IMG/VR virus record: IMGVR_UViG_3300029343_000516
DNA from: a virus
Direction: 5' to 3' (one strand)
DNA length: 64,000 nt
Positions 1-64,000 of the stretch are shown one piece after another. Numbering within the stretch: the stretch's first letter is position 1; the number at the start of each line of letters is the position of its first letter. A model generated the notes under the pieces. That model had not been told where the DNA came from. It saw only the letters and a list, made by a program, of their open reading frames with translations, and ran no database searches. The translations under genes were made by a program, and so were the position numbers.

Positions 1-93
1 CTGATGTTTCAATATCCAAATAATATTCATTGGTCAACGGATCAACATATATCCGATTGTCTGGTGAATCATAATCACAACGATTACACATAT

Positions 94-741
94 TTATTCT
101 CCATTCTTTTTATTTTCAGTGATATTCTGATTGCAAAACCCATCAACAAAAATTTTAAAATTGGTATATAAATCCTCAATCGAATCAGCTACCATACTTG
201 TACAGGGATTGCTCATGAATAAACTATACTGCTTGTTCTTATCTAATCCATTAGTGTCCATATATTTTGAAAATGCATCCAAACATGTTCTTAGATAATT
301 ACACGCTGAAGCATATGTTTCAAACATATATGCTGTTTCTACTCCAAGCATATATTCTTTTTTCTGCTTGTCATATGTAATATCTATATCATTCATGGTA
401 TACATATTAGCTTCGTGACCAGATAAATCATCCCAGCTAGTTATTCCCCAAATGAATTTCCAATCATCTGTTTCTATACAACAATCTCCATATTTCTTAT
501 CCATTGCTTCATTATATTTTTCTTCTTTTTTATATGCTCTCTCAGTACGCCAATAATCAATTTGCTTGAATGGAAAAAGTTCAACGATTTTACCATAATA
601 TATATTTGATAATGAGTTACATTTACCAATTGGATAACCATATTCATCTTTCTCCCAACTGTCCATACAAGCATAATCATGATTCTTGTTAAGTTTTCTA
701 TATTTACAAAAAATACAACTATATTTTTCTAATAGTTTCAT
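94..741 (-). CDS. hypothetical protein (215 aa), Cys/Trp-rich
   Basis: Long ORF in the co-directional minus-strand array. The upstream gene stops inside GGAGAATAA just before its ATG. No recognisable motif. Confidence 0.5.
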   Translation of the reverse strand: MKLLEKYSCIFCKYRKLNKNHDYACMDSWEKDEYGYPIGKCNSLSNIYYGKIVELFPFKQIDYWRTERAYKKEEKYNEAMDKKYGDCCIETDDWKFIWGITSWDDLSGHEANMYTMNDIDITYDKQKKEYMLGVETAYMFETYASACNYLRTCLDAFSKYMDTNGLDKNKQYSLFMSNPCTSMVADSIEDLYTNFKIFVDGFCNQNITENKKNGE

Positions 742-747
742 AAATAT

Positions 748-1320
748 TTATTCTCCGCTCTTAATGATTTCTTTTAATGTTCTTGGTGTATAGTTTATAT
801 AACTTTTCATACATCCGACATTCCACATATTACATGGCTTATCATATAAAGCTGTCATCTGATATTTTACCTGCTGCATCATATTATCTTCGAAACCTGT
901 ATGTACATGACCGTAGAGATGATAGCTTCCGTAATAATGATTCTTAAAGCATGGAATTGGATAATGACATAAAACTATAATCTTACCATCACCAATATCG
1001 AGTTCCTTGTAATCAGCGATCTCACAAAATCTACTCTGTAATTCTCTGTTCTTTAACAACTTACCATCATGATTACCCTTGATTAGATGTATATTCCCAT
1101 TCAGATTGTTAAAAATTTCAATAGTTTTTGTTGCGTTGTACCACGAAATATCTCCAAGCAGGTATACATCATCATCAATTTCTACTGTATTATTCCAATT
1201 TTTAATAATCGTCTCGTCATTCTCTTCAATTGATTTAAAAGGTCTATTGTCAAATGCCATGCAGTTTTTATGTCCAAAATGTAAATCTGATATAAAATAA
1301 TTCATATAATTATTCTCCAA
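748..1320 (-). CDS. calcineurin-like metallophosphoesterase (possible RNA 3'-phosphatase / cyclic phosphodiesterase)
   Basis: Metallophosphatase motifs DLHFGH, GDISWY, GNHD and GHVH in the canonical order. Overlaps the RNA ligase gene by 11 nt, so the two are co-translated. Confidence 0.8.
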   Translation of the reverse strand: MENNYMNYFISDLHFGHKNCMAFDNRPFKSIEENDETIIKNWNNTVEIDDDVYLLGDISWYNATKTIEIFNNLNGNIHLIKGNHDGKLLKNRELQSRFCEIADYKELDIGDGKIIVLCHYPIPCFKNHYYGSYHLYGHVHTGFEDNMMQQVKYQMTALYDKPCNMWNVGCMKSYINYTPRTLKEIIKSGE

Positions 1321-2236
1321 AAATAATCTTCTTAGCCCAATTCATAGTTGTAGAACCACACATCTTGCCAAAGAATTCACCAGCTTCAACAACTAATTCA
1401 TTCTCTTCTTTTACACAATCCTCAAAAATTCTCTTAGGTAAATTCTGTGCAACAATTCTCATGTCTTGTGGCTCAATCTTTTGAGGTAAAATACCTTCAT
1501 CAATCATCTTGTATAATTCTTTTTGGACACGATTTTTTGTAACAATCTGCTCCACAATCTCAGAAGCCTTTGCTTTAGCTGCTAATTTCTGTGGATCTTC
1601 AACTTTCTGTCTATGGTTGTCCTTCTTGATTTCGCTAAACTGTGAATTTACAATCTTTAATACAAATGGAGTCCTTGAGTTTGGATTGTTAAGTTCTGTT
1701 TGATTCTTAACAACAATTCCTTCAGGAATATCTACCGCAATATCTGACTTGTGCATAAACGACATACAATGTTCCCATGAGATAAATTCTCCATCATAAA
1801 ATGTCTGTACATATCTCAAATTTAATTCGTCAGCAAGTCTCTTAACCTCTGATTGAGGTAAATAACATTCATTCTCTTTGTCATATACATCGTAAAAATA
1901 TGATTTACCATAGGCTTCTGGAATATATTTAATAGTATGCTTTGTAAGCCACTCCATGAAAAATACATAATTTGGATATTTTGAAAATGGTTCAACTGCC
2001 AATGTCTGCACCCAATTCCAAAATCCATTTAATGTATTGTTATAATCAAGAGTCTGCCTTCTCGAAAATGCAACTAACTTATTTGTTTCTTTATCATAAG
2101 CAATAGCTGAATTGCTTCCATCTACCTTTTCCTGAATTACAATATGATCTCCTACATGGAAACCACCTGTATTCGCTACTGTTAATTCCGTATCTTCTTT
2201 GATACGTGATATATCCATAAATTTCTTTTGTTCCAT
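1310..2236 (-). CDS. ATP-dependent RNA ligase-like nucleotidyltransferase (Rnl family)
   Basis: Motif I EKVDGSN (lysine adenylylation site, KxDGxN) near the N-terminus. Size 308 aa. Adjacent to a phosphoesterase, as in RNA repair cassettes. RNA rather than DNA ligase is an inference from the motif variant. Confidence 0.6.
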   Translation of the reverse strand: MEQKKFMDISRIKEDTELTVANTGGFHVGDHIVIQEKVDGSNSAIAYDKETNKLVAFSRRQTLDYNNTLNGFWNWVQTLAVEPFSKYPNYVFFMEWLTKHTIKYIPEAYGKSYFYDVYDKENECYLPQSEVKRLADELNLRYVQTFYDGEFISWEHCMSFMHKSDIAVDIPEGIVVKNQTELNNPNSRTPFVLKIVNSQFSEIKKDNHRQKVEDPQKLAAKAKASEIVEQIVTKNRVQKELYKMIDEGILPQKIEPQDMRIVAQNLPKRIFEDCVKEENELVVEAGEFFGKMCGSTTMNWAKKIIFGE

Positions 2237-2278
2237 TTTCAGTACCTCTCTTTCTATTTTTTATGTATATTTATTCTC

Positions 2279-2551
2279 TTATCTCAGCTCAATCTCACCA
2301 TATTTTAATGTGTTATCTTCAAACATTTTGTTACCCTGATATTTACCAATAAGACAACGTTTAAACGAGGTCGTAACACTGGTTATTGGTGATACGAATT
2401 TTAATTCTTGCTCAATTGGCTTAATTAACGTATCAAGCGTCTCTTTGTTTGCAAATATATACGGCTCATGCCCTTCTTGATATACGAATTCTGCAATTTT
2501 TGTATTTAACTTATCCACATTTATCTTATCTACTATTGAAAATGTCTCCAT
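2279..2551 (-). CDS. hypothetical protein (90 aa)
   Basis: ORF in the tight minus-strand array. Confidence 0.45.
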   Translation of the reverse strand: METFSIVDKINVDKLNTKIAEFVYQEGHEPYIFANKETLDTLIKPIEQELKFVSPITSVTTSFKRCLIGKYQGNKMFEDNTLKYGEIELR

Positions 2552-2591
2552 TTATTGTTCTCCTTTCCAAACTTTAAATATAACTTTTCCA

Positions 2592-2816
2592 CTATCCGTA
2601 AATACAAATATTATCTTTATTTAGGTAAATATGAGAAAAACCACCTATTGTATCCGAATTCATATCATGAATCAAAATTGTTTTATCACCGAATCTTTCT
2701 TTTACAGCTTGTAATAATTCAATGAATTCTGAAATCGTATATTGTCCTTCTTTTTCTAAATAAAGAGCTTTTGTATTGTTACCATAAAAATCTACCCAGT
2801 CTTGTTCTTTGATCAA
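2592..2816 (-). CDS. hypothetical protein (74 aa)
   Basis: ORF in the tight minus-strand array. Confidence 0.45.
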   Translation of the reverse strand: MIKEQDWVDFYGNNTKALYLEKEGQYTISEFIELLQAVKERFGDKTILIHDMNSDTIGGFSHIYLNKDNICIYG

Positions 2817-2864
2817 TAATTTCTTGCCTCCAAACTCTAAGAAATGCTTCTTTAATTGGATTGT

Positions 2865-3143
2865 TTATTCTCCCATCTGATCTACAATACTCTGTAACTT
2901 ATCAACATATATTTGAGCTTCTTCCTTATTATTTAGTTGCTTAATATCAGCAGGTACAAAAGCTAACTTCGATTCACCGAAAACATCATTATTCGAACAA
3001 ACTTTCATAAACTGGCACATAGTTTCGGCATCACCCCGATCTAAATCTGGCTGTAAACAAATCACATCACCCTCCTGTAGATGCAGTTTTCTAACTTTAA
3101 TAAGCGTCTGTTTAAATAACTTCTTTTTCTGTCTTTTGTTCAT
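2865..3143 (-). CDS. hypothetical protein (92 aa)
   Basis: ORF in the array; ends GGAGAATAA. Confidence 0.45.
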   Translation of the reverse strand: MNKRQKKKLFKQTLIKVRKLHLQEGDVICLQPDLDRGDAETMCQFMKVCSNNDVFGESKLAFVPADIKQLNNKEEAQIYVDKLQSIVDQMGE

Positions 3144-3147
3144 ATTG

Positions 3148-3399
3148 TTATTCTCCTTCGAATATTACTCTTATTGGCTTTATAGCTTCGTCATTTGTTG
3201 GTATAAGAAACACTTTGTCATTTCCAACCTGATCTTTAAATATTTTTGGAGCTTCAACAAATGTAACTCTTTTTGAGCTATCACTATCCAGCCACTCTTT
3301 AAACTTTTTAAGATTTTCTTTTTCAGAAATTGCAGCACATGGACTTACTTTATCTATTAACTCTAAAAATTTTTGTCTTTCATCTTGTGATAACTCCAT
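3148..3399 (-). CDS. hypothetical protein (83 aa)
   Basis: ORF in the array; 4 nt gap to neighbours. Confidence 0.45.
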   Translation of the reverse strand: MELSQDERQKFLELIDKVSPCAAISEKENLKKFKEWLDSDSSKRVTFVEAPKIFKDQVGNDKVFLIPTNDEAIKPIRVIFEGE

Positions 3400-3403
3400 A
3401 CTG

Positions 3404-3649
3404 TTATTCTCCTATTTCTACATGGTCATTATCCAACAAACCAAATTTTCGTAAATAGTACTGTTTGGTTTTATCATCGACTCTACAATAAAAATTATGT
3501 CTTCCTGACTTCTGCAAAGATAATGTATTAATATTAAGCTCTGCGTTCATAATAATCAGTAATTCGTTTAATGTAATATCATAGCAATGAAACGTTTCGC
3601 CTATTAGAAGCTTATAATATTTCTTCTCTAATTCTGTTGTTTCTTCCAT
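3404..3649 (-). CDS. hypothetical protein (81 aa)
   Basis: ORF in the array. Confidence 0.45.
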   Translation of the reverse strand: MEETTELEKKYYKLLIGETFHCYDITLNELLIIMNAELNINTLSLQKSGRHNFYCRVDDKTKQYYLRKFGLLDNDHVEIGE

Positions 3650-3661
3650 ATTGACACCATC

Positions 3662-4054
3662 CTACACTTCTATATATTCCAATATCCAACTGTCGTATTT
3701 ATTTTCTTTAATTAATTGCTGATATAAATTTATCCATTCTTGTGCTGAAAGACCTTTGTACCTCCAAACGCATTCTTTCCAATGTCTGTGTATAAAATGA
3801 CCTCTTGTTTTTAACTCAATACATTTCACACATTTATCGTATAATTTCTTGGAATACCAATTCGATCTCCTTCTATTCCAGCCATTAATCCCGTTATCTA
3901 TAAATGCTTCAGTCGGATCATATCTGCTTCTCATATCAGTAAGAGTTCTGTCGTATAACTCAGTTTTTGCATTGTATAAACAATGAAGCAGAAAATAGAT
4001 GTCTTCATAATCATTTTTAAAATTCCATTCTTCAATATTTAAATCAAAATACAT
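3662..4054 (-). CDS. hypothetical protein (130 aa), Trp/Tyr-rich
   Basis: ORF in the array. Confidence 0.45.
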   Translation of the reverse strand: MYFDLNIEEWNFKNDYEDIYFLLHCLYNAKTELYDRTLTDMRSRYDPTEAFIDNGINGWNRRRSNWYSKKLYDKCVKCIELKTRGHFIHRHWKECVWRYKGLSAQEWINLYQQLIKENKYDSWILEYIEV

Positions 4055-4557
4055 TATTCTTCATTCCTTACTACATTAAACTTAATTGGTAACATAGCCG
4101 TAAATCTACTCTTCATCCAAGGTTTTTCTTTTGTTGCAAATTGATCACCAAATTCTTCTGCTAATACAAAATCTCCGACAGTGTAGACAATAGAATATCC
4201 AGTTAAATCTTTTGGAATCTCCTTATTTACATTACAGGTTTTAAGATGAATCATTTTATCTATGCACTCACCCATTAAATCTTGAAAGAATACAAACGTT
4301 CCATCACAATTGCAACGCTGCATTGTGAAATATTCAAAATCTGCATCTGGATCATGCTTAATAATTACATTAAAATAAGGTTTGTCGCCTTTAAGATAAG
4401 GTACATCTGCTAAAATTTTTCCATTTTTGGTGTAATTAACAACCGTAAATAACTCTCGTATGTCCTGTTCAATCATGGATTCATATTTATTATTCTCCAT
4501 GCCATTGCACTGACCTGACGCAATTCGTTCTTTTACAAATTCTAATGATTTACTCAT
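4054..4557 (-). CDS. hypothetical protein (167 aa)
   Basis: ORF in the array; start overlaps the upstream stop. Confidence 0.45.
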   Translation of the reverse strand: MSKSLEFVKERIASGQCNGMENNKYESMIEQDIRELFTVVNYTKNGKILADVPYLKGDKPYFNVIIKHDPDADFEYFTMQRCNCDGTFVFFQDLMGECIDKMIHLKTCNVNKEIPKDLTGYSIVYTVGDFVLAEEFGDQFATKEKPWMKSRFTAMLPIKFNVVRNEE

Positions 4558-4596
4558 AATTTACCTCCTCAAATGAAACGTGGTTTTCTTATTGGT

Positions 4597-5139
4597 TTAT
4601 TCTCCTAATGGTCTTTCATATGTAACTAATTTTTCAACAATTAGATCCTTTGGTAATAAATCTCTACAGAAATATGCCGTTGCAAATGGACTACCTTTTA
4701 CTACAGAGTCCATATGCTCTTTATTGTGATAGCAAATTCTTGCATCAAAACTAAGAATCTGAATACCATCTTTGAAATATTTATATCTTGTTTTACCTTG
4801 TAGGGAATTAAGCGGTAGAAGAACCGCAAATGGTTTGTTAAATGAATAAAGTCTTTCTAAGACTTTATCTTTGATTGAGAATGGTGGATTGCTAACTATG
4901 ATATCCCATTTTTCAGGTTCATAATTAAAAAAATCCTGACCTTCAGCTAATGAACTTCTGACTACATTGTATCCTTCCTCTTTTAGCCTGTTGTAGAAAG
5001 CAGACCAATTTTCATCAAATGGACACCATATAATTTTATCCTTTGGAAGATATTTAATAATATGATCTGTTGCGTAATAGGGCGTGTATAACTCATTATC
5101 TTCCTTATCTGATGTTAAATATCCAATATTTAATGCCAA
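4597..5139 (-). CDS. phage-type small DNA N6-adenine methyltransferase (T1-Dam-like, NPPF motif)
   Basis: YTPYY...CPFDEN...WDIIVSNPPFS is the architecture of the small phage Dam family (WxTP ... NPPY/F). Apparent TTG start with no obvious SD, so the start is uncertain. Confidence 0.55.
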   Translation of the reverse strand: MALNIGYLTSDKEDNELYTPYYATDHIIKYLPKDKIIWCPFDENWSAFYNRLKEEGYNVVRSSLAEGQDFFNYEPEKWDIIVSNPPFSIKDKVLERLYSFNKPFAVLLPLNSLQGKTRYKYFKDGIQILSFDARICYHNKEHMDSVVKGSPFATAYFCRDLLPKDLIVEKLVTYERPLGE

Positions 5140-5227
5140 AATTTGTTCACCAATAGTAGCTGCGCAGCTTTACTCACATGTGAACATTTTCCTTTCTTTA
5201 ATTGTAATTACATTGTTATATTCTCTG

Positions 5228-5425
5228 TTACTTTTTTCTAATGTCCCATAAATAGGGACTGCTACATCCACAATTATGAATACCGTCTCCAAGAACACAT
5301 CTTCTACAATCTTCATATTCTTCATGTGTTCTACAATACTCTTTAACTGTATTTATAGCATTTATGATTTCTTCATTTATGGATTCTGATTCAATATACT
5401 CTCTTTCTTCAATTCTCATAATCAA
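5228..5425 (-). CDS. hypothetical Cys-rich small protein (65 aa)
   Basis: ORF with a CxxC...HNCGC cysteine cluster. Confidence 0.4.
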   Translation of the reverse strand: MIMRIEEREYIESESINEEIINAINTVKEYCRTHEEYEDCRRCVLGDGIHNCGCSSPYLWDIRKK

Positions 5426-5485
5426 TCACCTTTGTCCTGAATATTGTATAGTTTTCGTGACAAGCAAAGAAACCAAAATTTCTTG

Positions 5486-5872
5486 TTATTTTTTGTCCAA
5501 ATAAACTATATTATCTACATTATAGTGAAACCCACCTATCTCTCCATTAAACCTACCTTTGACATACCACGCATAAGGACTGATACCTTCATTCATTTTC
5601 TCTGCAAGTTCATCAGCTTTTCTTTGATGTTCATCAGCTTCATTTTGCATAGATATTTTTTGAGAATCCCATATAAGATTTGGAATTGTATCTACACACT
5701 TTCTATACATCTCAGACTCTTTTATATATTCTCTTATCACTTTTGTCATTTTGGGAATATTGTCTTTTAATATTGGTTCATTGCTAAGTCCATATGGATA
5801 TAGGATTAAAACACTTCTGTCTATACATTCCATAGATATTAATTCTTGTACACAAGACTTTGGTTCTATCAA
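5486..5872 (-). CDS. hypothetical protein (128 aa)
   Basis: ORF in the array. Confidence 0.45.
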   Translation of the reverse strand: MIEPKSCVQELISMECIDRSVLILYPYGLSNEPILKDNIPKMTKVIREYIKESEMYRKCVDTIPNLIWDSQKISMQNEADEHQRKADELAEKMNEGISPYAWYVKGRFNGEIGGFHYNVDNIVYLDKK

Positions 5873-5891
5873 ATTATCACCTCCCAGATAT

Positions 5892-6626
5892 TTATTCTCT
5901 TATTTCAAATAACTTTTCTACTGCTTTAACTCGCTTTGTATTGTCAATCGTTCTTTTGACTTCCTGTTGCCAAATACATTCCCATTCTGAAGGAGCTTCA
6001 TGCTCACTGACTAAGACAATATTCCTCTCACTCATCTTCTCAGCCCAATTCCAAAATCTGTCATAATCAAAGTTCTTACTTGATCCATATTGTTTCGTAC
6101 CCTTATATGGAATATCGCAATAAAATAAGCAGTCAACTTTATCAGAATATAACTCTTCATAATCTCCACATTGGAATTGAATATCTTCTAACCTTGGAAT
6201 TTGTTCTAACAAATTTCTCTTAGCTTCGTCATAATAATTTCTTTCAGTTCCAGCTTTTGTATGTACGATACCTGAGTAACCGCCATCAAAGAATCTGCCG
6301 TTATAACTTGAGAGAAAACCAACTGCTCCAATATACCAATCAGGATATGTAGACAATCTTTTGTTAAAGCACTCTCTTACATCTGAATAGTGTTCTTTTG
6401 TAATAAATTCTGGGAGATTTTGAATCTGATTTAGATTCTTGAACATTTCAATAAGATATTTATGATTGTCAGAAGCGATTTTTGTGTCACACTGAACTTT
6501 GTCGATTACATTACAACCACCGCAAAATGGCTCTATGTATGTTTTGATATTATAATCTCGCAATCTTTCTTGAATAATCGGTAAAATATTATCAACTATA
6601 CGAGATTTTGAACCCATATATTTCAT
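5892..6626 (-). CDS. dam: Dam-family DNA adenine methyltransferase (D12 class N6-A MTase)
   Basis: N-terminal MKYMGSKSR (Dam YxGxK motif), FCGGCNV (SAM-binding motif I) and DIPY (DPPY catalytic motif IV). 244 aa. Confidence 0.75.
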   Translation of the reverse strand: MKYMGSKSRIVDNILPIIQERLRDYNIKTYIEPFCGGCNVIDKVQCDTKIASDNHKYLIEMFKNLNQIQNLPEFITKEHYSDVRECFNKRLSTYPDWYIGAVGFLSSYNGRFFDGGYSGIVHTKAGTERNYYDEAKRNLLEQIPRLEDIQFQCGDYEELYSDKVDCLFYCDIPYKGTKQYGSSKNFDYDRFWNWAEKMSERNIVLVSEHEAPSEWECIWQQEVKRTIDNTKRVKAVEKLFEIRE

Positions 6627-6695
6627 AAATTACTTGGAGTAAGGAATTCCTTCTTGTGTACACGAACCTCGTCTCCTTTCATTATTCTTATTCTC

Positions 6696-6980
6696 TTAAT
6701 TTTCCCAATCTAATGCCTGACCGCATTGATCACAATATTTAATGTCGATATCTTTGTAGCCATCATCACACAATATTTCTCCGCAAGTAGGACAATACCA
6801 TTCAAACGGAATTCTCTCTCCGCTATTTTTTACTTTCTTTGGTGTCTGCTTTTCAAGTGCCTGTATTGCCATTCCATAAGCATTTTCAAAAGAACATCCC
6901 CATGAAGTATCACATGGGATTGCTTTACCAAGTTCATTACAATCATATTTTAGTTCTTCGATAGCTTCACTTTCTGTCAT
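6696..6980 (-). CDS. hypothetical zinc-ribbon protein (94 aa)
   Basis: Paired CxxC motifs (CPTCGE ... CDQCGQ). Confidence 0.45.
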   Translation of the reverse strand: MTESEAIEELKYDCNELGKAIPCDTSWGCSFENAYGMAIQALEKQTPKKVKNSGERIPFEWYCPTCGEILCDDGYKDIDIKYCDQCGQALDWEN

Positions 6981-7023
6981 TTGTCACCTCCTAAATCACC
7001 AAGAAACTTCGGTTTACTGTGGT

Positions 7024-7350
7024 CTATAAAATTTCATCTAAAGCACACTCAATTTCATTAATAATTTCTTGCTTAGTAATTTCATAACCTTCCATCATTT
7101 CATCAATAGGTAAGTGATTTCTAAGTACAATATAAAGATATTCTGCGATACCAGTAGTGTCATACCCTTCAACTGTTAAACCTTCTGCTAAAGGTTGAAT
7201 AAAACCATTTCTGATATGATGTGCAAATTTATCTGCACCAATAATAATCTTATTACCTTTTGGAATTTTCACCTTTTCACCTGATAATGCCTTTTCAATT
7301 TCTACATCTTCTGTTGAGGTCAAAATCTGACCAATCTTGTAATCTGCCAT
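7024..7350 (-). CDS. hypothetical protein (108 aa)
   Basis: ORF in the array. Confidence 0.45.
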   Translation of the reverse strand: MADYKIGQILTSTEDVEIEKALSGEKVKIPKGNKIIIGADKFAHHIRNGFIQPLAEGLTVEGYDTTGIAEYLYIVLRNHLPIDEMMEGYEITKQEIINEIECALDEIL

Positions 7351-7495
7351 ACTACTTCTCCTTTATTATCTCAAAATCTTACTTAATCTCTTCACAACTT
7401 CTTCGCAAAATCTGTACAAACAAGTCTTCTTAAATGCTATTCTCAAATCATCAACAGTTTGTCTATATTGCTGACGTAATTCGTTGTCTATCATA

Positions 7496-7768
7496 CTATT
7501 CCTTCTTCTCAATAATAGTTACAGTACCCTCAAACACTCCAAAATTTGATGATTGTTGAAATGTATGCGTCTCCGCAATGTCGTCATCTGTCATAGGTCT
7601 TGTAAGATACCATAATGAATCATCTTTCCATGTAATCTCTTCAAGTTTCTGGTTTGGTTCAAGCTCAATTGTTGTTGATCCGCCAAAATCTTTTGTAACA
7701 GATTGGCATCCAGTCATTCCAAAACACAATGTTAATCCTAATGCAATTGCTAAAATTTTCTTCTTCAT
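7496..7768 (-). CDS. putative lipoprotein (90 aa)
   Basis: Signal peptide MKKKILAIALGLTLCFGMTGC with a lipobox Cys. Strong SD GGAGGA upstream. Confidence 0.55.
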   Translation of the reverse strand: MKKKILAIALGLTLCFGMTGCQSVTKDFGGSTTIELEPNQKLEEITWKDDSLWYLTRPMTDDDIAETHTFQQSSNFGVFEGTVTIIEKKE

Positions 7769-7773
7769 ATGAT

Positions 7774-7923
7774 TTATTCATCCTCCTTTAACACAAGAAT
7801 TGCTTTATAGTATCTACTATTGCATGAACTGGATTCTACTTTGTATCCATCATCCAAATAATCATTCATAGCATTCTCAAAATCATTGCTGTTTTCCATT
7901 TCTAAAATTACACAGTTCTTCAT
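7774..7923 (-). CDS. hypothetical small protein (49 aa)
   Basis: Unlisted short ORF MKNCVILEMENSN... with SD AAGGAGAA 8 nt upstream. Fills the gap between flanking genes. Confidence 0.35.
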   Translation of the reverse strand: MKNCVILEMENSNDFENAMNDYLDDGYKVESSSCNSRYYKAILVLKEDE

Positions 7924-7928
7924 ATTGT

Positions 7929-8189
7929 TTATTCTCCTTTGCTATATCCAGTCTCTTCAAGGAATTTATCAAATTCCTCTTTTGTCATATTGTTTGGATA
8001 ATACATGTCCATCACCATATCAAATGGCTGCAAATAATTATCTAACACATCTTCAGCATCTTCTTTTGCTTCCTGCATTTTCATATTGATATAATCTTCT
8101 TTCGTCATGTTCCATGCTGTAGGACAATCCGTGATACTCGAAAATCTACAATATAATCCATTTGGTTGCTTTGATACAAATCCTGCCAT
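7929..8189 (-). CDS. hypothetical protein (86 aa)
   Basis: ORF in the array. Confidence 0.45.
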   Translation of the reverse strand: MAGFVSKQPNGLYCRFSSITDCPTAWNMTKEDYINMKMQEAKEDAEDVLDNYLQPFDMVMDMYYPNNMTKEEFDKFLEETGYSKGE

Positions 8190-8190
8190 A

Positions 8191-8829
8191 TTATTCTCCT
8201 AATTCTTTTAGTGCATTAACAAGTTCAGCGAGTCTTGGATTCTCAGGATGCTCTTTTACCATCCTTTCATATAAAGCAATATTATTCATCTTTTCAATCT
8301 CAGACTTTAACTCTTTCTCAATAGAAGCTTTCTGCTTTGCGATTTCTTTCTGACGATTTTCCTCATCAATTCTTGCATTATACGCATTCATATTAACAAC
8401 TCCAACGACCTGTGCCGTTACGCACTTGCCATATGCTTCTACTGATCTTACTTCTTTTAAAATTCCAAGGACTCTATTATCTTTTCCTCTTGCATTTACA
8501 ATCACATATAACGGATGTTTTGTATCGTACTTAACAATTTCATTCATATCTTCATCATATAAAGCAAATCCATAATCCTTCTTATTGTAATCATCTACCA
8601 AATTTACAATCGCCACTTTATTAAATCCTGTCATTTTATTATCCTCACTTTCAACTTTTTCTACTGATAAAACGTTATATCCTTGTTTTCTATTCTTTAA
8701 TTGAACCATAACATATTTCTGTGTACCTACATTATATGTATCTATAACAAATCCAGTCTGTCCCCTACTATTACAAGAACTTTTTATTATCACTTTATCA
8801 TTTATCTGAATATTCCTCATAGGCTGCAC
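8191..8829 (-). CDS. hypothetical protein (212 aa), C-terminal coiled coil
   Basis: ORF in the array. Confidence 0.45.
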   Translation of the reverse strand: MQPMRNIQINDKVIIKSSCNSRGQTGFVIDTYNVGTQKYVMVQLKNRKQGYNVLSVEKVESEDNKMTGFNKVAIVNLVDDYNKKDYGFALYDEDMNEIVKYDTKHPLYVIVNARGKDNRVLGILKEVRSVEAYGKCVTAQVVGVVNMNAYNARIDEENRQKEIAKQKASIEKELKSEIEKMNNIALYERMVKEHPENPRLAELVNALKELGE

Positions 8830-8841
8830 CTCCTATTATTT

Positions 8842-9378
8842 TTATTCTCCTAACTGTTCTAAGAACTCATTGCCACAATCACAAAATTCTCTAATCATAG
8901 ACTTCATTAATCCCCATGACATACCAGAATGTCCCTGATTTTTCATAATTTCAATTCCATCTTGGATAGATTTTTCTTTAACAGTTTTGATAATATCTAA
9001 GCACTGACCAAGTTCCATTCCTCTGTATAGATCATTAAGTCGAATAGGAACACATTTATCCCACGTATTCCATTTATCTTTAGATAAAACCTTATGACCT
9101 TCTTCTATCCAATATTTTGATAATTCAGGGATTTTTCTTTTATGTTCTTCCTCTTCACGAATTAATCTTTGACGACTTTCTTCTTGCTCTTTATTAAATT
9201 CGTCAAAAGTTTTACCTATACAAAGCATATAAGCATCATCTAAAGACATATCAGATGTTAGTTTATTCTCATTGAATTCACCGCAATATTTATTTCCATC
9301 CTTTGCTCTTTCGTGTAATTCTTTTACAGCTCGTTCAATAGTCCAACCGCAACAAAAATCAATCTCTCTATATTCCAT
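8842..9378 (-). CDS. hypothetical protein (178 aa)
   Basis: ORF in the array; ends GGAGAATAA. Confidence 0.45.
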   Translation of the reverse strand: MEYREIDFCCGWTIERAVKELHERAKDGNKYCGEFNENKLTSDMSLDDAYMLCIGKTFDEFNKEQEESRQRLIREEEEHKRKIPELSKYWIEEGHKVLSKDKWNTWDKCVPIRLNDLYRGMELGQCLDIIKTVKEKSIQDGIEIMKNQGHSGMSWGLMKSMIREFCDCGNEFLEQLGE

Positions 9379-9397
9379 ATTGCTACCTCCTGTTAAT

Positions 9398-9631
9398 TTA
9401 TTCTCCTAATCCATATCTTCTTAACCATTCTTTTTTATTTAATGTAGTTACACCACGTTTCTTTTGTTCTTTCCATACCTTGATAGCATATTCTTTTGTC
9501 ATTCCTGGCACTGGATAATGTATTACTGATTTTGAAATTGTATATGGTTTTCCTATAGAAATCATCTTCAACAAATCTAATAAATTAGTCATAAATATAT
9601 TCTCCTTTGATATTAATAAGAGTACATTCAT
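9398..9631 (-). CDS. hypothetical protein (77 aa), first gene of an operon
   Basis: ORF preceded by SD AAAGGAGAA and a 285-nt non-coding leader. Confidence 0.45.
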   Translation of the reverse strand: MNVLLLISKENIFMTNLLDLLKMISIGKPYTISKSVIHYPVPGMTKEYAIKVWKEQKKRGVTTLNKKEWLRRYGLGE

Positions 9632-9699
9632 TTCTGTACTCTATGAGAGCATCCTTATTCCTTATCATCACATGTTAGGATTGAGGTTTGTTCCAAGGC

Positions 9700-9705
9700 A
9701 TTATA
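9700..9705 (-). promoter_or_regulatory. candidate -10 box (TATAAT on minus strand) for the 9631 to 2279 operon
   Basis: Perfect TATAAT about 65 nt upstream of the ATG at 9631, with a weak -35 (TAGGCT) at 16-17 nt spacing. Confidence 0.3.
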
Positions 9706-9865
9706 TTCTCAAATGAATTTCAGCCTATACGCTCATCGGTTGACTGACTTATTAATTTCAGCCTTCACCTTTACCTTTTCACCATCTCAGGTTTTCAGTT
9801 CGTTTTACCTCATTTATATATTCTCTACTAAAGCAGAAGAAATCTATGTTTCTTGGTAAAAATAT

Positions 9866-9910
9866 TACTATATATAGCGTCTATATTTTCCTTAAACGCT
9901 ATATATAGTA
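9866..9910 (-). terminator. intrinsic terminator / conserved palindromic element, copy A
   Basis: Perfect 15-bp inverted repeat TACTATATATAGCGT-N15-ACGCTATATATAGTA. Lies 7 nt after the nadE stop and is followed on the minus strand by AUAUUUUUACC. Confidence 0.6.
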
Positions 9911-9916
9911 TTTCAT

Positions 9917-10654
9917 TTACGCCTGATACACAAAACTTGGCATTGGCTGTAATTTAAACAGATTTTTCTCATGCATTGAATCAATCTTAGCTTTTACTTC
10001 CTCACTTGGCTCAATTCCATCTCTGATATATGCATCTAATTCAGCATAAGTAAATCCAAGGTTATCTTCATCAGTCTTTCCACAAAGACCATCGGTAGGT
10101 GTCTTATCAACTAATTCTGACGGAAGCCCTAACTCACGACCGATAGCTTTAACCTCTGTTACTGTAAGATTTTCTAGTGGACTAAAATCACCAGCAGCAT
10201 CGCCAAACTTGCTACAATATCCAACCCAATTTTCTGAAAGATTACACGTATTAGCGACACGACCATTTACTGTCTGTGATACTGCATAAAGTGTAGCCAT
10301 ACGAATACGAGCAGGAAGATTTGTTATTGTCTGAATTGATAACTCTTCATCTAATGATGTTTTAATTTCATATTCAGTAACATTCACAATTGTTCCGACT
10401 GGAATAATAGTACGTGGAATGTCTAAAAAACTGCAAAGTTTACGACTATATTCAATATCTCTTTGTCTTCCCTGTGGCATCATCACACCAAAAACTCTAT
10501 CCTTGCCAAGAGCTTCACAACATAAGCCAGCAACAACGCTTGAATCCTTACCGCCAGAAATTCCAACTACTGCCATACAATCTTTACCATTCTGTTCAAA
10601 CCAATCTCTAATCCACTCTACGATTTCATTCTTTACTTTCTTAGCATCAAACAT
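9917..10654 (-). CDS. nadE: NH3-dependent NAD+ synthetase
   Basis: PP-loop SGGKDSS. KFGDAAGDFSPL and PTDGL...EDNLGFTYAELDAY align with E. coli NadE (KYGDGGTDINPL; PTADLEDD...LGVTYDNIDDYLEG). 245 aa. Confidence 0.85.
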   Translation of the reverse strand: MFDAKKVKNEIVEWIRDWFEQNGKDCMAVVGISGGKDSSVVAGLCCEALGKDRVFGVMMPQGRQRDIEYSRKLCSFLDIPRTIIPVGTIVNVTEYEIKTSLDEELSIQTITNLPARIRMATLYAVSQTVNGRVANTCNLSENWVGYCSKFGDAAGDFSPLENLTVTEVKAIGRELGLPSELVDKTPTDGLCGKTDEDNLGFTYAELDAYIRDGIEPSEEVKAKIDSMHEKNLFKLQPMPSFVYQA

Positions 10655-10670
10655 TTATATATTCTCCTTT

Positions 10671-11297
10671 CTACATTCGATTCATCACATCATAGAACCG
10701 AATTAAATACTCATATACATTTCTAGGAACTAATTCTTTTACCTTTTCAAATTCACCCTTTTCACATAAATCTCTAACCAAACTTGAAGAAGTATGATTT
10801 TTTGGTATCTGAATTTCTGTGAAGTGATCTTTATATTCCATAAGATTTGCTTCTCTTAAAGCAGTCTCAAGATTCTGACCTTCTCTCACACATGCTACAA
10901 AATTATATTCCTCAACAAACGGTTTCCAATTATACCAAGTTGTAAGTGGTTCAATATTATCCATTCCTAAACAAATATAGTATTCGTTGAAGATATAATC
11001 TTTTTCATTTATATCTCTTATCTGAGTAATAGTATTGTATGTCCTCTGTGGAAAGAAGCTGGTTGTTTCAACTTCGGATGCCCACATATTATTTTCCTCA
11101 CAATTTGGCATTGAATTAATCAGCGATACTCGACAATATCCAGGTATCAAAGTCTTTTTCTTCGCAACATATGTATCATGTGCAGGAATAAACAATATAG
11201 CATCAGCATTAACCGCTTTTTTAGCAGTCAATGCCATATCAACATGGGCGTTGGTAATTGGATTAAAACTTCCTGGTATAAGTAAAATTTTATTCAT
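10671..11297 (-). CDS. nadD: nicotinate/nicotinamide mononucleotide adenylyltransferase
   Basis: N-terminal LLIPGSFNPITNAH is the (H/T)xGH nucleotidyltransferase motif of NadD/NMNAT. 208 aa, flanked by nadE and pncB. Confidence 0.8.
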   Translation of the reverse strand: MNKILLIPGSFNPITNAHVDMALTAKKAVNADAILFIPAHDTYVAKKKTLIPGYCRVSLINSMPNCEENNMWASEVETTSFFPQRTYNTITQIRDINEKDYIFNEYYICLGMDNIEPLTTWYNWKPFVEEYNFVACVREGQNLETALREANLMEYKDHFTEIQIPKNHTSSSLVRDLCEKGEFEKVKELVPRNVYEYLIRFYDVMNRM

Positions 11298-12498
11298 GAT
11301 TCATTCTCCAATTAATACATCTCTTTAGATAATCAACATAATCAGGGTTTTTACACATACCTTTACCTTCTACATCAGACACTTTTGCAACATCCATACC
11401 GTTACATTTAGTGGTTTTCATTACAATATTTAAAACAGGAACATCTGTGTCATTACTCAAATAAGTACCAATTCCAAATGCAACGTTTACTCTATCATGG
11501 AAGTGTCTGAATAACTTATCAGCTCTTTCAAAATCAAGACTGTCACTAAACAGAAGTGTCTTTGTCTTAGGATTGATACCAAGTGACTCATAATGATTAA
11601 TCATCTTTTCACCCCATTCAATCGGATCTCCACTATCATGTCTTACACCACTGAATAATGTTGCATATGTCAACTGAAAATCTTTCAAGAAACAATCAGT
11701 TGTAATTGTGTCTGTGAGAGCAATACCATTTAACACACCATACTCTCTAACCCATGCGTCTAAGGCATACCAGTTTGAATATGCTGGATTGTGCTTGTGA
11801 TTTCCCTGACCAGAACACATAATCCATTCATGAGCCATAGTTCCAACAGGCGTGAGATTATATTTCTTTGCGAGATATACATTAGATGTACCAACAAATT
11901 TAGATGGACTGTGTAATGTATCATTCAAATGTGAAAACTTCTCAACAGCTAACTCCTGTGCTTCAGCAGAAAGTCTTCTTCTAAGACCAAATTCAGAAAA
12001 TGTACCAGCGTACCAATGACCGCTTCTGAGATTTTCATACTTTTCATCTAATCTCTTTTTGAAACTATTAAGCAATTCCTCATAGTTATATGCCATTCTA
12101 AAATATACTTCGTTCACAATCGCAAGTGTAGGAATCTCATACATAGATGTATTAAGCCATGTACCAAATGTTTCGATAGAAAGACCGCAATCTGAATCTG
12201 TTGTAATCTCAAAATCCTCATATCTGGGCTGCCATAATCTTAAAAAATCAACATACGAGCCCTTTATCCATTTGATATTGTCAAGGTAAGTAAGTTCATC
12301 TTCTGTGAATCTCAAACCACAATATAATTTAATCTGTCTGCGAATCTCTTCTACCATTTCTTGTGTAAAGTGAACATCCTTATTACGACATTTAAAACTC
12401 CAAGTGGTTTTATAATCACTAAACTGATGATAAATAGCCTGTCCCATACTTAATTTGTACATATCGGTTTCTAATAAACTTGTAATAATCTGCTCCAT
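11290..12498 (-). CDS. pncB: nicotinate phosphoribosyltransferase
   Basis: LLETDMYKLSMGQAIYHQF matches E. coli PncB LLDTDAYKLHMQQAVFHHY, and the roughly 400 aa length fits. I placed the start at the internal Met (MEQIITSLL), which has SD GAAGGAAA. The longer listed ORF start would read through the upstream gene. Confidence 0.8.
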   Translation of the reverse strand: MEQIITSLLETDMYKLSMGQAIYHQFSDYKTTWSFKCRNKDVHFTQEMVEEIRRQIKLYCGLRFTEDELTYLDNIKWIKGSYVDFLRLWQPRYEDFEITTDSDCGLSIETFGTWLNTSMYEIPTLAIVNEVYFRMAYNYEELLNSFKKRLDEKYENLRSGHWYAGTFSEFGLRRRLSAEAQELAVEKFSHLNDTLHSPSKFVGTSNVYLAKKYNLTPVGTMAHEWIMCSGQGNHKHNPAYSNWYALDAWVREYGVLNGIALTDTITTDCFLKDFQLTYATLFSGVRHDSGDPIEWGEKMINHYESLGINPKTKTLLFSDSLDFERADKLFRHFHDRVNVAFGIGTYLSNDTDVPVLNIVMKTTKCNGMDVAKVSDVEGKGMCKNPDYVDYLKRCINWRMNHE

Positions 12499-12499
12499 A

Positions 12500-13054
12500 T
12501 TAATTTCCTTCTTTCTTGATTTGATTAAATATTGTTCTAATATCATATTCTCTGTTTTCGTACTCATAAAACAGATTAATATACTTATCAATAAAAGCCA
12601 TGTCATTTGGATGCATTGCAATTGGTTTACTTTTCTTAGATTCCCACCATTTTAATTCCTTCTCAAAATTAAATGATTTACCATGATATGCTCTACCTGC
12701 TCCAAGATAATCACAAAGCATTTCTTTTTTATACTTCATTGGCATTTCAATAGGATTTCCACCATTATCAAAATTGTCCTGCCAATATTCGTAATGGTGC
12801 TTGTTTCTTCCTTTATGGTGCATCCAAGCTGCTGACCAACCATTCTCTTTCTTGCAAGCATCTATTGGACTTGAAGTACCTTGATAATACTTAACACTCT
12901 CCCAAAATTCCGTTGGAGAAAATTTAGATAAATCATGTACTAACCCTTGAAATGGAATTCCCACTTTACAGCAATAGTAGAACACCCAATGTTTATGCGT
13001 ACAGACTTTCTTAAAATGTCTGAAAGTATTAATGATATAATTCTTATACTTCAT
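12500..13054 (-). CDS. HD-domain metal-dependent phosphohydrolase-like protein
   Basis: H...HD pattern (THKHW ... GLVHDLSKF ... HHKGRNKHH). Start placed at MKYKNY, which has SD GGAGAG. Embedded between pncB and a radical SAM gene. Confidence 0.5.
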   Translation of the reverse strand: MKYKNYIINTFRHFKKVCTHKHWVFYYCCKVGIPFQGLVHDLSKFSPTEFWESVKYYQGTSSPIDACKKENGWSAAWMHHKGRNKHHYEYWQDNFDNGGNPIEMPMKYKKEMLCDYLGAGRAYHGKSFNFEKELKWWESKKSKPIAMHPNDMAFIDKYINLFYEYENREYDIRTIFNQIKKEGN

Positions 13055-13688
13055 TATTCTCTCCAATCTTTCTATACTCCGTATATACTTTGTTTTCACA
13101 GTAATACAAGTTATAATCACACTGTTCAATGTACCACCATAACTTCTGATGTCCTTCTTTAAGATATTCTCTACAATAATCTGTTTCCTGATAGTGATTA
13201 TCTACCATCTGTCTGAAACTCAACTCATCAATAATACCTGAGTTATGACAATATACTGCTATTCTGTTAATTAAATCCTCTGTGAAATTTTCCGTGACCA
13301 CAAATACAACTCTGACAATTTCGTTTTTTAATCGCTTGATGGATTTTAATTGTTTAAAATCATGTAAATGGTATACAACTCTGTCAAAATATGCATATGG
13401 TGCATCTTTTACATTTGGCATACTTGTATGTAGCTCTATCTGAACTCTATGTAAAGTTATATCGAAGAATTTCCTATACCACTCTACATTATTTTCTAAA
13501 TTCCATAATGGATCTCCACCACCAGATATTGATACCCAATTACACTGATTTTTCTTAATCTCCTCTTCCAAAGAGTTCAATCCATCAATCGTACTCTTTG
13601 GAATCTGAAGGTTATTATTCTTTACAATGCAATATGGACATGAATAGTGGCATCCAAAATTGGTTATCACACTCATGTACTTATCCAT
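13044..13688 (-). CDS. radical SAM protein (small, NrdG/PflA/QueE-like activase fold)
   Basis: N-terminal CxxxCxxC cluster (FGCHYSCPYC) and ISGGGDPL (the GGEPL-like SAM motif). 214 aa. Confidence 0.7.
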   Translation of the reverse strand: MDKYMSVITNFGCHYSCPYCIVKNNNLQIPKSTIDGLNSLEEEIKKNQCNWVSISGGGDPLWNLENNVEWYRKFFDITLHRVQIELHTSMPNVKDAPYAYFDRVVYHLHDFKQLKSIKRLKNEIVRVVFVVTENFTEDLINRIAVYCHNSGIIDELSFRQMVDNHYQETDYCREYLKEGHQKLWWYIEQCDYNLYYCENKVYTEYRKIGENNEV

Positions 13689-13691
13689 ATT

Positions 13692-14201
13692 CTACTCTCC
13701 AATCACTTCAATCTGACAACTTTTCATAACTTCCATAGCCGCTTTATGTTTATCAGGTGTGACTCCTGCACAGCAACTTGCATCTACTGTGACATTAATA
13801 AATGGATAATCAGCTTTAATAATTAAAGCATTTGATACTACACAAATTTCGCTACAAAGACCAATAAGTTCTATATCATTGTTAAATCCAAAGTCAGTCC
13901 AATGTGTCCAACCAAAAGATTCCTTATTGATATATGCACAATTTGGAACTTCTAATCCGTCTGCAATCTGCCATCCATGAGTATTGTAAATACAATGTTC
14001 AACTGGTAACTTGATACCTTCTGGTGTACTTAAATAGTTTTCATAATGTGTATCTCTTGTGAAAATAATTCTATCTCCACGATTATAATATTCTTCAATT
14101 TTCTTCTTGACATTTGGAACAATTGCCTGTGCTTCCTTTGTACCGAGTGAGCCATCAATAAAATCATTCTGCATATCAATTACAATTAATGTTTTGCTCA
14201 T
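13692..14201 (-). CDS. pncA: nicotinamidase (isochorismatase-family cysteine hydrolase)
   Basis: LIVIDMQNDF signature (catalytic Asp) plus the conserved Lys and Cys (LCSEICV) of the isochorismatase/PncA family. 169 aa. Confidence 0.75.
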   Translation of the reverse strand: MSKTLIVIDMQNDFIDGSLGTKEAQAIVPNVKKKIEEYYNRGDRIIFTRDTHYENYLSTPEGIKLPVEHCIYNTHGWQIADGLEVPNCAYINKESFGWTHWTDFGFNNDIELIGLCSEICVVSNALIIKADYPFINVTVDASCCAGVTPDKHKAAMEVMKSCQIEVIGE

Positions 14202-14286
14202 TTTGTTACCTCTTTTCTTTATTTTTATATGTATTTATTCTCTAAAAACCCAAAAGAAATTCCGCTTTCTTTCGGTCTTGGTTTTT

Positions 14287-14334
14287 ATACAATATATAGT
14301 ATTTCTTGCAATTCCTTGATACTATATATTGTAT
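14287..14334. terminator. conserved palindromic element, copy B
   Basis: Perfect 16-bp inverted repeat ATACAATATATAGTAT-N16-ATACTATATATTGTAT immediately after the MTase-remnant stop. U-rich flank on the plus side, A-rich on the minus side. Confidence 0.5.
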
Positions 14335-14339
14335 ATTAT

Positions 14340-14690
14340 TTTAGTTTTCTACTGTCATAGATGTTTCCCATACCATAACCATGAGTGCAAGCCATTAATG
14401 TGAAACAAATACCCTCTATTCCAATAACTCTACCGCCAATAAGACTATTCTCACTTACAGTTCCAACTCTTTGTACATCGTTTTCATAAGTTAATTTTGA
14501 ATAGAGGGTAAATTAAAATTTTTTGCCACCGTATACAAGTAACTGAACCCACCAGCATTACCTACAGGCTGTGCCAATAAACACATTGCTACATGATCTG
14601 AATCATATACTCTATTACCCTGACGAAATTGCTTTCCAAAATTTATTTCACCGACACCACCAACTAACTGTGGTTTATCACCACAAGCAG
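14340..14690 (-). pseudogene. degraded C5-cytosine methyltransferase fragment (frameshifted)
   Basis: Two reading frames give GKQFRQGNRVYDSDHVAMCLLAQPVGNAGGFSYLY and GGRVIGIEGICFTLMACTHGYGMGNIY. Both resemble the QGxRxY...TL.A..GGG motif VIII-IX region of C5-MTases. No intact ORF of 60 aa or more. Confidence 0.5.
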
Positions 14691-14693
14691 AAC

Positions 14694-16202
14694 TTAATCC
14701 ACTTGTGGCTGATGAAAATTTACCATCTTCTCATCTGTACAAATATATGTATTGTCATACTGAGCCTTATATAAATGCTCAATCAACAAAGAGATGCAAG
14801 TTGTCACTATACTGTTACCGCTTTGTTTATATCCCTGAGTATCAGACATTCCAACTGCTTTACAGTTCTCATAATCAATATCATCGAATCCCATGAGCCT
14901 GTGGCACTCTTTTGGCGTGAGCTTCCTCACAACTCTTAAATTGTCTCTTTCAACTTTTGGTTCTGTATTACCGCCACCACAAGTATGCATAGCTGGTGCA
15001 ATTCCATCTTCGCTATATACTCTGCGAGACTGTTCATGCATTCTCTGAAACTTTTCGCTGCATAAATCAGCAATATGTATTGGTTCGTTTGAGTCGGCAA
15101 GAATCTGTTTTGGCTGTTTATAATCGGTTGCCACTAAAGTACCCATTACTGAATCCTGCTGATAAACTAAATCTCTGTTACCTAATCTGGTACAATTTTG
15201 TCCAATTGTTGTTCCTACTACATTCTTTTCAAATTTTGGATCTGTTATCTGAAGTCTTTTCTGTACTTCATCAGATAAGAAATATTTCTCCAGAACACTG
15301 CTATCTGTTTCTAATAAATCCTTTAATCTGATTCCTGTATCAAAAGGCTGTGGAAATTCAAAAGACTTGGTATCAATATCCTTACGAATAGAGATACAGA
15401 AGATTCTATTTCGATTCTGTGGAATACCTGTATTCTTTGCATTGATTGTCTGATAATATGAGTTATATCCCAAGTTATCAAGCCGAATCAGCCAATCCTT
15501 AAAACTGTCAATATACTTCTTTGATACAAGAGCATCTACATTCTCCATAAGCAAATACTTTGGTAATGTATTATTCTCTTTTGCTTTTACAAGAAGTCTC
15601 TCAACTTCATACAATAAACCTGAACGAGTTGATTTAATGTTGTGGTTGCCACAATTAGGGCATGTATAACGAGTATCTACGTCTAATTCAGATGGATCAT
15701 ATTCACAACCACAATCATGACATGTCCACTTTAATCCTTCCTGCTTACCGGCGATTGACAAATCTGTACATGGAGTCGAGTATGTAAGTAAATCACTATA
15801 TGGCAGTGACTCAATCTGCATCATATCGCCAAGATTATGTGAAATATGGTCTGCTAACCAATATTTCTCAATACCTTTTGCCTTGTTCTTCTTTCGTGAA
15901 AGCTTCTCCCAATCATACGGAACATCTTTCTTAAAATCATATCCAAGTCTCTTATCTGTAAGCTGTTTTACCATTTCTTCTTTACTTGGATAATCTTCAT
16001 AATTTTCAATCATCTCATTAGTTAATCCACAATGAATTGCAGCATAACTAACTACTACTTCTTTGTCTAAATCTGCTGTTGCAATCATATTTGCATTGAA
16101 GAGATGAGTATTATCAATTCCCTTCATCTGCGCACCAATACCACTGCAAAGCTCAATTACACTTAACTCACAATAATTATTTTTTTCTTTATTCTCTGTC
16201 AA
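14694..16202 (-). CDS. dcm: DNA (cytosine-5)-methyltransferase
   Basis: Motif I LCSGIGA (FxGxG), motif IV TPCTDLS (PC), motif VI LMENV, RKLTPKECHRLMGF and motif X GNSIV. An inserted zinc ribbon (CHDCGC ... CPNCG). Only TTG is available as a start, at 16200-16202. Confidence 0.85.
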   Translation of the reverse strand: MTENKEKNNYCELSVIELCSGIGAQMKGIDNTHLFNANMIATADLDKEVVVSYAAIHCGLTNEMIENYEDYPSKEEMVKQLTDKRLGYDFKKDVPYDWEKLSRKKNKAKGIEKYWLADHISHNLGDMMQIESLPYSDLLTYSTPCTDLSIAGKQEGLKWTCHDCGCEYDPSELDVDTRYTCPNCGNHNIKSTRSGLLYEVERLLVKAKENNTLPKYLLMENVDALVSKKYIDSFKDWLIRLDNLGYNSYYQTINAKNTGIPQNRNRIFCISIRKDIDTKSFEFPQPFDTGIRLKDLLETDSSVLEKYFLSDEVQKRLQITDPKFEKNVVGTTIGQNCTRLGNRDLVYQQDSVMGTLVATDYKQPKQILADSNEPIHIADLCSEKFQRMHEQSRRVYSEDGIAPAMHTCGGGNTEPKVERDNLRVVRKLTPKECHRLMGFDDIDYENCKAVGMSDTQGYKQSGNSIVTTCISLLIEHLYKAQYDNTYICTDEKMVNFHQPQVD

Positions 16203-16220
16203 AATCCTTTAATCTACAGA

Positions 16221-16232
16221 GATTGCGCAATC
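16221..16232. promoter_or_regulatory. 12-bp perfect palindrome GATTGCGCAATC upstream of the C5-MTase start
   Basis: Perfect dyad 19-30 nt upstream of the TTG start; a candidate operator. Confidence 0.3.
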
Positions 16233-16389
16233 ATTTATCCTAGAATTTACTGTTAATTCCTTTCTTCTTAATTATTTTATTGTAAAATCCTATGGAATTT
16301 GCACGTCTGCAAAAACCATAAGAAAAAAATATTTCATTTTACTTTATTTTTGGAAACACTTGAACGAATGTACAAGTTAAGAAATATTC

Positions 16390-16764
16390 TCACTGATTTT
16401 CATTAATCAGCATATCTTCCAGTTTATAAATTTCATCTTTTAGAGATCTAATTCTGGTTCTAACCAATTTATTAAATCCCCATACAGCTTCCTCGTATGT
16501 ATCAGCAAAGAATCTCGCATATATAGTTACACCATTCTTTTTCAAATCTTTACCATTTGCTTTATATTCATAGAAATATTTATCTTCTTTGATTCTCCCC
16601 TTTACGGGCTTACACATAAGATTTAATGCTCTCTCATCTTCCTTGTATGCAAAAGCCCAAAAATCTTTATTATAATGTGTTCCATCATCAATGTATTGTA
16701 AATCATTAAAGATATTTCTATATATACCATTATATCTTGCATCTATATTGTTACAATAAATCAT
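16390..16764 (-). CDS. hypothetical protein (124 aa)
   Basis: ORF in the array. Confidence 0.45.
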   Translation of the reverse strand: MIYCNNIDARYNGIYRNIFNDLQYIDDGTHYNKDFWAFAYKEDERALNLMCKPVKGRIKEDKYFYEYKANGKDLKKNGVTIYARFFADTYEEAVWGFNKLVRTRIRSLKDEIYKLEDMLINENQ

Positions 16765-16799
16765 TTTCTTACCTCGCTTTGCTTGGAAAATTTGGCTGA

Positions 16800-17096
16800 T
16801 CAGCCTTTGAATAGAATCTCTATTTGAAATTTCTTTAATTCATCTTGAATCATCTTCTGTATATCTTCTTTGTCAAAAGATATATTTGCAACTGGAATAA
16901 TATTTGCATTTTGATTAACATCGCCAACAAGAGCATTATCAAATGCCTCTAAAAACATTTCTGCAATTTCTTTTTCATAGTTGCCACACATTCCATCGTA
17001 GTTAATATCTGCAATTACTCTCGAAAAGAAATCTTTGAACTTATCAGCGATAAAATCTTTCTCATACCCTATTGGAATATCAATTGTTAATTTCAT
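16800..17096 (-). CDS. hypothetical protein (98 aa)
   Basis: ORF in the array. Confidence 0.45.
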   Translation of the reverse strand: MKLTIDIPIGYEKDFIADKFKDFFSRVIADINYDGMCGNYEKEIAEMFLEAFDNALVGDVNQNANIIPVANISFDKEDIQKMIQDELKKFQIEILFKG

Positions 17097-17110
17097 TCTT
17101 TTATCTCACC

Positions 17111-17545
17111 TTACTTCCCAAATGGATTCTCCATAATACAATGGTCAACCATATCTTTAAATGCAAAAGGTGAATCAATCACTCTATTTGAATATCTGAA
17201 ACGCTTTAAAAACTCAAGTACCTCATGTGCATCTCTATGTGATAATGGAATAAATGATACATACTCTGGATGACCTTTAATGCATACAACCGCCCAAGAA
17301 TGGTCATCAGAACAAAAACCAACATCCGTTCCAACATCTACCATCGAGTTCATCATCTTGTGACAATCATCAACCAATTTATAAGAATCTTCATATGCAA
17401 TAGTTGCATCAGACAACCGTATATTGGCATATTCGCATCTTCTTCTTGCGTTATTGTATGATTTTTTAGCTGCTTCCACTTGAAATAAATCATCTTCTAA
17501 TAACCAATGTCTCAATTTATCTCGTATTTTATCCTTTAATTTCAC
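17111..17545 (-). CDS. hypothetical protein (144 aa)
   Basis: ORF in the array. Confidence 0.45.
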   Translation of the reverse strand: MKLKDKIRDKLRHWLLEDDLFQVEAAKKSYNNARRRCEYANIRLSDATIAYEDSYKLVDDCHKMMNSMVDVGTDVGFCSDDHSWAVVCIKGHPEYVSFIPLSHRDAHEVLEFLKRFRYSNRVIDSPFAFKDMVDHCIMENPFGK

Positions 17546-17551
17546 ACTCTC

Positions 17552-17995
17552 TCACCTCTTACATACCAAAATCTCAACATCTGTATCCGCAAAAATGTTT
17601 TTAATCTGTTCAGAGACATCATTCCAGTTCAATCTATCTAAGCCACAACCAATTACAGGCATTGCAATCTTCTTGATATTATTCTCCAAACAAATCTGTT
17701 TCATCTTTTCAAGTGCAAGTCTCATTGTAATTGTTGTTGGTTTGTGAAAATATCTCTCTTTTGTAATAAGATTTAATACCCTATCTTCTAATAGACAATC
17801 ACCACCAATCCTCTTATGAGTATACCGGTCAAAATAATATGGATATTTTGTCAGCAACCTTCTCTTCATATCAAACCTTTTATTGAACTCAACTACAATT
17901 CCTTTACCCATTCCAAAATCTGCACTGATACAATGTGCTAAATAATAATCTTCTGGTACTGTAAACAAGTCTTTATTTTCTTCTCTATATTTCAC
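17552..17995 (-). CDS. macro domain protein, Poa1p/TARG1(OARD1)-type ADP-ribose-1''-phosphate phosphatase / ADP-ribosyl hydrolase
   Basis: [19 protein letters not shown] and [21 protein letters not shown] align closely with human OARD1/TARG1 ([40 protein letters not shown]). 147 aa. Confidence 0.8.
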   Translation of the reverse strand: [147 protein letters not shown]

Positions 17996-18216
17996 TATTT
18001 CACCTCGCTTACCACTTTTATCTTACATTCGATTTCTACAACTTCTAGCTGCCTATCAGCGTTATAACGTCTTGACTTGAATCTTCTAACCGCATTCTCA
18101 GCAGTTTTTCTTGTTTCCCAATATTTGTGTCGTGGGTTTGTAAGATTACTTAGTAATTTTCCTGTTAATTTATCCATTACACCATATAATGTAAATTCAT
18201 TTTCCATCTCTTTCAC
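17995..18216 (-). CDS. hypothetical protein (73 aa)
   Basis: ORF in the array. Confidence 0.4.
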   Translation of the reverse strand: MKEMENEFTLYGVMDKLTGKLLSNLTNPRHKYWETRKTAENAVRRFKSRRYNADRQLEVVEIECKIKVVSEVK

Positions 18217-18221
18217 CTCAC

Positions 18222-18422
18222 TTATTCTCTATATGGTTCAGGACATTTCTGCCACGCAACCACATCTACGGTGCTACCACTTGGTAAAACATCCCATATC
18301 CAATTTCCCTTTGGATATTCATATCTATCAGTTTGTCTTACCTGTCTCCCAAAAGATGTTTCTATTGTTACCAAATACCTTCCTTTTTTCTGTGGTGGAT
18401 TTTTAGTTCCCCATTTTGCCAT
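18222..18422 (-). CDS. hypothetical protein (66 aa)
   Basis: ORF in the array. Confidence 0.4.
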   Translation of the reverse strand: MAKWGTKNPPQKKGRYLVTIETSFGRQVRQTDRYEYPKGNWIWDVLPSGSTVDVVAWQKCPEPYRE

Positions 18423-18432
18423 TTATTTCACC

Positions 18433-19173
18433 TCACATCCATTTATCAATCTCGCTAAACACATTGCCTAGCGAATCAACAATCGTCAGATCCGTATCTT
18501 CATTCATTAACACTTGAATTTTTTCCCTATTGATAATAACCAAATGCCTACCACTGAAATACGAAATATAATTCGCTGCTGGATAAACTTTTAATGAAGT
18601 GCCACCAATAATCAACATTTCAGCATCTCGAATGGCTCTGATTGCCCTATTTACCGCATCATTAGGAAGATTTTCTCCATATAAAGTTACGTCAGGTCTA
18701 ATCAGACCACCACATTCACACTTTGGGATAGCTTCTTTAGTGTTAAACAAGAAATCTGAATGATATTCCATTTTACATTTACTACAATAATTCCTCTGAG
18801 TAGTTCCATGAATTTCAAATACATTCTTACTGCCAGCTTTTTGATGAAGCCCATCAATGTTCTGTGTAACAATAGCCTTCAACTTACCTATTTCTTCCAT
18901 CTTAGCAAGTACCTTATGAGTAATATTTGGCTCAATATTTCTTGTATCCATCTTCTGACGATAGAACTCATAGAATACCTTTGGATTGTTATATAAGCAT
19001 TCTCGACTCAAAAGATACTCTGGCTCGTATCTATCAAACTGAACGTCATGCTGATTATATAACCCATCCTTAGAACGAAAGTCTGGAATACCACTTTCAG
19101 TAGATACACCTGCTCCACCAAAGAATACAATATTATTTGATTCTTCTATATATTCTCTTAATTTTTCGTACAT
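18433..19173 (-). CDS. cobB: NAD-dependent protein deacylase, Sir2/CobB sirtuin family
   Basis: GAGVSTESGIPDFR, TQNIDGLH, HG, a Zn-binding Cys4 (CSKC ... CECGG) and GTSLKVYPAA are all canonical sirtuin motifs. 246 aa. Confidence 0.85.
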   Translation of the reverse strand: MYEKLREYIEESNNIVFFGGAGVSTESGIPDFRSKDGLYNQHDVQFDRYEPEYLLSRECLYNNPKVFYEFYRQKMDTRNIEPNITHKVLAKMEEIGKLKAIVTQNIDGLHQKAGSKNVFEIHGTTQRNYCSKCKMEYHSDFLFNTKEAIPKCECGGLIRPDVTLYGENLPNDAVNRAIRAIRDAEMLIIGGTSLKVYPAANYISYFSGRHLVIINREKIQVLMNEDTDLTIVDSLGNVFSEIDKWM

Positions 19174-19183
19174 AGTTCTTACC

Positions 19184-19435
19184 TCACTCTATCATTTCAA
19201 CTTTAATTCTAAATTTTGTTGTTTCTATATGTTCGCTTTCTTGATAAGGACGATTATAATCAAAGTGCTGATGTTTAACAGTCGCAATCAAGTGAGCATC
19301 ATTGCCAGAAACAAATTTCGTATCTGTCTCATAAGTATCTTCTGAACCATCACCAAGTTTAGAGTCTGTACAATATATCTGATTTGCGTCTAATGCATCT
19401 TGAATAATTCTGTAAATTTCTCCTGTATTATACAT
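19184..19435 (-). CDS. hypothetical protein (83 aa)
   Basis: ORF in the array. Confidence 0.4.
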   Translation of the reverse strand: MYNTGEIYRIIQDALDANQIYCTDSKLGDGSEDTYETDTKFVSGNDAHLIATVKHQHFDYNRPYQESEHIETTKFRIKVEMIE

Positions 19436-19445
19436 AGCTACTCCT

Positions 19446-20834
19446 TTAATACTCTATCCAACCATCTGTAATACCAGTCATCCAATAAATAAGATCTTCT
19501 CTATCATTTTTTAATCTTCCATCTATTACACGAGTTAAGATTTCATTGAGCCAGTATCCAACTTCTTTTCCACTTTTAATGAGCATTGTATCCATTACAT
19601 CTTTTCCATTAACTGCTAAATCCTTTAGAGAAAAACATTCATCGTCCTGTAAAACTTCTTCCAAAATATATCCGATATTGTCAATCTTCTGTAATCTTGT
19701 TTCCTGATTAATGTCTGCTTGTGCTTTAATATCAGCTCTACGAACATTTAATAACCTTCTGAACTGTTCTTCTCCAATTTTATTAAGCCATCTCTTGACA
19801 TATTTCTTCCCCATCTCAAAAGTTGTATCATGATAATAAACAAGCTGCACTACTTTTTCTCTTGTATCATTATCAAAACGAAGTCTTTTCATAATTGTAT
19901 CAGTCATATCAGCACTGACTCTTCCATGACCTTTAAAATGTCTAATACCATCTTCTCCATCCTGATAACAATGTGGTTTTCCTATGTCATGAAAGAACAC
20001 CGCTAATGATGTAATTAAATCTATTGAATTTAAGTCGGGTTCACAATCACATTCATAAGCTTGTACTGCATGTACTGTATGATTCCATACATCATAAATG
20101 TGATATGGATTATTCTGTTGAAAGCCAAGCATATCTTTAATTTCAGGAATGAACAACGAGAATACTTCACGGAATAATCCTATCTGTATATAAAACTCGC
20201 TTGATAATGCAATCTTACAGAACTCACTGTTGATTCTCTCAATAGATATATTCTCTAAATTCTTATACATTTTATGAATATTAAAACTCACATCAGAATC
20301 AACCACAAATCCCAGTTGTGAAGCAAACCGAATAGCACGTAAAATTCTTAAAGCATCTTCCGAAAATCTATCCTCTGCTCTACCAACACATCTGATTTTA
20401 TAATGCTCAATATCTTCCATACCATTAAACGGATTTACAAGACCAACTTCATCATTGTATGCCATCGCATTGATTGTAAAATCTCTACGCTTCAAATCTT
20501 CTTTAAGACTTCGTGTAAATGTTACGCTATCAGGTCTACGACTATCTGAGTAATTACCGTCAATTCTGTAAGTGGTGCATTCATATCCTTCACCGTCAAT
20601 TACAATGGTAATAGTTCCATGTTGTAAACCAGTTTCAATAATTCTCTTGTCCTTGAATACTTCCATCATTTCATCTGGTGTGGCAGAAGTTGTAATGTCG
20701 TAATCGTGAATTGGTCTGCCAAGAATACTATCTCTCACTGCACCACCACATAAAAATGCCTCATATCCATTATTCTGTAAAGTATGAATAATTTCATTTG
20801 CACCAGATGGAATTTCAATTTTCAATTTCTTCAT
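19446..20834 (-). CDS. cca: tRNA nucleotidyltransferase (CCA-adding enzyme) with HD domain
   Basis: Class II nucleotidyltransferase head CGGAVRDSILGRPIHDYDI (GGxVRD...DxD), HD motif FFHDIGKP. 462 aa. Confidence 0.8.
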   Translation of the reverse strand: MKKLKIEIPSGANEIIHTLQNNGYEAFLCGGAVRDSILGRPIHDYDITTSATPDEMMEVFKDKRIIETGLQHGTITIVIDGEGYECTTYRIDGNYSDSRRPDSVTFTRSLKEDLKRRDFTINAMAYNDEVGLVNPFNGMEDIEHYKIRCVGRAEDRFSEDALRILRAIRFASQLGFVVDSDVSFNIHKMYKNLENISIERINSEFCKIALSSEFYIQIGLFREVFSLFIPEIKDMLGFQQNNPYHIYDVWNHTVHAVQAYECDCEPDLNSIDLITSLAVFFHDIGKPHCYQDGEDGIRHFKGHGRVSADMTDTIMKRLRFDNDTREKVVQLVYYHDTTFEMGKKYVKRWLNKIGEEQFRRLLNVRRADIKAQADINQETRLQKIDNIGYILEEVLQDDECFSLKDLAVNGKDVMDTMLIKSGKEVGYWLNEILTRVIDGRLKNDREDLIYWMTGITDGWIEY

Positions 20835-20871
20835 TCAAATTCACCTCAATTTTTGGTATATTTATAAAATA

Positions 20872-21426
20872 TCACTTATTCGTTATCATATCCAAAAACA
20901 ACAAATCATCTTTCTTCAATGTGATATCATAACCTTTCCATTCTTCCATTAGCCCTCTTATATCAAATTTATGCGGAACAATAATTGCATAGCCGTGAGG
21001 AGTCTTATGTACCTCTATCTCTAATAATGGAATTTCCGAATACATAGCTATCTCATGGACAAAATCATTCATCAATAACTCATCATCCACATCAAAATCA
21101 AATAACCACTTGCCATCATCTCTGTTCTGCACTTGCAGTGCAACTGAAGCCAATGTGTGATTGAGACGTGTCATACTCAGTTTATCTCTCAGTAGTCGGA
21201 TAATAAATTCTTCTCTGATTTTATCTTCATTCCTTGAATTGACCGACCTGTATAATCTTGTCTGTTCACCAGGAACTCCTTTGGCTGCAAAACTCTTAAA
21301 TTCTTCAATTATTTTGTCTTCATTCTCTTTATATTCAAGGATTGTTTCAATTCGCCCCTTGAAGTTTGGAACATCTTTATTATCCTTGTTACGAGAACGA
21401 ATTAAATATACATATAAATTTGACAT
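20872..21426 (-). CDS. hypothetical protein (about 184 aa) immediately downstream of tpt1
   Basis: ORF starting MSNLYVYLIRSRN. Its SD GGAGAATAA coincides with the Tpt1 stop. One HxTx-like motif (HKTP), otherwise unassigned. Confidence 0.45.
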   Translation of the reverse strand: MSNLYVYLIRSRNKDNKDVPNFKGRIETILEYKENEDKIIEEFKSFAAKGVPGEQTRLYRSVNSRNEDKIREEFIIRLLRDKLSMTRLNHTLASVALQVQNRDDGKWLFDFDVDDELLMNDFVHEIAMYSEIPLLEIEVHKTPHGYAIIVPHKFDIRGLMEEWKGYDITLKKDDLLFLDMITNK

Positions 21427-21431
21427 TGTAT

Positions 21432-21974
21432 TTATTCTCCTTCTAAATAACAGATTGGTACTTCTTTTGTAAGCCATACACCATTTTGAGATAAAAAGAA
21501 TTTATATCCGTCATTATACATATCTTTTGCTCGAACCTTATAAATAAACGGTTCTCCATGTCTACTGCCAACATTTGTTGCTGTTTCAATATCTTTTGAT
21601 AGATGAACATATAAACGGCTCTTAGAGATTAATCCTTGTTTGTTGATTGAAGAACAATATTTGACACCTGTTCCATGATATAAAATATCTGGTGGCATAC
21701 ACTCTTTTAATTCTACATCAACTTTTATAGAATGACCTTGATTTGCTCTTATAAGCGTCTTTTCTCGATTAAATGAATATCTCTGTTTAGAATCTTCTTC
21801 TACAATTTTCTCAAGCATTTTCATTGTAATCGTCTGAGTTTTATTGATTCCTTTTAATAGATCTGACACGTTAGCCCAACCATGTTTGTCTAATGTGATA
21901 CCGATAACATCAGGTCTGTGTCTAAGAATTAATGCTATGTATTTGCTTAAATTATTTTGCTCTTTATTCGTCAT
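21432..21974 (-). CDS. kptA: RNA 2'-phosphotransferase Tpt1/KptA (NAD+-dependent)
   Basis: LSKYIALILRHRPDVIGITLDKHGWANVSDLL, IRANQGHS, LYHGT, YVHLS and NGVWLT align along the full length with E. coli KptA. Start placed at the internal ATG (MTNKEQ), which has a GGAGA SD. The listed longer ORF begins at TTG. Confidence 0.85.
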   Translation of the reverse strand: MTNKEQNNLSKYIALILRHRPDVIGITLDKHGWANVSDLLKGINKTQTITMKMLEKIVEEDSKQRYSFNREKTLIRANQGHSIKVDVELKECMPPDILYHGTGVKYCSSINKQGLISKSRLYVHLSKDIETATNVGSRHGEPFIYKVRAKDMYNDGYKFFLSQNGVWLTKEVPICYLEGE

Positions 21975-21978
21975 AATG

Positions 21979-22215
21979 TTATCTCCATTCTCCAATATAC
22001 TCAGAACATTCTTTTTTGAATTTTTCCAATATATGTATTAAGCTATCTATTTCATAAGAATCCTTAAATGTTATTTCAATTATTTCAGGCTTAGATATAT
22101 CAATATTGTCAGTAGTGTAGGGCAATGGTTTCATAAAGCAATCAAATCTGACGTTCAACCCTTTATGTGTCAATCTTATTTGATTGACATTTTCTTTATT
22201 TCCAACAACCTTCAA
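21979..22215 (-). CDS. hypothetical protein (78 aa), TTG start with strong SD
   Basis: ORF with SD GGAGGTGA 9 nt before TTG. First gene after palindrome copy C. Confidence 0.4.
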   Translation of the reverse strand: MKVVGNKENVNQIRLTHKGLNVRFDCFMKPLPYTTDNIDISKPEIIEITFKDSYEIDSLIHILEKFKKECSEYIGEWR

Positions 22216-22273
22216 ATAGATTTCACCTCCAAAATTCCATAAGAAATGTGCGTTTCTTTCTAATGCAAAATAT

Positions 22274-22321
22274 ATACCACATATAGTATATATTGCTTAT
22301 TTTTAATACTATATATGGTAT
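22274..22321 (-). terminator. intrinsic terminator / conserved palindromic element, copy C
   Basis: ATACCACATATAGTAT-N16-ATACTATATATGGTAT (15 of 16 bp dyad), 12 nt after the stop of the 22333 gene. Followed on the minus strand by AUAUAUUUUGC. Confidence 0.55.
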
Positions 22322-22332
22322 ATCCATAACAA

Positions 22333-22722
22333 TTATTCACTTAATTCTGCAAGTGCCTTATCCAGATCCTCATCAGACATATTTTCAAGTGCCGCATCCT
22401 GTCTCTTAGCTTTGATTTCAAGCAATCTCTGTCTCATCTCAGCATTTTTCTTAGCATCTTCTCTCTTCTTTTTCTCATCCAGCTTCACGCTAACAATATA
22501 CTTAACAATTTCAATCTTGTTAGAAATCTCCTCGTCTTCCTTTGACTTAGTATTCAGAAGACTCTCTTCCTCAGACTTCTTTACTTCCGCATTGAGTGTC
22601 TTGAATACTGAGTCCAGATTTGTGAGAGATAAATCCCACAAATCAATTACATTAATCATTCCTCTGAATGGGAACTGATAGTTTGCTCTTGTTGCATTAA
22701 TAAATAATTCGTTGTTTGTCAT
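22333..22722 (-). CDS. hypothetical coiled-coil protein (129 aa)
   Basis: ORF; Lys/Glu-rich heptad-like sequence. Confidence 0.45.
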   Translation of the reverse strand: MTNNELFINATRANYQFPFRGMINVIDLWDLSLTNLDSVFKTLNAEVKKSEEESLLNTKSKEDEEISNKIEIVKYIVSVKLDEKKKREDAKKNAEMRQRLLEIKAKRQDAALENMSDEDLDKALAELSE

Positions 22723-22740
22723 AATAATCTCCTTTTCTAA

Positions 22741-24798
22741 TTAAAACTTAATCTTCATTACACGCTCTGTTGCGCCCTTAACCTTAACAACTAAATCTGC
22801 TCTCTTTGTCATAGAGAATCCAATTCCTGAAAGCTGATCATCAGTATCTTCTACATGGCACTTAGCACCTAAAGCCTCAAATACTCTCTTGTGCTTTTCA
22901 AGGTCACTCTTTAAGAACTCATTGTAATAGCCATTAGGATCTTCGCTATTTACACAATCCTTCAGGAAAAAGAATAAATGTCTATGACCAATTCCATCCT
23001 GCTCATCAAAATAATTTGGACTATAACTAATTACTGATACAGGAACAAACTGATTAGTGCTTACACCCCAAATCTCACGACTTGAGATAGATGAACTTCC
23101 AGATAACTTTTCCTTAATTGAGAAGTTGCCATTCTTGTCAAGTGTTACCTCTGCCACCTGAACTTTCTCACCAGTTCTCATAGGATTGCTATAATCAAAT
23201 GAATAAATCTCTCCATTGAACTCAACTTCTGCTCTAAATCCATGTCTTACTGCACCTGAATACTGATGTACAAAGAACTTATAAACACCTGGTTTCATTC
23301 TTGACAGGTCTTCCCAAGTAATATTCTCTACTGCAACCTTTCTATCTGGATGAATAATATCAACGTCTAACTGACCACCCATTCTTGAAACACTTGGCTT
23401 TCTACAATTACTAAAGAAAATTTCATTCTCATCTGGCTCAATACAATGTGCATCAAGGTCGTAATTATCATGACCATCTTCGTTCCACTGAATAGAAAAT
23501 CTGAGTACACCGTCAACATTACCGCCAGCAGCTTTTACATTCTGTTTCATATCAGAATCAGTAATGTTTCCTGAATAAGCCCAAGACAATCCATTATTCC
23601 ACTTGAACATTGTCTTAGCGTCTGGATTAACAGGTGCAACCATAGAAACAAAATTCTTCTCATGCTTATTCTCTACAAAAGCTTCAATTTCTTTTGCGGT
23701 TGGAAGTACCTTATCAATGAAATCCTGTGCTGAAATCTCTTCAACCTTAGAAAACTTCTTAGGACTTACAGCAACATCCTTTTCCATCTGACCAAAAATA
23801 TCATCTGCACCAACCATTCTTCTTGCAGCACTCTTATTTGAGAACAGTACATTATTTACAGTAATATCATTCAGATTAGCAAATCTTCTCTGTAATGAAT
23901 CCATATATCCAAGCTCTGTAATGGTCTTCTTTGCATCCTCAAGCATTTTCTTTGTAAAAATAGCCTTTGGTCTTTTATAGTTGCTCGGTGCTGTAATCTG
24001 CTCATACTTCTTAACTGCTGTGTCAAGATCCATATCCTCACTTACATTAATAAGAAGTGTTCCAATAGAATGATTTCTAATTCTACCGATAGCCATACCT
24101 GCTGTTACCGACTTCTCCCAAGCATATAAATCCTTTTCAGTATCAGAAGTCAGCTTATCATATTCTTTCTTATACTTCTTGAACTCTGTGAGTACACCTT
24201 TCCACTCTTCGCCCTTGTAAAGTGTATTTGAATTGATAAGTTCAAGAATTGTATCGAGTGCATCCATAGTAATTTCATCAAGAGAACGCTTAAATACATT
24301 TCTTGTGTCTCTGAACTGTCCCTTAACTTCCTCGTTTGAACGGCTACTTCTATTTACGAACTTGCTTGGAAGTTCTAAGAAAAAGTGATCCCACTGATGA
24401 GACTTTCCATTGATTTCCTCAAAATTAAAATCTGTACCAATCTTAGGGAACTTAGTTGTATAAATATCTGTAACTGTATGAGCTTTTACGAAAGCATCAA
24501 GTGCATCACATACTGGCTGATATGTTGTATCACCAAGATTCAGTTCCCAAATCGTATGAATCTGGTTATCCTTGATAGTTACAGCAGAACCAATATTCTT
24601 AATAAACTGTCTACAACAACTACAATCATGTTCTCTACGCTCTCTGAAAATCTCATTTGTACCAGCAGGGAAGCTATCAAGATATGTATTCCATAATTCA
24701 TCCTTATCTACATTTACCTCAAATAAATGTGTTGCCTCTTTCTGCATTTCATCGAAGTGCTTCTGTAATGCCTTCTTAAATTTCATAAATCCATCCAT
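22741..24798 (-). CDS. large hypothetical protein (685 aa)
   Basis: Longest ORF in the window. N-terminal HDCSCC cluster. No recognisable catalytic motif. Confidence 0.55.
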   Translation of the reverse strand: MDGFMKFKKALQKHFDEMQKEATHLFEVNVDKDELWNTYLDSFPAGTNEIFRERREHDCSCCRQFIKNIGSAVTIKDNQIHTIWELNLGDTTYQPVCDALDAFVKAHTVTDIYTTKFPKIGTDFNFEEINGKSHQWDHFFLELPSKFVNRSSRSNEEVKGQFRDTRNVFKRSLDEITMDALDTILELINSNTLYKGEEWKGVLTEFKKYKKEYDKLTSDTEKDLYAWEKSVTAGMAIGRIRNHSIGTLLINVSEDMDLDTAVKKYEQITAPSNYKRPKAIFTKKMLEDAKKTITELGYMDSLQRRFANLNDITVNNVLFSNKSAARRMVGADDIFGQMEKDVAVSPKKFSKVEEISAQDFIDKVLPTAKEIEAFVENKHEKNFVSMVAPVNPDAKTMFKWNNGLSWAYSGNITDSDMKQNVKAAGGNVDGVLRFSIQWNEDGHDNYDLDAHCIEPDENEIFFSNCRKPSVSRMGGQLDVDIIHPDRKVAVENITWEDLSRMKPGVYKFFVHQYSGAVRHGFRAEVEFNGEIYSFDYSNPMRTGEKVQVAEVTLDKNGNFSIKEKLSGSSSISSREIWGVSTNQFVPVSVISYSPNYFDEQDGIGHRHLFFFLKDCVNSEDPNGYYNEFLKSDLEKHKRVFEALGAKCHVEDTDDQLSGIGFSMTKRADLVVKVKGATERVMKIKF

Positions 24799-24899
24799 GT
24801 TTTGTACCTCTTCTTTCTTATATTTATTTTTGTTAATTGTTTCTACTATTATATTCTCCGTTTTATAAATTAAAAGGTCTGTTTTATTACCCTTTGAAT

Positions 24900-24929
24900 G
24901 AGTTAGTAGGCTATGACACCTACTAACTC
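24900..24929. terminator. hairpin terminator (11-bp perfect stem GAGTTAGTAGG/CCTACTAACTC)
   Basis: Perfect inverted repeat with an 8-nt loop between the ABC operon and the 685-aa gene. U-rich on the plus-strand side. Confidence 0.45.
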
Positions 24930-24934
24930 TTGAA

Positions 24935-25027
24935 TTATTTATTCTTCTTACGTTTTCCTACAATAAAACCTGCTCCAAAGCATACACCAAGACAGATTAC
25001 GAAAACTCCAATGTTTAATACAATCAT
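24935..25027 (-). CDS. possible 30-aa hydrophobic peptide
   Basis: Unlisted short ORF MIVLNIGVFVICLGVCFGAGFIVGKRKKNK with an AGGTGA SD, directly downstream of the binding-protein gene. Confidence 0.3.
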   Translation of the reverse strand: MIVLNIGVFVICLGVCFGAGFIVGKRKKNK

Positions 25028-25035
25028 ATTGTCAC

Positions 25036-26619
25036 CTACTCAATAATCTTAAATGATACATCTGTTCTTCTATTCATTGCACGATGTTCCTCTGTATCAT
25101 TATCTATTACAGGATTGCTTGAACCGTTACCAACAGTTACGATTCTATCTGCTGAAATACCATTCATAATGAAGTAATTCTTAACAGCTTCCGCTCTCTG
25201 GGCTGATAACTTCTGATTGTACTCGTCCTGCGGATCTGAATTTGGATTAGGATCTGTATTACCAGCAATCTCAATAATTGCTCCATCGAGTACATTTGCA
25301 ATATCAATAAATTTATTAAGCTCCTCGGATGCGGCGGCTGAATCTGTAAACTGGGCTGTATTCTTATTAAATGTTACCGAAGCAGATCCACTTAATAATG
25401 CCTCCGTATCCTGTACTTCCTGCTTATTATCATCTGTTACCTTTACTGTGTCTGTGTTAGATACATCTGTAGCATTAAACTTGTCTGCAATGGCATTAAT
25501 ATATGTATCATCAAAAATTGTATCTACTAAATCAGCATTTACAGTCTCACCAATTGATGTCCAAACATTGCACATATCTGAATAAATAGTCTTTGCTGTG
25601 CCATTTAATAAATCAGAATTGTCTTTCCAAGTTGTGAGTTTTGCAGTAGCTGCACTTCCTGCAATATCTTCATCAGATGCAGTATTGAACATTGGCATTA
25701 CTTCTCTGATTGCTGTAAACTCATTGTCGTACATATCGGATGCTTCAAGAGAACCCTGAACAAATTTCTCTACTATCTCTGGATATGCCTCTGCAAAATT
25801 CTTATCAAATAAAATTCCATCCATTACAAGATTTGTTGAGCTTGCTGTACTAAATAATACATGTGCATCTGTCATATTCTGTGCCTGTGTTAAATAAGGC
25901 TCCCATGTAGCAGCTACATCAACTTGTCCTGCAAAAAATGCTTTTGCTGTATCATCTGCTGTTGAGAATAATACAAGATTATCAATAATATCAGATTTCT
26001 CATCGTCTGATAAATCAGAATTATTAACAAACCAAATAACTAATGTCTGTGCCTCTGAAAACTCAGGGACACCAATTTTTGCACCAACTAAATCTTTTAC
26101 TGAATTAATTGATGATTTGGCAATAATACCATCACCACCATTTGAGTAGTTTGTAATATATGGCATAATTACATCTTCACCAGCTTCTGTAAACTTTTGT
26201 GATAAAAATGCTGTTCTATTGATTGTATAGCCTGCCGCATTTAAATCACCTTTAATAAGGGCGTTGCTTGACTGTGTAGCATCATTAATAACATTGATAT
26301 TTACATTGATACCGAGTTTTCCATAAATAGAATCTGGCTGTGTTGTAAGTCCACCATTAGCGTCAATAATAGATTTCCAGCCAATCCACTCATCTAATGA
26401 AAGATTAATAGTTCCGTCACTATTAGCTTTCTTTTTATTAGAACTAGAAGATGTTGTGCCAGTTACTTTGTTCCCTGCATTACTTATCGAAGTGTTACTC
26501 TTGGTTTTAATTAACCCTGTCTTTACACCAGCGAAAACACCACCACCAATTAATGCAATAACCAAAACCATAATTAAAATTTTTGAAGCTTTGGTAAGTC
26601 TAAATCTTTTTGTACTCAT
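25036..26619 (-). CDS. ABC transporter substrate-binding protein (NMT1/SsuA-like) fused to a C-terminal OmpA-like peptidoglycan-binding domain
   Basis: N-terminal TM anchor and a periplasmic binding-protein-like middle. C-terminal NQKLSAQRAEAVKNYF...RRTDV is the OmpA/MotB signature. 527 aa. Confidence 0.6.
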   Translation of the reverse strand: MSTKRFRLTKASKILIMVLVIALIGGGVFAGVKTGLIKTKSNTSISNAGNKVTGTTSSSSNKKKANSDGTINLSLDEWIGWKSIIDANGGLTTQPDSIYGKLGINVNINVINDATQSSNALIKGDLNAAGYTINRTAFLSQKFTEAGEDVIMPYITNYSNGGDGIIAKSSINSVKDLVGAKIGVPEFSEAQTLVIWFVNNSDLSDDEKSDIIDNLVLFSTADDTAKAFFAGQVDVAATWEPYLTQAQNMTDAHVLFSTASSTNLVMDGILFDKNFAEAYPEIVEKFVQGSLEASDMYDNEFTAIREVMPMFNTASDEDIAGSAATAKLTTWKDNSDLLNGTAKTIYSDMCNVWTSIGETVNADLVDTIFDDTYINAIADKFNATDVSNTDTVKVTDDNKQEVQDTEALLSGSASVTFNKNTAQFTDSAAASEELNKFIDIANVLDGAIIEIAGNTDPNPNSDPQDEYNQKLSAQRAEAVKNYFIMNGISADRIVTVGNGSSNPVIDNDTEEHRAMNRRTDVSFKIIE

Positions 26620-26634
26620 TCCATTCTCTCCTTA

Positions 26635-27372
26635 TTATTTGTTGTATTTTTTCTTTAAACTGTCTAAATAATCATTACTGCTATTCTTTTTAGCTTCGAC
26701 TTCTGCTTTTGCAAGTTTCGTAGACATCTTGTTATTATGTACTACTTTTGAACCCTCAACAATTGCATCTAAGTCTTTATTCTTATCTCTGACAGAATCA
26801 AGAAGTTTATCAGTTGCAGTTACATTTTTTAACTCGTCCATATCATCATAGACTTCCTGTAACTGTTTCTTCACTTTCATATTCTCCACAACTTCCTTAC
26901 TTTCTCTCTTTAATTTGCGGAGATTCTTTTCACACATTTCCTGTGCTTCTTTTGCAGTGTTAGCTGCGTCTTCATATGCTTTAACTAATTCTGAATATCT
27001 CCTGATATCAGCCATAATCTCTTCTCTCTCATCAGCTTTTAACTGTGCTAACTCTATCTTATTTGCTTTTACAAGAGATTCACATTCAGATTCGACCTTC
27101 TCAAGCTTTGCTTTGAGATTCTTCATATCTTTTTGTGCATTGCTTAATTTACCAGCAGCTACCTTGTAAGCATTATCCGCTTTGTTATAAGCGTCTTGTG
27201 CCTGATCAATTTTTTCACCATAAATAGCCTCCGCACCTTCTGGGGTTGTAGCCATATCTTTGATAAACAGTCTCGTAATTCCCGAAAATAATGTTCTTAC
27301 TTCAGGAAATAAAATAAAAATCAAAATAATAACTGCAACTACCAAAATCACAATAAGTTTTCCAAGATCCAT
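26635..27372 (-). CDS. membrane-anchored coiled-coil protein (PspA/IM30-like, tentative)
   Basis: N-terminal TM helix followed by about 200 aa of Ala/Lys/Glu-rich coiled coil. Confidence 0.4.
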   Translation of the reverse strand: MDLGKLIVILVVAVIILIFILFPEVRTLFSGITRLFIKDMATTPEGAEAIYGEKIDQAQDAYNKADNAYKVAAGKLSNAQKDMKNLKAKLEKVESECESLVKANKIELAQLKADEREEIMADIRRYSELVKAYEDAANTAKEAQEMCEKNLRKLKRESKEVVENMKVKKQLQEVYDDMDELKNVTATDKLLDSVRDKNKDLDAIVEGSKVVHNNKMSTKLAKAEVEAKKNSSNDYLDSLKKKYNK

Positions 27373-27902
27373 TAATTGTCTCCTCCTTCAATAAATTTAA
27401 TTAATCCAGAAATTCTACCAACTTCTGTATTAATACTATTCTCTGAAACTTTCATCTCTGACTGCTGTTCAGAAATTTCTTTTTCCAATCTTGCAATCTC
27501 TTTTTTATGATTCTCAATTTCAGTTTCCTTATCAGCGACATTGGCATTTCCATCATCTAAGATTTTTGCCAATACACTATTTAATACATCCACTCTCTGT
27601 TCGCCATCAAGTGTTACATCAGTAACCGTTAAGCCGAACACTCCAAGAGTTGCTAACACTGAACCTCTCTTTGTCTCTGTAACCATTTCTTTTGGAAGAG
27701 AATTAATCAGTTCTTCAATTTTGAAAATTGATTTTGACCTATCAGATAACTCATTCTGAGCATAAATATCATCAATAAGAGTATCTGTATGTACCTCGTC
27801 AAGTTCAACTGGAACTGTACTATCCTCTACAGAATAATCAGTGCCTACATCATAATTCTCTTCTTCTGGAACTTTCTCTACGAAAAAGTCTCTAAATCCC
27901 AT
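27372..27902 (-). CDS. hypothetical acidic coiled-coil protein (176 aa)
   Basis: ORF whose start overlaps the upstream stop within the ABC operon. Confidence 0.45.
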   Translation of the reverse strand: MGFRDFFVEKVPEEENYDVGTDYSVEDSTVPVELDEVHTDTLIDDIYAQNELSDRSKSIFKIEELINSLPKEMVTETKRGSVLATLGVFGLTVTDVTLDGEQRVDVLNSVLAKILDDGNANVADKETEIENHKKEIARLEKEISEQQSEMKVSENSINTEVGRISGLIKFIEGGDN

Positions 27903-27919
27903 TTTGTTTCCTCCTTAAA

Positions 27920-28531
27920 TTAAAATTCTATAATCACGTCACACATTTTTTGTGCTTCTTCTTTGCTATGTGTAACCATAATTATTGTGTTATTTGTTTC
28001 TTTATGCTGCTTGATAATCAAATCTTGCATTTTTTGTCTAGTTTCAATATCTAATGCAGATAATGGTTCATCCATAAGAATTATTTCTGGATTCATAAAT
28101 AATGTTCTTGCCAAAGCAAGTCTTTGTCTCATACCGCCTGATAGTTGTTTTGGATATTTATTTTCGTTATCTTTCAATCCAACAATAGAAATCATTTCTT
28201 TTGCTCTATCAATATCACACTTATTTATTCTCCCTTTGACTTTCTGTGCTATCAGAATATTATCCAAACACTTTAACCAATCAAATGAAGTATAATTTTG
28301 ATGCATCATGTAAATATTATTTTTACTTGCCTTAGTAACTAATTCTCCATTTACAACTACATTTCCACTTAAAGGCTTAATAAGACCTGCGATTGTTCTT
28401 AACAAAGTTGTTTTCCCACAACCAGATTCACCTAATATCCCATAGATCTTAGGATCAAATTGATAGTTGAAATTCTTCAATAAAGGCTTGTCTCTGCTAT
28501 ACCCTGTATATAACTCATTTAACTTAACCAT
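27920..28531 (-). CDS. ABC transporter ATP-binding protein (NitT/TauT family)
   Basis: Walker A GESGCGKTT, signature LSGGMRQRLALAR, Walker B IILMDEP. Confidence 0.85.
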   Translation of the reverse strand: MVKLNELYTGYSRDKPLLKNFNYQFDPKIYGILGESGCGKTTLLRTIAGLIKPLSGNVVVNGELVTKASKNNIYMMHQNYTSFDWLKCLDNILIAQKVKGRINKCDIDRAKEMISIVGLKDNENKYPKQLSGGMRQRLALARTLFMNPEIILMDEPLSALDIETRQKMQDLIIKQHKETNNTIIMVTHSKEEAQKMCDVIIEF

Positions 28532-29270
28532 TTATATACCTCCATTTAAAAATGTGTTTTACTAACCATTTTGCAGAAAAATCAAATATAACACTTATAA
28601 TCATGATTACGATAATAGCCATAAAAACCAAATCTGTTCTTCCTCTTGAAGAAGATTGTTGAATTATATAACCCAATCCATATTTTGCATTAATTGTTTC
28701 TGCTACTGCTATATATGTAAATCCAATTCCATACATCATGATAAAACTATTTAATACTCCTGGTAGAGATGCTGGTATCTGTATTCTCCAAATAGTTTGT
28801 ATCTTATTCATTCCGATTGTTAATCCTGTATCAATCAAATCACTACTGACTTCCTCTAAACATAAAATAACTGAAGGCATCATGTATACAAAAGTTGCGA
28901 TAAATAAAAATACTATTTTCATCATTTCGTCTATACCAAACCACATAATCAGTAGAGGATAAAAAGCTGTGACAGGAATGTATCTCATAACACTGATAAT
29001 CGGATTTAATATATCTTTTGCTACTTTTGAGTTATAAACTAAAATTGCAATAGGAAATGCAATAAATCCTGATACAAAAGTTGCTATAGTTATTCTCAAA
29101 AACGAATATTTAATAGCCATTATCAACTGTCCAGTTTTCAACATTGCAATTAAATCTTTAAATACTGTCTTTGGATCTGGAACAAATAATTGATTTACAT
29201 GTTGTGAAGCAATACTCCAAATTATAAAAATAGTCATTAGTAATGCTATTCTTTTTAAAATAATTTTCAC
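28524..29270 (-). CDS. ABC transporter permease (binding-protein-dependent inner-membrane component)
   Basis: Six hydrophobic segments. 8-nt overlap with the ATPase gene. Confidence 0.7.
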   Translation of the reverse strand: MKIILKRIALLMTIFIIWSIASQHVNQLFVPDPKTVFKDLIAMLKTGQLIMAIKYSFLRITIATFVSGFIAFPIAILVYNSKVAKDILNPIISVMRYIPVTAFYPLLIMWFGIDEMMKIVFLFIATFVYMMPSVILCLEEVSSDLIDTGLTIGMNKIQTIWRIQIPASLPGVLNSFIMMYGIGFTYIAVAETINAKYGLGYIIQQSSSRGRTDLVFMAIIVIMIISVIFDFSAKWLVKHIFKWRYING

Positions 29271-29369
29271 ATTCTCACCTCTTTCTATATCTATATTCTC
29301 TTTTTAATTTGGGAATTTTATTGAGCTGAATCACTCAGAAATTTTTTACAATGAAACGAAGTTTTCTTG

Positions 29370-29657
29370 TTACTTATTGTAGATATAGTCAGCATTTCTA
29401 AACAATATATTTGGAAATATATTTACAGCAACATTACGAAGTGCTACAAACAAATCCCCTCTCTCATCTACACATGAATCATGTCCATCAACTGTCTTAA
29501 ATACATTTAACTCATCATCGGAATTTTTATATACAAAGTAATCAGTATCCTCATCAAGAACAAAACCTATATGTAAAGTTTCACATAAAATTCTAAATGC
29601 TTCTGCTGAATCAATATCTATAGTACATATTGCTTTTGTATTAACATTTATTTCCAT
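29370..29657 (-). CDS. hypothetical protein (95 aa)
   Basis: ORF in the array. Confidence 0.4.
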   Translation of the reverse strand: MEINVNTKAICTIDIDSAEAFRILCETLHIGFVLDEDTDYFVYKNSDDELNVFKTVDGHDSCVDERGDLFVALRNVAVNIFPNILFRNADYIYNK

Positions 29658-29671
29658 TTGTTTCCTCTTAA

Positions 29672-29884
29672 TTATCTCTTATACTCTATCCACCTATCTG
29701 AACCCTTGAACTTCACTTTAATCTTCGTAGGACATCCATCTGGGATAGATTTTAATGATTTATAATCGCCTATAATTGTTGCTGTTTCCAAAGCCTTGTG
29801 ATTCTTCTCACATTCCATTGCTTTTTCTTTATCTGCATAATCAGTATTACAGAACTGACAAGTATATAATGTCTTTGTAACCAT
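29672..29884 (-). CDS. hypothetical Cys-containing protein (70 aa)
   Basis: ORF; CQFCN ... MECE. Confidence 0.4.
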   Translation of the reverse strand: MVTKTLYTCQFCNTDYADKEKAMECEKNHKALETATIIGDYKSLKSIPDGCPTKIKVKFKGSDRWIEYKR

Positions 29885-29902
29885 ATAAATCTCCTTTCCA
29901 AT

Positions 29903-30109
29903 TTACCAAATTCCATTTACCGTCTTATCAATAGCTTCCCTCATTACACCACCAGTCATTTTATTCATTGTATCCGCAACAAGACCTTTAAACTCTGCTC
30001 TTATTCGTTTATTATGATGAGTACATGGCGTTGAACAATAATTATTTCTTCTACATTTTTCACAGTTACCATTCAATTTCCACTGTTCATTTTCCTGAAT
30101 CTGTTCCAT
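29903..30109 (-). CDS. hypothetical Cys-rich protein (68 aa)
   Basis: ORF; CEKCRRNNYCSTPCTHH. Confidence 0.4.
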   Translation of the reverse strand: MEQIQENEQWKLNGNCEKCRRNNYCSTPCTHHNKRIRAEFKGLVADTMNKMTGGVMREAIDKTVNGIW

Positions 30110-30150
30110 AATATTCGTATGTTCCTTTCAAAGTTATATATTTATTCTGC

Positions 30151-30480
30151 CTAATATTGCTCTGCTATATCATCATATTCTCTTGAAAGATATCCAACTA
30201 AATCCTTATAAATATCTAACTGATGTTCATGTAAATAATTACATAGTTCAATATCTGTATTGAAAAACTCTTCAATAGCTGTAGAATTAGCCCATCTATC
30301 AAAAGCGCTTCTTGTTGAAACTCTAAGCATCCATCTGTTTTTAGTTCCACTATGAGGCTCTACTACCATAAAAATAACTGTATCTGTTCTTGCTTCTAAA
30401 TGACCTTCGTATTCGTCAATCTCGTAATTCTGACCATTATTCATTTGGTCGTTCTCAAACCATCTTCTTATATTTTCCAT
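30151..30480 (-). CDS. hypothetical protein (109 aa)
   Basis: ORF in the array. Confidence 0.4.
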   Translation of the reverse strand: MENIRRWFENDQMNNGQNYEIDEYEGHLEARTDTVIFMVVEPHSGTKNRWMLRVSTRSAFDRWANSTAIEEFFNTDIELCNYLHEHQLDIYKDLVGYLSREYDDIAEQY

Positions 30481-30517
30481 TTCTTAACCTCTCTTCCAAA
30501 GAAATCGAACTTTCTTG

Positions 30518-30700
30518 CTACTCAAATTTCTTATTAACCCAATGTCCTGTTGGATCAATTCTGTATTCTTCAACCAAATGTACTTTTTCTAACCATGCAC
30601 AGTCACCATTCTCACATCTAATTGGCAACCATGCGAATACAGTGGAGTATCTTAGTTCACCATGATAAGGTTTTCTTTGTACTACTTGTTTCCATCTCAT
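30518..30700 (-). CDS. hypothetical protein (60 aa)
   Basis: ORF in the array. Confidence 0.35.
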   Translation of the reverse strand: MRWKQVVQRKPYHGELRYSTVFAWLPIRCENGDCAWLEKVHLVEEYRIDPTGHWVNKKFE

Positions 30701-30917
30701 AGTTTTTACCTCTCTTTCAAAGAAACGAACTTTCTTAGTAATCGTTTCCTATCAAACATACAAAACAACCACACTCCATACAGTCACCATGTCCAGTTTC
30801 AGAACACTCTTCTGCCACATTACATAATTTTTCTGGAATTTTTGTTATGTAATATCCATTATCTTTTAAAAGCTCTATTGCTTCTTTAATTTTTGTTTCC
30901 ATTTTCTACCTCACAAT

Positions 30918-31133
30918 CTAGCAAATATGTTTGCTTGTGTCTATTTTTAAAGCATCTGCTTCCAAGTCTTCTACTAACGTTCTTCGTTTCACTATTCTTT
31001 TTCCATTACAATAATTACACTTTTCTTCCCAAGATTGATCTTCGTAACAATTTAATCTTTTTGAACATTGTATTTTCCCATTACCATTACATATGGGGCA
31101 AATAATATTTTCAAATTTTTCTAATACTTTCAT
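30918..31133 (-). CDS. zinc-finger protein (DnaJ-like CxxCxGxG repeats, 71 aa)
   Basis: CPICNGNGK ... CNYCNGK. Confidence 0.45.
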   Translation of the reverse strand: MKVLEKFENIICPICNGNGKIQCSKRLNCYEDQSWEEKCNYCNGKRIVKRRTLVEDLEADALKIDTSKHIC

Positions 31134-31555
31134 TTATTTTTCTCACCTGTTCATGTTTATCTTCTCTCTCATAATTGTAAACACCAACTACTTTTGCTAT
31201 TTCTATGCAACATTCATAATCATCCAAATCAGGTGATTGCAATAACTCAATAATTTTATTTACTTTTTCTTCATCACTCATATTTTCACCTCTTAATCAT
31301 TTCTCAAATTCTTCGCCAGTTGCACAATCATTTTTGACAGGAATTTTATCACTGTTATTTATTTCTTTTATGATATCTTTTGCAAATTTAACTGACATAG
31401 TTCACTTTACTTCCTTGTTAGTCTAATTATCATCTCTACAAGTCTTTCCTTACTCATAGCATGTAAATGCTCTCTCTTCTCATCATCTGAGCAGTTTTTA
31501 ATAATTTTTAAATCACTCTCTGGCATTTTTAATATCCTCCTTATATTTTTTCTAA

Positions 31556-31630
31556 CTAGGCTGGTGGGACTTGAACCCACAAAACCTGCGGTCAAAGCGC
31601 AGTGCGTCTAACCAATTTCGCCACAGCCCA
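31556..31630 (-). tRNA. tRNA-Gln (anticodon UUG), Firmicutes-like
   Basis: Cloverleaf with acceptor UGGGCUG/CAGCCUA (U1-A72, G73), D-loop with GG, anticodon stem CUGCG/CGCAG, loop CUUUGAC and T-arm GUGGG-UUCAAGU-CCCAC. Resembles B. subtilis tRNA-Gln. No encoded CCA. Confidence 0.75.
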
Positions 31631-31673
31631 TTAGAGATGGTGTGGAATTTCACCACACCAAGTTATTCTCTAT

Positions 31674-32551
31674 TTACTGGTCTGAATCAGCATCCTTTGT
31701 AACTACAGTATCGCTACCCTGTACTGTAACCCATCCATGTTTAAGTCTTGCTTCTGCCTCTTTCATACGAATGAGCTGATCAGTAATTGAACTGTTAATC
31801 TTTGCATTTGCGTCTGCCTCTGCCTCTGCTGCGATAACCTTTGCGTCTGCATCACCCTGAGCTTTTGTAACCTCTGCTTCAGCGTCAGCTTTTGCCTTAT
31901 CAATATTTGTCTGATTCTGAATTGCCTGAGTCTCTGCGTCCTGTTGAGCCTTAATCTTAGCATTTATAGCTTTCATTGTATCTTTATCCACATCAATATT
32001 GATTAAAGATACGTTGCTAATTGTAATACCATACGGCTCAAATTTCTTTGCAAGATAATCTGAAACTGCACTATTAATATTCGCTCTTTCAGAACCAAGA
32101 ATATCGGATACTTTGTAATTTGCAACAATCTCTTTAGTCCAAGAAACAATATTAGGTTTGATAAAACTATCTCTTACCTCTTTACCACTCTGACCTTTAA
32201 ATCTTGTAAAAACGTCTGCAACACTATTTTGTTTATACTGGTATGTATAAGTAAGCTCTAAAGTCATTGACTTACCCTCTGATGAACTTGCTGTAAAACT
32301 ATCATCGTCTGGTGAATCTCCTTTTTAGAAGCTGTTAGATATGACTGCTCAAGACCAACTGTATATAATGTTGTCTTTACCATTGGACTCTTCCAATGCC
32401 AACCTTGATCAAGTACCTTTTTCTCTACTCCACCGTTCGCATTGTACTGAACTGCTGCATAGCCAGCAGGTACTCTTACTAAAGATTTCATACATATGAT
32501 TACTCCAATTACAAGTACAATTGCTGCTACAAATCCTCCTAGTTTCTTCAT
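31674..32551 (-). pseudogene. SPFH/band-7 (HflK/C-flotillin-like) membrane protein, split by a frameshift
   Basis: The N-terminal TM plus VPAGYAAVQYNANGGVEK..GWHWKSPMV (ORF 32264-32551) and the rest of the SPFH domain plus an Ala/Gln-rich coiled coil (ORF 31674-32267) are in different frames. The junction is at an A5 run near 32300. Confidence 0.55.
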
Positions 32552-32707
32552 TCTTTTGTCTCCTTTTCATCTTTATTTATTTCTTCTATCACACTATTTT
32601 TTATTATCTTATAGATAAATGAGCCTATTTTTGTAAAAAATGGTGACAGTAAAAACCATAATATTAATAGTCCTATAATGACCAAAATCATCAAAACTGA
32701 CATTTGA

Positions 32708-33103
32708 TTATTCTCCTTGTTTTAATGTTGATATTCCTAATTTCTCTTCTAATTTTCTTTTTTCTCTTTCCATTTTATTTAATTTAATTATCAAAGAATC
32801 ATAGTTATTAATTACATCACAAGCTGCCATCATACTTTCTGCTAAATTTCTTATATATTCTTCTTCATGGCGGTAAATCTTCTGTAAGTCTTTAATATTT
32901 GTTTGCCCATTAAAAATTTTTATCAATACATTTGCTAATTCTTTTTGATTATTTGGTGAATAATTAAAATTCACGCTCCAAGAAAAAGGAATATTGGTTA
33001 ATTTTTCTATTCTATTAATTTCAGTTTTTAGGCTATTTATTTGTACACAAGTTTCTCTTAGTTCTTCTAATAGAGATTGCTCTTTATTCTTTTTATCAAA
33101 CAT
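32708..33103 (-). CDS. hypothetical coiled-coil protein (131 aa)
   Basis: ORF flanked by two unlisted small TM-peptide ORFs (32590-32706 and 33115-33246). Confidence 0.45.
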   Translation of the reverse strand: MFDKKNKEQSLLEELRETCVQINSLKTEINRIEKLTNIPFSWSVNFNYSPNNQKELANVLIKIFNGQTNIKDLQKIYRHEEEYIRNLAESMMAACDVINNYDSLIIKLNKMEREKRKLEEKLGISTLKQGE

Positions 33104-33238
33104 ATTATTACCTCAACAACAAATATTTTAACCAATCAGGTATATCAGCATTTACAACCATACTAAATATCCCAATGTTTGCTAATATAGCGAGTATCGT
33201 AATTACTATAAATATTCCTATAATAAATAACTTATCTT

Positions 33239-33460
33239 TCATATGTATTTATTCTCCCCTTGCCAACTTATATATCCAAGTATCAACAGTTTCTGTAAAT
33301 CATTGCCATGAAAACCTGTTACATCGCAAAATGCACCAAGTATTTCTGTATCTTCATGTGTTATTGCATGATAATTTACACTATTACATTCTTCTAAGTG
33401 ATTCATATTTCCATTTTGGAAAAATGTGTCTTGTAATATTTCATATTCAGTATTCGTCAT
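33239..33460 (-). CDS. hypothetical protein (73 aa)
   Basis: ORF in the array. Confidence 0.4.
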   Translation of the reverse strand: MTNTEYEILQDTFFQNGNMNHLEECNSVNYHAITHEDTEILGAFCDVTGFHGNDLQKLLILGYISWQGENKYI

Positions 33461-33694
33461 ATTTTATGCACCATATCTTTCCAGTTCATCTAAAATTTTC
33501 TCAGCTTTAATATTGTGTTCATCACATTTTTTAGATAATAGATTCATTATCGAAACATAAAATTTTATCACCGCAAGATGAAATCTAAATCTAACTTCGT
33601 TCATACTCATCCTCCAAACATTTCATGCCGTATAACCATTCAGAAAATCCAACGACACCTGCGACCAATGTAATTTCCAAAATCCATTCCATAT

Positions 33695-34171
33695 CTATAA
33701 CCTCTGATTCTTGGCAATACGTTTAATTTTCAAATCTTTTGGAATATCCATTGGTCTGAAATCAGACCTTATAATCCTTGATATAATTACTGGCTTAACA
33801 CCACATTTGGTATAACACATGACTATATCTCCTACCGATATATTCTCCATAAACATATTCCATTTCTCAGAAGTCGGAACTCTCCAAACGTATTCTTTAT
33901 CACTCTGCTGATTTGGGTGCTTGCCATATATGTATGTAACTACTTTTTTATTCTCTCTTTCATATCTATATTGTTTGACATGTTCCACATCAAACTCTTT
34001 AAGCACTAAATATCTTATGTATCCATCTACCAATTCTTTTTTATGGTTGATTATAATTGGCTTGTCCAGTTCTCCATACTTAAGGAAATATCTCTTTACT
34101 CTGTTCATCTTTGCCTCATTTGGTACAGACTCGGCAAGATAATCTGGGATTATAATGTCTGCTAACTTCAA
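33695..34171 (-). CDS. ParB-like nuclease (ParB/Srx fold) domain protein
   Basis: ELVDGYIRYLVLKEF resembles the ParB N-terminal DGxHR box. 158 aa. Confidence 0.4.
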   Translation of the reverse strand: MKLADIIIPDYLAESVPNEAKMNRVKRYFLKYGELDKPIIINHKKELVDGYIRYLVLKEFDVEHVKQYRYERENKKVVTYIYGKHPNQQSDKEYVWRVPTSEKWNMFMENISVGDIVMCYTKCGVKPVIISRIIRSDFRPMDIPKDLKIKRIAKNQRL

Positions 34172-34199
34172 TTTATTTGTTCTCCTTTATTTTATGTAT

Positions 34200-35648
34200 T
34201 TATGCATTTGCCATCTTATCAAAACTTCTCTTCATGAAGTCATAATTTACCTTCTGTGAAGAGCTAAATTTCTTCTGATTTTTGTATTTATTAATCCATT
34301 CCTCAAACTTGTCCTCATTCTCATTCTTGCAAGCATAAGCCATTAAAGCAATTAATGCCATCTGACACTTCTGATATAGTGGAATATCTATTTTTATCTG
34401 ATTATGATTAAAACAATACTCAACTAAATCTGTATATTCTTCAACATCCTCATTTGTCACTTCAGAATCTGCATTCTCCTGAACAAAGGAAAGAATGCTT
34501 TCTTCCGTATTATCTTCAACATTTTCTTCCGTATTATTATTCTCTATTTCCTTGCTATTTGTTTCTGCTGTATCAATATATAAAAAATCGTTCATCAAAG
34601 CTGTATATGTATTAATTTTAGCAACTACAAGTTTTTTATCTGTAGTACCAGACTCTTTATTTAACGAATCGTAACTGACACCATTAACATCAATACTATG
34701 TAATTTTCCTGATAACTCATGAATAAAATCTGCAAACTTGCTATCTTCTAAACCACATTTTGCAAATCTACTAAATACTGTCAGCCATACAGGAATATCT
34801 TTTTTAACAAGAATATCTTTACAAGTATCTTTACAAGCCGCTTCGATTCTTTGAAAATATTCATGGATTGTATTAAACTCTTCGATATTACTGTTATCTT
34901 CGAGATAATCACATATTTCTTTTGCACCACGTTTATAGTCATCAAAATGAAAAACATTCATAACAGATCTGCATACACTCTGCATATATTCTCCGTTTTT
35001 TCTGGCAGTATCAGAATACTCAATACTATTTTTAAAGAATCCTTCATCGGCAATGTTTTTAATTTTTCTTGCATATGTAGGAATCCAAGTCAACGCTCTC
35101 TGACTTGTATTCATTCCTCTTTGTACATTCAATTTTCTTACCAATTTACTTACCTTTTTCATATCACAATTTTGATATGTGGCAATTCTAAGCTGATAAT
35201 TGTCAAATCGTTTCTTCAGTTCTTTTGGAAAATCATCATATGTTTTATTTTTAATATCAAATGTTTTCTTTTCCCATACAAAATTCCCATCATCATCTTT
35301 TAGAAATTTACCATTTTCGTCTACTTGCTTTTCCTGGTACTCAATTTCACTATCTTCAATAGCACCAGTAAATTTATGATTTCCATATCTAATCTGCATC
35401 AATGCGGTTGTTCTCTGAAGACCATCTACAATATATTTCTGTACAATATCTTCATTTAAAGGAATTTCGGCTAAAATTAAAGGTGGAAGATAATCACCAG
35501 TTAAGATCGTAACACCGATTCCATTAACAAATGGTTTGTCGCTACAGAAATACCTCTGTACATCCTGATTGTCATTAACATCTCCATCTTTTACCTCACT
35601 GGTATAGTTAATCAATGGAATATTTTCTTCTCTTACTTTCTTTGCCAT
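34200..35648 (-). CDS. DGQHR-domain (DndB-like, ParB/Srx superfamily) protein
   Basis: VDGLQRTTAL matches the DGQHR signature. 482 aa with an acidic C-terminal tail. Confidence 0.5.
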   Translation of the reverse strand: MAKKVREENIPLINYTSEVKDGDVNDNQDVQRYFCSDKPFVNGIGVTILTGDYLPPLILAEIPLNEDIVQKYIVDGLQRTTALMQIRYGNHKFTGAIEDSEIEYQEKQVDENGKFLKDDDGNFVWEKKTFDIKNKTYDDFPKELKKRFDNYQLRIATYQNCDMKKVSKLVRKLNVQRGMNTSQRALTWIPTYARKIKNIADEGFFKNSIEYSDTARKNGEYMQSVCRSVMNVFHFDDYKRGAKEICDYLEDNSNIEEFNTIHEYFQRIEAACKDTCKDILVKKDIPVWLTVFSRFAKCGLEDSKFADFIHELSGKLHSIDVNGVSYDSLNKESGTTDKKLVVAKINTYTALMNDFLYIDTAETNSKEIENNNTEENVEDNTEESILSFVQENADSEVTNEDVEEYTDLVEYCFNHNQIKIDIPLYQKCQMALIALMAYACKNENEDKFEEWINKYKNQKKFSSSQKVNYDFMKRSFDKMANA

Positions 35649-35667
35649 GAGTATTTCCTCCTTATGT

Positions 35668-36228
35668 TTACATTAAAATTTTTACATTCTCATATGCTTG
35701 AATAGCTGCAAGATTATTAGAATATTGTTTGCTATCCATATGTAATAATTCTCTGATTTCCTTTGCCTTATATCCTTCAGATAACAAAGCAACTATTTTC
35801 CGTTGATTATATGATAATTTATTCAAATATCTTTCTATCTTTGTGCCTTCAAGCATATACTCAGCAACAAGTTCATATGTATTAAAATCTGATGGAATTA
35901 ATTCGCTTAATTCCATACCATCCTCTGATACCAAACTATTGATTGAATCAATCTTCTTCGCAGGAATTCGTTTGTTACGATTACGATCACGAATTTCAGT
36001 TTTAAACTTTCGTTTAATGTTGCTGGCTAAGAATGAATCAAAACTGCATTGATTTTTTTCATCATATTTAAAAACCGAATAACTAAGTGTATCTAATGCA
36101 ATGTCAAAGAAATCATCATAATCCTTATCAGATATGCCACCTATTTTGATTATCATTGGAAGACACATTTTCTTGAGCATAGCCATTTCGTTGTTACAGT
36201 AATAGTTAAGTGTTTGTTGTATATCCAT
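35668..36228 (-). CDS. sigma-70 region-4-like / HTH regulator (possible phage sigma factor)
   Basis: C-terminal RKIVALLSEGYKAKEIRELLHMDSKQYSNNLAAIQ is a sigma region 4/LuxR-type HTH. 186 aa. Confidence 0.45.
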   Translation of the reverse strand: MDIQQTLNYYCNNEMAMLKKMCLPMIIKIGGISDKDYDDFFDIALDTLSYSVFKYDEKNQCSFDSFLASNIKRKFKTEIRDRNRNKRIPAKKIDSINSLVSEDGMELSELIPSDFNTYELVAEYMLEGTKIERYLNKLSYNQRKIVALLSEGYKAKEIRELLHMDSKQYSNNLAAIQAYENVKILM

Positions 36229-36253
36229 TTCATTACTCCTTTGATTTTGATGT

Positions 36254-36532
36254 TTACTTATTCTCTGTTTCGTTCACTTCAATTATTCGATATGTATATT
36301 TTCGGTTGAATAATCCATTTATTGCTTTTTGTGTTCTTTCTTTGCTGACTTTAGTGGTGTCTACTTCAGCAATTACATTATGTATAATGACCATCTCATC
36401 TTTGAGGTTACGTCTATTTTTTCGATTTGTACGAATTCTCTTATAGAATATCCAGCCTCTGTAGAGATCAACTGGCTTTTCCAACTCTACTTCATGTAAG
36501 ATATCTATCAATTCTTCGTCAGCTCGCTTCAA
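36254..36532 (-). CDS. hypothetical protein (92 aa)
   Basis: ORF. Confidence 0.4.
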   Translation of the reverse strand: MKRADEELIDILHEVELEKPVDLYRGWIFYKRIRTNRKNRRNLKDEMVIIHNVIAEVDTTKVSKERTQKAINGLFNRKYTYRIIEVNETENK

Positions 36533-36604
36533 CTCAATTTCGAGTTCTTTATATCTTTTTGCTGCATCACTAAGAATTCGTTCACATTCGCCAAACTTAT
36601 CAAC

Positions 36605-36880
36605 TCAAGACTTAACTGATTCAGCAACTTCATATCCATCATTACCTTTAATTGATACTTTAGTTGCTTTAACAATTCTCTCAACTGATGTTTCCATCTT
36701 AATATCAGGTATACATTCCAATTTAAAATGTAAACGTCTCATAGATTTTGGTAGATGCTCCAAGATATTTTCTGCCTTTTGCTTTTGAAATGTGTCTCTT
36801 GTTTTCTTTGTACAAGCAATTGGTTGTCCATTATTGAGCCTTATGTATACACCATTGTTGTTTACAATTGCGTATTCCAA
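36605..36880 (-). CDS. hypothetical protein (91 aa)
   Basis: ORF. Confidence 0.4.
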   Translation of the reverse strand: MEYAIVNNNGVYIRLNNGQPIACTKKTRDTFQKQKAENILEHLPKSMRRLHFKLECIPDIKMETSVERIVKATKVSIKGNDGYEVAESVKS

Positions 36881-36912
36881 TTTCTATCACCCTTTCTTCT
36901 TATTTATAATAA

Positions 36913-36969
36913 GAGGCATCAAGGAGTTGAACCTTACATAATTTGACTTTCCTGTAAAGCTGATGCCTC
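36913..36969 (-). ncRNA. tRNA-like minihelix lacking an anticodon arm
   Basis: 8-bp acceptor-like stem GAGGCAUC/GAUGCCUC, a small hairpin CUUU-ACAGG-AAAG and a T-arm-like AAGG-UUCAACU-CCUU whose loop fits the TΨC consensus. 57 nt, too short for a full tRNA. Confidence 0.35.
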
Positions 36970-37099
36970 ATCCGTTAGTGGATTAAACTATGGTAGAACT
37001 ATAGCAGCTACACATTCTGCTCTTACAAGGCAATATGTATGTACAAAGAAACAAGTACCTTGCGTACTGCACTTACATCGGGTGTGATTCAGTGCATAA

Positions 37100-37171
37100 C
37101 GGGGCTACTGGGATTCGAACCCAGAAATACATGGATCAAAACCATGTGCCTTGCCATTTGGCGATAACCCT
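37100..37171 (-). tRNA. tRNA-Gln (anticodon UUG), E. coli tRNA-Gln-like
   Basis: AGGGUUAUCGCCAAAUGGCAAGGCACAUGGUUUUGAUCCAUGUAUUUCUGGGUUCGAAUCCCAGUAGCCCCG is near-identical in architecture to E. coli tRNA-Gln (AUCGCCAAG...GGCA, loop UUUUGAU, T-arm CUGGG-UUCGAAU-CCCAG). A1·C72 mismatch, G73, no CCA. Confidence 0.75.
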
Positions 37172-37229
37172 ATAATTTATTAAATTTTGATTAAATATGT
37201 GAAAAATATGCTGAATTGCTTGAATTTAA

Positions 37230-37258
37230 TTGACATTCCATCAATTTATATGTATTAT
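37230..37258 (+). promoter_or_regulatory. sigma-70-like promoter TTGACA-N17-TATTAT (plus strand)
   Basis: Consensus -35 hexamer and near-consensus -10 with 17-nt spacing in a non-coding region. Confidence 0.45.
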
Positions 37259-37264
37259 AATTAT

Positions 37265-37363
37265 GAGCGTATTCCAGTACGTTCATAATACAATTCAACC
37301 AAATATTTTTAGGAAAGTCGAGCTAGTGTTCCAGCACTATGATGCTCGGCTTTCTCTTTTTGT
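37265..37363 (+). ncRNA. candidate small RNA (promoter to terminator, about 90-100 nt)
   Basis: Bounded by the promoter at 37230-37258 and the terminator at 37314-37363. No credible ORF. Confidence 0.3.
37314..37363 (+). terminator. rho-independent terminator (10-bp stem AAAGUCGAGC/GCUCGGCUUU plus U-tract)
   Basis: Perfect 10-bp stem, structured loop, followed by CUCUUUUUGU. An A-tract on the other side means it could also terminate the minus-strand gene ending at 37478. Confidence 0.6.
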
Positions 37364-37477
37364 ATCTCACATTTTATATATTAGAACGTTCGTTCGATTT
37401 TGTCAATACTTTTATCGAACATTCATTCTGTTTTTTATATAATATCACGTTACGAGTCCCAAATTCTGCTCTCGTAA

Positions 37478-37744
37478 CTATTTTCTTGAAAGAATTGTAT
37501 GTAAATATCCCCTTGGCGTTTCTTCTTGGATTTCTGAAAAAACTTTAAGCCCATTGGAAAATTCATCACATACCCTTGCGATGCTTGCAGCTTCTTCCAA
37601 GATATTTGTGCAGTCGCAAAATTTCTTTTTACAAAATCCAACATTCACATCAGGTTTTGCTAAATCCTGCTTCGCTACTAATACAATAGCATCTTTTTTT
37701 GCAAACTTTTTCGCTTCTTCCAGCGACATTTTAATATATTCCAT
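37478..37744 (-). CDS. hypothetical protein (88 aa), co-transcribed with the MazF-like toxin (possible cognate partner)
   Basis: Start is 2 nt after the toxin stop; CxC pair. Confidence 0.4.
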   Translation of the reverse strand: MEYIKMSLEEAKKFAKKDAIVLVAKQDLAKPDVNVGFCKKKFCDCTNILEEAASIARVCDEFSNGLKVFSEIQEETPRGYLHTILSRK

Positions 37745-37745
37745 A

Positions 37746-38108
37746 TTAAGCCTCCTCTAATTGCCCGAAATTAGCATCGTATACTGCTTTGACTTTTATT
37801 TTCTCTTGTAATTTAGTGATAGTACCTAACTTCTTCATTATTCTCTTTTTTGAAACTTGCCTAACGCATTCACCAAGAATCATTGAATCTTTAGTTAATC
37901 CTTTGCCTAAATCCTTATGAAAGAAAGAATGTGTCGGTTGCTGAAGATGTTTTATTTTACTTGTAAATGGAATTACAATTGTTGTATCAGAATAAATATT
38001 GCCATAAGCATTCTGAATTACAACTGCTGGTCTTATACCGCCTTGCTCTCCAGCAAAGACCACATCTCCGAAATCAACTCTTACAATATCAAAAGTATTT
38101 ATTTCCAT
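37746..38108 (-). CDS. mazF: MazF/PemK-family endoribonuclease toxin
   Basis: FDIVRVDFGDVVFAGEQGGIRPAVVIQN and ILGECVRQVSKKR match the PemK/MazF fold signature (GDIV.VDF.....E..K.RPAVVIS). 120 aa. Confidence 0.65.
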   Translation of the reverse strand: MEINTFDIVRVDFGDVVFAGEQGGIRPAVVIQNAYGNIYSDTTIVIPFTSKIKHLQQPTHSFFHKDLGKGLTKDSMILGECVRQVSKKRIMKKLGTITKLQEKIKVKAVYDANFGQLEEA

Positions 38109-38257
38109 ATATCACATCCTCCTTTCTTATATTGAGTATTCATAACTACCTTGGATTACCTTTGATACTTCGTATTATATACCTATACATATTATATGTC
38201 AACATATAATATTGAAAAATATAATATTTTTTGATATTATATTAATAAGTAATTCAC

Positions 38258-38476
38258 ATGGAGGTATTATATATGAAATTAAATGTGAAACAAATTCTTG
38301 AAAAACAAGGCAAAACTCCATATTGGTTATCTAAGGTTACAGGAATTTCTAACAATAATATTAGCAATATTTGCAATGGTGACACAAAAAGTATTCGACT
38401 TGACACCATTGAGAAAATATGTCATGCACTAAATTGCACACCAAATGATATTTTCACCAACGACACTAATAAATAA
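38258..38476 (+). CDS. XRE-family HTH transcriptional regulator (Cro/CI-like, 72 aa)
   Basis: HTH_3 pattern QGKTPYWLSKVTGISNNNISNICNG. The only convincing plus-strand gene. Preceded by GGAGGT. Confidence 0.65.
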   Translation: MEVLYMKLNVKQILEKQGKTPYWLSKVTGISNNNISNICNGDTKSIRLDTIEKICHALNCTPNDIFTNDTNK

Positions 38477-38669
38477 ATTTAACGAGATCAAATGGTTGCA
38501 CTTCCATTGCTTTAGCAACCAAATCAAGTACAGCTAAGTCAGGAACAGCACTTCCATTTTCCCATTTACTGATTGTACTTGGTGCAATGTCAGACATTTT
38601 CGCAAGCCCTCTTACTGTTATTCTCTTTTCAGTTCTGATTTTCTTTCCAATATATTTAACCATAATCAC
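38466..38669 (-). CDS. XRE-family HTH transcriptional regulator (67 aa)
   Basis: ITVRGLAKMSDIAPSTISKWENG HTH_3 pattern. Convergent with, and overlapping, the plus-strand HTH gene. Confidence 0.6.
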   Translation of the reverse strand: MIMVKYIGKKIRTEKRITVRGLAKMSDIAPSTISKWENGSAVPDLAVLDLVAKAMEVQPFDLVKFIY

Positions 38670-39694
38670 ATCTCCATCAATTTCTCTTTCATTCCAACAG
38701 CTCCGTTTGCATAATTATTAACTGTTGTATTTACACTACTATGCCCCAACTGTTGTTGCACAAATGCAAGATTTCCATTCTGATTCATTATACTAGCATA
38801 ATAATGTCGCATCATATGTGGAGTAATACCATTTCCATAATTCTCAAATATCTGTTTGATATTTCTTTCCGTGGTACGTGTGCCATTCTTATTAATAAAA
38901 ACTGCTTCTTTGTCTACAATATTATTCAATGTGTTTCTATACTCTAGCCATTCTCTTAATGCTTTCAGAGCAGATCCAGTAAGATATACAGGTCTTTTTT
39001 CAGTTTCTCTTTGATATCCTTTTGGTAAAACCATAATATGTGACATATCATTAAGATCAATATATTCACTATTTTCATCTAAATGCAAATCTGATAAATC
39101 CAAACCAGCAAGTTCAGACTCTCTTATTCCAGTTCCTCTTAAGACACGAAAAATAGCAATATTCCTATTCCTTACACATTCATCCTTTTTCCACATTATT
39201 TTTTCTTCCATACCATTAAGCTGATTTTCTGTTGGAAGTTTTTGTGTTAAGTTGTTTTTAGAAGATATCCCTTTATATTTTATTTGTTTACTAAAATCTT
39301 CCATACTGTTATAAAGTTCTCTCAATAAACATTCTCTATATGAATATACATTTTTTATAAAACTTTTTATAATATTCTTTCTTGTTTCCGTTGTGGTTGG
39401 CGACATTCCATTTGTTTCCTTATATCTAAGGTATGAACTAATATTTTGTGGTCGCAAGTCGCTAAAATCAGAAACTTCTATTTCAGAAATTGATTTCTTA
39501 TTAATAATATTACTTTCAATCAACCACTGTAAAAAATCTTTAATTGCTACTAAATAATTTAACGCTCCGTTCTTGCTTTCCAACTCATTCAAGTAATCTC
39601 TTAAAAACTGTGGTGCATTTAACTCATCCAACTTCCTATTAAGCTTTTCAGCATTTTTATTTTGCACTTCTATCTTATAACACATAATTATCAC
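38666..39694 (-). CDS. int: tyrosine site-specific recombinase / integrase
   Basis: Catalytic R (VLRGTGIRESEL), HxxR (HMMRHYYAS), LGH box (LGHSSVNTT) and the Tyr nucleophile (NNY). 342 aa with an N-terminal SAM-like domain. Confidence 0.85.
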   Translation of the reverse strand: MIIMCYKIEVQNKNAEKLNRKLDELNAPQFLRDYLNELESKNGALNYLVAIKDFLQWLIESNIINKKSISEIEVSDFSDLRPQNISSYLRYKETNGMSPTTTETRKNIIKSFIKNVYSYRECLLRELYNSMEDFSKQIKYKGISSKNNLTQKLPTENQLNGMEEKIMWKKDECVRNRNIAIFRVLRGTGIRESELAGLDLSDLHLDENSEYIDLNDMSHIMVLPKGYQRETEKRPVYLTGSALKALREWLEYRNTLNNIVDKEAVFINKNGTRTTERNIKQIFENYGNGITPHMMRHYYASIMNQNGNLAFVQQQLGHSSVNTTVNNYANGAVGMKEKLMEM

Positions 39695-40005
39695 TCCCTT
39701 GTATAATCTGCTATCGCTTTTGCAATAGCTTTAGCTGCCATTTTACTCTTTAATGATTTCTGAATAGATTCTGTATTCCAAGGGACATCACTAAACTCAG
39801 CTAACTCACCACCACAATTCCAATTCGGAATACTAAAGAATCCTCCATTTACATATTCTCCGAAAATCACACTATAATAATTTCCATTATATTCAACACC
39901 TATATGGTGAATATTTTCAACATAAGCATCACCATTATAACCGATTTTATAATTTTCCATATTAATCAACCTCACTTTCCTACATACATATTCTCTGTTT
40001 TCCAT
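39691..40005 (-). CDS. hypothetical protein (104 aa)
   Basis: ORF. Confidence 0.4.
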   Translation of the reverse strand: MENREYVCRKVRLINMENYKIGYNGDAYVENIHHIGVEYNGNYYSVIFGEYVNGGFFSIPNWNCGGELAEFSDVPWNTESIQKSLKSKMAAKAIAKAIADYTRE

Positions 40006-40271
40006 TCAGGTAGCAGCTCATTATTCTCATCATAATATTTTGACTTAATTTTCTTTGCATATTCCATTCGCTCATCAAAATCATCGCACCACCTGACTTC
40101 AAGATTTTTAGTTCTCATTTGCAATTTTGTACATAGACAACACAAGTTTTTTACATGATCCTTTTCTCTCATATTCGGTCTACGAATTTTATCACCAACT
40201 TGATTTTTGCTAAGACATCTTAAACAGATAAACTCACTTGCTCTGCTCGTATTGTCGTGTCGTTTACTCAT
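39972..40271 (-). CDS. hypothetical Cys-rich basic protein (99 aa)
   Basis: ORF. Confidence 0.4.
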   Translation of the reverse strand: MSKRHDNTSRASEFICLRCLSKNQVGDKIRRPNMREKDHVKNLCCLCTKLQMRTKNLEVRWCDDFDERMEYAKKIKSKYYDENNELLPEWKTENMYVGK

Positions 40272-40373
40272 AATTTTATTTACCTCGTTTTCTATACTAA
40301 AAAAGAAGCAGTTAATTCCTGCTTCTATTGCTTATTTCTATATTTAATTCGCTTTCAATAAGAAAGCAATTTT

Positions 40374-40787
40374 TCATTTGATTAATGTATCTACATCAAT
40401 ATTTGTTTTAAAAATAACAAACGATCTTGACTTCATTAATTCATCCGTTTTCTTGGCAGCTTCTCTCCAATCTAATCCTTCATAATCTCTTTTTGAAATT
40501 TCGATAAAATCAGTTTCGTAAATTTTCTTATGAGTCTTTTTTATATCAACACATCCACTACTATTCAGTTCAGGTCTTCGTATTTTTACAACATATGCAT
40601 CATATTTTGTGTCGATTATAAGTACACTTGCCATTTCACAGATTCTTTTATCTGGTAATCTACTTATAAGTTTTGTTCTAATATCTCTAATATCCTCTTT
40701 ATATAAATGTGGCTCATAAACACAATCTACAAAGCTTCCAAGCACCTTCATATTATTACCTCCAAATTTCCCATAAGAAATCGTCAT
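40374..40787 (-). CDS. hypothetical protein (137 aa)
   Basis: ORF. Confidence 0.4.
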   Translation of the reverse strand: MTISYGKFGGNNMKVLGSFVDCVYEPHLYKEDIRDIRTKLISRLPDKRICEMASVLIIDTKYDAYVVKIRRPELNSSGCVDIKKTHKKIYETDFIEISKRDYEGLDWREAAKKTDELMKSRSFVIFKTNIDVDTLIK

Positions 40788-40990
40788 TTCTTAAACATCA
40801 ATTCTTCAACTTCCTGCTTTATCATACTTATTTCAGATAAATCATACGATTCAATCATTTTCTCTAATTCATTAGATAATCCAGACATTTGTGATAAATC
40901 TTCAATAGCTCTTTCCATATGTTCATAAGCTAAATCTAAATTGTTCCACACGGTATCTAAATTATTTTGCGTTTTATTAATTCGACTCAT
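40784..40990 (-). CDS. hypothetical protein (68 aa)
   Basis: ORF. Confidence 0.35.
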   Translation of the reverse strand: MSRINKTQNNLDTVWNNLDLAYEHMERAIEDLSQMSGLSNELEKMIESYDLSEISMIKQEVEELMFKK

Positions 40991-41380
40991 TTATACCACC
41001 TCTTCTAATCTTCCAAGTAAATCATTCTTTACTTCGATTATTGTATTCAACCTTGATTCAGTTTCAGTAACCTCACAAGCTTCTACATTATAAGTCATTT
41101 GCTTTTCTAGGTCAGATTCAAGTCTGTCAATTTCTGTATCAAGCTCACCAATATATTCTTTTATCTTTTCTCTCATATCTAGCTCATTAACAAAATCAAC
41201 TCCACCAAAATCCTCTTTAGTTAGTTCTCTCCCACACTTAGGACAAAATCTAAAGCGATTATCATTATTGACTTGTTTTTTACTTCCTGAAAAAGCAATT
41301 CCTGTCATATCTAAATATTTATCAATTTGAACCATTCTAAAATCATATTTTCCACCACATAATTCACAATTATTATTCAT
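40991..41380 (-). CDS. zinc-ribbon plus coiled-coil protein (129 aa)
   Basis: CELCGG ... CPKCG. Confidence 0.4.
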   Translation of the reverse strand: MNNNCELCGGKYDFRMVQIDKYLDMTGIAFSGSKKQVNNDNRFRFCPKCGRELTKEDFGGVDFVNELDMREKIKEYIGELDTEIDRLESDLEKQMTYNVEACEVTETESRLNTIIEVKNDLLGRLEEVV

Positions 41381-41418
41381 TATCTTTCACCTCCAAAGGA
41401 AAGTTAAAATTGCTTGCC

Positions 41419-42123
41419 TTATTTGCTTTCAATATCAACTGGATTTTCCAATTTTAAAATTTCATCTCTATGCTCTACCAACGCAGCACTTGCAATAGCA
41501 TTTATTTTATTCTGGCAAAATGACTCAATTTCACCTTTTGCTTCCATAACAGTTTTATCCATCTGTTCATTGAACTGGTCTGCAATAAAATCCAAATCAC
41601 ATCCAATATCCATACTTAATTTTCTAAGTTTAGATATTACAGCTTCTTTGTCTGCCTTTGTTAGTGCCTTTTTCTGTGAAAACAAATCAGTCACATCCTG
41701 AATTAACTGCTGTGCCTCATTCATTGCTTCCTTTGTTTTATCTTTGAATTCATCAGTAAACTGTTCTCTTTTACTAACAAAATCACATGGAGGTATTTTA
41801 CCATCTTTTTCAGTATAGCGAATTGTTACTGGAATTCCTGTTTCTTGTCCAAAAGATGTAATTGCCTCGGCAAATTGTGAATAACTCATTTCGACTTTTA
41901 CAATAGGCTTGTTGCCAAAAATATCGTCACGATTTAACCCTCTTGTAATATCAGCATGTCTAAGTTCCATTGTAATTACATTACTATGTTCAATGCTACT
42001 TCCAAATAAAGGTGTCTTTCCACCATAAGCTCTGTTAAATAACAAAGTACCATAACTAGGATGGCTTGTTTTTGTTCCAAATTTTGTTTCTTCTACTTTA
42101 TATTCATTTTCCATATATTTCAT
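41419..42123 (-). CDS. hypothetical protein (234 aa)
   Basis: ORF. Confidence 0.45.
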   Translation of the reverse strand: MKYMENEYKVEETKFGTKTSHPSYGTLLFNRAYGGKTPLFGSSIEHSNVITMELRHADITRGLNRDDIFGNKPIVKVEMSYSQFAEAITSFGQETGIPVTIRYTEKDGKIPPCDFVSKREQFTDEFKDKTKEAMNEAQQLIQDVTDLFSQKKALTKADKEAVISKLRKLSMDIGCDLDFIADQFNEQMDKTVMEAKGEIESFCQNKINAIASAALVEHRDEILKLENPVDIESK

Positions 42124-42354
42124 TCTCCTTCCATAATAAACTTAGAGTTCCTACTATTTACTTTCGATAATTACATTGATTCCGTCAAGTTTCAATTCTC
42201 TTGCTATATTCTCTGCATTATACCAATCAAATTTTTCTGCATTATCTTTTGATACCCATGCACCATTATTGTAGTATTTAATATCATTTTCTTTTTTTAT
42301 GATATATTTACACATAATATATTCTCCCTGCTCACATAAAAACTTGTTTTCCTA

Positions 42355-42600
42355 CTATTTTTCATAATAACTACATGGTACTTCACATTCTCCAGAGGAC
42401 GTACATGCAGGATTTTTACCACACAATCCATTTCCTAGCATATATTTACACCCTTCTTTTCTTGTACCAATATTTCTCGAACCACAATTATTACAATGAT
42501 ATGATTTCTCTTTTTCATCATATCGAATATCCATATTTCCGCAATCCAAACAAATCATATTTTTATTCTCCATTCTTCTAAAGGATCTATTACAAACCAA
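42355..42600 (-). CDS. zinc-finger protein (81 aa)
   Basis: CLDCG ... CNNCG ... further Cys. Confidence 0.4.
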   Translation of the reverse strand: MVCNRSFRRMENKNMICLDCGNMDIRYDEKEKSYHCNNCGSRNIGTRKEGCKYMLGNGLCGKNPACTSSGECEVPCSYYEK

Positions 42601-43000
42601 TCATTTTTTCAAAATACATTGCTGCTTTACCATTTCCACCTTCATGTTTATATCCAATACATCCAATTAATGCAGAATCAAGAGATAAATATGAATGGTT
42701 TGTATCACTGTAGTTAATGTATCCATGATAATATGTTTTCTTATCTCTTTTATCAATATACTCTACAATCTGATATTCTCCAATGCAATGTATCTTGATC
42801 ACATTGCCCCATGTAAATTCTTTTTCTATCAGTTCCAACTTTTCATCGTGTGTTGCTTCTCTTACATCCTTATCTGTAATTGTATCCAGTAAACTAAATG
42901 AACAACTTCCATAATTACACGGATGAAACTTAAAATCATTTTCGTTTTTTACTACTGTTCCAATCTGATTTTTGTATACAACAATGTCTCCATATTTCAT
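42590..43000 (-). CDS. hypothetical protein (136 aa)
   Basis: ORF. Confidence 0.4.
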   Translation of the reverse strand: MKYGDIVVYKNQIGTVVKNENDFKFHPCNYGSCSFSLLDTITDKDVREATHDEKLELIEKEFTWGNVIKIHCIGEYQIVEYIDKRDKKTYYHGYINYSDTNHSYLSLDSALIGCIGYKHEGGNGKAAMYFEKMIGL

Positions 43001-43081
43001 ATAAATACCTCCAATTTTCTAATGAAACTATTATTTCTCGCTTTTATTTTAGCATGTAAAATGCATACTGTCGGTATTCAT

Positions 43082-43714
43082 TTACCAATCTTCACCCCAT
43101 AATTTCTTAGTCACATTAAAATCACTTGGCATTGTCCTACATTTTAAACATCCAAAATTCAACTTGTTAAATTCTTCCTCTGTAATTTCAGTGCCCATAT
43201 CTCCTTCAACAGTCGTATCATAATCAAGTTTTCCCTGACATTCTGGACGAAAATACCATACTCTATAAAATTCTTTTCCAGTTTTTCTATTTTTTCCGCT
43301 AAACAAACAAGTAATTGTTCTTCCTGAACTAATTTCGGTTGTTACTATTTTCCCAAAATAAGGATTATACTGTCCATATGAATTGTATCCTCTCTTGATA
43401 TTATTTTGTTTGTCACGTTCACTCATTTCCAATAACTGCTGCGTACCTCTTCCGTAAGAAGTGTTATACACTCTGCTACTATTCACTCCAACAGTTGAAT
43501 ACAACTTAACTCCATTTCTGTCCGTTGTTTCAACTCTCTTTACTCGCTCACCGTTGATATAATCATTGCACAATCTGTCCATATAATGCACATTTCCATC
43601 TTTATCAACTGTACGAGTTGTTTTCTTCATGTCATAATTATCATAAGCTGCCTTTGCAGCACTTCCTGCATAAATTCCTAAGAATGCTAATAGTCCTCCG
43701 AACATATTCATCAA
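43082..43714 (-). CDS. hypothetical secreted/membrane-anchored protein (210 aa)
   Basis: N-terminal hydrophobic segment MMNMFGGLLAFLGIYAGSAAKA. Confidence 0.45.
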   Translation of the reverse strand: MMNMFGGLLAFLGIYAGSAAKAAYDNYDMKKTTRTVDKDGNVHYMDRLCNDYINGERVKRVETTDRNGVKLYSTVGVNSSRVYNTSYGRGTQQLLEMSERDKQNNIKRGYNSYGQYNPYFGKIVTTEISSGRTITCLFSGKNRKTGKEFYRVWYFRPECQGKLDYDTTVEGDMGTEITEEEFNKLNFGCLKCRTMPSDFNVTKKLWGEDW

Positions 43715-43728
43715 CCACCTTTCTTATA

Positions 43729-43881
43729 TTATTTTCTCCATTTATCCATTTCGTCTACAGACTTCTTATTAAGATTGTTATACATATCTTGTCTCTTTTT
43801 TGCTTCATCTTCCTGACTAGCTTTCCAAGGAAGATATATACATAAATATCCTGCAATCAAACATCCAATTAACTGTGCCAT
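43729..43881 (-). CDS. possible small membrane protein (50 aa)
   Basis: Unlisted ORF MAQLIGCLIAGYLCIYLPWKAS... Confidence 0.3.
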   Translation of the reverse strand: MAQLIGCLIAGYLCIYLPWKASQEDEAKKRQDMYNNLNKKSVDEMDKWRK

Positions 43882-44194
43882 AATAACTACCTCCGTTATC
43901 TTATTTCCGTTACCATATTACTACTTTTATTATATCACTACTATTTCATTATTAATAGTATCAAAAATCTCGTAGAAATTCTCTTCATAAATATTATCCA
44001 GTTTATCAGCTTCCTCATACTCATTAAGGGCATACATCGCAGCTTCCAACGAATCGAAACTATCTATGACATTTCCACCCTGTCCATCTCTGATTTCAAA
44101 CATACAATCACCTCCATTATATTATTCTCCACTAAAAAACAGACAACCTTTCGATTGCCTGTTTCAAGTCACATATTCAATTTACAATTTTATA

Positions 44195-47100
44195 TTAAAA
44201 CTCTATAACTTTATTCTCTCTCCCATCTTGATATGTATCAGTATATTTATTTAGTACGTTAGCTAACTCTTCTAATGTTTCAGACTGCTCAATTTCTTTT
44301 TTGTATTCAGTAAATTCTTTACAAAATCCTTCATAATCATCACCTAAATACTCTTCCCTAGTACATGGAATATTATCTTTTGGCAAGTACCATTCCTTTG
44401 CCTCTTCTAATTTTGTAAAAACAACCTCTGTATCAACATTATTTCTTAATTTTTTTCATAATATTTGTACCTCCATTCTTTTTAATTATATCATATAAAA
44501 ATATGCACTTCTGTTTTCTGATATATTATAAATCCATTATATCAATTCCAAACTCTGATTTCAATACATTCTCAAAGCCTGGATCGAATTCACAGTATCT
44601 CTTAATAAATTCATTGTTACTACATGGTGCAAACTCATTATGTACCAGTTCTCTTATGCCACCATCCATAAATATTGCAATTGCAGGCATCGCATATTTA
44701 CTTATTTCCATTTCATCAACCTCCTTTACACGCATTGAGCAAATAATATACACATTTTCTTATGATCTGTGTATGTTATCTTTTTCTTAGTTGTCTTGTT
44801 ATAAACAGTAATACTCAATTGCTTTGTGAGCAGATTCTGATTTAGCACTATCTGCTTTTCTTTGTTGTCTTTTAATAACATGTAGCTTTCCTCCTAAACC
44901 CAAGTACTACTGCATAAGCCGAGTTAAAAATCATATCAGACAACTCAATATTATGTACTGATTTGAAAACTTCTGTAAACGCTGTTTTCTCGTCCTTTCC
45001 ATCTTCAATATTAAAGACTGCTGAAAGAAAAGCATCTTCTCTCTCATATTTGTCTGGATTTATTCTGTATCTCTTTAATAGCTCATTATATAGCTTACTG
45101 TAAAAATTATAATCTTTCATATTTTACCTCACTTTTTCCAAGAATTTTCCGTTTCTTCCTAATCGCTAATCGGTAGCCAATTTACAACCGCTGGCATTTG
45201 AATTAAGCTTTCTGTTTTCTGTATATCTTTTTGCATTTCTTTTATGTCTTCTGTAGTTGGTGGAATATTTTTAAAATTATATACCGCACTATATATTCCG
45301 TTTTCCGTATAAAATATTACTAAATGTTTCATACTTGTTTTCCTCACTTTCCGCAGTAAATCATCGTTTCATTTCTCTGCTAGGATGTCATTAATGTGTT
45401 TTGTATACGAAATAATCTCATCAATCTTATATTTAATTTTCTCTGTATGTGTTTCGCCATCCTCTATTTTGTCGATAAGCTTTCCAATATTACTTGCTGT
45501 TGTACGAATGCTCTGTTGGTAGAAGGATAAGCTTTCTACCTCGTCTGATGTTAAAGTATATAATTTCTGCATATATATTTCTCCAATCCTAAAATTATCA
45601 TTTTATGTCCAAATTTGCTTTAATCATATCCATTGCATTATCTTTGATTTCATTACGCACCTTTTGTAATTTATCCCATGTCACATCTTCCTTCATACCA
45701 CAATCACCCCAATTACAGTACATGTATTCTGTGACTGTATCAATAATGTTCATAATTGCTTCGTCACTTGCTACAACCCCAATCTTTTTCATAGGTTCAT
45801 TTAGTGACATCTTATAAATCTTATTATCCTGTATATGGTAAAGTCCGTTATTCATAATATTCTCCATTCTTCTAAATTTTACTTAATTGTGATATTACTC
45901 CTTTCGATTCACTCGTTTCAAAATAATTTCTGTATCGGTATAGGCAGTACAATATGCAATGTTATTGTTTTCATCATAATAATTTACATAATACGTATCA
46001 TCGTCAAATGTTCTATTGACTCCAATAAAACCACCTCTTCTTTTGCCGTTTAAATAAACATCATACTTTACTTCTTTTAATGTATCTGCCCAATAATCTT
46101 GAGGATTTTTCACTCTCCATATAAAATCATGTGGTGTTGTTCTTAATTCATCCATTATTTTGCCTCCAATTCTTACCTTAAAACTCTTGATTCATAGTGA
46201 CGTATATTCCGTCATTTCTGAATCTCCACGTTCTATTGTAATTCCTGTCCTATAATATTTTTTATTTGTTGTCTTACTCCATTCAACGATTTCATTCTGC
46301 ATTCCGTCAACGAAGTTAAATCCACGATTAACGAGGGCAATAATCAAATTCTCTATATTGTCTGCAATACAAATTTGATTTCCATAACCATTCCTTGTGG
46401 AAAAATCTGCTGTAAATTTCATACTTATACCTCCATTCTATCCCATACATCCTAATTCAAGAACATCAGGATTATCAGCAAACCAATGATTATCAATATT
46501 TTCAATTTCAATCATATCTTTGGTTATCACTGACTCGTATCCTCCATGCTCTGTATATGCTTTTAATACTTTCTGTTTGGCTTCCTCTTCTGTATCAGCT
46601 TTTACAATTCCATAAGTGTCATCGTCAAATGTGTATATCCAAAACTTCATAGATCATCACTCCTTATCATCTTCCCAATAAGCATTTACATCATCTTTGT
46701 TATCCTTGTCATCATCCCAACAATTAAATCCACATTTTACTTTTGCTTTACAATCCCATTTCTTATCACAATAATAACAACATCTATCATCTTTGTAACT
46801 GCAATCGTCTGTTTCAGGCTTTACATAATTTCCACATTTGTACATATATCATCACTCCATTTCTAACTCTCTTCTAATTACAGTATCAACAAACCATTCA
46901 ACTTCTTCTGGAATTTCCTTTTCGCACTCATATAATTTGTTATGAAATTTTCCATCATTATATGTTTTAATCACAAATGATTCTTGATTATATATCAACC
47001 AATACTCATTATCTCCTGTTTGTCTAAAGTGAATATCAATATCTTGCATAATTATCACCTCTCTCCAATCTCAAATAATTCATTACCTGAAAAATCAGTC

Positions 47101-48647
47101 ATATCTTGTAATACTGCATGAGCAAATTCTTTTGCGTATTCTGACCATATTTTATCTTGCAATTCTTCTACACTTAATCTTTCAAGCTCATAATCCTTAA
47201 CGAATTTCCGAACTATATTTTTCATTCTGTATTCATAATCTTCTTCTATTATTGGAATATGCATATCTTATACCTCCAATCTTATAATTTTATCTTTCCA
47301 TAATCAGGAATCATCTGAATAAATTCATCTGCATTTGTAAACTGTTTATTGATTTCAATCCAATATTGTTCGTTATTTGTATCTGTACAACAAGCTTCTA
47401 ATTTAAAATCATGCTGTGCGTAAATCGTTAAACATAATTCCGCTTTCTGAATAGATACACCCTCTGGAACTTCTTCAACAGTTGCATATTCTTCTAAAAA
47501 GTCATCAATTTCGCTTTCTTTTAAATCATAATTGTAAAATGCCTGTAATGGTTTGTCTGTATCATCTAACTCATTAAATGTAATTTTTGTATAATCTAAC
47601 ATATTAAGCAATCCTTTCTACACTACAGAAGAAATCATCTTCTGTAAAACTATATCCATCATAGTGTTCATAAATAAATTCATCACTAACATATTCATCA
47701 ATACTTGCAATCATTTCATATGATGGTTCATTGATATTAACTCCCATCACTTCTGCAAAAGTGCCTTCATTTACAAGTTCTGAATAATATGCCTGTTTCA
47801 ATTCGTGTAACTGATCTCTATTTAATTCTCTCGCTGTCATAATTTATCACTCCTTATGCAACTTTTGTTATTTCCATGTAGCAACCATTCATAGCTTTAT
47901 CATACTGTCTAATATCATAGAGCCAACTAAACGGAACTTTAACAGTTCCTTCTTTTTTCAATTTTTCCATTACTTCCCCAATAGAAAAATAGCCCTGCAT
48001 CCAACCATAGCCTGATAAATACTGTTGTCTATCCAAATTACACAGTCTGTCATGATATTTGATTGTATTTTTCTTTAGAAATTTAATATATCTATCAGAT
48101 AATCCATAATTTTCTTCTGGGTTGTCATCACTGTATTCCGACATAACAAATGAATTTCCGTGGAATAATTCAAGCTGCCACATTACTTCTCTCATATTAT
48201 AAAGAGTTCTCGTTATTCCGTTTATTGCAATCATATAATCATTTCGTGTGCCAGGTTCCCAATTCTTTTTACTACATCTTCCGCATTTATATGTATCTGT
48301 ATTAATTATCATTTTATATCTCGCCATACAATCAACCATCCTTTCTATAATTCAAATTCCACGATTCTTCCAGAACTTAACACTACATATTCATCTCCAT
48401 TTTCTGCAATATGATTTCCAAGCTCTGTATAATCAAGAACCGCCTCAATATGATGATCTAATTCTCCAATTACGTTATCAATATAATTACTTGCCAAGTC
48501 ATAAGCGGAATCAAATATTGCTACAATATGTAAATCATCTTCTGTTACATTGTCGTTAAAATTTCCAAGAAGTTCATCAACTTCCCTTTCCCATATATCC
48601 TGATCTAATAAGTATTCTCTTAATTCTTCCATGATTTTATCCTCCAA
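44195..48647 (-). other. block of about 20 small, mostly acidic hypothetical genes
   Basis: ORFs 44195-44386, 44526-44753, 44872-45120, 45159-45347, 45369-45572, 45598-45867, 45895-46155, 46192-46422, 46438-46650, 46657-46845, 46852-47058, 47055-47264, 47282-47611, 47604-47840, 47854-48339 and 48345-48647. All minus strand, nearly gapless, no recognisable domains. Confidence 0.4.
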
Positions 48648-48667
48648 TCTTAAAATGAAATTGCTAT

Positions 48668-49057
48668 TTACGGTGTTTCTTCAATATTCTTTTCCAACAT
48701 AAATACAAGTCCATCCTTATATGTAATTCTGAACTTATATGTTTCTTCAAGCCAATCGTTAAAACCATCATCAAAATATGTTTTTTCTGTTCCTCTTCTT
48801 GGCTTAATATTATCTAATAATTCGATAAAACAACCTGCAATCCCAAATACAGACTCTGCAATTACTATTGGATTTTCCATAAATGCAAGTGTTGATGGAA
48901 CTGCTATGAATCTGCACCTATTGATATTCGGGTTACTACTTTCTGTTCTTTCAACTACAATAGCTGCTTGATTGCAATTACTATTCATAAACATATTATA
49001 AAATCTATTTGCATTTTCTTTTCGTTCTTTTTTGGTTGTTCTTTTCATTTTTATCAC
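48668..49057 (-). CDS. hypothetical protein (129 aa)
   Basis: ORF. Confidence 0.4.
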   Translation of the reverse strand: MIKMKRTTKKERKENANRFYNMFMNSNCNQAAIVVERTESSNPNINRCRFIAVPSTLAFMENPIVIAESVFGIAGCFIELLDNIKPRRGTEKTYFDDGFNDWLEETYKFRITYKDGLVFMLEKNIEETP

Positions 49058-49371
49058 TCCCTTATCATCATGTTTCTAAAGTATGCAAATACCATTATCA
49101 TCGCTTTATATTTCCGTGGATGTTTCATAATATCCTCAATTTCTTTCTCAAGACCTGCTGTATCTATGTCTAATTCGCTTTTTGTGAGAAAGAATCCGTT
49201 TAATCCACGAATTTCCTCATTGCTATAAGTTTCCATAATTTCTCTTCTTATCATTTTTGCTGTGTCTATTACAGCTTGCTCTAATAATTTTTGATTTACC
49301 ATATAATCACTCTCCAATCTCTTCTGCAATTTCTTTTCGTGTTCCTCTAATAGAGCAACCTTCTGTATCAT
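49054..49371 (-). CDS. hypothetical protein (105 aa; true start may be the internal Met)
   Basis: Overlaps an alternative 59-aa ORF at 49308-49487. Confidence 0.35.
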   Translation of the reverse strand: MIQKVALLEEHEKKLQKRLESDYMVNQKLLEQAVIDTAKMIRREIMETYSNEEIRGLNGFFLTKSELDIDTAGLEKEIEDIMKHPRKYKAMIMVFAYFRNMMIRE

Positions 49372-49487
49372 GTTTGTTTAGAATGTTCCAAATTGCATTT
49401 TCTTCAGCTTCGGTAAGACTAAATCCTTCCCAATAACCGAAATCATTATCTTCATGTTCTATTACAATTCCTGCGATTCTATTCATA

Positions 49488-49841
49488 TTAAGCTACCTCC
49501 TTTAATATCTGTGCAACCTCATCATTTGTAAGTTCTCTGATGACTTTCATTTTCTGCGCCAATATCCAACTGCCGCCTTGTGATTCAGGACGATTGTAAC
49601 TATCCCAATCTTCTACTTCACATTCAACCCATACTCTCTGTTCTCCGTTTGCAAGCCGCATTGAAAGATGTGGCGCTAATGGTTTAAAACAACAATGCCA
49701 ACCGCATCGAACTGCAAATCCCTTTGTTGGATAACACTCAGCTTGTATCCATTCATTGAATGGGGTTGCATATGTTTTGTGAATGAACAGCGGATATAAT
49801 TTTCCGTCAGATAACTTTCGTAATAGTTTATATGCTCTCAT
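49488..49841 (-). CDS. hypothetical protein (117 aa)
   Basis: ORF. Confidence 0.4.
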   Translation of the reverse strand: MRAYKLLRKLSDGKLYPLFIHKTYATPFNEWIQAECYPTKGFAVRCGWHCCFKPLAPHLSMRLANGEQRVWVECEVEDWDSYNRPESQGGSWILAQKMKVIRELTNDEVAQILKEVA

Positions 49842-49913
49842 GTATTATTCTCCTTTCCATAATAAAAGAGAGTAGATTTCTCTACTCTCAAGAAACAGTT
49901 CTTTCCTTTGGTT

Positions 49914-50807
49914 TTATGCTACTGCCTCAACGCTGTCATACAATGTTTCGCTTACACCAAAATCGAGTGCTATTTCCTTAATCAACTCATCTCCCCACTT
50001 ATCATTGAAGAATCCCCAACAACTGTCTTTTTCTTCCCAGTCATCATCTTCTGTATCATATTCTTCCGTGATGACTCCATATACTTCACCAGTTAAATAC
50101 ATGTCATATTCTTCAACTTCGCCTTGCATCCACTGGTATGCAGCCTTCTTCCAATTTTTATCTGTGGTTTTTACGTAATTCCCTTTTTCATTCCTAATTT
50201 TTCCACCGCAATCAATAATTGTTTTCTTGTCAGTGTAAATATATCCAACCTGTCCAGAGTCCCATCTGTCACCAAAACTTCCAGTGCTCATTGTGATTCC
50301 GCTATGGTCATACAGATAAAGTGGAAGATATACAATGTTTGCGTGTTTCTCTAACAAATACCATTTATCTTTCTGTGGTAAAGCTTCAATCATATCATCG
50401 ACTAACCAATCAAGCGATTCATATTCTTCTATTACATCAAATTTTGCTTCTCTGCTTGTGCCAAGTGGAAACCAATAATATGTTCCCCATAACTGCCACA
50501 TCTGTTCATGTCTGTCATATCTCAACTCAAGTCCATTAGATGCTTTCTTTGCCTTGATATAATTAATGATTGATTTATCTTCTACATTTTCCCTTATGAG
50601 ATTATTTAAAAAGTCCTCATTATCGTTGTAATCATTATCCTTATAATCTCCCAGTCTATAATCTCTATGCCAACACATCATTTTGCCTATTTGACCATCC
50701 CAATCATACCGTGGATCGAGTGGTTCATTATCCTGTTCAATATGTAGTCTCATAAGCTTTCCGTTATCTTTATAGTATCTGTATTCTTTATCTATCATAT
50801 CAATCAA
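49914..50807 (-). CDS. hypothetical acidic protein (297 aa), Trp/Asp-rich
   Basis: ORF. The acidic composition is reminiscent of anti-restriction/DNA-mimic proteins, but no motif was recognised. Confidence 0.45.
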   Translation of the reverse strand: MIDMIDKEYRYYKDNGKLMRLHIEQDNEPLDPRYDWDGQIGKMMCWHRDYRLGDYKDNDYNDNEDFLNNLIRENVEDKSIINYIKAKKASNGLELRYDRHEQMWQLWGTYYWFPLGTSREAKFDVIEEYESLDWLVDDMIEALPQKDKWYLLEKHANIVYLPLYLYDHSGITMSTGSFGDRWDSGQVGYIYTDKKTIIDCGGKIRNEKGNYVKTTDKNWKKAAYQWMQGEVEEYDMYLTGEVYGVITEEYDTEDDDWEEKDSCWGFFNDKWGDELIKEIALDFGVSETLYDSVEAVA

Positions 50808-50815
50808 CCTCCGTT

Positions 50816-51253
50816 CTATATTTCATAATCTCTTACTGGTTCTGTATAACCACTATCCAATTTAATTTCCGTTGTTTCATAATCATCATAAACACTCTTT
50901 TGTGTTCCTCTTGTATGAATAATCTTTGCAAGCTGCATAATTACATATCTGCGTTCACAACCATGTTCATCATAAATTTTATGTTGATAATATAATGCTC
51001 TACCATTGCAAACTGTAAAATTATCAAACTCTTTTCCATAGAACTGTTCACAATCACTAGCATGTAAATTCCGTAATGCGTGTTCTCTAATGTACTGTTT
51101 CTCTTCATCTGTTAATTTATCTGTGTTATCTAATAATGAGAAATCAAACAGAATATTTCTCTTACCAGTCTCAAATGAATCAACATATTCCAGGCTATTT
51201 TCTTTTGCTGTCTTTTTAGCTGTCTTGTACAATTTATATTCTTTAATTTTCAT
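50816..51253 (-). CDS. hypothetical protein (145 aa)
   Basis: ORF. Confidence 0.4.
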   Translation of the reverse strand: MKIKEYKLYKTAKKTAKENSLEYVDSFETGKRNILFDFSLLDNTDKLTDEEKQYIREHALRNLHASDCEQFYGKEFDNFTVCNGRALYYQHKIYDEHGCERRYVIMQLAKIIHTRGTQKSVYDDYETTEIKLDSGYTEPVRDYEI

Positions 51254-51482
51254 TTTCGTTTACCTCCGCTTTATATTTCTCAAACACTTCTTCGCATCTC
51301 GCTTTGTCGCTGCTCCAAAATACTAAATGCCAGGAATAAACCCATTCTCCATTTTCAAAATATTTATATTTCTCTTGGATTTCCCATCGCTTATTCCAAT
51401 GACTTCCAATTCCTTCAACCATTCTGTATTTCCGTAACCGCACCATTTCATTCACTCCTTCCATTACAAAAGGCAGACACAT
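51243..51482 (-). CDS. hypothetical protein (79 aa)
   Basis: ORF. Confidence 0.4.
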   Translation of the reverse strand: MCLPFVMEGVNEMVRLRKYRMVEGIGSHWNKRWEIQEKYKYFENGEWVYSWHLVFWSSDKARCEEVFEKYKAEVNENEN

Positions 51483-51515
51483 TTGTTTGCGTCTGCCTTT
51501 ATTTATTCTCTGTTT

Positions 51516-51941
51516 CTAATCAATCTCATCACACTCTAAACTATCAACATCCCAATCAAGTTCATCAATCGGCTTATCCCACAATCCATTATCATCCGCA
51601 ATATAGTTCATAATCTTTGCAAAACTACTTGCTTTTACCTTTTCCATTTCCTCTGTAAATTTATAAGTCGGCTGCATAGCATCGTCTGTTTCATAGATGT
51701 ACATATCAATTGTGTTGTCACTATTTACGAATGCCTTGATAAAGCCCATCTCATTTTTATGGAAAATGAGAAACTCACATAACCTGTTATTACAATTCCA
51801 ATCAAAAGGTGTGCTGTCATTGCCATTCATATAATGAATAGCTCCGTTAGTATCAAGCATTTCATCTGTTACATTAGGACACATATTTCGTGCAACCTTA
51901 AAAATTCTTTCAATTTCTCTTTTAAATTCATATCCATTCAT
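51516..51941 (-). CDS. hypothetical protein (about 141 aa; start trimmed to MNGYEF)
   Basis: The listed ORF overlaps the upstream gene by 107 nt. The internal Met removes the overlap. Confidence 0.35.
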   Translation of the reverse strand: MNGYEFKREIERIFKVARNMCPNVTDEMLDTNGAIHYMNGNDSTPFDWNCNNRLCEFLIFHKNEMGFIKAFVNSDNTIDMYIYETDDAMQPTYKFTEEMEKVKASSFAKIMNYIADDNGLWDKPIDELDWDVDSLECDEID

Positions 51942-51942
51942 A

Positions 51943-52455
51943 TTATTTTTCTTCCTTTGGTGTAATAAGCTTTGTGATCTTCTCTCTGAAAAATTCACAA
52001 TATCCGTTAATACTTCCGTCATTATAAACCCAGAACCAATCATCATCATAATTCCAGAAAATTATTACTTCGTGACCTGCTGTGACACCATCAAATACAT
52101 GTTTATCTCTCGTTCCATCTTTTGATTTAAAACAATCATTTATCGTATCATCACTTGCTCCATTTTTCTTTAAAACAAGGTATAAATATCTTTTAAGGTT
52201 TTCCAAATCTCTTTCTGTTTGTATATCAAAAATTTCAACTTTCTCATCATAGCTACAATCATCGTTTATGTCGCAATGTGATAAATAGTTTTTGTTACCC
52301 ATTCTCTTTAATTGTTTACTTAACGCAAACAGTGCTGATTCCTCATACTTTTTGCACTCCTCTTCGCTTCTAAATACAGTTCCATCATCTGCAATGTATT
52401 CTATTCTTACAAGTTTCTCGATTGTTTCTGTTTTTCTTACTTCTTTTATCTTCAT
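51943..52455 (-). CDS. hypothetical protein (170 aa)
   Basis: ORF. Confidence 0.4.
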   Translation of the reverse strand: MKIKEVRKTETIEKLVRIEYIADDGTVFRSEEECKKYEESALFALSKQLKRMGNKNYLSHCDINDDCSYDEKVEIFDIQTERDLENLKRYLYLVLKKNGASDDTINDCFKSKDGTRDKHVFDGVTAGHEVIIFWNYDDDWFWVYNDGSINGYCEFFREKITKLITPKEEK

Positions 52456-52558
52456 TTTTTATTTTTAGTCTCCTTTTCTCTTATACTATATATTGTGGTT
52501 GCTCGTTTTATACGTCACTACATCTTGTAATTTTTTACCAGGAAATTACAATTTCCTG

Positions 52559-52747
52559 TTAATCTTCCAAAGTCCAATTGCCAACTTTATTTCCATTGAT
52601 ATCCATTATGTAACCAGCTTGATATCCATATTCGAGTTTTTCTTTAATCTCTTTTAAATTTCGTCTTAACTCATATGCACTTCTGTCAAGCTCACCATCT
52701 TCATCTCTATAAGCTGCGCCACCTGTTTCAATTTCAATTTTCAGCAT
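52559..52747 (-). CDS. hypothetical protein (about 62 aa; start trimmed to MLKIEIETGG)
   Basis: The listed ORF overlaps the upstream gene. The internal Met is adjacent to the upstream stop. Confidence 0.3.
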   Translation of the reverse strand: MLKIEIETGGAAYRDEDGELDRSAYELRRNLKEIKEKLEYGYQAGYIMDINGNKVGNWTLED

Positions 52748-52748
52748 A

Positions 52749-53162
52749 TCAATATTCCTCCTCATAGAATTTAATTGTTCTTTCCTTTTCAGCTTCATAT
52801 TTCGTTTTATCAGTAAACAACGTGAGATAAATATCTCCCTCTGTATATGTGAATATTGCCATCTGTTCATCTGAATAAGCATAGGCACTATAACCATCTA
52901 CCTGCACTAAATCGAATTTACATTTCTTTGCAAATGCATAACTTAAATCAGACATCCAATGTCCACCCAACATATAGTTTCCGTTTTTATCTTCTGTCTC
53001 TTCCATAAAGTTTACATTTGCAATTCGCTTTGTATCTTCATTTAATGAATATACTGATAAATCTAAGTCTGCAATTTCATACTCACTTTCTACTTTCTTT
53101 ACTCCAAGCTTATCAATTAATTCAAAATATTCATTTCTCGAAACATATTTCATATCAATCAC
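52749..53162 (-). CDS. hypothetical protein (137 aa)
   Basis: ORF. Confidence 0.4.
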   Translation of the reverse strand: MIDMKYVSRNEYFELIDKLGVKKVESEYEIADLDLSVYSLNEDTKRIANVNFMEETEDKNGNYMLGGHWMSDLSYAFAKKCKFDLVQVDGYSAYAYSDEQMAIFTYTEGDIYLTLFTDKTKYEAEKERTIKFYEEEY

Positions 53163-53170
53163 GCTCCTTC

Positions 53171-53758
53171 CTAAATCAACAACATTCTCTTATACTCTGG
53201 ATTCTTTTTATGTCTATCTCCAACTTTAACGAAAATCGACTTTCCATTGTCAATAGTCACAGCTCCCCAAGGATCTGTCATAAGTGGATTTTTCTTCCAA
53301 CCTTCAGGTATTTTAGATACAACTTCCATACCTCTTTCTTTTGCAACTTCCATTACATGTTCAAGTTTCTTTTCCGTTGCACTCTTACCTGTGGCAGATT
53401 TAAATAATCTGATGCAAGCTTCAATGATTTTCTTTCTGTTTTCTTCTGTATCTTCAAGCAACCAATCAAAGTTAATCACATTTCGTTTCCCATCAAATTT
53501 TTCTGTCACATTATATCCACCATAACAACCATTTTCTGAATCATGTACATAAGTATGGCAACCAATATAGGTTTCCATTACTTTATCAGTCCAACCATTT
53601 TTATACCACGCATAAGGTAATGAATTTTTTCCACCTGGATTTTCACAATGCACAATTTCAATTACCATTGTTTCCTGCTTTGCATTCTTACCAATTACAT
53701 GTACCCATGTACTACCAAAATCTCTTTTTTCTATTTCATACTTCATCATACTAATCAA
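53171..53758 (-). CDS. hypothetical protein (195 aa)
   Basis: ORF. Confidence 0.4.
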   Translation of the reverse strand: MISMMKYEIEKRDFGSTWVHVIGKNAKQETMVIEIVHCENPGGKNSLPYAWYKNGWTDKVMETYIGCHTYVHDSENGCYGGYNVTEKFDGKRNVINFDWLLEDTEENRKKIIEACIRLFKSATGKSATEKKLEHVMEVAKERGMEVVSKIPEGWKKNPLMTDPWGAVTIDNGKSIFVKVGDRHKKNPEYKRMLLI

Positions 53759-53767
53759 CCTGCCTTT

Positions 53768-54049
53768 CTAATCATCAATTAAATGCTCAATGTGTGCTTT
53801 TTCGCTCAAACAAACTGGCGTATCAAGTGTTCCCATAGAATAATCATAATCATACCACTCACTCATTGACGGATTAGGATCATTCCAAATTGCATTACAT
53901 AAATGACTTGCAATACAAAAGTTGTCTTCATCAATTTTTTCTTTAATAAATTCCTTTAAACTGTCAAGTGTTGTAATCTCATCCAATTCTTCATTAAGCT
54001 GACTCATTACATCTTCAAATGATTTCTCTTCAAATTCTGTTCTTGTCAT
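53768..54049 (-). CDS. hypothetical acidic protein (93 aa)
   Basis: ORF. Confidence 0.4.
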   Translation of the reverse strand: MTRTEFEEKSFEDVMSQLNEELDEITTLDSLKEFIKEKIDEDNFCIASHLCNAIWNDPNPSMSEWYDYDYSMGTLDTPVCLSEKAHIEHLIDD

Positions 54050-54061
54050 ACAATCATCTCC

Positions 54062-54748
54062 TTATCTCACATATGGAATATCTTTTCCATGCATATAATT
54101 TTCACCTCTAAAACAATCACCACAGTATTCCCAAATTCCATCATTCACCTTTTTGAATGTGGAATATGTTGTTCTGCCTTCTCCGTTTTCATCAATTCTG
54201 CTTGAACATGGTTCACCAATCTGTGAACAATCGCTTCTCATACAAACTGGTGGTAATAAATCCATAAAGAAATCAACCATATCTTCTGTGAAATACTCAC
54301 CAACTTCATGTGCATCAAGTCCAAAATAGTGTTCTTTATCTACAACTTCCTTTCCCTTGTACATTTTCGGTTCGCTTAATGGAACACCGTCATATTCGAC
54401 TTCTTCAATCACTAAATCTTCATTGAACCATGTATATGATTCATAATGCTTTTTATAAACTTCTGCTGCTTTGCGTGTTGGGAAGATTTGTGGATTACCT
54501 GCTGATAATCTATATTCTCCGTTGTAATACACAACTTCATATCCCTTAAGTCCTTTTGTCCATCCTGGAATATCAGTTTCGATCACATATCCGTTATCAA
54601 CTGACCATTCAACTGCTTCATAATCATATTCGTCTACAGGTTCACCAACTGTTTTATACTTGTAACTTGCACATTCTTCTTTGCCTTTTTCTGTAAGTAC
54701 AAAATGCTTTCCCTTGTCTGCTTTGTACCAATTGTTCCGTAATTTCAT
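54062..54748 (-). CDS. hypothetical protein (228 aa)
   Basis: ORF preceded by SD AAGGAGGAAA and an upstream hairpin. Confidence 0.45.
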   Translation of the reverse strand: MKLRNNWYKADKGKHFVLTEKGKEECASYKYKTVGEPVDEYDYEAVEWSVDNGYVIETDIPGWTKGLKGYEVVYYNGEYRLSAGNPQIFPTRKAAEVYKKHYESYTWFNEDLVIEEVEYDGVPLSEPKMYKGKEVVDKEHYFGLDAHEVGEYFTEDMVDFFMDLLPPVCMRSDCSQIGEPCSSRIDENGEGRTTYSTFKKVNDGIWEYCGDCFRGENYMHGKDIPYVR

Positions 54749-54840
54749 AATTCGTTTCCTCCTTGTAATAAAATAGGCAGCTAGGTATTTATTCTCCTAA
54801 CTGCCTTTGCGTTTGCGTTATTCTGTTTAGTTGCTAAACA

Positions 54841-57800
54841 TTACAGATACTCTGCAAAAATCTGAAGGTTAAATTTGTTACTCAACTCTTCAATAGTCAT
54901 ATCTTTAAGTTTCTTTGCAAGTGATAATTCGTTTGCATTATAACTCCATTCCATTGCACATCCGTTTGGTGTTGCAGGAAATTTCACTTCTACACAAATT
55001 TCATTTGTATATTCTGTAACTTCTGTTACTGTACCAAAGAAACTTTTATGTGTTCTTTCTCCATATTCCTTTTCATATTCTGTATCTGGGTTAGATACAT
55101 ACACTAAATCACCAACTTTAAACATCTTAATCACCTCATTTCTTTCCATAGTTTACACTCATTGGATGCCAACTCATATCAAATCCGAAATCATATTCCA
55201 GACATTCAACAATTTCATCCTCATTGAATGAAAGGGCTTTCATTTCTCTTATAATTATCTCCTCGAAATCATCTTCGTCCTCAACTATTCCCATGAGATA
55301 ATTAATAAGATATTTAAGCTTCTTACCATGCTTTCTGTAATCTGCTAACTGTTTCCGTGTATTTTCCGTTATCATTTTCCTTCACCTGCTTCCTAAGAAA
55401 TCTTAGTTTCATTCGGCTAATACGCTAATACAGATGTATAATAATCTAACTCAGCTTCATCTAATCCATGTTCTTCAGCAGATTCAACGTCTTTCAGTAT
55501 ATTAAAAATCATATCTATTGTCATATCTAATGTATATGATTCCCAATATTCTTCTTTTGTTAAATCATCATCTTCTGAACCGAGAAAATAAAATGCGTTA
55601 TCACCAATTCTGCAACAAATGCCAATACATCCTGCATATTCTTCTTCGATTGAAACAGTTCCAGATTCAAAACCATTTCTAATCATTTCTCTTGTAATCA
55701 TGTCCTATCCTCCAATCTTTTAAATAAATGCGAATTTCAAATACTCATTGTTCCATCCAAATAATCATTTACACCTTCAAAATAATCTTCGTTTGACTGT
55801 TCCTGATGAGCAAATCCCTGTTCGCACTGTTCCTCATAAGCTGCCTTTTGTGTCTCTTCATAAATAATTTCATCAATTCTGTTCATTTCTCTTGTCTCCA
55901 ATTCTAATGAGATACACATATTTAGTGCCAACTTTCGCAAGTAGAATTTCTATCAACTAATCCTTCTACTTCTGTACAATATCCTTCATAAGTTGTACAA
56001 GGATTGTACGCACTGCATCCGTCACAACGCTTGCACTTTCGCTTTGAACTGCTTACAATATGATACATATTCGGTTCTACATATTTCTCTTTAATGTCTT
56101 CCCATTGTTTTTGAGTTACTTTTAAATAAGCATTTACAATCATTTTCTCTTACCTCCATTTTAAAGAAACACACAAATTTCTTTATTCTGTATCGCATAA
56201 TGTATATCCCATTCCTGCTAACACATCTGGTGCATTATTATAATTGATTTCCTCAAAATCTTCTTCCATCCATGATAAAGTTCCCTTACAATCACATTCA
56301 GGACAAGTGTCTTCTCCGTGATTTATCAGCATTGCTCTTCCACAGTTATTACATGCTACAAAATCACAACATTCGCTTTTGTTTTCATTTGTAACTCTGT
56401 CTAATACAATATTTTCATCCATTTTTAATCACCATTCATCTTTCTTAAAATCCATAAGAAGCTCGCATTTTTATTTATCTTATCTAAACACATCAATACA
56501 AGATAATGGTACACTTAATTCACTTGCTAATTTTTTTCGTGCATTAAATTCGTTTTCAGCTTCTACTTCATAGCTTTTCATTGTTACTGTACAAAATAAT
56601 TTCCATTTCATCATAATTACCTTCCTTTCTAAAGAAACACGCATTTACTCAGTTACTCCCAGCTCTACCATACAGATATAAAAATATCCATCTCCGTTTC
56701 TCTCTTTAAAACATAATGAATCTTCATAACTTTCATCTTTTACATAGCGAAAATCATTATCATCAATATATTCTTCTTTTCGCTTTTTCATATCTACAAG
56801 AGCTTTCTCTTTATTTGTGAATAATTTCATATCACATCCTTCTACACAATCAACATCTCCGTCCATATTGTAATTCTTTTCATATACTAAAAACATATAA
56901 TCACCTCTACCTTTCCGAAGAAACCATTTACTACCAACTAATCTCACAAGTTTCTTTATTAAAGAAATAAGCGTGATCGCTTAATATTTCTTCGGGTTCA
57001 ACTTGTGTTTCATTTACCTCACGAACCATATTTGAATACATTTCCATATCTGGGTTATTGTCGATATGAATAATACATTCATGAATACTTGATGGAAGAA
57101 TTACAAGGTTACTATTATATTTCCTTGCAATATTGCTTAACAACTCTTTATTACAAATTGCAACTGCTCCATTTACCTTTTCCTTATTTGTAACAATAAT
57201 CATTTTTGCTTCATCCATATCGAAAAGTTCGTCACAACCTATCATATTGGCAAGCATTTTTGCCATATCTTCAACAAGAATATTTTCTTTTGCATTTAAC
57301 AATGCTCTTGCAAAAATCTCATCTTCGCTTACTTCTTTAAACATTCCTGGCTTTACCTTGTATGTAGCATCTTCTGCGACTTTTACCCTAACATACATTT
57401 CCATATCAAGATAATCCCTCTTTAAAATATTTTCATTCGTCTTTCTCTGTAAACAAAGTTGCAAGTTATTCTTTGCATAATCCCACTTTACGATCTTATC
57501 CGTATTTATATCCATTTTTGGAATGTTTTCATAAATATTAATAATTTCACTTACACACTCATCTACTGTATAATTTAAGTCGGGATAAATAGTAGGTCTT
57601 ATTGTACCTTCACCTATAATTATTCCGACTTTTTCAATTCCATTTTTTACCACTGTTGTACTTTCTGCCTTGTATCCTCTGTTATTTAACTCTGCAATAA
57701 TTTTATTCATCATAATTTTTTACCTGCCTTTCTTCTAATGAAATATCCATTTACTCTTTACTCTAAATCCAAATCATCTTCATCACAAACAGATCCGCAC

Positions 57801-58767
57801 TGTCCATCTGATGTAAGAATTAAGGCTCTATAATCATTTCCTCTAAATGATGCTATGCCTTTACCTTCTTCAATATATCCAATGTATTCTCCATACATAT
57901 CACCTGATGGTTGAAATACAATTTTCATATCTTCATCATAGTCATCCAACATTCTTTTTAATTCACCAACTGTCATATTTAATCACTCACTTTCATTTTC
58001 AAACTCGTCAATAAACTTTTGTGTAAACCTACCTACTTTGTAAGTTCCATAGTTTACCTTTACCTCATCCGTAATTTCCAGATATCCGTTCTCAACCATT
58101 TCGGTAATCAGATTGGGAGAATCGGCACTCAGAAATGATTCTCCCTCATTAAGTGAATACTGTGGGATATTGATTGTAACGTCTCCATACAATTCGCCTT
58201 TTTCATCACCACTTGCAACAAACGCAAGAACTGCTTTTCTATGGAACATATCTGCGTATGTATCTACTACAAAAGATACTTCGCAATCATTTACTTTTAT
58301 TGTTTTCATTTTCATCACTCCTTACTATTTGCGCCATCTGCAAATCCATCATCGTAACCCTTGTTATACATAGGATTCTCAAACTTTGTATTCGCTATTG
58401 GTGAATCTTCTTCAATGCCAAAGAAAGATTTCTCTTCCTCTGACATTTCACAGATTTCGTCAAAATATTCAAGAGCACTTTCTCTGTCGTCAGAGATAAG
58501 TCCATCTTTGAAGAGTATTGCAAGTTCTTCAAGTCTGCATCGTGGGATATATCCCTCTTCAGTTTTGTATCTAAAAGCATCAATCGCTTTTGCTAATGCT
58601 TCTGCTTTTGATATTGGTGAAAATTCACCAAAGTTGTAATAGACATATGTCCATGCCCATTCACCTTTTGCCTTGTCAAGCCTATTGACTACCGCATATT
58701 CATCCATCCGTGTTTTACGGAGAATTAATGCATAATCACCTTTTTCCATTATTACTTCATATTTCAT
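54841..58767 (-). other. block of small hypothetical genes, mostly acidic
   Basis: ORFs 54841-55149, 55136-55375, 55417-55701, 55737-55940, 55922-56143 (Cys-rich), 56183-56422 (Cys-rich zinc ribbon), 56645-56947, 56931-57713 (260 aa), 57758-57976, 57983-58318 and 58315-58767. All minus strand. Confidence 0.4.
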
Positions 58768-58772
58768 TTTTA

Positions 58773-59000
58773 TTACCTCCTACTACTAATTTTTGACAAT
58801 AACTCTCTGCCACCCTTTAGCGAATGCCTTTTACATTCACCAAGCCATAGCATTCTATTTAACGACTCTGGAAGACTTATTACATCTCCCTTTTCATTCT
58901 CATATATGTAATGAGAACCTGATTTCCGTTTGATATGGTATCCGTTCATCTCCATTACTGGATTGACGACACGGATATCACTATGCCATCTTTTGCTCAT
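58773..59000 (-). CDS. possible HicA-like mRNA interferase toxin (75 aa)
   Basis: KRKSGSHYIYENEKGDVISLP resembles the HicA GSHH...P pattern. The downstream 150-aa gene begins MKYEVIMEKGDYALIL, which is HicB-like. Weak. Confidence 0.3.
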   Translation of the reverse strand: MSKRWHSDIRVVNPVMEMNGYHIKRKSGSHYIYENEKGDVISLPESLNRMLWLGECKRHSLKGGRELLSKISSRR

Positions 59001-59109
59001 TTGTTTTCTCTCCTTTTATTTATTTGACCGTATAGCCGTTATCTCAGCTATTATGTATTATTTATGCATATACCATAACTATGCACCTCCTTTGCATATA
59101 GTTATTCTC

Positions 59110-60030
59110 TTAAATTGCCTTCTTTCTTGTTGCTTTTTTCTTTGTTGCTGTAAATGGGCTTTCCATTTCGTAACGTACAATTTCTGACAGATAATCAAAA
59201 ATCTGTGCCTGTGTTTTATCCATGATATTTTCAACAAAGTATTCAGTTCCATTACAATGTTTAATTAAGGCTTTCTCCATTTCGTCTGTTCTGCCTTCTG
59301 TGTATGCATATAATGCTTTTAAAGCACGAATAATTTTTGCAGTATATGCTTTTCCGTTGTAACTATCTGCATATCCATTCCATTTGAGTTTGGTAATAAT
59401 ATTAAGAATATGATCAAGCAATTCTGGATTCATACGAACTAATTCAATTCCATCTGTTATGGATGTGAGCGTTCCAACTTTGTTTGCCTTATTTCTATCT
59501 CCTTTGACCGACAGATTGTATTTTTTACAAATATCTCTAAGTGTAATATAATCCTCATCTCCACTTGTTATCTTTGCCTTATATGTATCTTTTGGTCTAA
59601 TCTGTGTTCTGCCTTTTGTTTGATCCGTAAATATAGCGATTGCTTTCTTTAAATCGCATTCAATTACTTGTCCTACAATAAAATCTTTTCCTGATTTTAC
59701 TGCTCCGTATGTTCTATGTTGCCCTTCAATAGCCCAAAGTAATCCCATAAAATGCCAATAAATAGGCAATCCCCACAAATCACTATCATAGTTATTTCCA
59801 ATAGATAAAGCCTTTGGTACTCTGATTTCCCTTTGCCATTCTGGGTAATGGATGTATTTCGGATCAATACAAATCAAAACCTTATCACCAATCCGTGAAT
59901 TTACCTTTGCGTTCTTTACAAGTTCCTTTATAAATATTTTCTCTGTCTTTTCGTCAATCCCTGCTGCCTTCCTGATTTCTGCTACTTCTTTCTCTGCTTC
60001 TTCTGGGAATAAAAATGTTCTTTTGCACAT
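59110..60030 (-). CDS. ParB/sulfiredoxin-fold (DGQHR-like, EGQHR variant) protein
   Basis: LWAIEGQHRTYGAVKSG matches the ParB box II / DGQHR signature. 306 aa with a basic C-terminal tail. Confidence 0.45.
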   Translation of the reverse strand: MCKRTFLFPEEAEKEVAEIRKAAGIDEKTEKIFIKELVKNAKVNSRIGDKVLICIDPKYIHYPEWQREIRVPKALSIGNNYDSDLWGLPIYWHFMGLLWAIEGQHRTYGAVKSGKDFIVGQVIECDLKKAIAIFTDQTKGRTQIRPKDTYKAKITSGDEDYITLRDICKKYNLSVKGDRNKANKVGTLTSITDGIELVRMNPELLDHILNIITKLKWNGYADSYNGKAYTAKIIRALKALYAYTEGRTDEMEKALIKHCNGTEYFVENIMDKTQAQIFDYLSEIVRYEMESPFTATKKKATRKKAI

Positions 60031-60113
60031 AACTTTTACCTTTTTAACCTTTCTTAAATTTAAATTTTTTTGTATAAAAATAACGGTTTGCCTTTTGACA
60101 AACCGTTTAGTTA

Positions 60114-60377
60114 CTAAATACCCAATTCTTTTCGGATTTCGCTTGTCCAGTAGCGAACATCCTCAAGCTCTTCTCCATTTGCAATGTCTTCATCTAAATT
60201 AGTAAGCAAATACTTGATTGTATTATTTGGCTCACCTTTCTCTTTACTTGACTGAAACTCGCATAAATAATTATAAGCATTCTCAGCTATCTCGATTGGT
60301 GCGAAACCGCCTTTCCAATTCATATTAGCATAATCAGCTATGCGGTAGAAATCAGCATAATCTAACATATTAATCAA
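60114..60377 (-). CDS. hypothetical protein (87 aa)
   Basis: ORF. Confidence 0.4.
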   Translation of the reverse strand: MINMLDYADFYRIADYANMNWKGGFAPIEIAENAYNYLCEFQSSKEKGEPNNTIKYLLTNLDEDIANGEELEDVRYWTSEIRKELGI

Positions 60378-60647
60378 CCTCTCTTCTGCCTGTAATAGTC
60401 AAAGTAAAATTCTGCCTTACCACTACTGTAATTTTTGTGTAGCCTTTTCTTTTTAATGAACGGATTGCCTTCCGCTCGTTGTACATTGGAACATTAAATA
60501 GTGTGTAACTCATGCTGCATCCTCCTTTAATAATACATATTCAAGATAATCAGTTTCCGTTGCGAATAACTGATATCTGCTTTCGCTTTTCAGCCATCCC
60601 ATATAGCCGTTGGGTACGGTGTATCCTTTAATCATTGTTTGCCTCCT

Positions 60648-60824
60648 TTACAGTAATGCGGATAATATTTCCGCAAAGCTCTTGTGATTTTTGTTTTGCC
60701 TTTTATTTCTCTTTGCATAAAGCTCCTCTGCATAACGCATATTCTCATATGCGATCTCTGCTTCAGGGCGAGCATCTATAATTTCCATTCCGTTGTACGC
60801 TCTGTATACTATTGCCTTTTGCAT
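60648..60824 (-). CDS. hypothetical small basic protein (58 aa)
   Basis: Unlisted ORF MQKAIVYRAYNGMEIIDARPEAEIAY... in a region of noticeably higher GC. Confidence 0.3.
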   Translation of the reverse strand: MQKAIVYRAYNGMEIIDARPEAEIAYENMRYAEELYAKRNKRQNKNHKSFAEILSALL

Positions 60825-60970
60825 TTTACAGTTCCTCCTCTCTTGCGGTGCGCAAAATCCGTGTTACCTCATTTTCGGATGTTGCATTTTTGATTTTATT
60901 AATTACGTTTTCGCTATAGCAAAGCTGCTTAGCAATGCGAATAGCGTTGTACTTTATTGCGCCCATTTAT

Positions 60971-61483
60971 TTATTCTCCCTTCTGTACGTAATCGAACCT
61001 TTCGATTACATCATCTGTATAGTTTGTATCTGGATTGTAAATTAGATACGTTACTATTGTGTCTCCCTTAGTGCAGTCAACACTTTCGTATGAGATATAG
61101 CTTCCGTCCTCAAGACTTCCGTTTTTCTCATCGTCTGTGACTGTTCCAATGCATTTTTCTATGATTAGTTTGCCTTGTCTATTGGCAAGAATATCTTCTG
61201 TAAGTTCAGAAGAATCATAGAATTGACAAATATTATCCGTTTCTGTTTCGCTTGGGATCACGTTTACATTTGGCTCAAAATTGTAACTGTCAGTTGATGT
61301 ACTGATAGTCAACTTATTTTCGCTTGCATAGTAATCAATTGATTGAATATCATTGACTGCTAAGTATTGTTTTGCGTTTGGTTTTGGCTCAACTGTCTTC
61401 TGTATAGACATTGTTTTGCCTATTAAAAAAGCACTCATTACGAGTGCGGTTGTTGTTAGTATGTATGCAATTTTGTGTTTCAT
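60971..61483 (-). CDS. secreted hypothetical protein (170 aa)
   Basis: Signal peptide MKHKIAYILTTTALVMSAFLIGKTMS. Confidence 0.5.
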   Translation of the reverse strand: MKHKIAYILTTTALVMSAFLIGKTMSIQKTVEPKPNAKQYLAVNDIQSIDYYASENKLTISTSTDSYNFEPNVNVIPSETETDNICQFYDSSELTEDILANRQGKLIIEKCIGTVTDDEKNGSLEDGSYISYESVDCTKGDTIVTYLIYNPDTNYTDDVIERFDYVQKGE

Positions 61484-61578
61484 GGTTCGTTTATCTCCTT
61501 AATTTTGGGTATAAAAATAGCACCCTTTGCGCTTTACGTTTGGGTGCTTGATTGGTGCGTTGGTTATATTTGACGCAG

Positions 61579-61881
61579 TTACATTGTTTTTAGTTTCGCT
61601 TGAAGTTCTGCTATTTGAGCCTGGACTTCTTGCTTTGCCTGCTGCTTCTCTATATAATTACTATCTGGGATGAATTCCATTATCTCATCAGGCATACATT
61701 GAAAATAATCGCAAATACGACAAATAATTTCTAATGTTACAGATTCATTATTAATTAATTTTTGCATAGTACCACCACCAATATTGGCAGCTATTTTAAA
61801 TTCTTTTTGTGTTAAATTATTTTCTTTTAGCTTATTAAAAAGCCTAGTATATTCAATACGCATTTTCTTATATGCCTCCAT
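61579..61881 (-). CDS. XRE-family HTH regulator (100 aa) with a C-terminal coiled coil
   Basis: LTQKEFKIAANIGGGTMQKLINNESVTLEIICRICDYF is an HTH_3 pattern. Confidence 0.55.
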   Translation of the reverse strand: MEAYKKMRIEYTRLFNKLKENNLTQKEFKIAANIGGGTMQKLINNESVTLEIICRICDYFQCMPDEIMEFIPDSNYIEKQQAKQEVQAQIAELQAKLKTM

Positions 61882-61962
61882 CAGTTATTCACCTCCTATA
61901 ATAGCATATAATTTCGCTTTTGTAAAAGGGCAAAGTTGTCCCTTGCCCTTAATTTCCGTAGA

Positions 61963-62253
61963 CTATTTAACCCCAAAACTTTTTAATGTCTGAGGTTCAA
62001 GAGTGGCAACCATATAATAAAACAATGCATTCAGATATAATTCATCATCTTTTGCTATATGTTCCCAATTTTCCCTTGTTTCTTCTGCGGTTGCTTTCAG
62101 ACCACCGCCATATTTTTGCCAAATAGTATCTCTGCTACCTACAGACATATCACGCAAATGGTTATCCATTTGACGCAAAGACTCCATCCGTTGAGCGGTG
62201 TTCCAATCGTTAATTTTGAGCATAGTAATGCCCTCCTTTTGTTTTTTAGGCAC
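61963..62253 (-). CDS. hypothetical protein (96 aa)
   Basis: ORF. Confidence 0.4.
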   Translation of the reverse strand: MPKKQKEGITMLKINDWNTAQRMESLRQMDNHLRDMSVGSRDTIWQKYGGGLKATAEETRENWEHIAKDDELYLNALFYYMVATLEPQTLKSFGVK

Positions 62254-62377
62254 ACTGTACCTATCTACAATGTTACCATAAAATCAGCCTCCTTTTCAAT
62301 TTCCGTTTCGCTACTGCTCATCGGTTACGGACTCACACCGTAAGACGGAAGGCAGAACTTAATCTGCCTTTATATAA

Positions 62378-62984
62378 TTATCCAAAACATAATGTTATTT
62401 TGCGTTCTGTATAAGTACGCAACTCATTATTCCAGACTGTGCCTTCTGTATGCGAATATGTGCATGGCAAACCCTCATATTTTAAATCCGCAAGACATAT
62501 ATCTTTTAATTTTTTATTAGGCAATTCTATTCCTAGATCTGCCTTTATAAGTTGAGATATTATATCTTTTGCCTTATAGTTACCTTCTGCATCTGAATGA
62601 ATTGTTGTTTGCATATTAAGCATGATTATACCTCCTGCAAATCTAATTTAATCATGTCTATAACTACAGTTCCCTTATATTTCAAAGGTTCATTATAAAA
62701 GGCATTCCAACCCTCTTTGATTTTTTCAAGCTGTTTTTGAGACAGCCACATGTCAAGCATGTTTTCTATTAAAGCCTGATTATTCATGACGTAAGTCCTC
62801 CTTAATCTCTGAAACACTCTTCAAAGTCGCAAAGTGCCATTTCCCTATAAATTCCAGACGCACCGCCAAAAGTTCGTGCATATAAAAGCGCAAACTTATT
62901 TCGTGCATACTCTTTTGAAAATACGCCTATATTATAGGCAAGTCGAATAGAATATAATTCTTGTGAAAACTTGTCTTTCATCAT
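62378..62984 (-). other. three small hypothetical genes (81, 63 and 60 aa)
   Basis: ORFs 62378-62623, 62626-62817 and 62802-62984. Confidence 0.35.
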
Positions 62985-62995
62985 ACTATTTCCCC

Positions 62996-63481
62996 TTAAT
63001 CTCTAATATTTGAGGCAGTCCAGCCAGCGTTGCCTTTTCCGTACCAATGAGCCTCTTCAGTTACCTCGTTCCACTCAAGCGGATTATTAATCTGATGTGT
63101 GTTAATCCGTGAGCCAGTTCCTTTTTTATGCAAAGCATATGTTTTCATCATGCTTTTACAACTATCAAAGGACAGATTTTCCCTTTGAACCGTAGGAATA
63201 TAGCCTAACTTTTCACACGCAGACTTTACCCACTTATAAATCGGATGGTCTGCATTTACAAGCACATCTTGCCAATATCCGCAGAAAATATGGACTGGCA
63301 ATTTACCATTGAAAAGCGCAAAATCATCGCATACCCAGAAAACACGCTTTTCGTTTTCGTTGGTGTATCTACCGTAGATTGCACCTGGTAACACCTTAAA
63401 ATCGCAAGGCAGATTTGTAACAGTTCCCTTACATAAACGCACATAAAATTTTGGTGCGTGTACGTGGTTATTTTTTGGCAT
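62996..63481 (-). CDS. hypothetical protein (about 161 aa; start trimmed to MPKNNHV)
   Basis: The listed ORF N-terminus translates through the tRNA-like element. The internal Met has SD AGGGGGTGA. Confidence 0.45.
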   Translation of the reverse strand: MPKNNHVHAPKFYVRLCKGTVTNLPCDFKVLPGAIYGRYTNENEKRVFWVCDDFALFNGKLPVHIFCGYWQDVLVNADHPIYKWVKSACEKLGYIPTVQRENLSFDSCKSMMKTYALHKKGTGSRINTHQINNPLEWNEVTEEAHWYGKGNAGWTASNIRD

Positions 63482-63528
63482 GGTTTCACCCCCTAAAATT
63501 AGGCGCACTTGTAGTGCGATTTTTGAAA

Positions 63529-63582
63529 TAGGCAGGCAGGGAATCGAACCCTGCTCACCTAGCACTTGCGTACTACTACCTA
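63529..63582 (-). ncRNA. tRNA-like minihelix lacking an anticodon arm (second copy of this architecture)
   Basis: Acceptor-like UAGGUAG/CUGCCUA, a GNRA hairpin GUAC-GCAA-GUGC and a T-arm GCAGGG-UUCGAUU-CCCUGC. 54 nt. Followed by the GC hairpin CGCAC-UUGUA-GUGCG at 63494-63508. Confidence 0.35.
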
Positions 63583-63584
63583 GA

Positions 63585-63905
63585 TTATTTTGCAGCCTTT
63601 TTGTCCTCAGACTTTACTTCAGGCTTGATAACCTCATGGTATTTCTCATTCGCAAGGACAACCGAACACAAGTCGGTAATACTTGCTACTTGCTGAGCTT
63701 TAGTCAGATTAAGGTTGTAGTTATACGGCTCATAATTCACCGTTTTATTACCTAAATCATCCTTGCCAGTCTTAATCTTTCTACTAGCGTTACCGCCAAA
63801 AGAAGCGACAAAATGATGTAATAACCACTCATCAATAAATGAACGCTTGCAAGTAACTGGATAGAAATACTTACAATCCTCATTGTTAAAAATCTCAACA
63901 ATCAA
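63585..63905 (-). CDS. hypothetical protein (106 aa)
   Basis: ORF. Confidence 0.4.
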   Translation of the reverse strand: MIVEIFNNEDCKYFYPVTCKRSFIDEWLLHHFVASFGGNASRKIKTGKDDLGNKTVNYEPYNYNLNLTKAQQVASITDLCSVVLANEKYHEVIKPEVKSEDKKAAK

Positions 63906-64000
63906 CGGACGGAGATACTCTTTGAATTGTTTAAGCCCTGAACCTTTTGTGTAAAATGTTTTGATAGCATCAGCAATTTTCTTTGCTCTTTCATCTGAAA

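What the first reader, a model, noticed from the sequence alone, without database searches (positions are those of the whole stretch)
748..2236. Overlapping RNA ligase and metallophosphoesterase genes form an RNA-healing and sealing cassette
The ligase (motif I EKVDGSN) and a calcineurin-like phosphoesterase (DLHFGH, GNHD, GHVH) overlap by 11 nt. Healing of 2',3'-cyclic phosphate ends by a metallophosphoesterase followed by Rnl ligation is the T4 Pnkp/Rnl1 and bacterial Pnkp/Hen1 logic for undoing anticodon-nuclease damage. No polynucleotide kinase P-loop gene is visible anywhere in the window, so either the host supplies the 5'-kinase or one of the unassigned neighbours is a novel kinase. The adjacent 215-aa gene at 94-741 is the nearest candidate. 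Its distance from the Tpt1 block suggests two separately acquired RNA-repair modules.
Basis: partly seen in the sequence, partly recalled or inferred. Interest (0 to 1): 0.6.

Follow-up and report, generated by a model that had tools for sequence, protein, structure and literature searches.

The report
Phage RNA ligase beside a phosphoesterase
A human-gut phage carries a T4-Rnl2-like RNA ligase gene next to a metallophosphoesterase gene in a spot where related phages swap different RNA-repair gene sets. The two genes may mend cut RNA together, but they are a loose, kinase-less pairing rather than a fixed cassette.

Summary
Both genes are real, on the minus strand.

**Ligase (1310-2236, 308 aa).** It is an ATP-dependent RNA ligase with T4 Rnl2-like architecture: nucleotidyltransferase motifs plus a helical C-terminal domain. 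It is not a DNA ligase.

**Phosphoesterase (MPE).** All five calcineurin-type motifs are intact. It belongs to the uncharacterised phage family phrog_547; its only solved relative is Aquifex aq_1665.

**The 11-nt overlap is an ORF-calling artefact.** The likely start is ATG 1305, 4 nt after the ligase stop, behind a GGAG.

**Support for "heal and seal".** In about 460 phage genomes a phrog_547 MPE lies contiguous with an Rnl1-like ligase and a kinase-only Pnk. In sister gut phages the same locus holds this ligase, an Rnl5-like ligase plus Pnk-HD, or a trifunctional Pnkp.

**Evidence against a fixed cassette.**
- Only 8 of 36 near-identical ligase loci keep the MPE.
- In a backbone-anchored sample the MPE is no commoner with a ligase (5/34) than without (6/22).

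**Other points.** No polynucleotide kinase was found in the window or the downstream flank of sister contigs. The 215-aa neighbour shows nothing kinase-like. Verdict: partly supported, a variant of a known kind, moderate interest.

The parts
1310..2236 (-). RNA ligase gene (308 aa), Rnl2-like: nucleotidyltransferase domain plus helical C-terminal domain
   Evidence: - Family hits: PF09414 5e-22; phrog_548 1e-47.
- hhalign against T4 Rnl2: probability 95.6%, E 1e-8, residues 25-274 against 21-294.
- Profile against PDB: Rnl3 (8uce) 5e-8, T4 Rnl2 (2hvq) 2.5e-6, NgrRnl 1e-3.
- AF2 model pLDDT 88; Foldseek top hits are MthRnl and T4 Rnl2.
- Invariant residues K37, E95, D116, E172, K177, K194, R236.
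2111..2131 (-). Ligase motif I, EKVDGSN (adenylylated lysine K37)
   Evidence: Read from the sequence. K37, D39, G40 and N42 are invariant in 21- and 44-sequence alignments. The motif aligns to T4 Rnl2 EKIHGTN (K35).
748..1305 (-). Metallophosphoesterase gene (185 aa from ATG 1305), phrog_547 / aq_1665-like
   Evidence: - Family hits: phrog_547 2e-44; Metallophos 8e-7; PDB 1xm7 4e-15 with a profile.
- The five MPE motifs are invariant: D7/H9, G51-D52, G77-N78-H79, H114, H133/H135.
- Gene callers on sister contigs aa.
1315..1318 (-). GGAG ribosome-binding site for the phosphoesterase, embedded in the last codons (Gly-Glu) of the ligase
   Evidence: Sequence read...ATT TTT GGA GAA TAA TTAT ATG. 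Spacing is 9 nt to ATG 1305. The TTG at 1320 that creates the 11-nt overlap lies in this element.
94..741 (-). 215-aa neighbour of unknown function (conserved N-terminal cysteines); not shown to belong to the system
   Evidence: - No Pfam, PHROG, NCBIfam or PADLOC hit, and no Walker A motif.
- AF2 pLDDT 51, so no usable model.
- C9, C12, C25 and C41 are invariant.
- It follows the MPE in some loci, but is also found with Rnl5+Pnk-HD and no MPE.
2279..2551 (-). 90-aa backbone gene (c11) marking the upstream edge of the variable RNA-repair slot
   Evidence: Used as an anchor. In 56 sister loci the DNA just downstream holds an Rnl2-like ligase, Rnl5+Pnk-HD, a trifunctional Pnkp, c138/c139, or nothing.
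2..91 (-). 5' part of the 58-aa backbone gene c3 (cut by the window start), the downstream edge of the slot
   Evidence: tblastn 87% identity to residues 1-30 of c3. Synteny LIG-MPE-U215-c3 is seen in L013, L014 and L027.

Best explanation
**Setting.** The window comes from a large (about 100-190 kb), 33% G+C phage of the human gut. Its host is probably a Clostridia/Lachnospiraceae bacterium. All genes are co-directional and tightly packed. At 748-2236 two accessory genes sit in a locus that, across sister phages, is a swap-site for RNA-repair modules.

**Shown**
1. The 308-aa protein is an ATP-dependent RNA ligase of the Rnl2/Rnl3/Rnl5 clade with Rnl2-type architecture.
2. The 185-aa protein is a catalytically intact binuclear metallophosphoesterase of phage family phrog_547.
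3. The two are separated by 4 nt, and the downstream gene's RBS lies inside the ligase's last codons, so they are almost certainly co-transcribed and translationally coupled.

**Inferred**
- The ligase is adenylylated on K37 and seals 3'-OH/5'-PO4 breaks in structured RNA (tRNA stems and loops).
- The phosphoesterase acts as a 2',3'-cyclic-phosphodiesterase / 3'(2')-phosphatase. It would convert the ends left by metal-independent anticodon nucleases or MazF-type RNases into ligatable 3'-OH ends.
- This would be the same division of labour as in the MPE / Rnl1-like ligase / kinase-only Pnk triad of many Gram-negative myophages.

**Limits.** No 5'-kinase is present. On its own the pair could repair only breaks that already carry a 5'-phosphate, or it depends on a kinase encoded outside the 64-kb window or by the host. 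The partnership is facultative: each gene assorts independently among close relatives.
For: **Ligase identity:**

**MPE identity and intact active site:**

**Gene junction:**

**Family-level linkage of phrog_547 MPEs to RNA repair**
- Pseudomonas phage phiK7A1 and E. coli phage J-01 have MPE (43% and 32% identical to the window MPE in tblastn; both phrog_547) directly followed by an Rnl1-like ligase (phrog_562 and RNA_lig_T4_1 shown for J-01; the phiK7A1 ligase has no Pfam hit and is called by annotation and sequence resemblance) and a 131-134-aa AAA_33 kinase with no phosphatase domain.
- A tblastn with the three proteins fused finds 460 phage records where one place covers at least 80% of the fusion. 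Hosts include Escherichia, Klebsiella, Cronobacter, Pseudomonas, Vibrio and Acinetobacter. One record is annotated 'RNA ligase | phosphodiesterase | polynucleotide kinase'.
- In Listeria phage LP-125 a phrog_547 MPE lies about 1.1-1.2 kb from the homologous ligase, in a cluster with RtcB, a DUF1768 protein and a HAD-like protein.

**Locus-level evidence**
- 34 of 56 backbone-anchored sister loci carry an RNA-ligase module in this slot: Rnl2-like, Rnl5-like + Pnk-HD, or trifunctional Pnkp.

**Window context**
- Tpt1, a CCA-adding enzyme with HD domain, Sir2, Macro, four NAD+ salvage/synthesis enzymes and a MazF-type RNase.
Against: - **No biochemistry** exists for any phrog_547 / aq_1665-type MPE. 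The only PDB relative is an unannotated structural-genomics entry.
- **The adjacency is not conserved.** Only 8 of 36 loci with a ligase at least 91% identical keep an intact MPE, and 2 more keep only a 32-aa remnant. Most MPE-anchored loci have no Rnl2-like ligase within 8 kb.
- **No positive association in the unbiased sample.** In the c11-anchored sample the MPE is not enriched with ligase modules: 5/34 against 6/22, odds ratio 0.46, p = 0.31. It is commonest next to two unknown small genes, c138/c139 (5/10).
- **Redundancy.** The MPE also follows modules that already contain a 3'-healing domain, namely Pnk-HD and the lambda-type MPE of the trifunctional Pnkp. There it would be redundant as a healer.
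- **Wider distribution than the ligases.** phrog_547 occurs in about 1950 phage records, and no ligase is annotated or detected next to the MPE in the loci inspected for a T5-like phage, a 114-kb Vibrio phage and an Enterococcus phage.
- **No kinase** in the window or in 8 kb downstream in sister contigs.
- **Motif V** of the ligase has K-x-V instead of the K-x-K of T4 Rnl2.
Confidence: 0.5

Rival explanations
1. Neighbours by accident. The ligase is a stand-alone nick-sealing RNA ligase, as T4 Rnl2 is in T4. The phosphoesterase is an independent accessory gene acting on something other than RNA ends. Candidates are nucleotide or cyclic-nucleotide signals of host defence, host nucleic acid degradation, or nucleotide-pool remodelling. 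The two genes merely occupy adjacent positions in a hypervariable accessory-gene region.
For: - The two genes assort independently among near-identical phages, and there is no enrichment in the backbone-anchored sample.
- The MPE is commonest beside c138/c139, and it is found with self-sufficient heal-and-seal modules.
- phrog_547 is in about 1950 phage records against 334 for this ligase family, including lineages where no ligase was seen beside the MPE.
- A different phage MPE (mycobacteriophage gp48) is reported to act as a phosphodiesterase/nuclease that damages host DNA (PMC12287305).
- Calcineurin-like T5 A1 homologues have been proposed as signal-degrading enzymes (PMC7824862).
Against: - The conserved MPE / ligase / kinase-only-Pnk triad in 460 phage records is hard to explain unless the family has an RNA-end function in at least those phages.
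- The mycobacteriophage MPE is not detectably related: Bxb1 gp47 against this MPE gives E = 2.1.
- There are no PADLOC hits.
Confidence: 0.35
2. A DNA (or RNA-primed DNA) break-processing pair, analogous to the bacterial Lhr / PdeM-MPE / ATP-dependent ligase damage-response cluster. The MPE would be an end-trimming nuclease, and the ligase would seal nicks with an RNA 3'-OH strand in hybrids.
For: - A weak match of the MPE to NCBIfam TIGR04123, 'ligase-associated DNA damage response endonuclease PdeM' (E 2.4e-4).
- T4 Rnl2-type enzymes can seal nicks in RNA:DNA hybrids when the 3'-OH strand is RNA (established knowledge, e.g. PMC3884662).
Against: - The PdeM score is 20.6 bits against a cut-off of 150.
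- The ligase lacks an OB domain, and all of its best sequence and structure matches are RNA ligases.
- The neighbours in the slot of sister phages are RNA-specific modules: Rnl5, Pnk-HD, Pnkp.
Confidence: 0.05
3. One reading: the adjacent 215-aa protein (94-741) is a novel polynucleotide 5'-kinase that completes the cassette.
For: It directly follows the MPE in this window and in about 15 sister loci, and no other kinase was found.
Against: - It has no Walker A motif, no hit in Pfam, PHROG, NCBIfam or PADLOC, and no confident fold.
- Its conserved features are four N-terminal cysteines, which look like a metal-binding or zinc-ribbon motif rather than a nucleotide-binding one.
- It occurs beside Rnl5 + Pnk-HD, where a kinase is already present, and is absent from most ligase loci.
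Confidence: 0.03

Closest known systems
T4 RNA ligase 2 (Rnl2, gp24.1) and the PF09414 Rnl2/Rnl3/Rnl5 clade
   Same: - Same fold and domain order: N-terminal nucleotidyltransferase domain, then a helical C-terminal domain, with no N-terminal OB or dimerisation domain.
- Motifs I, III, IIIa and IV align.
- C-domain Arg (T4 R266) aligns with the invariant R236.
- Like T4 Rnl2, it is a stand-alone gene without a dedicated kinase.
   Different: - About 17-23% identity only.
- It fails the NCBIfam Rnl2 equivalog cut-off (31 against 197 bits).
- Motif V is K-x-V rather than K-x-K.
- It belongs to a separate phage family (phrog_548) shared with Herelleviridae of Staphylococcus, Bacillus and Listeria. 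I found no biochemical characterisation of that family in the literature searches made here.
Phage triad: phrog_547 MPE, Rnl1-like ligase (phrog_562), kinase-only Pnk (phrog_2071/AAA_33). Examples: Pseudomonas phage phiK7A1, E. coli phage J-01/muut, Klebsiella phage KB57, Vibrio phage Quinn.
   Same: The same phosphoesterase family (30-43% identity, same PHROG) sits immediately next to an RNA ligase in one transcription unit.
   Different: - There the order is MPE then ligase, the ligase is Rnl1-like, and a kinase is present. The arrangement is conserved across about 460 genomes.
- Here the order is ligase then MPE, the ligase is Rnl2-like, there is no kinase, and the adjacency is not conserved even among near-identical phages.
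Bacterial Pnkp (of Pnkp/Hen1) and T4 Pnkp + Rnl1
   Same: Pnkp's healing module is also a binuclear metallophosphoesterase (PMC3675462, PMC1920235). A trifunctional Pnkp-like protein (AAA_33 + Metallophos + RNA_lig_T4_1, 732 aa) occupies this very slot in some sister phages.
   Different: - This window has no kinase and no Hen1.
- The MPE is the aq_1665 type, not the lambda-phosphatase-like type of Pnkp: the profile search of PDB returns no Pnkp or lambda-phosphatase chain at E up to 0.1.
- The ligase is Rnl2-like, not Rnl1/Rnl4-like.
Aquifex aeolicus aq_1665 (PDB 1xm7)
   Same: It is the only solved relative of the phosphoesterase, aligned end to end at E 4e-15.
   Different: It is a structural-genomics entry with no assigned function, so it gives no substrate information.

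Membership tests
ATP-dependent RNA ligase, Rnl2-like (PF09414) | Motif I KxDG with the adenylylated lysine | tested here: met
   EKVDGSN at 2111-2131. K37, D39 and G40 are invariant and align to T4 Rnl2 K35.
ATP-dependent RNA ligase, Rnl2-like (PF09414) | Motifs III, IIIa and IV of the nucleotidyltransferase domain | tested here: met
   E95 (FMEW), Y115-D116 (YDV) and E172-G173..K177 (EGIVVK) are invariant or nearly invariant and align to T4 Rnl2 E99, F119-D120 and E204.
ATP-dependent RNA ligase, Rnl2-like (PF09414) | Motif V with two lysines (K-x-K; T4 Rnl2 K225/K227) | tested here: not met
   Only the first lysine is present (K194, invariant). The second position is V196 throughout the family, including the Herelleviridae members.
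ATP-dependent RNA ligase, Rnl2-like (PF09414) | Rnl2-type all-helical C-terminal domain; no OB domain | tested here: met
   - AF2 predicts helices 215-306.
- hhalign extends to T4 Rnl2 residue 294, with R266 aligned to R236.
- TIGR02307 gives a local hit at 164-280.
- Foldseek aligns full-length 2hvr/2hvq.
ATP-dependent RNA ligase, Rnl2-like (PF09414) | Scores above the NCBIfam Rnl2 equivalog cut-off (TIGR02307) | tested here: not met
   31.3 bits against a cut-off of 197. It is a separate subfamily (phrog_548).
ATP-dependent RNA ligase, Rnl2-like (PF09414) | Seals 3'-OH/5'-PO4 nicks in duplex RNA | not testable with these tools
   Needs an enzyme assay.
Calcineurin-like metallophosphoesterase superfamily | Five metal-binding/catalytic motifs: DxH, GD, GNH(D/E), H, GHxH | tested here: met
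   D7/H9, G51-D52, G77-N78-H79, H114 and H133/H135 are invariant in alignments of 32 and 11 sequences.
Lambda / Ser-Thr protein phosphatase-like MPE clade (includes the CthPnkp phosphatase module) | Sequence similarity to lambda phosphatase or the Pnkp phosphatase domain | tested here: not met
   The profile search of PDB returns only 1xm7 below E 0.01. There is no phrog_246 (NinI-like phosphatase) hit.
Heal-and-seal RNA repair system (T4 Pnkp/Rnl1; bacterial Pnkp/Hen1; phage MPE-Rnl1-Pnk triad) | A polynucleotide 5'-kinase | tested here: not met
   - No Pnk-type P-loop protein in the 64 kb.
- None in 8 kb downstream in sister contigs.
- The rest of the phage genome was not available.
Heal-and-seal RNA repair system (T4 Pnkp/Rnl1; bacterial Pnkp/Hen1; phage MPE-Rnl1-Pnk triad) | A 2',3'-phosphoesterase acting on RNA ends | not testable with these tools
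   A candidate (the phrog_547 MPE) is present. Its family is linked to ligase + Pnk in 460 phage records, but no member has been assayed.
Heal-and-seal RNA repair system (T4 Pnkp/Rnl1; bacterial Pnkp/Hen1; phage MPE-Rnl1-Pnk triad) | Conserved genetic linkage of the healing and sealing genes | tested here: not met
   8 of 36 near-identical ligase loci keep the MPE. In the backbone-anchored sample the counts are 5/34 against 6/22, p = 0.31.

The most novel reading that the evidence does not exclude
The phrog_547 / aq_1665-type metallophosphoesterase is a previously uncharacterised stand-alone RNA 2',3'-end-healing enzyme.

In this gut-phage clade it would be one interchangeable part of a cassette-exchange hot spot. 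There, four different RNA-sealing solutions replace one another under pressure from host tRNA-cutting defences: Rnl2-like, Rnl5-like + Pnk-HD, Rnl1-like, and trifunctional Pnkp.

In this particular phage the MPE could open cyclic phosphates to 2'-PO4/3'-OH ends. Those ends would be sealed by the Rnl2-like ligase and then cleaned by the phage Tpt1, using NAD+ from the phage's own NAD+ salvage/synthesis enzymes. That would be a fungal/plant-style tRNA repair route carried by a bacteriophage.
Probability: 0.2. Interest if true: 0.65.

Novelty: new variant of a known kind. Interest (0 to 1): 0.4.

Why it matters
- **A large, untested enzyme family.** Phage RNA repair is the classic counter to anticodon-nuclease defences. 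Only the T4 (Pnkp/Rnl1) and bacterial Pnkp/Hen1 chemistries are understood. A family of about 2,000 phage phosphoesterases (phrog_547) has no known substrate.
- **A direct experiment.** Its conserved linkage to an RNA ligase and a kinase-only Pnk, plus this looser pairing with an Rnl2-like ligase, gives a direct and cheap biochemical hypothesis to test.
- **Host-phage conflict in the gut.** Swapping of alternative RNA-repair modules at one locus among near-identical gut phages suggests ongoing selection by RNA-targeting immunity in gut Clostridia. It could help to find the matching host nucleases.
- **If the rival is right.** The family would then be a candidate for another anti-defence activity.

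Tried and rejected
- **DNA search of phage genomes.** Megablast of the first 12 kb found nothing. The phage is known only from metagenomes.
- **Single-sequence PDB search for the ligase.** phmmer found only noise, namely sliding clamps at E of about 0.1. A profile was needed.
- **The 215-aa neighbour as a kinase.** There were no family hits, and the AF2 model was too poor (pLDDT 51) to justify a fold search. Rejected for lack of any support.
- **Mycobacteriophage MPE (gp48 / Bxb1 gp47) as a functional precedent.** It is not detectably related (E = 2.1). I kept it only as a general analogy for the rival explanation.
- **Fetching distant MPE loci with a diverse alignment.** This failed because no stretch was conserved enough. 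It was replaced by a tblastn with a fused three-protein query.
- **Burroughs & Aravind 2016.** This is the main survey of RNA-repair operons, but it is not held in the library. I could not check whether it already names this MPE family.
- **PADLOC scan.** The ligase, MPE, the 215-aa protein, c11, c138 and c139 gave nothing meaningful.
- **The apparent 'Pnk-HD' hit in L013 and in the window.** It is only the HD domain of a CCA-adding-type enzyme.
- **Promoter/terminator scan of 1-6000.** No signal above the shuffled expectation.
Full report
**What is in the sequence**

All sizeable ORFs of the window lie on the minus strand, and the G+C content is 32.6%.

The ORF at 1310-2236 encodes 308 aa. 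It contains EKVDGSN (2111-2131).

The next ORF opens mechanically at TTG 1320 and ends at 748. It carries DLHFGH (1270-1287), GNHD (1066-1077) and GHVH (901-912).

- The sequence reads ...ATT TTT GGA GAA TAA TTAT ATG. The TTG is therefore part of a GGAG ribosome-binding site (1315-1318) built into the ligase's last two codons.
- An ATG at 1305 follows the GGAG by 9 nt and the ligase stop codon by 4 nt.
- Every homologue starts at this methionine.
- Gene calls on near-identical public contigs give a 185-aa product beginning 4 nt after the ligase stop.
- I therefore take 748-1305 as the gene. The two genes abut and are probably translationally coupled, but they do not overlap.

**The ligase**

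Family and structure evidence:
- Pfam RNA_ligase (PF09414) 5e-22 and phrog_548 'RNA ligase' 1e-47.
- A single-sequence search of PDB found nothing.
- A 21-sequence profile hits archaeal Rnl3 (8uce, 5e-8; 2vug), full-length T4 Rnl2 (2hvq, 2.5e-6) and Naegleria Rnl5.
- hhalign against T4 Rnl2 gives 95.6% probability, E 1e-8, over residues 25-274 against 21-294. That span covers the whole nucleotidyltransferase domain and the first half of the Rnl2 C-terminal domain.
- An AlphaFold model (pLDDT 88) has a beta-rich N-terminal domain and four long C-terminal helices. Its best Foldseek matches are MthRnl, T4 Rnl2 with nicked duplex, and other RNA ligases. DNA ligases come far lower and match only on the nucleotidyltransferase core.

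Invariant residues:
- K37 (motif I), E95 (III), D116 (IIIa), E172 and K177 (IV), K194 (V), and R236 in the C-domain, which aligns with T4 Rnl2 R266.

Two departures from T4 Rnl2:
- Motif V reads K-x-V, not K-x-K.
- The protein scores 31 bits against the 197-bit cut-off of the NCBIfam Rnl2 equivalog.

It is thus an Rnl2-like RNA ligase of a separate subfamily. Its named relatives (28-39% identity) are the 'RNA ligase' genes of 334 phage records, which are Staphylococcus, Bacillus, Listeria and Lactobacillus phages, many of them Herelleviridae.

**The phosphoesterase**

- Pfam Metallophos 8e-7 and phrog_547 'phosphoesterase' 2e-44.
- All five calcineurin-type motifs are invariant across close and distant homologues, so the enzyme should be active.
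- The only solved relative is Aquifex aq_1665 (1xm7; 2e-10 single sequence, 4e-15 profile). That is a structural-genomics entry with no function.
- It is not lambda-phosphatase-like.
- Its resemblance to the DNA-repair nuclease PdeM is marginal: 20.6 bits against a cut-off of 150.
- The one phage MPE I found with published biology is mycobacteriophage gp48, a phosphodiesterase reported to damage host DNA (PMC12287305). It is not detectably related: Bxb1 gp47 against this protein gives E = 2.1.

**Is it a cassette? Evidence inside the phage's own clade**

The ligase has 768 and the MPE 3812 database homologues. The closest come from human-gut metagenomes, on contigs of 100-425 kb.

I fetched 67 IMG/VR loci by the ligase and 47 by the MPE, each with up to 8 kb of flank on each side.

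Results from tblastn:
- Of 36 loci whose ligase is at least 91% identical, only 8 keep an intact MPE directly downstream.
- Two loci (L039, L040) keep a 32-aa remnant.
- Thirty loci with a 56% ligase have none within the fetched flanks.
- Conversely, most MPE loci have no Rnl2-like ligase within the fetched flanks.

Clustering all ORFs of these loci showed what replaces the ligase. Between two backbone genes, c11 (window 2279-2551) and c3 (window 2-91), lies a variable slot. It holds one of the following:
- this Rnl2-like ligase;
- an Rnl5-like ligase (PHA02142 OB domain + RNA_ligase) plus a 296-aa kinase-HD protein (AAA_33; phrog_505 'polynucleotide kinase');
- a 732-aa trifunctional Pnkp-like protein (AAA_33 + Metallophos + RNA_lig_T4_1);
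- an Rnl1-like ligase;
- two unknown small genes, c138 and c139;
- nothing.

HNH homing endonucleases and, in some loci, a TnpB-like gene sit beside the slot.

To avoid ascertainment bias I re-sampled by the backbone gene c11. Among 56 loci with at least 5 kb downstream:
- 34 carry an RNA-ligase module;
- the MPE is present in 5 of those 34 and in 6 of the other 22 (odds ratio 0.46, Fisher p = 0.31);
- the MPE is commonest next to c138/c139 (5 of 10).

The loci are related genomes, so the test is only indicative. Even so, there is clearly no positive association. The locus is an RNA-repair hot spot, but ligase and MPE assort independently within it.

**Evidence from unrelated phages**

The MPE family is widespread: tblastn hits in 1950 phage records.

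In the loci I inspected for a T5-like Salmonella phage, a 114-kb Vibrio phage and an Enterococcus phage, no ligase is annotated nearby.

In Pseudomonas phage phiK7A1 and E. coli phage J-01 the picture differs:
- The MPE is 43% and 32% identical to the window MPE (tblastn), and both are phrog_547.
- It is immediately followed by an Rnl1-like ligase. For J-01 this is shown by phrog_562 and RNA_lig_T4_1. The phiK7A1 ligase has no Pfam hit and is called by its annotation and its resemblance to the J-01 protein.
- Next comes a 131-134-aa AAA_33 kinase (phrog_2071, related to phrog_505 polynucleotide kinase) that has no phosphatase domain.

A tblastn with the three J-01 proteins fused found 460 phage records in which one place covers at least 80% of the fusion.
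- The hosts include Escherichia, Klebsiella, Cronobacter, Pseudomonas, Vibrio and Acinetobacter.
- One depositor annotated the trio as RNA ligase, phosphodiesterase and polynucleotide kinase.

A kinase-only Pnk next to a separate phosphoesterase and a ligase looks like a split version of T4 Pnkp + Rnl1. This is the best available argument that phrog_547 enzymes heal RNA 3' ends.

In Listeria phage LP-125 a phrog_547 MPE lies about 1.1-1.2 kb from the homologue of this ligase. The cluster also contains RtcB, a DUF1768 protein and a HAD-like protein.

**The missing kinase and the 215-aa neighbour**

No kinase was found:
- The only Walker-A proteins in the window are an ABC-transporter ATPase and a chance match.
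- tblastn with the sister-phage Pnk proteins finds only the HD domain of the CCA-adding enzyme.
- Pfam scans of 59 of the 62 minus-strand ORFs of at least 110 aa show no kinase or Hen1.
- The 8 kb beyond the window start in sister contigs has none either.
- The remainder of the genome could not be examined.

The 215-aa protein gives no support for a kinase role:
- It has no hit in four HMM libraries, no P-loop and no confident predicted fold.
- Its conserved features are four N-terminal cysteines.
- It also occurs next to Rnl5 + Pnk-HD modules that already have a kinase.

**Window context**

- Tpt1/KptA lies at 21432-21995, a CCA-adding enzyme with HD domain at 19446-20834, Sir2 at 18433-19173 and a Macro-like protein at 17552-17995.
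- Four NAD+ salvage/synthesis enzymes lie at 9917-14201: an isochorismatase-family protein (possible nicotinamidase), NAPRTase, an adenylyltransferase and NAD synthase.
- This matches the NAD+/ADP-ribose-linked RNA-repair networks that Iyer, Aravind and colleagues described for large phages. Those authors also list calcineurin-like phosphatases among occasional end-cleaning enzymes (PMC7824862, PMC9503650).
- The ligase slot is about 19 kb from Tpt1. It is far more variable than a fixed operon would be, so independent acquisition is plausible. I did not test it.

**Conclusion**

The most likely reading (about 0.5) is a facultative pairing.
- An Rnl2-like ligase seals 3'-OH/5'-PO4 RNA breaks.
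- A co-expressed phrog_547 phosphoesterase widens the range of repairable ends by removing 2',3'-cyclic or 3'-phosphates.
- Without a kinase, the pair is incomplete for the classic 5'-OH products of anticodon nucleases.

The main rival (about 0.35) is that the two genes are merely neighbours in a hypervariable accessory region and that the MPE has another substrate.

Either way this is a variant of a known kind of system, not a new kind. Its value lies in pointing to a large, untested enzyme family and to a module-swapping RNA-repair locus in gut phages.

Noticed in passing
window 9917-14201 (-): Four NAD+ salvage/synthesis genes on a phage: an isochorismatase-family protein, possibly a nicotinamidase (13692-14201), NAPRTase (11290-12621), a cytidylyltransferase-like NaMN/NMN adenylyltransferase (10671-11297) and NAD synthase (9917-10654). 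A DUF5662 protein and a weak radical-SAM-like ORF lie between them. Together they resemble a phage NAD+ reconstitution pathway, but of the nicotinate (Preiss-Handler) type.
   Followed up: partly
window 17111-21995 (-): A second RNA-repair / ADP-ribose block: Tpt1/KptA (21432-21995, 1e-46), an unknown 201-aa protein (20872-21477; one HxT-type match, not the paired motifs expected of a 2H phosphoesterase), a CCA-adding enzyme with HD domain (19446-20834), Sir2 (18433-19173), a weak Macro hit (17552-17995) and an unknown 144-aa protein.
   Followed up: partly
sister loci L013-L189 (slot between c11 and c3): Near-identical gut phages carry alternative RNA-repair modules at one locus: an Rnl2-like ligase; an Rnl5-like ligase + Pnk-HD; a 732-aa kinase-MPE-Rnl1 trifunctional Pnkp; an Rnl1-like ligase; or none. 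An HNH homing-endonuclease gene often sits directly upstream.
   Followed up: yes
L016, L019, L023, L024, L093 (e.g. L024 9802-11232): A 462-476-aa TnpB-like gene (Cas12f1-like TNB domain 2e-15, OrfB_IS605) is inserted just downstream of the ligase or MPE in several sister phages. This suggests IS605-type elements use the same hot spot.
   Followed up: partly
L091, L094, L095, L099, L120, L123, L146, L153, L157, L175, L181, L182, L188: Two small overlapping genes of unknown function (c138, 131 aa; c139, 126 aa) are the commonest upstream neighbours of the MPE when no ligase is present. They have no Pfam or PADLOC hit.
   Followed up: partly
L039 and L040, 8931-9026: A 32-aa remnant of the MPE N-terminus (59% identity) sits between the ligase and the 215-aa gene. 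It looks like a deletion scar showing loss of the MPE from a ligase-MPE-U215 ancestor.
   Followed up: no
window 37746-39694 (-), 31556-31630 and 37099-37172 (-): A MazF/PemK-type endoribonuclease toxin gene (8e-20) lies next to a tyrosine integrase (4e-27). There are also two tRNA-Gln(UUG) genes. MazF leaves 2',3'-cyclic-P/5'-OH ends (established knowledge), the very damage that heal-and-seal systems repair.
   Followed up: no
window 25036-29270 (-): ABC-transporter genes on a phage: a permease (28524-29270), an ATPase (27920-28531), a weak sub-threshold PspA/IM30-like match (26635-27372), and a substrate-binding (NMT1-like) protein fused to an OmpA domain (25036-26619).
   Followed up: no
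window 94-9378 (-), many gene ends: Many proteins end in ...Gly-Glu-stop (ligase IFGE, MPE KSGE, U215 KNGE, and the ORFs ending at 2865, 3148, 3404, 4597, 8191 and 8842). The GGAG ribosome-binding site of the next gene is encoded as GGA GAA in the last two codons. This points to systematic translational coupling.
   Followed up: partly
window 4597-5139, 5892-6626, 14694-16202, 34200-35648 (-): Three DNA methyltransferase-like genes (a weak EcoRI-methylase-like hit, a Dam-like D12 class, and a C5-cytosine class with an inserted Zn-ribbon-like segment) and a sub-threshold GmrSD-N-like hit (3.5e-5, 24.5 bits against a cut-off of 33.2).
   Followed up: no
L198 (Fusicatenibacter saccharivorans scaffold NZ_JAQEGR010000015.1) 1043-3464: An Rnl5-like ligase and a 51%-identical Rnl2-like ligase lie in tandem on a 97-kb scaffold of a cultured Lachnospiraceae isolate. 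This is a hint to the host range of this phage group (a prophage or a co-assembled phage).
   Followed up: no

Follow-up and report, generated by a model that had tools for sequence, protein, structure and literature searches.

Three phage pathways of NAD+ reconstitution have been described. NARP1 converts ADPR through ADPR-PP to NAD+ by means of Adps and Namat, in some cases accompanied by the Macro phosphatase Adpp; its published signature is a Prs gene followed by a Nampt gene, and an extra Macro gene is the signature of NARP1-AP. NARP1 depends on ADPR, and aRES overcomes it when Adpp is lacking. NARP2 combines Nampt with Nmnat (Osterman et al. 2024), and NARP3, consisting of a PnuC-like transporter and a NadR-like bifunctional enzyme, imports nicotinamide riboside (Yan et al. 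2026).

The closest precedent for the locus analyzed here is the set of Preiss-Handler pncB-nadD-nadE clusters that Li et al. (2024, Microbiome, PMC11662467) identified in silico in gut "NAD-jumbo phages," which exceed 200 kb and have Bacteroidota hosts; their example, Kuafu_71, carries pncB-nadD-nadE. Both self-supply and counter-defence were proposed for these clusters, and pncA was named in the discussion only. A related ending of the route is known from Francisella, in which a NadE-type NMN synthetase converts NaMN to NMN and NadM follows (PMC3376133). The original prediction for the locus, that a four-enzyme Preiss-Handler-type route on a mobile element would be a distinct third solution, is thus overtaken, since NARP3 is already published and pncB-nadD-nadE was reported on gut jumbo phages in 2024. 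Here, we analyze this locus in a 64-kb stretch of viral DNA, the whole of which is hereafter called the window.

Organization of the block

Six genes, all on the minus strand, occupy positions 9917 to 14201 of the window. The first encodes a PncA-like nicotinamidase of 169 aa (13692-14201; step 1 of the proposed route) and the next a small radical-SAM enzyme (214 aa; 13044-13688), which is an optional passenger of the block. They are followed by DUF5662, an HD-fold metal-dependent phosphohydrolase-like protein (184 aa; 12500-13054) and the companion of PncB-NadD; the nicotinate phosphoribosyltransferase PncB (11290-12498; step 2), previously read as a longer TTG ORF and here corrected to a start at 12498 and a length of 402 aa; a NadD-like nicotinate/nicotinamide mononucleotide adenylyltransferase (208 aa; 10671-11297; step 3); and NadE, a single-domain NH3-dependent NAD+ synthetase (245 aa; 9917-10654; step 4, or NaMN to NMN if Francisella-like). 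The original prediction described five co-oriented, near-gapless genes; co-orientation and tight packing hold, while the count is six, and the radical-SAM-like and DUF5662 genes, both lying between PncA and PncB, had been overlooked.

Some genes in the block overlap, no gap between neighboring genes exceeds 16 nt, and each gene has a GGAG-type ribosome-binding site. The upstream boundary (14250-14335, minus strand) is marked by a 17-bp perfect inverted repeat (14286-14335) and a terminator-like hairpin with a T-run (14250-14275), so that the order at the 5' edge is inverted repeat, hairpin, ribosome-binding site, and the ATG of PncA. The arms of the inverted repeat are matched exactly in 49 of the 337 loci examined. 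The block gene order was found again in over 100 separate contigs of metagenomic and viral origin, and its juxtaposition is therefore not due to chance. Median dN/dS values of 0.07 to 0.21 across all six genes, including 0.07 for PncB, 0.20 for the PncA-like protein, and 0.21 for NadE, indicate purifying selection.

Enzyme families

Profile searches agree with the four enzyme families named originally, with NadD-like falling just under its curated cut-off, and the four motif strings are all present: LIVIDMQNDF at residues 5 to 14 of the PncA-like protein, LLETDMYKL at residues 8 to 16 of PncB, GSFNPITNAH at residues 9 to 18 of the NadD-like enzyme, and SGGKDSS at residues 33 to 39 of NadE. The PncA-like protein matches the Pfam Isochorismatase model (E 2.8e-23), which is a superfamily-level model, and reaches no NCBIfam equivalog in these searches. 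Its best solved relative is the Pyrococcus horikoshii nicotinamidase (PDB 1IM5; E 8.6e-15), with further PDB matches to yeast Pnc1 and the PncA proteins of Streptococcus pneumoniae and Mycobacterium tuberculosis. With 1IM5 and Pnc1 as references, D9 and C120 align with the catalytic Asp and Cys and D50, H52, and H69 with the metal ligands, and K93 is at the expected "INK-ESFG" position, where the alignment is ambiguous. By these alignments the protein has the isochorismatase fold, the Asp/His/His metal site, and the Asp-Lys-Cys triad of nicotinamidases, the Lys being assigned with less certainty.

PncB exceeds the cut-offs of both NF003704 (484.6 bits against 379) and TIGR01514 (407.6 bits against 269.55), matches PDB 1YIR (E 1.1e-96), and contains the GTMAHEW motif including H223. 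NadE reaches 181.3 bits against TIGR00552 (cut-off 63.65) and matches PF02540 (E 7.5e-51) and phrog_11189 (E 1.2e-65); the PP-loop SGGKDS lies at residues 33 to 38, the glutaminase domain is absent from its 245 aa, and its best PDB matches are 2E18 and, second, Francisella 3FIU.

The NadD-like enzyme is divergent in sequence and a candidate member of the NadD family. It scores 99.9 bits against TIGR00482, slightly under the cut-off of 112.45, and matches Pfam CTP_transf_like (E 1.2e-14). It aligns over its full length with the solved NadD structures of Bacillus anthracis and Staphylococcus aureus (E about 2e-9) and over residues 4 to 98 only with human NMNAT1 (E 1.3e-6). In place of the bacterial HxGH it has T15...H18, a T-x-x-H motif resembling that of eukaryotic NMNATs, and it carries a C-terminal SSSLVR. 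The clade is phage restricted, with 88 relatives among 5.8 billion proteins. In other phages a NadM-type enzyme occupies the adenylyltransferase slot, and related phages combine a NadM-type enzyme with this same NadE; since the slot is filled by non-orthologous NadD-like or NadM-like enzymes, its function is conserved.

Phage context and host origin

The element is a common, large tailed phage of human-gut Lachnospiraceae. The window yields many strong PHROG matches. Its 64 kb are transcribed from one strand and hold about 130 ORFs that are mostly tiny and have no Pfam match; its genes for RNA repair, methyltransferases, and tRNAs are of the kind usual in large phages, and a 685-aa neighbor protein shares about 60% identity with a conserved protein of Herelleviridae. 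PncB relatives at 83 to 100% identity occur in 152 IMG/VR stretches, and the 80 PncB loci kept from IMG/VR are on contigs mostly of 90 to 196 kb and up to 216 kb. A few related records measure 206 to 373 kb, the jumbo limit of Li et al. (2024) being >200 kb. In the sequence collection, 129 indexed blocks contain the exact NadE protein (23 contigs examined).

The phage PncB is 77 to 84% identical to Lachnospiraceae PncB and nests inside their diversity, no GTDB species genome has a closer PncB than 84%, and Lachnospiraceae carry a chromosomal pncA-pncB-(nadE) operon in matching order, with a PncA-like homologue immediately upstream of pncB. PncB is, by these comparisons, host derived, an origin of the operon that the original prediction missed. 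PncA, PncB, and NadE are ordered and oriented as in the host operon, whereas the phage PncA (38 to 64%) and NadE (46 to 59%) are far more divergent, giving a mosaic, and the three further genes of the phage block, encoding NadD, DUF5662, and the radical-SAM enzyme, are never part of the Lachnospiraceae operons.

The same likeness, with PncB about 80% identical and a host-like gene order, together with a tyrosine integrase at 38666-39694, would be what speaks for ordinary host chromosome or a degraded prophage carrying the host's housekeeping nad genes. That reading is, however, effectively refuted by the phage context and retains only a minute probability: the PHROG matches, gene content, single coding strand, and tiny ORFs oppose it, as do the 152 IMG/VR stretches and the long contigs of the 80 kept loci, the 84% ceiling in GTDB, the equal GC contents of block (33.7%) and window (32.6%), and the finding that NadD adjoins pncB in none of the bacteria compared. 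The phage assignment made originally therefore stands.

The NAD consumers that had been noted near the block are likewise borne out. A Tpt1/KptA RNA 2'-phosphotransferase (21432-21995, minus strand; PF01885, E 1e-46) is part of the RNA-repair gene set, and a CobB-type NAD-dependent protein deacylase, or sirtuin, is encoded at 18433-19173 on the minus strand (NF001752, 309.6 bits; cut-off 221). Tpt1 consumes NAD+, and so does the deacylase, which releases nicotinamide. Each is found in some siblings only, while the block is constant among them; in a 206-kb relative, the block has PARG on its upstream side and SIR2 on its downstream side. No PRPP synthetase (Prs-like) gene was seen in the 64-kb window.

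Exchange with a NARP1-AP-like cassette

With the CCA-adding enzyme as anchor, 80 sibling loci were compared: 19 have the DUF5662-PncB-NadD core and 23 have a core of Adps-like, Namat-like, and Macro genes, some with NADAR, whereas none has both (0/80). Both cores sit between the same PncA and NadE, and neither Adps nor Namat was found in the 86 PncB-type loci (0/86) or in the window. The two cores are allelic and mutually exclusive. Homology breaks at gene boundaries, at window position 13686 or 13053 on the left and 10651 on the right, and type A and type B siblings become homologous from about 25 nt upstream of the start of PncA onward. The sibling Prs-like protein is 35.9% identical to the experimentally characterized SPbetaL1 Adps (E 2e-34), and the Adps-Namat-Macro(-NADAR) cassette is NARP1-AP-like in its gene content.

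PncA alleles, at 56 to 100% identity, are exchanged independently of the core. Some siblings, such as L298, have the PncA-like gene alone with the core absent, and the pairing of a PncA-like gene with a NARP1-like core recurs in the unrelated gut phage Phass-1. A 225-kb phage has a PncA-DUF5662-PncB-NadM-NadE block with PnuC and a NadR-like gene 4 kb upstream.

Proposed role and alternatives

On balance, we lean towards reading the block as a host-derived phage operon for a deamidating route from nicotinamide to NAD+, whose likeliest role is to undo NADase immunity; it is probably a further phage way to undo NAD+-depleting immunity. Enzyme activities and substrate order are predicted as follows: the PncA-like protein would hydrolyze nicotinamide to nicotinate and NH3, PncB would join nicotinate and PRPP into NaMN, the NadD-like enzyme would turn NaMN and ATP into NaAD, and NadE would form NAD+ from NaAD, NH3, and ATP. 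A Francisella-like route would swap the last two steps and leave the net reaction unchanged. If its expression is timed as we infer, the operon would be expressed in the infected Lachnospiraceae cell and hold up the NAD+ pool there, and the likeliest selective reason would be the reversal of the NAD+ loss caused by NADase effectors of host immunity; nicotinamide is a product of every one of these effectors. Since the inputs would be only nicotinamide, PRPP, and ATP, the route should function regardless of how the defence treats the ADP-ribose half. The NARP1-AP-like cassette in the identical slot lends this counter-defence role strong contextual support.

Several observations count against counter-defence. 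This route is already encoded by the host, whose flux the phage copies could simply raise; no PRPP synthetase is seen in the window, although PncB would use PRPP; and both NARP1 and NARP2 are shorter and cheaper in ATP. The module is dispensable, given the siblings with PncA-like only; NadD-like is under its curated equivalog cut-off; and the phage NAD consumers, 4 to 7 kb from the block, fit self-supply. PncA and NadE are also kept beside the NARP1-like core; a nicotinamidase there would draw on the nicotinamide that Namat needs, and the PncA-like protein retained there could do something else. Part of this is gathered up by an auxiliary-metabolism reading, to which we give a minor though appreciable share of belief: the block would recycle nicotinamide independently of immunity and supply NAD+ to the phage sirtuin and Tpt1, possibly to an NAD-dependent ligase elsewhere, and to the heavy redox demand of infection by a phage with a large genome. 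Both consumers lie within 8 kb of the block, PARG and SIR2 flank it in the 206-kb relative, the host route is duplicated with no new chemistry, and self-supply was proposed for NAD-jumbo phages (Li et al. 2024, PMC11662467). However, these consumers vary among siblings that keep the block, Tpt1 demand is trivial at one NAD+ per repaired RNA, and the allelic alternative resembles NARP1-AP, a pathway with experimentally shown anti-defence that is built to use NADase products.

A further alternative, which we consider improbable, starts the working route at nicotinate from gut niacin. Nicotinamide is a product inhibitor of sirtuins and NAD-glycohydrolase-type enzymes, and the PncA-like protein would then remove inhibitory nicotinamide or hydrolyze another amide. 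Its retention beside NARP1-like cores, which need nicotinamide, its occurrence in Phass-1 and alone in L298, its superfamily-level match, and the independent swapping of its alleles agree with this alternative, but the conserved metal ligands and triad residues, the nicotinamidases as best solved relatives, and the pncA-pncB adjacency native to the host speak for a true nicotinamidase. Beyond the counter-defence role itself, DUF5662-PncB-NadD, bracketed by PncA and NadE, might be a genuine fourth phage NAD+ reconstitution pathway swapped with NARP1-AP at a counter-defence hotspot, a proposal that we hold only tentatively and rate as rather unlikely. The invariant HD-fold DUF5662 would be its new accessory enzyme, acting, e.g., on an ADP-ribose-derived product or signal. 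Such a pathway would be immune to ADP-ribose-spoiling defences, such as aRES and cyclizing TIRs, because only nicotinamide is needed.

Comparison with known systems

The short single-domain NadE, with 3FIU as second-best solved relative, is reminiscent of the Francisella route, whereas the window adenylyltransferase is NadD-like and not NadM. Similar to NARP2, the block would make NAD+ from nicotinamide, PRPP, and ATP by ordinary phage-carried salvage enzymes that do not need the ADP-ribose product. However, NARP2 takes two amidated steps via NMN, and the block would take four via nicotinate, NaMN, and NaAD, in which the amide is removed and later restored; the window has no Nampt, and its phosphoribosyltransferase is a PncB equivalog of a nicotinate-specific family. 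The NadD-like enzyme might accept NMN. With NARP3 the block shares the derivation of a phage NAD+ restoration module from bacterial salvage genes, but NARP3 does not recycle intracellular nicotinamide, the predicted substrate here; PnuC is absent from the window and no NadR-type NCBIfam model is among those of the six block proteins.

Compared to NARP1, the chemistry differs and Prs-like and Nampt-like genes are absent from the window, yet the block fills the identical genomic slot as the siblings' NARP1-AP-like cassette, with the same PncA-like and NadE flanks. As in the NAD-jumbo phages, pncB, nadD, and nadE are clustered on a gut phage; in contrast to the published example, the block opens with PncA and includes DUF5662 and, in some cases, the radical-SAM gene, and it belongs to Lachnospiraceae phages with contigs mostly of 90 to 196 kb. 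Both studies are in silico, and ours goes further in tracing the block to the host and placing it as an allele of the NARP1-AP-like cassette. What is new here is the clean gene-boundary exchange of DUF5662-PncB-NadD for that cassette.

Two alternative NAD+ cores occupy one slot

Reading the genes downstream of the neighbouring CCA-adding enzyme in 80 sibling loci anchored on that gene, we found the PncB-type core, DUF5662-PncB-NadD, in 19. In 23 of the 80, PncB, NadD, and DUF5662 are absent and the PncA-like gene and NadE are kept, 3.3-3.7 kb apart; both cores together occur in none. A further 29 loci lack an NAD core in the 10 kb beside the anchor, and a more distant core could be shown in only 3 of them. 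The replacement set, seen at L281 12928-17352 and in 22 other siblings (e.g., L259, L268, L271, L293, L315, and L329-L335), comprises in L281, between PncA-like and NadE, a Prs-like phosphoribosyltransferase (PF00156, PF14572), a 500-aa Nampt-like protein (PF18127 and PF04095), a Macro-domain protein that Pfam matches only weakly (E 7.5e-4, short of its cut-off), and a NADAR protein, which is frequent but not constant among these siblings. In the literature, a Prs gene followed by a Nampt gene marks NARP1, and NARP1-AP is defined by an added Macro phosphatase. The L281 Prs-like protein is 35.9% identical to the biochemically characterised Adps of SPbetaL1 across 95% of its length, and neither Adps nor Namat was found in 86 PncB-type loci or in the window.

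At the nucleotide level, homology between the window and these siblings spans PncA (96.7%), or PncA plus the radical-SAM gene in L329 (96.5%), ends at 13686 or 13053, and restarts at 10651, three bases into NadE. Because homology breaks at these points, (radical-SAM)-DUF5662-PncB-NadD and Adps-Namat-Macro(-NADAR) are, as judged from the alignments, alleles of one slot flanked by PncA and NadE. The PncA-like gene stands without a core in at least one sibling, so the NAD module is accessory. Such a clean swap amounts to a natural experiment, suggesting that phages treat alternative chemistries for rebuilding NAD+ as interchangeable modules.

Among near-identical siblings (L007-L086), PncB and NadD are 96-99% identical, and the flanking PncA (56-100%) and NadE (47-100%) are present as divergent alleles; some of these loci have an extra gene of about 0.9 kb between NadD and NadE. 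The replacement of PncA and NadE alleles while PncB and NadD stay constant suggests recombination hotspots at both block edges. In Phass-1 (OQ749652.1, 6459-9561), an unrelated human-gut phage of a code-15 clade, genes annotated as nicotinamidase, ribose-phosphate pyrophosphokinase, and nicotinamide phosphoribosyltransferase lie in tandem, adjoining an array of about 20 tRNAs that includes the suppressor tRNA-Sup-CTA.

Organization and enzyme families of the block

The coordinates and motif strings of the original prediction are correct, and its five genes become six. The minus strand carries all ORFs of the block region and essentially all those of the 64-kb window. In transcription order the six genes are PncA-like (14201-13692, 169 aa), radical-SAM-like (13688-13044, 214 aa), DUF5662 (13054-12500, 184 aa), PncB (12498-11290, 402 aa), NadD-like (11297-10671, 208 aa), and NadE (10654-9917, 245 aa). 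Junctions overlap by 8-11 nt or are spaced by 1-16 nt, a GGAG-type ribosome-binding site precedes every gene, and all six genes are under purifying selection (median dN/dS 0.07-0.21 in comparisons with dozens of different sibling alleles).

Upstream, a 492-bp gap follows a C5 DNA methyltransferase gene. Between this gene and PncA lie a 17-bp perfect inverted repeat, TATACAATATATAGTAT, with a 16-nt spacer (14286-14335, minus strand) and, after it, a terminator-like hairpin (14250-14275, minus strand). The repeat arms have exact copies in 49 of 337 loci, whether or not an NAD core follows. Neither a riboswitch nor any other Rfam family was found in 9300-16500, and a promoter scan, with fewer sites than in shuffles, was uninformative. 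The stretch 14340-14693 (minus strand), 3' of the C5 methyltransferase, resembles by eye the coding sequence of a remnant methyltransferase C-terminus; methyltransferase alleles at this position in sibling loci are 318-511 aa long.

Of the four predicted enzyme identities, PncB and NadE hold by wide margins, scoring 484.6 and 181.3 against NCBIfam cut-offs of 379 and 63.65. PncB aligns over its whole length with solved NaPRTases (E 1.1e-96) and keeps the histidine of GTMAHEW. NadE has the SGGKDS PP-loop and lacks a glutaminase domain, and is thus predicted, by the known logic of the family, to be ammonia dependent. The nicotinamidase identity is supported too: only the superfamily model matches in Pfam, the top solved relatives are nicotinamidases, and the metal ligands specific to nicotinamidases align at D50, H52, and H69. 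D9 and C120 line up with the catalytic Asp and Cys, and K93, where HMMER puts a gap, is the probable catalytic Lys. The predicted adenylyltransferase is the weakest family call among the block enzymes, its 99.9 bits falling below the TIGR00482 cut-off of 112.45, and it aligns at full length with Bacillus and Staphylococcus NadD (E about 2e-9). GSFNPITNAH, the motif that binds the nucleotide, has the T-x-x-H form of eukaryotic NMNATs and PPAT, and the clade of this protein is small, with 88 relatives among 5.8 billion proteins searched.

The block is carried by a phage, most probably a large tailed one

The element is by far best read as a large tailed phage. The window has about 130 small co-directional ORFs, the majority without a Pfam match, and very strong PHROG matches (down to E 6e-268); a 685-aa protein shares 59-62% full-length identity with a conserved protein of Bacillus Herelleviridae. 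Exact copies of NadE are indexed in 129 contig-collection blocks, the six places listed being ENA, Logan, and JGI assemblies, and 152 IMG/VR stretches have a confirmed PncB relative (83-100% identity). Contigs of 80 retained PncB loci are mostly 90-196 kb, with a maximum of 216 kb. The ENA scaffold ERZ28635104 scaffold_1 (L003/L090), with the gene order of the window, measures 373,209 bp, about twice the 182-186 kb IMG/VR contigs of this lineage, and may be a head-to-tail dimer made by assembly rather than a 373-kb genome.

The block was absent as a prophage from GTDB genomes, and no GTDB species genome has a PncB above 84% identity, which speaks against a common prophage. A tyrosine recombinase is encoded at 38666-39694 (minus strand; Phage_integrase E 4e-27), and the rest of the phage resembles a large virulent myovirus. 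Window 1-25000 had no megablast match in GenBank phages or PLSDB plasmids, and distant blastn of the block gave only short matches to unannotated gut "Bacteriophage sp." records. PncB is present in 14 of 50,697 GenBank phage records and is solitary in one of them, Atu_ph07; we discarded L088 (CAKLQH020000008.1, "Acinetobacter phage MD-2021a"), which is evidently bacterial chromosome, with ribB, serB, psd, and phoBR around pncB.

The window also encodes orphan methyltransferases and, at 748-2236 and 19446-21995, an RNA-repair toolkit: RNA ligase (1310-2236), a calcineurin-like phosphoesterase (probably 748-1320), the CCA-adding enzyme with an HD domain (19446-20834), and Tpt1 (21432-21995), all on the minus strand. 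The toolkit probably counters tRNA-cleaving defences; PTH2 and RlaP are found alongside it in sibling phages. Two tRNA-Gln(TTG) genes (31556-31630 and 37099-37172, minus strand) lie 5.5 kb apart. A CobB-type NAD-dependent protein deacylase (18433-19173, minus strand; NCBIfam equivalog 309.6 against a cut-off of 221) is shared by only some siblings. A putative ABC importer set (25036-29270, minus strand) includes a 527-aa NMT1/SsuA-like substrate-binding protein with an OmpA-like domain fused at its C-terminus; the set also counts an ABC ATPase and a permease from among the window ORFs.

Origin of the operon

The nearest relatives of PncB are almost all from Lachnospiraceae (77-84%; Eubacterium uniforme, Butyrivibrio, Roseburia, Lachnospira, Agathobacter). 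Among Lachnospiraceae isolates, pairwise PncB identity ranges over 74-90%, and the phage PncBs nest inside this group in a rough NJ tree. In this family a pncA homologue lies directly upstream of pncB and, in a subset, nadE lies directly downstream, while NadD, DUF5662, and the radical-SAM gene were never found at the locus. This arrangement suggests that the phage block began as a captured pncA-pncB-nadE operon of the host, to which an adenylyltransferase and DUF5662 were added. Other viral contigs carry intermediate architectures: PncB-NadE, NadM-PncA-PncB-NadE, PncA-PncB-NadD-NadE, PncA-DUF5662-PncB-x-x-NadE, and PncA-DUF5662-PncB-NadM-NadE. That the adenylyltransferase slot holds non-orthologous enzymes argues that its function is what selection keeps.

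A 225-kb phage contig (L174, 1-8049) has a NARP3-like pair of PnuC and a NadR-like gene, a radical-SAM/SPASM gene and, 4 kb downstream of the pair, PncA-DUF5662-PncB-NadM-type-NadE, so that two predicted NAD+ routes share one locus. In a 206-kb relative (L338, 2819-10669), a microbial-type PARG lies 0.8 kb upstream and a SIR2 gene 1.3 kb downstream of the six-gene block.

DUF5662, a family of more than 8000 homologues, gains its first functional neighbourhood from the block; literature and sequence searches turned up neither a paper on it nor a solved relative, and BFVD gave no useful match. We rejected it as an obligate NAD-pathway component, as it also adjoins RNA ligase/kinase/RNase H or a DSPc phosphatase without NAD genes. 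A pathway role for the radical-SAM gene is likewise unsupported: it is optional, occurs elsewhere too, and stays with its PncA allele in a NARP1-type locus as well. Sequence search gave no solved relative of it. Another large phage carries an 82%-identical copy of it beside a YpsA-like (SLOG family) gene and away from NAD genes (L340, 5001-6141).

Proposed route and function

By the established enzymology of these families, PncA would deamidate nicotinamide and release NH3, PncB would couple nicotinate with PRPP, NadD would adenylylate NaMN, and the NH3-dependent NadE would re-amidate NaAD. The ammonia released in the first step would feed the last, leaving nicotinamide, PRPP, and ATP as net needs. 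The finish might instead follow the Francisella order, NaMN to NMN to NAD+, with different intermediates and the same outcome, since NadE is of the short type with Francisella NadE as its second-best solved relative, related phages use NadM, and the adenylyltransferase motif of the window is NMNAT-like.

NAD+ depletion is among the commonest bacterial anti-phage strategies, and we judge it slightly better than an even chance that the block counters it. The slot is allelic with a pathway of proven anti-defence function and sits in an accessory region with many methyltransferases and RNA-repair genes. The block could instead supply the phage's own enzymes or boost NAD+ generally, as the nearby NAD consumers would suggest and as would fit a host that already owns the same route; yet the sirtuin and Tpt1 come and go among siblings while the block stays constant, and together with the allelism this makes self-supply rather unlikely in our view, though a serious contender. 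What also weighs against counter-defence is that PncA and NadE are kept around the NARP1-like core, even though a nicotinamidase there should draw nicotinamide away from it, and that Phass-1 has the same pairing.

Comparison with known NAD+ reconstitution systems

The claim that the block is a third solution to NADase immunity is outdated, given NARP3 (PnuC and NadR), published in 2026, and Li et al. 2024 (PMC11662467), who reported complete salvage or Preiss-Handler pathways in 174 of 668 animal-gut jumbo phages and, wholly in silico, put forward self-supply as well as counter-defence. The cluster they show explicitly, pncB-nadD-nadE, is phage-borne like the block, which adds a PncA start. 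PncA, PncB, and NadE go unmentioned in Osterman et al. (NARP1/2) and in Iyer et al. 2022. Our literature search found no experimental anti-defence report for PncA, Preiss-Handler, or NARP4, and no report of a PncA-initiated four-step block, its host origin, DUF5662, or allelism with NARP1.

The block is thus a good candidate for one more pathway of NAD+ reconstitution, and one that can be tested directly. We know of three phage counter-pathways to NAD+ depletion, all from Proteobacteria or Bacillus models; if our reading is true, the principle reaches the classical deamidating route and abundant phages of Lachnospiraceae, a dominant human-gut family. PncA and PncB of gut phages could also affect the microbial conversion of niacin and nicotinamide that supplies host NAD+ metabolism.

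The siblings with the NARP1-AP-like set share the PncA-like and NadE flanks of the window and differ in using Adps/Namat/Macro chemistry. To our knowledge, nicotinamide is released by every NADase immune effector, so the block route would rebuild NAD+ whatever happens to the ADP-ribose moiety. In contrast, NARP1 has been reported to require ADPR and to be blocked by aRES unless Adpp is present. The PncB-type core would then beat any nicotinamide-releasing NADase and NARP1 only ADPR producers, and this contrast over the fate of ADP-ribose is the most useful testable prediction.

What the first reader, a model, noticed from the sequence alone, without database searches (positions are those of the whole stretch)
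17552..21974. Eukaryote-like tRNA 2'-phosphate removal pathway: Tpt1/KptA plus Poa1p/TARG1-type macro domain, with CCA-adding enzyme and sirtuin
Tpt1 (full-length alignment to KptA) uses NAD+ to remove a 2'-phosphate from RNA and produces ADP-ribose-1'',2''-cyclic phosphate. A macro domain of the Poa1p/OARD1 family lies 3.4 kb away in the same gene array; its [15 protein letters not shown] and [12 protein letters not shown] blocks are nearly identical to human TARG1. This is the family that hydrolyses the downstream ADP-ribose-1''-phosphate. Tpt1 normally partners with Trl1-type ligation, which leaves a 2'-PO4 junction, so the element appears to carry a splicing/repair-type RNA healing pathway. 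This is plausibly counter-defence against tRNA-cleaving immune nucleases (PrrC-, RloC-, PARIS/AriB-, retron- and VapC-like). The whole NAD-producing module 7 kb upstream may exist to feed it.
Basis: partly seen in the sequence, partly recalled or inferred. Interest (0 to 1): 0.8.

Follow-up and report, generated by a model that had tools for sequence, protein, structure and literature searches.

The report
Phage NAD/ADP-ribose and tRNA-repair gene island
A large uncultured gut phage carries an intact RNA 2'-phosphotransferase (Tpt1), a human-TARG1-like macro domain, a sirtuin, a CCA-adding enzyme and a full NAD salvage set in one tight gene array, but sister phages show that these are independently swapped accessory genes, so this is a new example of an already proposed phage NAD-dependent RNA-repair and counter-defence toolkit, not a dedicated Tpt1-macro pathway.

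Summary
All named genes are present at the stated coordinates, on the minus strand, packed with gaps of 37 nt or less. Tpt1 matches PF01885 at 1e-46 and keeps the R-H-R-R tetrad. The macro domain matches human TARG1 at 1e-26 and keeps the catalytic Lys and Asp. Sir2 and an HD-containing CCA-adding enzyme lie between them. PncA, NAPRT, NadD and NadE lie 3.4-7.6 kb further along.

- The macro is TARG1/OARD1-type with DarG next. Yeast Poa1p is not hit even at E<=10.
- No Trl1-type ligase or 2H cyclic phosphodiesterase was found in about 75 ORFs scanned.
- Only 2 of 30 related Tpt1-bearing phage contigs also carry this macro. Only 1 of 73 macro-anchored loci has Tpt1 within 10 kb.

The region is a mosaic hotspot. 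An RNA-repair role for Tpt1 is well supported. A 61%-identical homologue in a Phascolarctobacterium genome bin lies in a WYL-Tpt1-Thg1-kinase/phosphoesterase/ligase operon, and Bacillus phage G embeds KptA in the same NAD salvage cluster. The macro more likely acts separately, as an ADP-ribose eraser.

The Tpt1/2H/Macro repair idea was published in 2021-2022. Verdict: new member of a known kind, modest interest.

The parts
21432..21974 (-). Tpt1/KptA RNA 2'-phosphotransferase (ATG start; the mechanical ORF begins at TTG 21995)
   Evidence: PF01885 1e-46. phrog_5470 2.8e-77. 7kw8 1.6e-45 with the R-H-R-R motifs aligned.
20872..21426 (-). unk201: conserved phage protein of unknown function. It is the fixed backbone gene between two cargo slots.
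   Evidence: phrog_8839. 904 homologues, of which the 120 listed carry no functional name, and 389 representatives at 50% identity. Invariant K14 D15 N16 E54 R57 Y59, with near-invariant D110 and D112. AF2 pLDDT 97.4. No significant solved-structure match. Homologues sit beside replication genes in Streptococcus prophages.
19446..20834 (-). Class II CCA-adding enzyme with HD domain
   Evidence: PolyA_pol 3.4e-36, tRNA_NucTran2_2 4.9e-12, HD 3.9e-06. phrog_2244. Present in 20 of 25 Tpt1-anchored loci.
19184..19435 (-). Small ORF (83 aa), unknown function, variable cargo
   Evidence: No Pfam or PHROG hit. Present in few relatives.
18433..19173 (-). Sir2-family NAD-dependent deacylase with a Zn-ribbon (CxxC...CxC) and catalytic His (FEIHGT)
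   Evidence: PF02146 1.5e-56. Sir2Tm 1yc5 1.1e-45. Present in only 3 of 25 Tpt1-anchored loci and 1 of 60 macro-anchored loci.
17995..18422 (-). Two small ORFs (66 and 73 aa), unknown function, variable cargo
   Evidence: No family hits. Sporadic in relatives.
17552..17995 (-). Stand-alone TARG1/OARD1-type macro domain (ADP-ribosyl hydrolase)
   Evidence: 4j5r 9.9e-27, DarG macros 7.3e-05 and 0.009, no Poa1p hit at E<=10. Pfam Macro 22.0 bits, right at the cut-off. The 120 best of 2532 homologues are nearly all stand-alone, about 147 aa.
9917..14201 (-). Nicotinamide-to-NAD salvage set: PncA 13692-14201, NAPRT 11290-12621, NadD-like 10671-11297, NadE 9917-10654. A radical-SAM-like gene and a DUF5662 gene are interleaved.
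   Evidence: Isochorismatase 2.8e-23, NAPRTase 1.5e-66, CTP_transf_like 1.2e-14, NAD_synthase 7.5e-51. Bacillus phage G has the same four enzymes together with KptA.
748..2236 (-). RNA ligase (1310-2236, KVDGSN motif) plus metallophosphoesterase (748-1320): a candidate seal-and-heal pair
   Evidence: PF09414 5.4e-22 and Metallophos 1.1e-06. phrog_548 and phrog_547.

Best explanation
The interval is part of a recombination hotspot in a family of roughly 80-245 kb gut phages. The hotspot collects, one gene at a time, accessory enzymes that use NAD, process ADP-ribose or mend tRNA ends. The genes probably work as separate modules that share one metabolite pool, not as a single evolved pathway.

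Tpt1 module (activity and repair sequence inferred):
1. A host ribotoxin cuts tRNA and leaves a 2',3'-cyclic phosphate.
2. A phosphoesterase opens the cyclic phosphate to a 2'-phosphate. Candidates are the HD domain of the CCA enzyme or a metallophosphoesterase.
3. [quoted passage not shown]
4. The CCA-adding enzyme rebuilds the 3' end, or the ligase seals the break.
5. PncA, NAPRT, NadD and NadE turn the released nicotinamide back into NAD.

Macro module (inferred): the TARG1-type macro is a separately acquired ADP-ribose eraser. The most likely job is removing ADP-ribose that host transferases such as DarT2 place on phage nucleic acid or protein. Clearing O-acetyl-ADP-ribose from the neighbouring sirtuin, or other small ADP-ribose esters, comes second.

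Shown here: gene identities, intact active-site motifs, tight co-directional packing, and the modular inheritance pattern. Inferred: all substrates and the order of steps.
For: - Identity and motifs.
- Modular inheritance across 104 IMG/VR loci.
- Immediate neighbours: Tpt1 is followed by unk201 in 27 of 30 loci. unk201 is followed by the macro in 26 loci or by CCA in 25.
- Within 10 kb: the TARG1-like macro occurs in 1 of 25 Tpt1-anchored loci of 15 kb or more. Tpt1 occurs in 1 of 60 macro-anchored loci of that size.
- Other cargo in the hotspot fits the same theme: RlaP RNA-repair nucleotidyltransferase, DHH-like phosphoesterase, metallophosphoesterase, NADAR, and a NARP1-like Prs/Nampt pair with a Poa1p-like macro.
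- Tpt1 and RNA repair: the Phascolarctobacterium operon WYL/WCX-Tpt1-Thg1-kinase/Metallophos/RNA_lig_T4_1, and a metallophosphoesterase 0.8 kb from Tpt1 in the 65%-identical phage locus L029.
- Metallophosphoesterases can open 2',3'-cyclic phosphates to 2'-NMP (PMC2190708).
- Tpt1 and NAD salvage: the phage G cluster.
- Macro as an eraser: TARG1 and DarG share the catalytic Lys, and TARG1 reverses DarT, Tpt1-type 5'-phosphate ADP-ribosylation and O-acetyl-ADP-ribose (PMC8883491).
- A phage macro, AdfM, defeats DarTG2 (PMC13309987).
- Close homologues are solo genes among small early genes in other large phages.
Against: - No biochemistry was done, so every substrate is inferred.
- The related loci are mostly one species-level group (Tpt1 96-100% identical). 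The counts are therefore not independent events.
- Sampling was anchored on each gene and limited to 10 kb either side, or to contigs found by peptide seeds.
- The closest solved relative, Runella Tpt1, is poor at removing terminal 2'/3' phosphates (PMC6573784). This weakens the CCA-end version of the repair route.
- No polynucleotide kinase or 2H enzyme was found in the window.
- The window's ligase is PF09414, a type not known to need or leave a 2'-phosphate.
- Seven NAD/ADP-ribose genes within 12 kb, and the phage G parallel, show thematic linkage. Some metabolic coupling between Tpt1 and the macro is therefore not excluded.
- It is unknown whether the host range of this phage includes DarT2 systems.
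Confidence: 0.55

Rival explanations
1. Tpt1 and the macro are two steps of one pathway. Tpt1 removes a junction 2'-phosphate left by Trl1-style ligation. The macro then dephosphorylates the ADP-ribose-1''-phosphate derived from its by-product.
For: - Both genes sit in one tightly packed co-directional array.
- The macro belongs to the broad Poa1p-like/ALC1-like class.
- The same scheme has been proposed for jumbo phages (PMC7824862, PMC9503650).
- Both genes also occur in Bacillus phage G and Klebsiella phage FBKp24.
- Cellular relatives of this Tpt1 sit beside an RNA_lig_T4_1 ligase.
Against: - Only 2 of 30 Tpt1-bearing contigs also carry the macro, and 1 of 73 macro-anchored loci has Tpt1 within 10 kb.
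- Poa1p is not hit at E<=10, whereas TARG1 scores 1e-26.
- No 2H cyclic phosphodiesterase and no PF09511 ligase were found in about 75 window ORFs.
- The Poa1p-like macro of this phage family is another gene (c47), located in NARP1-like operons.
- In phage G the two genes are 145 kb apart.
Confidence: 0.15
2. A sirtuin-macro pair. Sir2 deacylates a host or phage protein and makes O-acetyl-ADP-ribose. [quoted passage not shown] PncA recycles the nicotinamide, which would otherwise inhibit the sirtuin.
For: - Sir2 ends 440 bp before the macro starts, much closer than Tpt1.
- The sirtuin is a canonical Zn-containing deacylase type.
- TARG1 hydrolyses O-acetyl-ADP-ribose (PMC8883491).
- Sir2 and the macro are directly adjacent in L068.
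Against: - Sir2 is present in only 1 of 60 macro-anchored loci and 3 of 25 Tpt1-anchored loci.
- The macro therefore almost always occurs without this sirtuin.
Confidence: 0.1
3. The macro is an ADP-ribose-1''-phosphate phosphatase used against RES-type NAD phosphorylase defences, like Adpp in NARP1-AP. It does not serve Tpt1.
For: - Phage Poa1p-like macros dephosphorylate ADPR-1P and defeat aRES (bioRxiv 10.64898/2026.01.28.702374).
- The island is centred on NAD.
- In sister phages the macro is often followed by a metallophosphoesterase, 28 loci.
Against: - The window lacks the Adps/Namat pair that would use the ADP-ribose.
- Its salvage route starts from nicotinamide.
- This macro is TARG1-like, not Poa1p-like.
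- The Adpp-like candidate in this family is c47.
Confidence: 0.1
4. A writer-eraser pair. Tpt1 caps 5'-phosphate ends of RNA or DNA with ADP-ribose, and the TARG1-like macro removes the cap.
For: - Tpt1/KptA enzymes ADP-ribosylate 5'-phosphate ends in vitro, and TARG1 reverses this (PMC8883491, PMC12678800 abstract).
Against: - The same lack of co-inheritance applies.
- No in vivo role for such caps is known in bacteria or phages.
- The nearest cellular homologues sit in RNA repair operons.
Confidence: 0.07

Closest known systems
Phage KptA/Tpt1-based NAD-dependent RNA repair, as proposed by Iyer, Burroughs, Anantharaman and Aravind (PMC7824862, 2021; PMC9503650, 2022)
   Same: - A phage-encoded KptA, with Macro, CCA-adding enzyme, RlaP, calcineurin-like phosphoesterase, RNA ligase and NAD salvage genes in one genome.
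- The same proposed logic: clean up the 2'-phosphate, then process the ADP-ribose cyclic phosphate.
   Different: - No 2H or cREC domain was found here.
- NAD salvage runs through PncA, NAPRT, NadD and NadE, not NadV/NadM/NadR.
- The host is an uncultured gut Firmicutes-type organism.
- Here the comparative data show that the macro is not co-inherited with KptA.
Bacillus phage G gp273-gp283 cluster
   Same: KptA sits with isochorismatase (PncA), nicotinate phosphoribosyltransferase, nicotinate-nucleotide adenylyltransferase and NAD synthetase. Phage G also has a 48%-identical TARG1-like macro, gp437.
   Different: - In phage G, KptA lies inside the NAD cluster and the macro is 145 kb away.
- In the window, Tpt1 is 7-11 kb from the NAD genes and the macro is 3.4 kb from Tpt1.
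Bacterial WYL-regulated RNA repair operon with Tpt1, Thg1 and a kinase-metallophosphoesterase-ligase protein (Phascolarctobacterium genome bin, L117); compare Clostridium thermocellum Pnkp and the Runella slithyformis repair cluster
   Same: Tpt1 is 61% identical. A metallophosphoesterase does the end healing and an ATP-dependent ligase does the sealing.
   Different: - The phage has separate ligase (PF09414, not PF09511) and phosphoesterase genes about 19 kb from Tpt1.
- No kinase or Thg1 was found in the window.
- The phage carries a CCA-adding enzyme instead.
Human TARG1/OARD1, and the DarG and phage AdfM macrodomains
   Same: About 43% identity to TARG1, the same length, and the catalytic Lys (ITK) and Asp (GLDRL) retained. 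DarG macros are the next best solved relatives.
   Different: - It is a stand-alone phage protein with no DarT-binding domain.
- Its substrate is untested.
- AdfM was described as closest to DarG2, whereas this protein is far closer to TARG1.
Yeast tRNA splicing clean-up (Trl1, Tpt1, Cpd1, Poa1p)
   Same: A Tpt1 with the full catalytic tetrad, and a macro domain of the same broad class as Poa1p.
   Different: - No Trl1-type ligase and no 2H cyclic phosphodiesterase were found.
- The macro is not detectably similar to Poa1p by sequence.

Membership tests
Tpt1/KptA RNA 2'-phosphotransferase (PF01885) | Full-length match to the family profile above the curated cut-off | tested here: met
   159.7 bits against a cut-off of 26, covering profile positions 2-176 of 177.
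Tpt1/KptA RNA 2'-phosphotransferase (PF01885) | Catalytic Arg-His-Arg-Arg tetrad | tested here: met
   R25, H26, R83 and R127 in ORF numbering (R18, H19, R76, R120 from the ATG) align with RslTpt1 R16, H17, R64 and R119 (PMC6097658).
Tpt1/KptA RNA 2'-phosphotransferase (PF01885) | NAD-dependent removal of RNA 2'-phosphate; complementation of yeast tpt1 deletion | not testable with these tools
   Needs an enzyme assay or yeast genetics.
TARG1/OARD1-type macro domain | Closest characterised relative is TARG1, over the whole domain | tested here: met
   4j5r 9.9e-27 over residues 8-144. The next hit is DarG at 7.3e-05.
TARG1/OARD1-type macro domain | Catalytic Lys84 and Asp125 equivalents | tested here: met
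   LITKERY aligns with LITKKRA, and GCGLDRL is identical. The residue roles are from Sharifi et al. 2013, as cited in PMC8883491. The TARG1 numbering is from my own knowledge.
Poa1p-type ADP-ribose-1''-phosphate phosphatase | Detectable sequence relationship to yeast Poa1p (6lft) | tested here: not met
   6lft is absent from the PDB hits even at E<=10. The sister-phage macro c47 does hit it, at 0.006.
Poa1p-type ADP-ribose-1''-phosphate phosphatase | Phosphatase activity on ADP-ribose-1''-phosphate | not testable with these tools
   Needs an enzyme assay.
MacroD/YmdB deacetylase clade | Best matches to MacroD-type macro domains | tested here: not met
   None of the 11 PDB hits at E<=10 carries a MacroD or YmdB name. 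The only generically named one (7omu, 'Macro domain-containing protein') scores E=0.34. Pfam Macro reaches 22.0 bits, right at the cut-off, over the C-terminal 38 residues only.
Fungal-type tRNA ligation and clean-up pathway (Trl1, Tpt1, 2H CPDase, Poa1p) | Trl1/Rnl1-type ligase (PF09511) that leaves a 2'-phosphate junction | tested here: not met
   The only ligase found in the window is PF09414. No PF09511 hit in about 75 ORFs scanned. The rest of the phage genome was not seen.
Fungal-type tRNA ligation and clean-up pathway (Trl1, Tpt1, 2H CPDase, Poa1p) | 2H cyclic phosphodiesterase that converts Appr>p to Appr-1''-p | tested here: not met
DarG/AdfM-type anti-DarT macrodomain | Macro domain of the DarG/TARG1 class with the catalytic Lys | tested here: met
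   DarG macros 5m3i 7.3e-05 and 5m31 0.009. The Lys is retained.
DarG/AdfM-type anti-DarT macrodomain | Removal of ADP-ribose from DarT-modified DNA; protection against DarTG | not testable with these tools
   Needs an assay or infection experiments.
NARP1-AP (Adps-Adpp-Namat) | Macro gene inside or next to a Prs-like Adps and Nampt-like Namat operon | tested here: not met
   No Prs-like or Nampt-like gene in the window. Sister phages have such an operon, but with a different macro, c47.
Sirtuin deacylase (PF02146) | Profile match, catalytic His and Zn-binding Cys pairs | tested here: met
   191.6 bits. FEIHGT and CSKC...CEC are visible in the translation. Sir2Tm 1.1e-45.

The most novel reading that the evidence does not exclude
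The locus is a swap site for alternative NAD-centred counter-defence cassettes. The window's PncA-NAPRT-NadD-NadE set would be a fourth phage NAD reconstitution route that has not been described experimentally. It would rebuild NAD from nicotinamide through the deamidated (Preiss-Handler) path. It would serve against host NADases and also recycle the nicotinamide released by the phage's own Tpt1 and Sir2. Sister phages carry a NARP1-AP-like Prs/Nampt/macro(/NADAR) cassette at the same position.
Probability: 0.4. Interest if true: 0.55.

Novelty: new member of a known kind. Interest (0 to 1): 0.33.

Why it matters
- No phage Tpt1 has been tested experimentally, and the natural substrate of bacterial Tpt1/KptA is a long-standing open question.
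- This abundant gut-phage family offers natural variants: with Tpt1, with the macro, with both, or with neither. These could be used to test which host defences each gene answers.
- The comparative result is a caution. Gene neighbours in a phage hotspot that share a biochemical theme need not form a pathway.
- The alternation of two different NAD-rebuilding cassettes at one locus adds to the picture of NAD as a central battleground between phages and bacteria.

Tried and rejected
- **No named relative.** Megablast of 17000-24800 against GenBank phages found nothing.
- **AFDB fold library** was unavailable.
- **Kinase, 2H, RtcB or Rnl1-type ligase in the window:** none found.
- **Host identification** from genome contigs gave only metagenome bins: Bacilli, Acetatifactor and Phascolarctobacterium.
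- **Contexts of Tpt1 in Clostridioides phage phiCD211 and Erwinia phage Ea35-70** were uninformative.
- **A sirtuin acting like KptA in RNA repair** (PMC9503650) was considered. This sirtuin is a canonical deacylase type and is rarely present in relatives.

Full report
**1. What is there**

The window is AT-rich (about 32% GC). Nearly every gene lies on the minus strand. The interval 17552-21995 contains, in order of transcription:
- Tpt1 (21432-21974)
- a 184-aa protein of unknown function, here called unk201 (20872-21426)
- a CCA-adding enzyme with an HD domain (19446-20834)
- an 83-aa ORF
- a Sir2 deacylase (18433-19173)
- two small ORFs
- a 147-aa macro domain (17552-17995)

Pfam, PHROG and PDB searches confirm each assignment. 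Gaps between consecutive genes from orf78 to orf124 are 37 nt or less. No minus-strand terminator-like site was found. Co-transcription is therefore likely.

Further along the same strand lie a Dcm methylase and the four enzymes that convert nicotinamide to NAD: PncA, NAPRT, NadD-like and NadE, at 9917-14201. At 748-2236 there is an RNA ligase (PF09414) next to a metallophosphoesterase.

**2.

Both tests were passed.
- The Tpt1 Arg-His-Arg-Arg tetrad is intact. LRHRP, IRANQGHS and SRLYVHLS align with the motifs holding R16, H17, R64 and R119 of Runella Tpt1. Mutating those residues abolishes its function (PMC6097658).
- The macro domain is not a MacroD/YmdB type. Its best solved relative is human TARG1/OARD1 at 1e-26, with the catalytic Lys and Asp positions kept.

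However, 'Poa1p/TARG1-type' merges two families. After TARG1 come the DarG antitoxin macros at 7e-5 and 0.009. Yeast Poa1p (6lft) is not hit even at E<=10.

**3. Comparative genomics**

The phage has no close relative in GenBank. IMG/VR holds many relatives, mostly 80-245 kb contigs whose sample ids resemble human-gut metagenome sets. I clustered all plus-strand ORFs of 104 related loci and compared gene orders.

The stretch between a conserved 129-aa gene and the NAD genes is highly mosaic. unk201 is the fixed point.
- The slot upstream of unk201 holds Tpt1 (28 loci) or unrelated small genes (clusters c79, c50, c115).
- The slot downstream of unk201 holds the macro (26), the CCA enzyme (25) or Sir2 (2).

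Among 25 Tpt1-anchored loci of at least 15 kb:
- 20 have the CCA enzyme
- 17 have a DHH-like phosphoesterase
- 3 have Sir2
- 1 has the TARG1-like macro

Among 60 macro-anchored loci of at least 15 kb:
- 30 have unk201
- 24 have a metallophosphoesterase (directly downstream of the macro in 28 of the 73 macro-anchored loci)
- 12 have an RlaP nucleotidyltransferase
- 1 has Tpt1
- 1 has Sir2

By contig name, 2 of 30 Tpt1-bearing contigs appear in the list of 74 macro-bearing contigs.

In GenBank phages, Tpt1 occurs in 98 records and this macro type in 15. They coincide in Bacillus phage G, where they are 145 kb apart. They also coincide in Klebsiella phage FBKp24, where they are 9 kb apart. Close macro homologues are stand-alone genes among small early genes in other large phages.

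Tpt1 and the macro are therefore not inherited as a unit.

Caveats:
- The relatives are closely related, so the counts are not independent events.
- Sampling was anchored on each gene.
- A divergent macro elsewhere in a genome could be missed.

**4. What supports RNA repair for Tpt1**

- A 61%-identical Tpt1 in a Phascolarctobacterium genome bin lies between WYL/WCX regulators and two repair genes. These are a Thg1-like enzyme and a single protein combining a P-loop kinase, a metallophosphoesterase and an RNA_lig_T4_1 ligase. That is a complete heal-and-seal operon.
- In a 65%-identical phage locus (L029), a metallophosphoesterase lies 0.8 kb downstream of Tpt1.
- Metallophosphoesterases of this kind can open 2',3'-cyclic phosphates to 2'-phosphates (PMC2190708). 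That would create a Tpt1 substrate. This step is inference.
- The hotspot's other cargo (CCA enzyme, RlaP, DHH-like and metallophosphoesterases) fits a tRNA-end repair theme.
- Some Tpt1 enzymes also remove terminal 2'/3' phosphates. Runella Tpt1, the closest solved relative, does not (PMC6573784). Whether the phage enzyme prepares 3' ends for CCA addition is open.

**5. NAD supply**

Bacillus phage G places its KptA between nicotinate phosphoribosyltransferase and nicotinate-nucleotide adenylyltransferase. An isochorismatase, an NAD synthetase and a Nudix hydrolase lie nearby. The association of Tpt1 with this four-enzyme route therefore recurs in an unrelated phage.

In many sister phages the NAPRT and NadD genes are replaced by three others:
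- a Prs-like gene
- a Nampt-like gene
- a second, Poa1p-like macro (cluster c47), sometimes followed by a NADAR gene

This is shown. The arrangement resembles NARP1 with its associated ADPR-1P phosphatase, which defeats RES-domain NAD phosphorylases (bioRxiv 10.64898/2026.01.28.702374). The window contains none of these genes.

Within this phage family, the macro with the best claim to process ADP-ribose-1''-phosphate is therefore a different gene, and the window lacks it.

**6. What the TARG1-like macro probably does**

TARG1 has four known activities (PMC8883491):
- It hydrolyses O-acetyl-ADP-ribose.
- It removes ADP-ribose from acidic protein residues.
- It removes ADP-ribose from phosphate ends of DNA and RNA.
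- It removes ADP-ribose from DarT-modified thymidine.

A phage macrodomain, AdfM, has been shown to defeat DarTG2 (PMC13309987). This gene occurs alone, varies in presence between sister phages, and keeps the catalytic Lys. I therefore rank a separate eraser role first.

The sirtuin 440 bp away gives a reasonable local source of O-acetyl-ADP-ribose. However, that sirtuin is absent from almost all macro-bearing relatives.

**7. unk201**

- The family has 389 representatives at 50% identity, with invariant K-D-N and E..R.Y motifs and a near-invariant DxD motif.
- The AF2 model is very confident, pLDDT 97.4.
- No solved structure matches it significantly.
- Homologues sit beside replication genes in Streptococcus prophages and in Lactococcus 949-type phages.

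I treat it as a backbone gene of unknown function, not as part of the pathway.

**8. Missing parts of the proposed pathway**

About 75 ORFs of the window were scanned against Pfam. None of the following was found:
- a 2H cyclic phosphodiesterase
- a polynucleotide kinase
- RtcB
- an Rnl1/Trl1-type ligase

The rest of the genome, probably about 100 kb or more, was not available.

**9. Novelty**

Phage kptA genes are annotated in GenBank and form PHROG 5470. The scheme is already published in PMC7824862 and PMC9503650. In it, KptA removes the 2'-phosphate and 2H and Macro domains process the ADP-ribose cyclic phosphate. Those papers also cover CCA-adding enzymes, RlaP, calcineurin-like phosphoesterases and phage NAD salvage.

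The window is a new member of this known kind, from an uncultured gut phage. The points not found in the papers searched are:
- the modular, non-coupled inheritance of Tpt1 and the macro
- the use of the deamidated nicotinamide route
- the alternation of that route with a NARP1-AP-like cassette at one locus

**10. Verdict**

- Observation: confirmed.
- Interpretation: partly supported. RNA repair and the NAD link hold up. The dedicated Tpt1-macro pathway and the 'eukaryote-like' label do not.
- Interest: about 0.33.

Noticed in passing
window 9917-14201 (-); sister loci L005, L008, L012, L047: The window has a complete nicotinamide-to-NAD route (PncA, NAPRT, NadD-like, NadE), with a radical-SAM-like gene and a DUF5662 gene interleaved. 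In sister phages NAPRT and NadD are replaced by Prs-like, Nampt-like, Poa1p-like macro and sometimes NADAR genes, which resembles NARP1-AP. The papers found on NARP1, NARP2 and NARP3 do not mention the deamidated route.
   Followed up: partly
window 20872-21426 (-): unk201 is a widespread phage protein family (389 representatives at 50% identity). It has invariant KDN, E..R.Y and DxD motifs and a pLDDT 97 model, but no significant match to any solved structure. It is the fixed anchor between two cargo slots.
   Followed up: partly
L117 971-6986 (Phascolarctobacterium genome-bin contig NZ_CAAGLX010000019.1): Bacterial operon: WYL and WCX regulators, Tpt1, a Thg1-like enzyme, and one protein combining a kinase, a metallophosphoesterase and an RNA_lig_T4_1 ligase. 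This is a Trl1-like repair set that uses a metallophosphoesterase in place of a 2H domain.
   Followed up: partly
window 748-2236 (-), and 94-741 (-): An RNA ligase (PF09414, KVDGSN motif) is translationally coupled to a metallophosphoesterase (aq_1665-like). The next gene (215 aa, Cys-rich) has no family hit. No polynucleotide kinase was seen.
   Followed up: partly
window 37746-38108 (-), 37099-37172 (-), 38666-39694 (-): A MazF/PemK-like endoribonuclease toxin gene (7.7e-20) lies next to a tRNA-Gln(UUG) gene and a tyrosine integrase. A second tRNA-Gln(UUG) gene is at 31556-31630.
   Followed up: no
window 25036-29270 (-): An unusual transporter-like block for a phage. It comprises a 527-aa protein with an NMT1-type substrate-binding domain plus an OmpA C-terminal domain, a PspA-like protein, an ABC ATPase and a BPD_transp_1 permease.
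   Followed up: no
window 22741-24798 (-): A 685-aa protein matches phrog_1735 at 892 bits with no known function. It is conserved at 80-97% identity in most sister loci that extend over it (20 of 25 Tpt1-anchored, 38 of 60 macro-anchored) and sits immediately upstream of the hotspot.
   Followed up: no
window 4597-5139, 5892-6626, 14694-16202 (-): Three DNA methyltransferase genes: an EcoRI-methylase-like fragment, a D12-class Dam-like gene, and a C5 Dcm-like gene with an inserted Zn-ribbon. The Dcm slot is itself variable among sister phages.
   Followed up: no
window 34200-35648 (-), 31674-32267 (-), 56931-57713 (-): A weak GmrSD_N-like (DUF262) 482-aa protein, an SPFH/Band 7 protein and a DUF5688 protein. 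Their functions in the phage are unknown.
   Followed up: no
sister loci, e.g. L033 10448-11221, L014 12527-13450, L089 17747-18775: Recurrent hotspot cargo absent from the window. A 257-aa metallophosphoesterase directly follows the macro in 28 loci. A DHH/DHHA1-like phosphoesterase follows the CCA enzyme. There is also an RlaP RNA-repair nucleotidyltransferase.
   Followed up: partly
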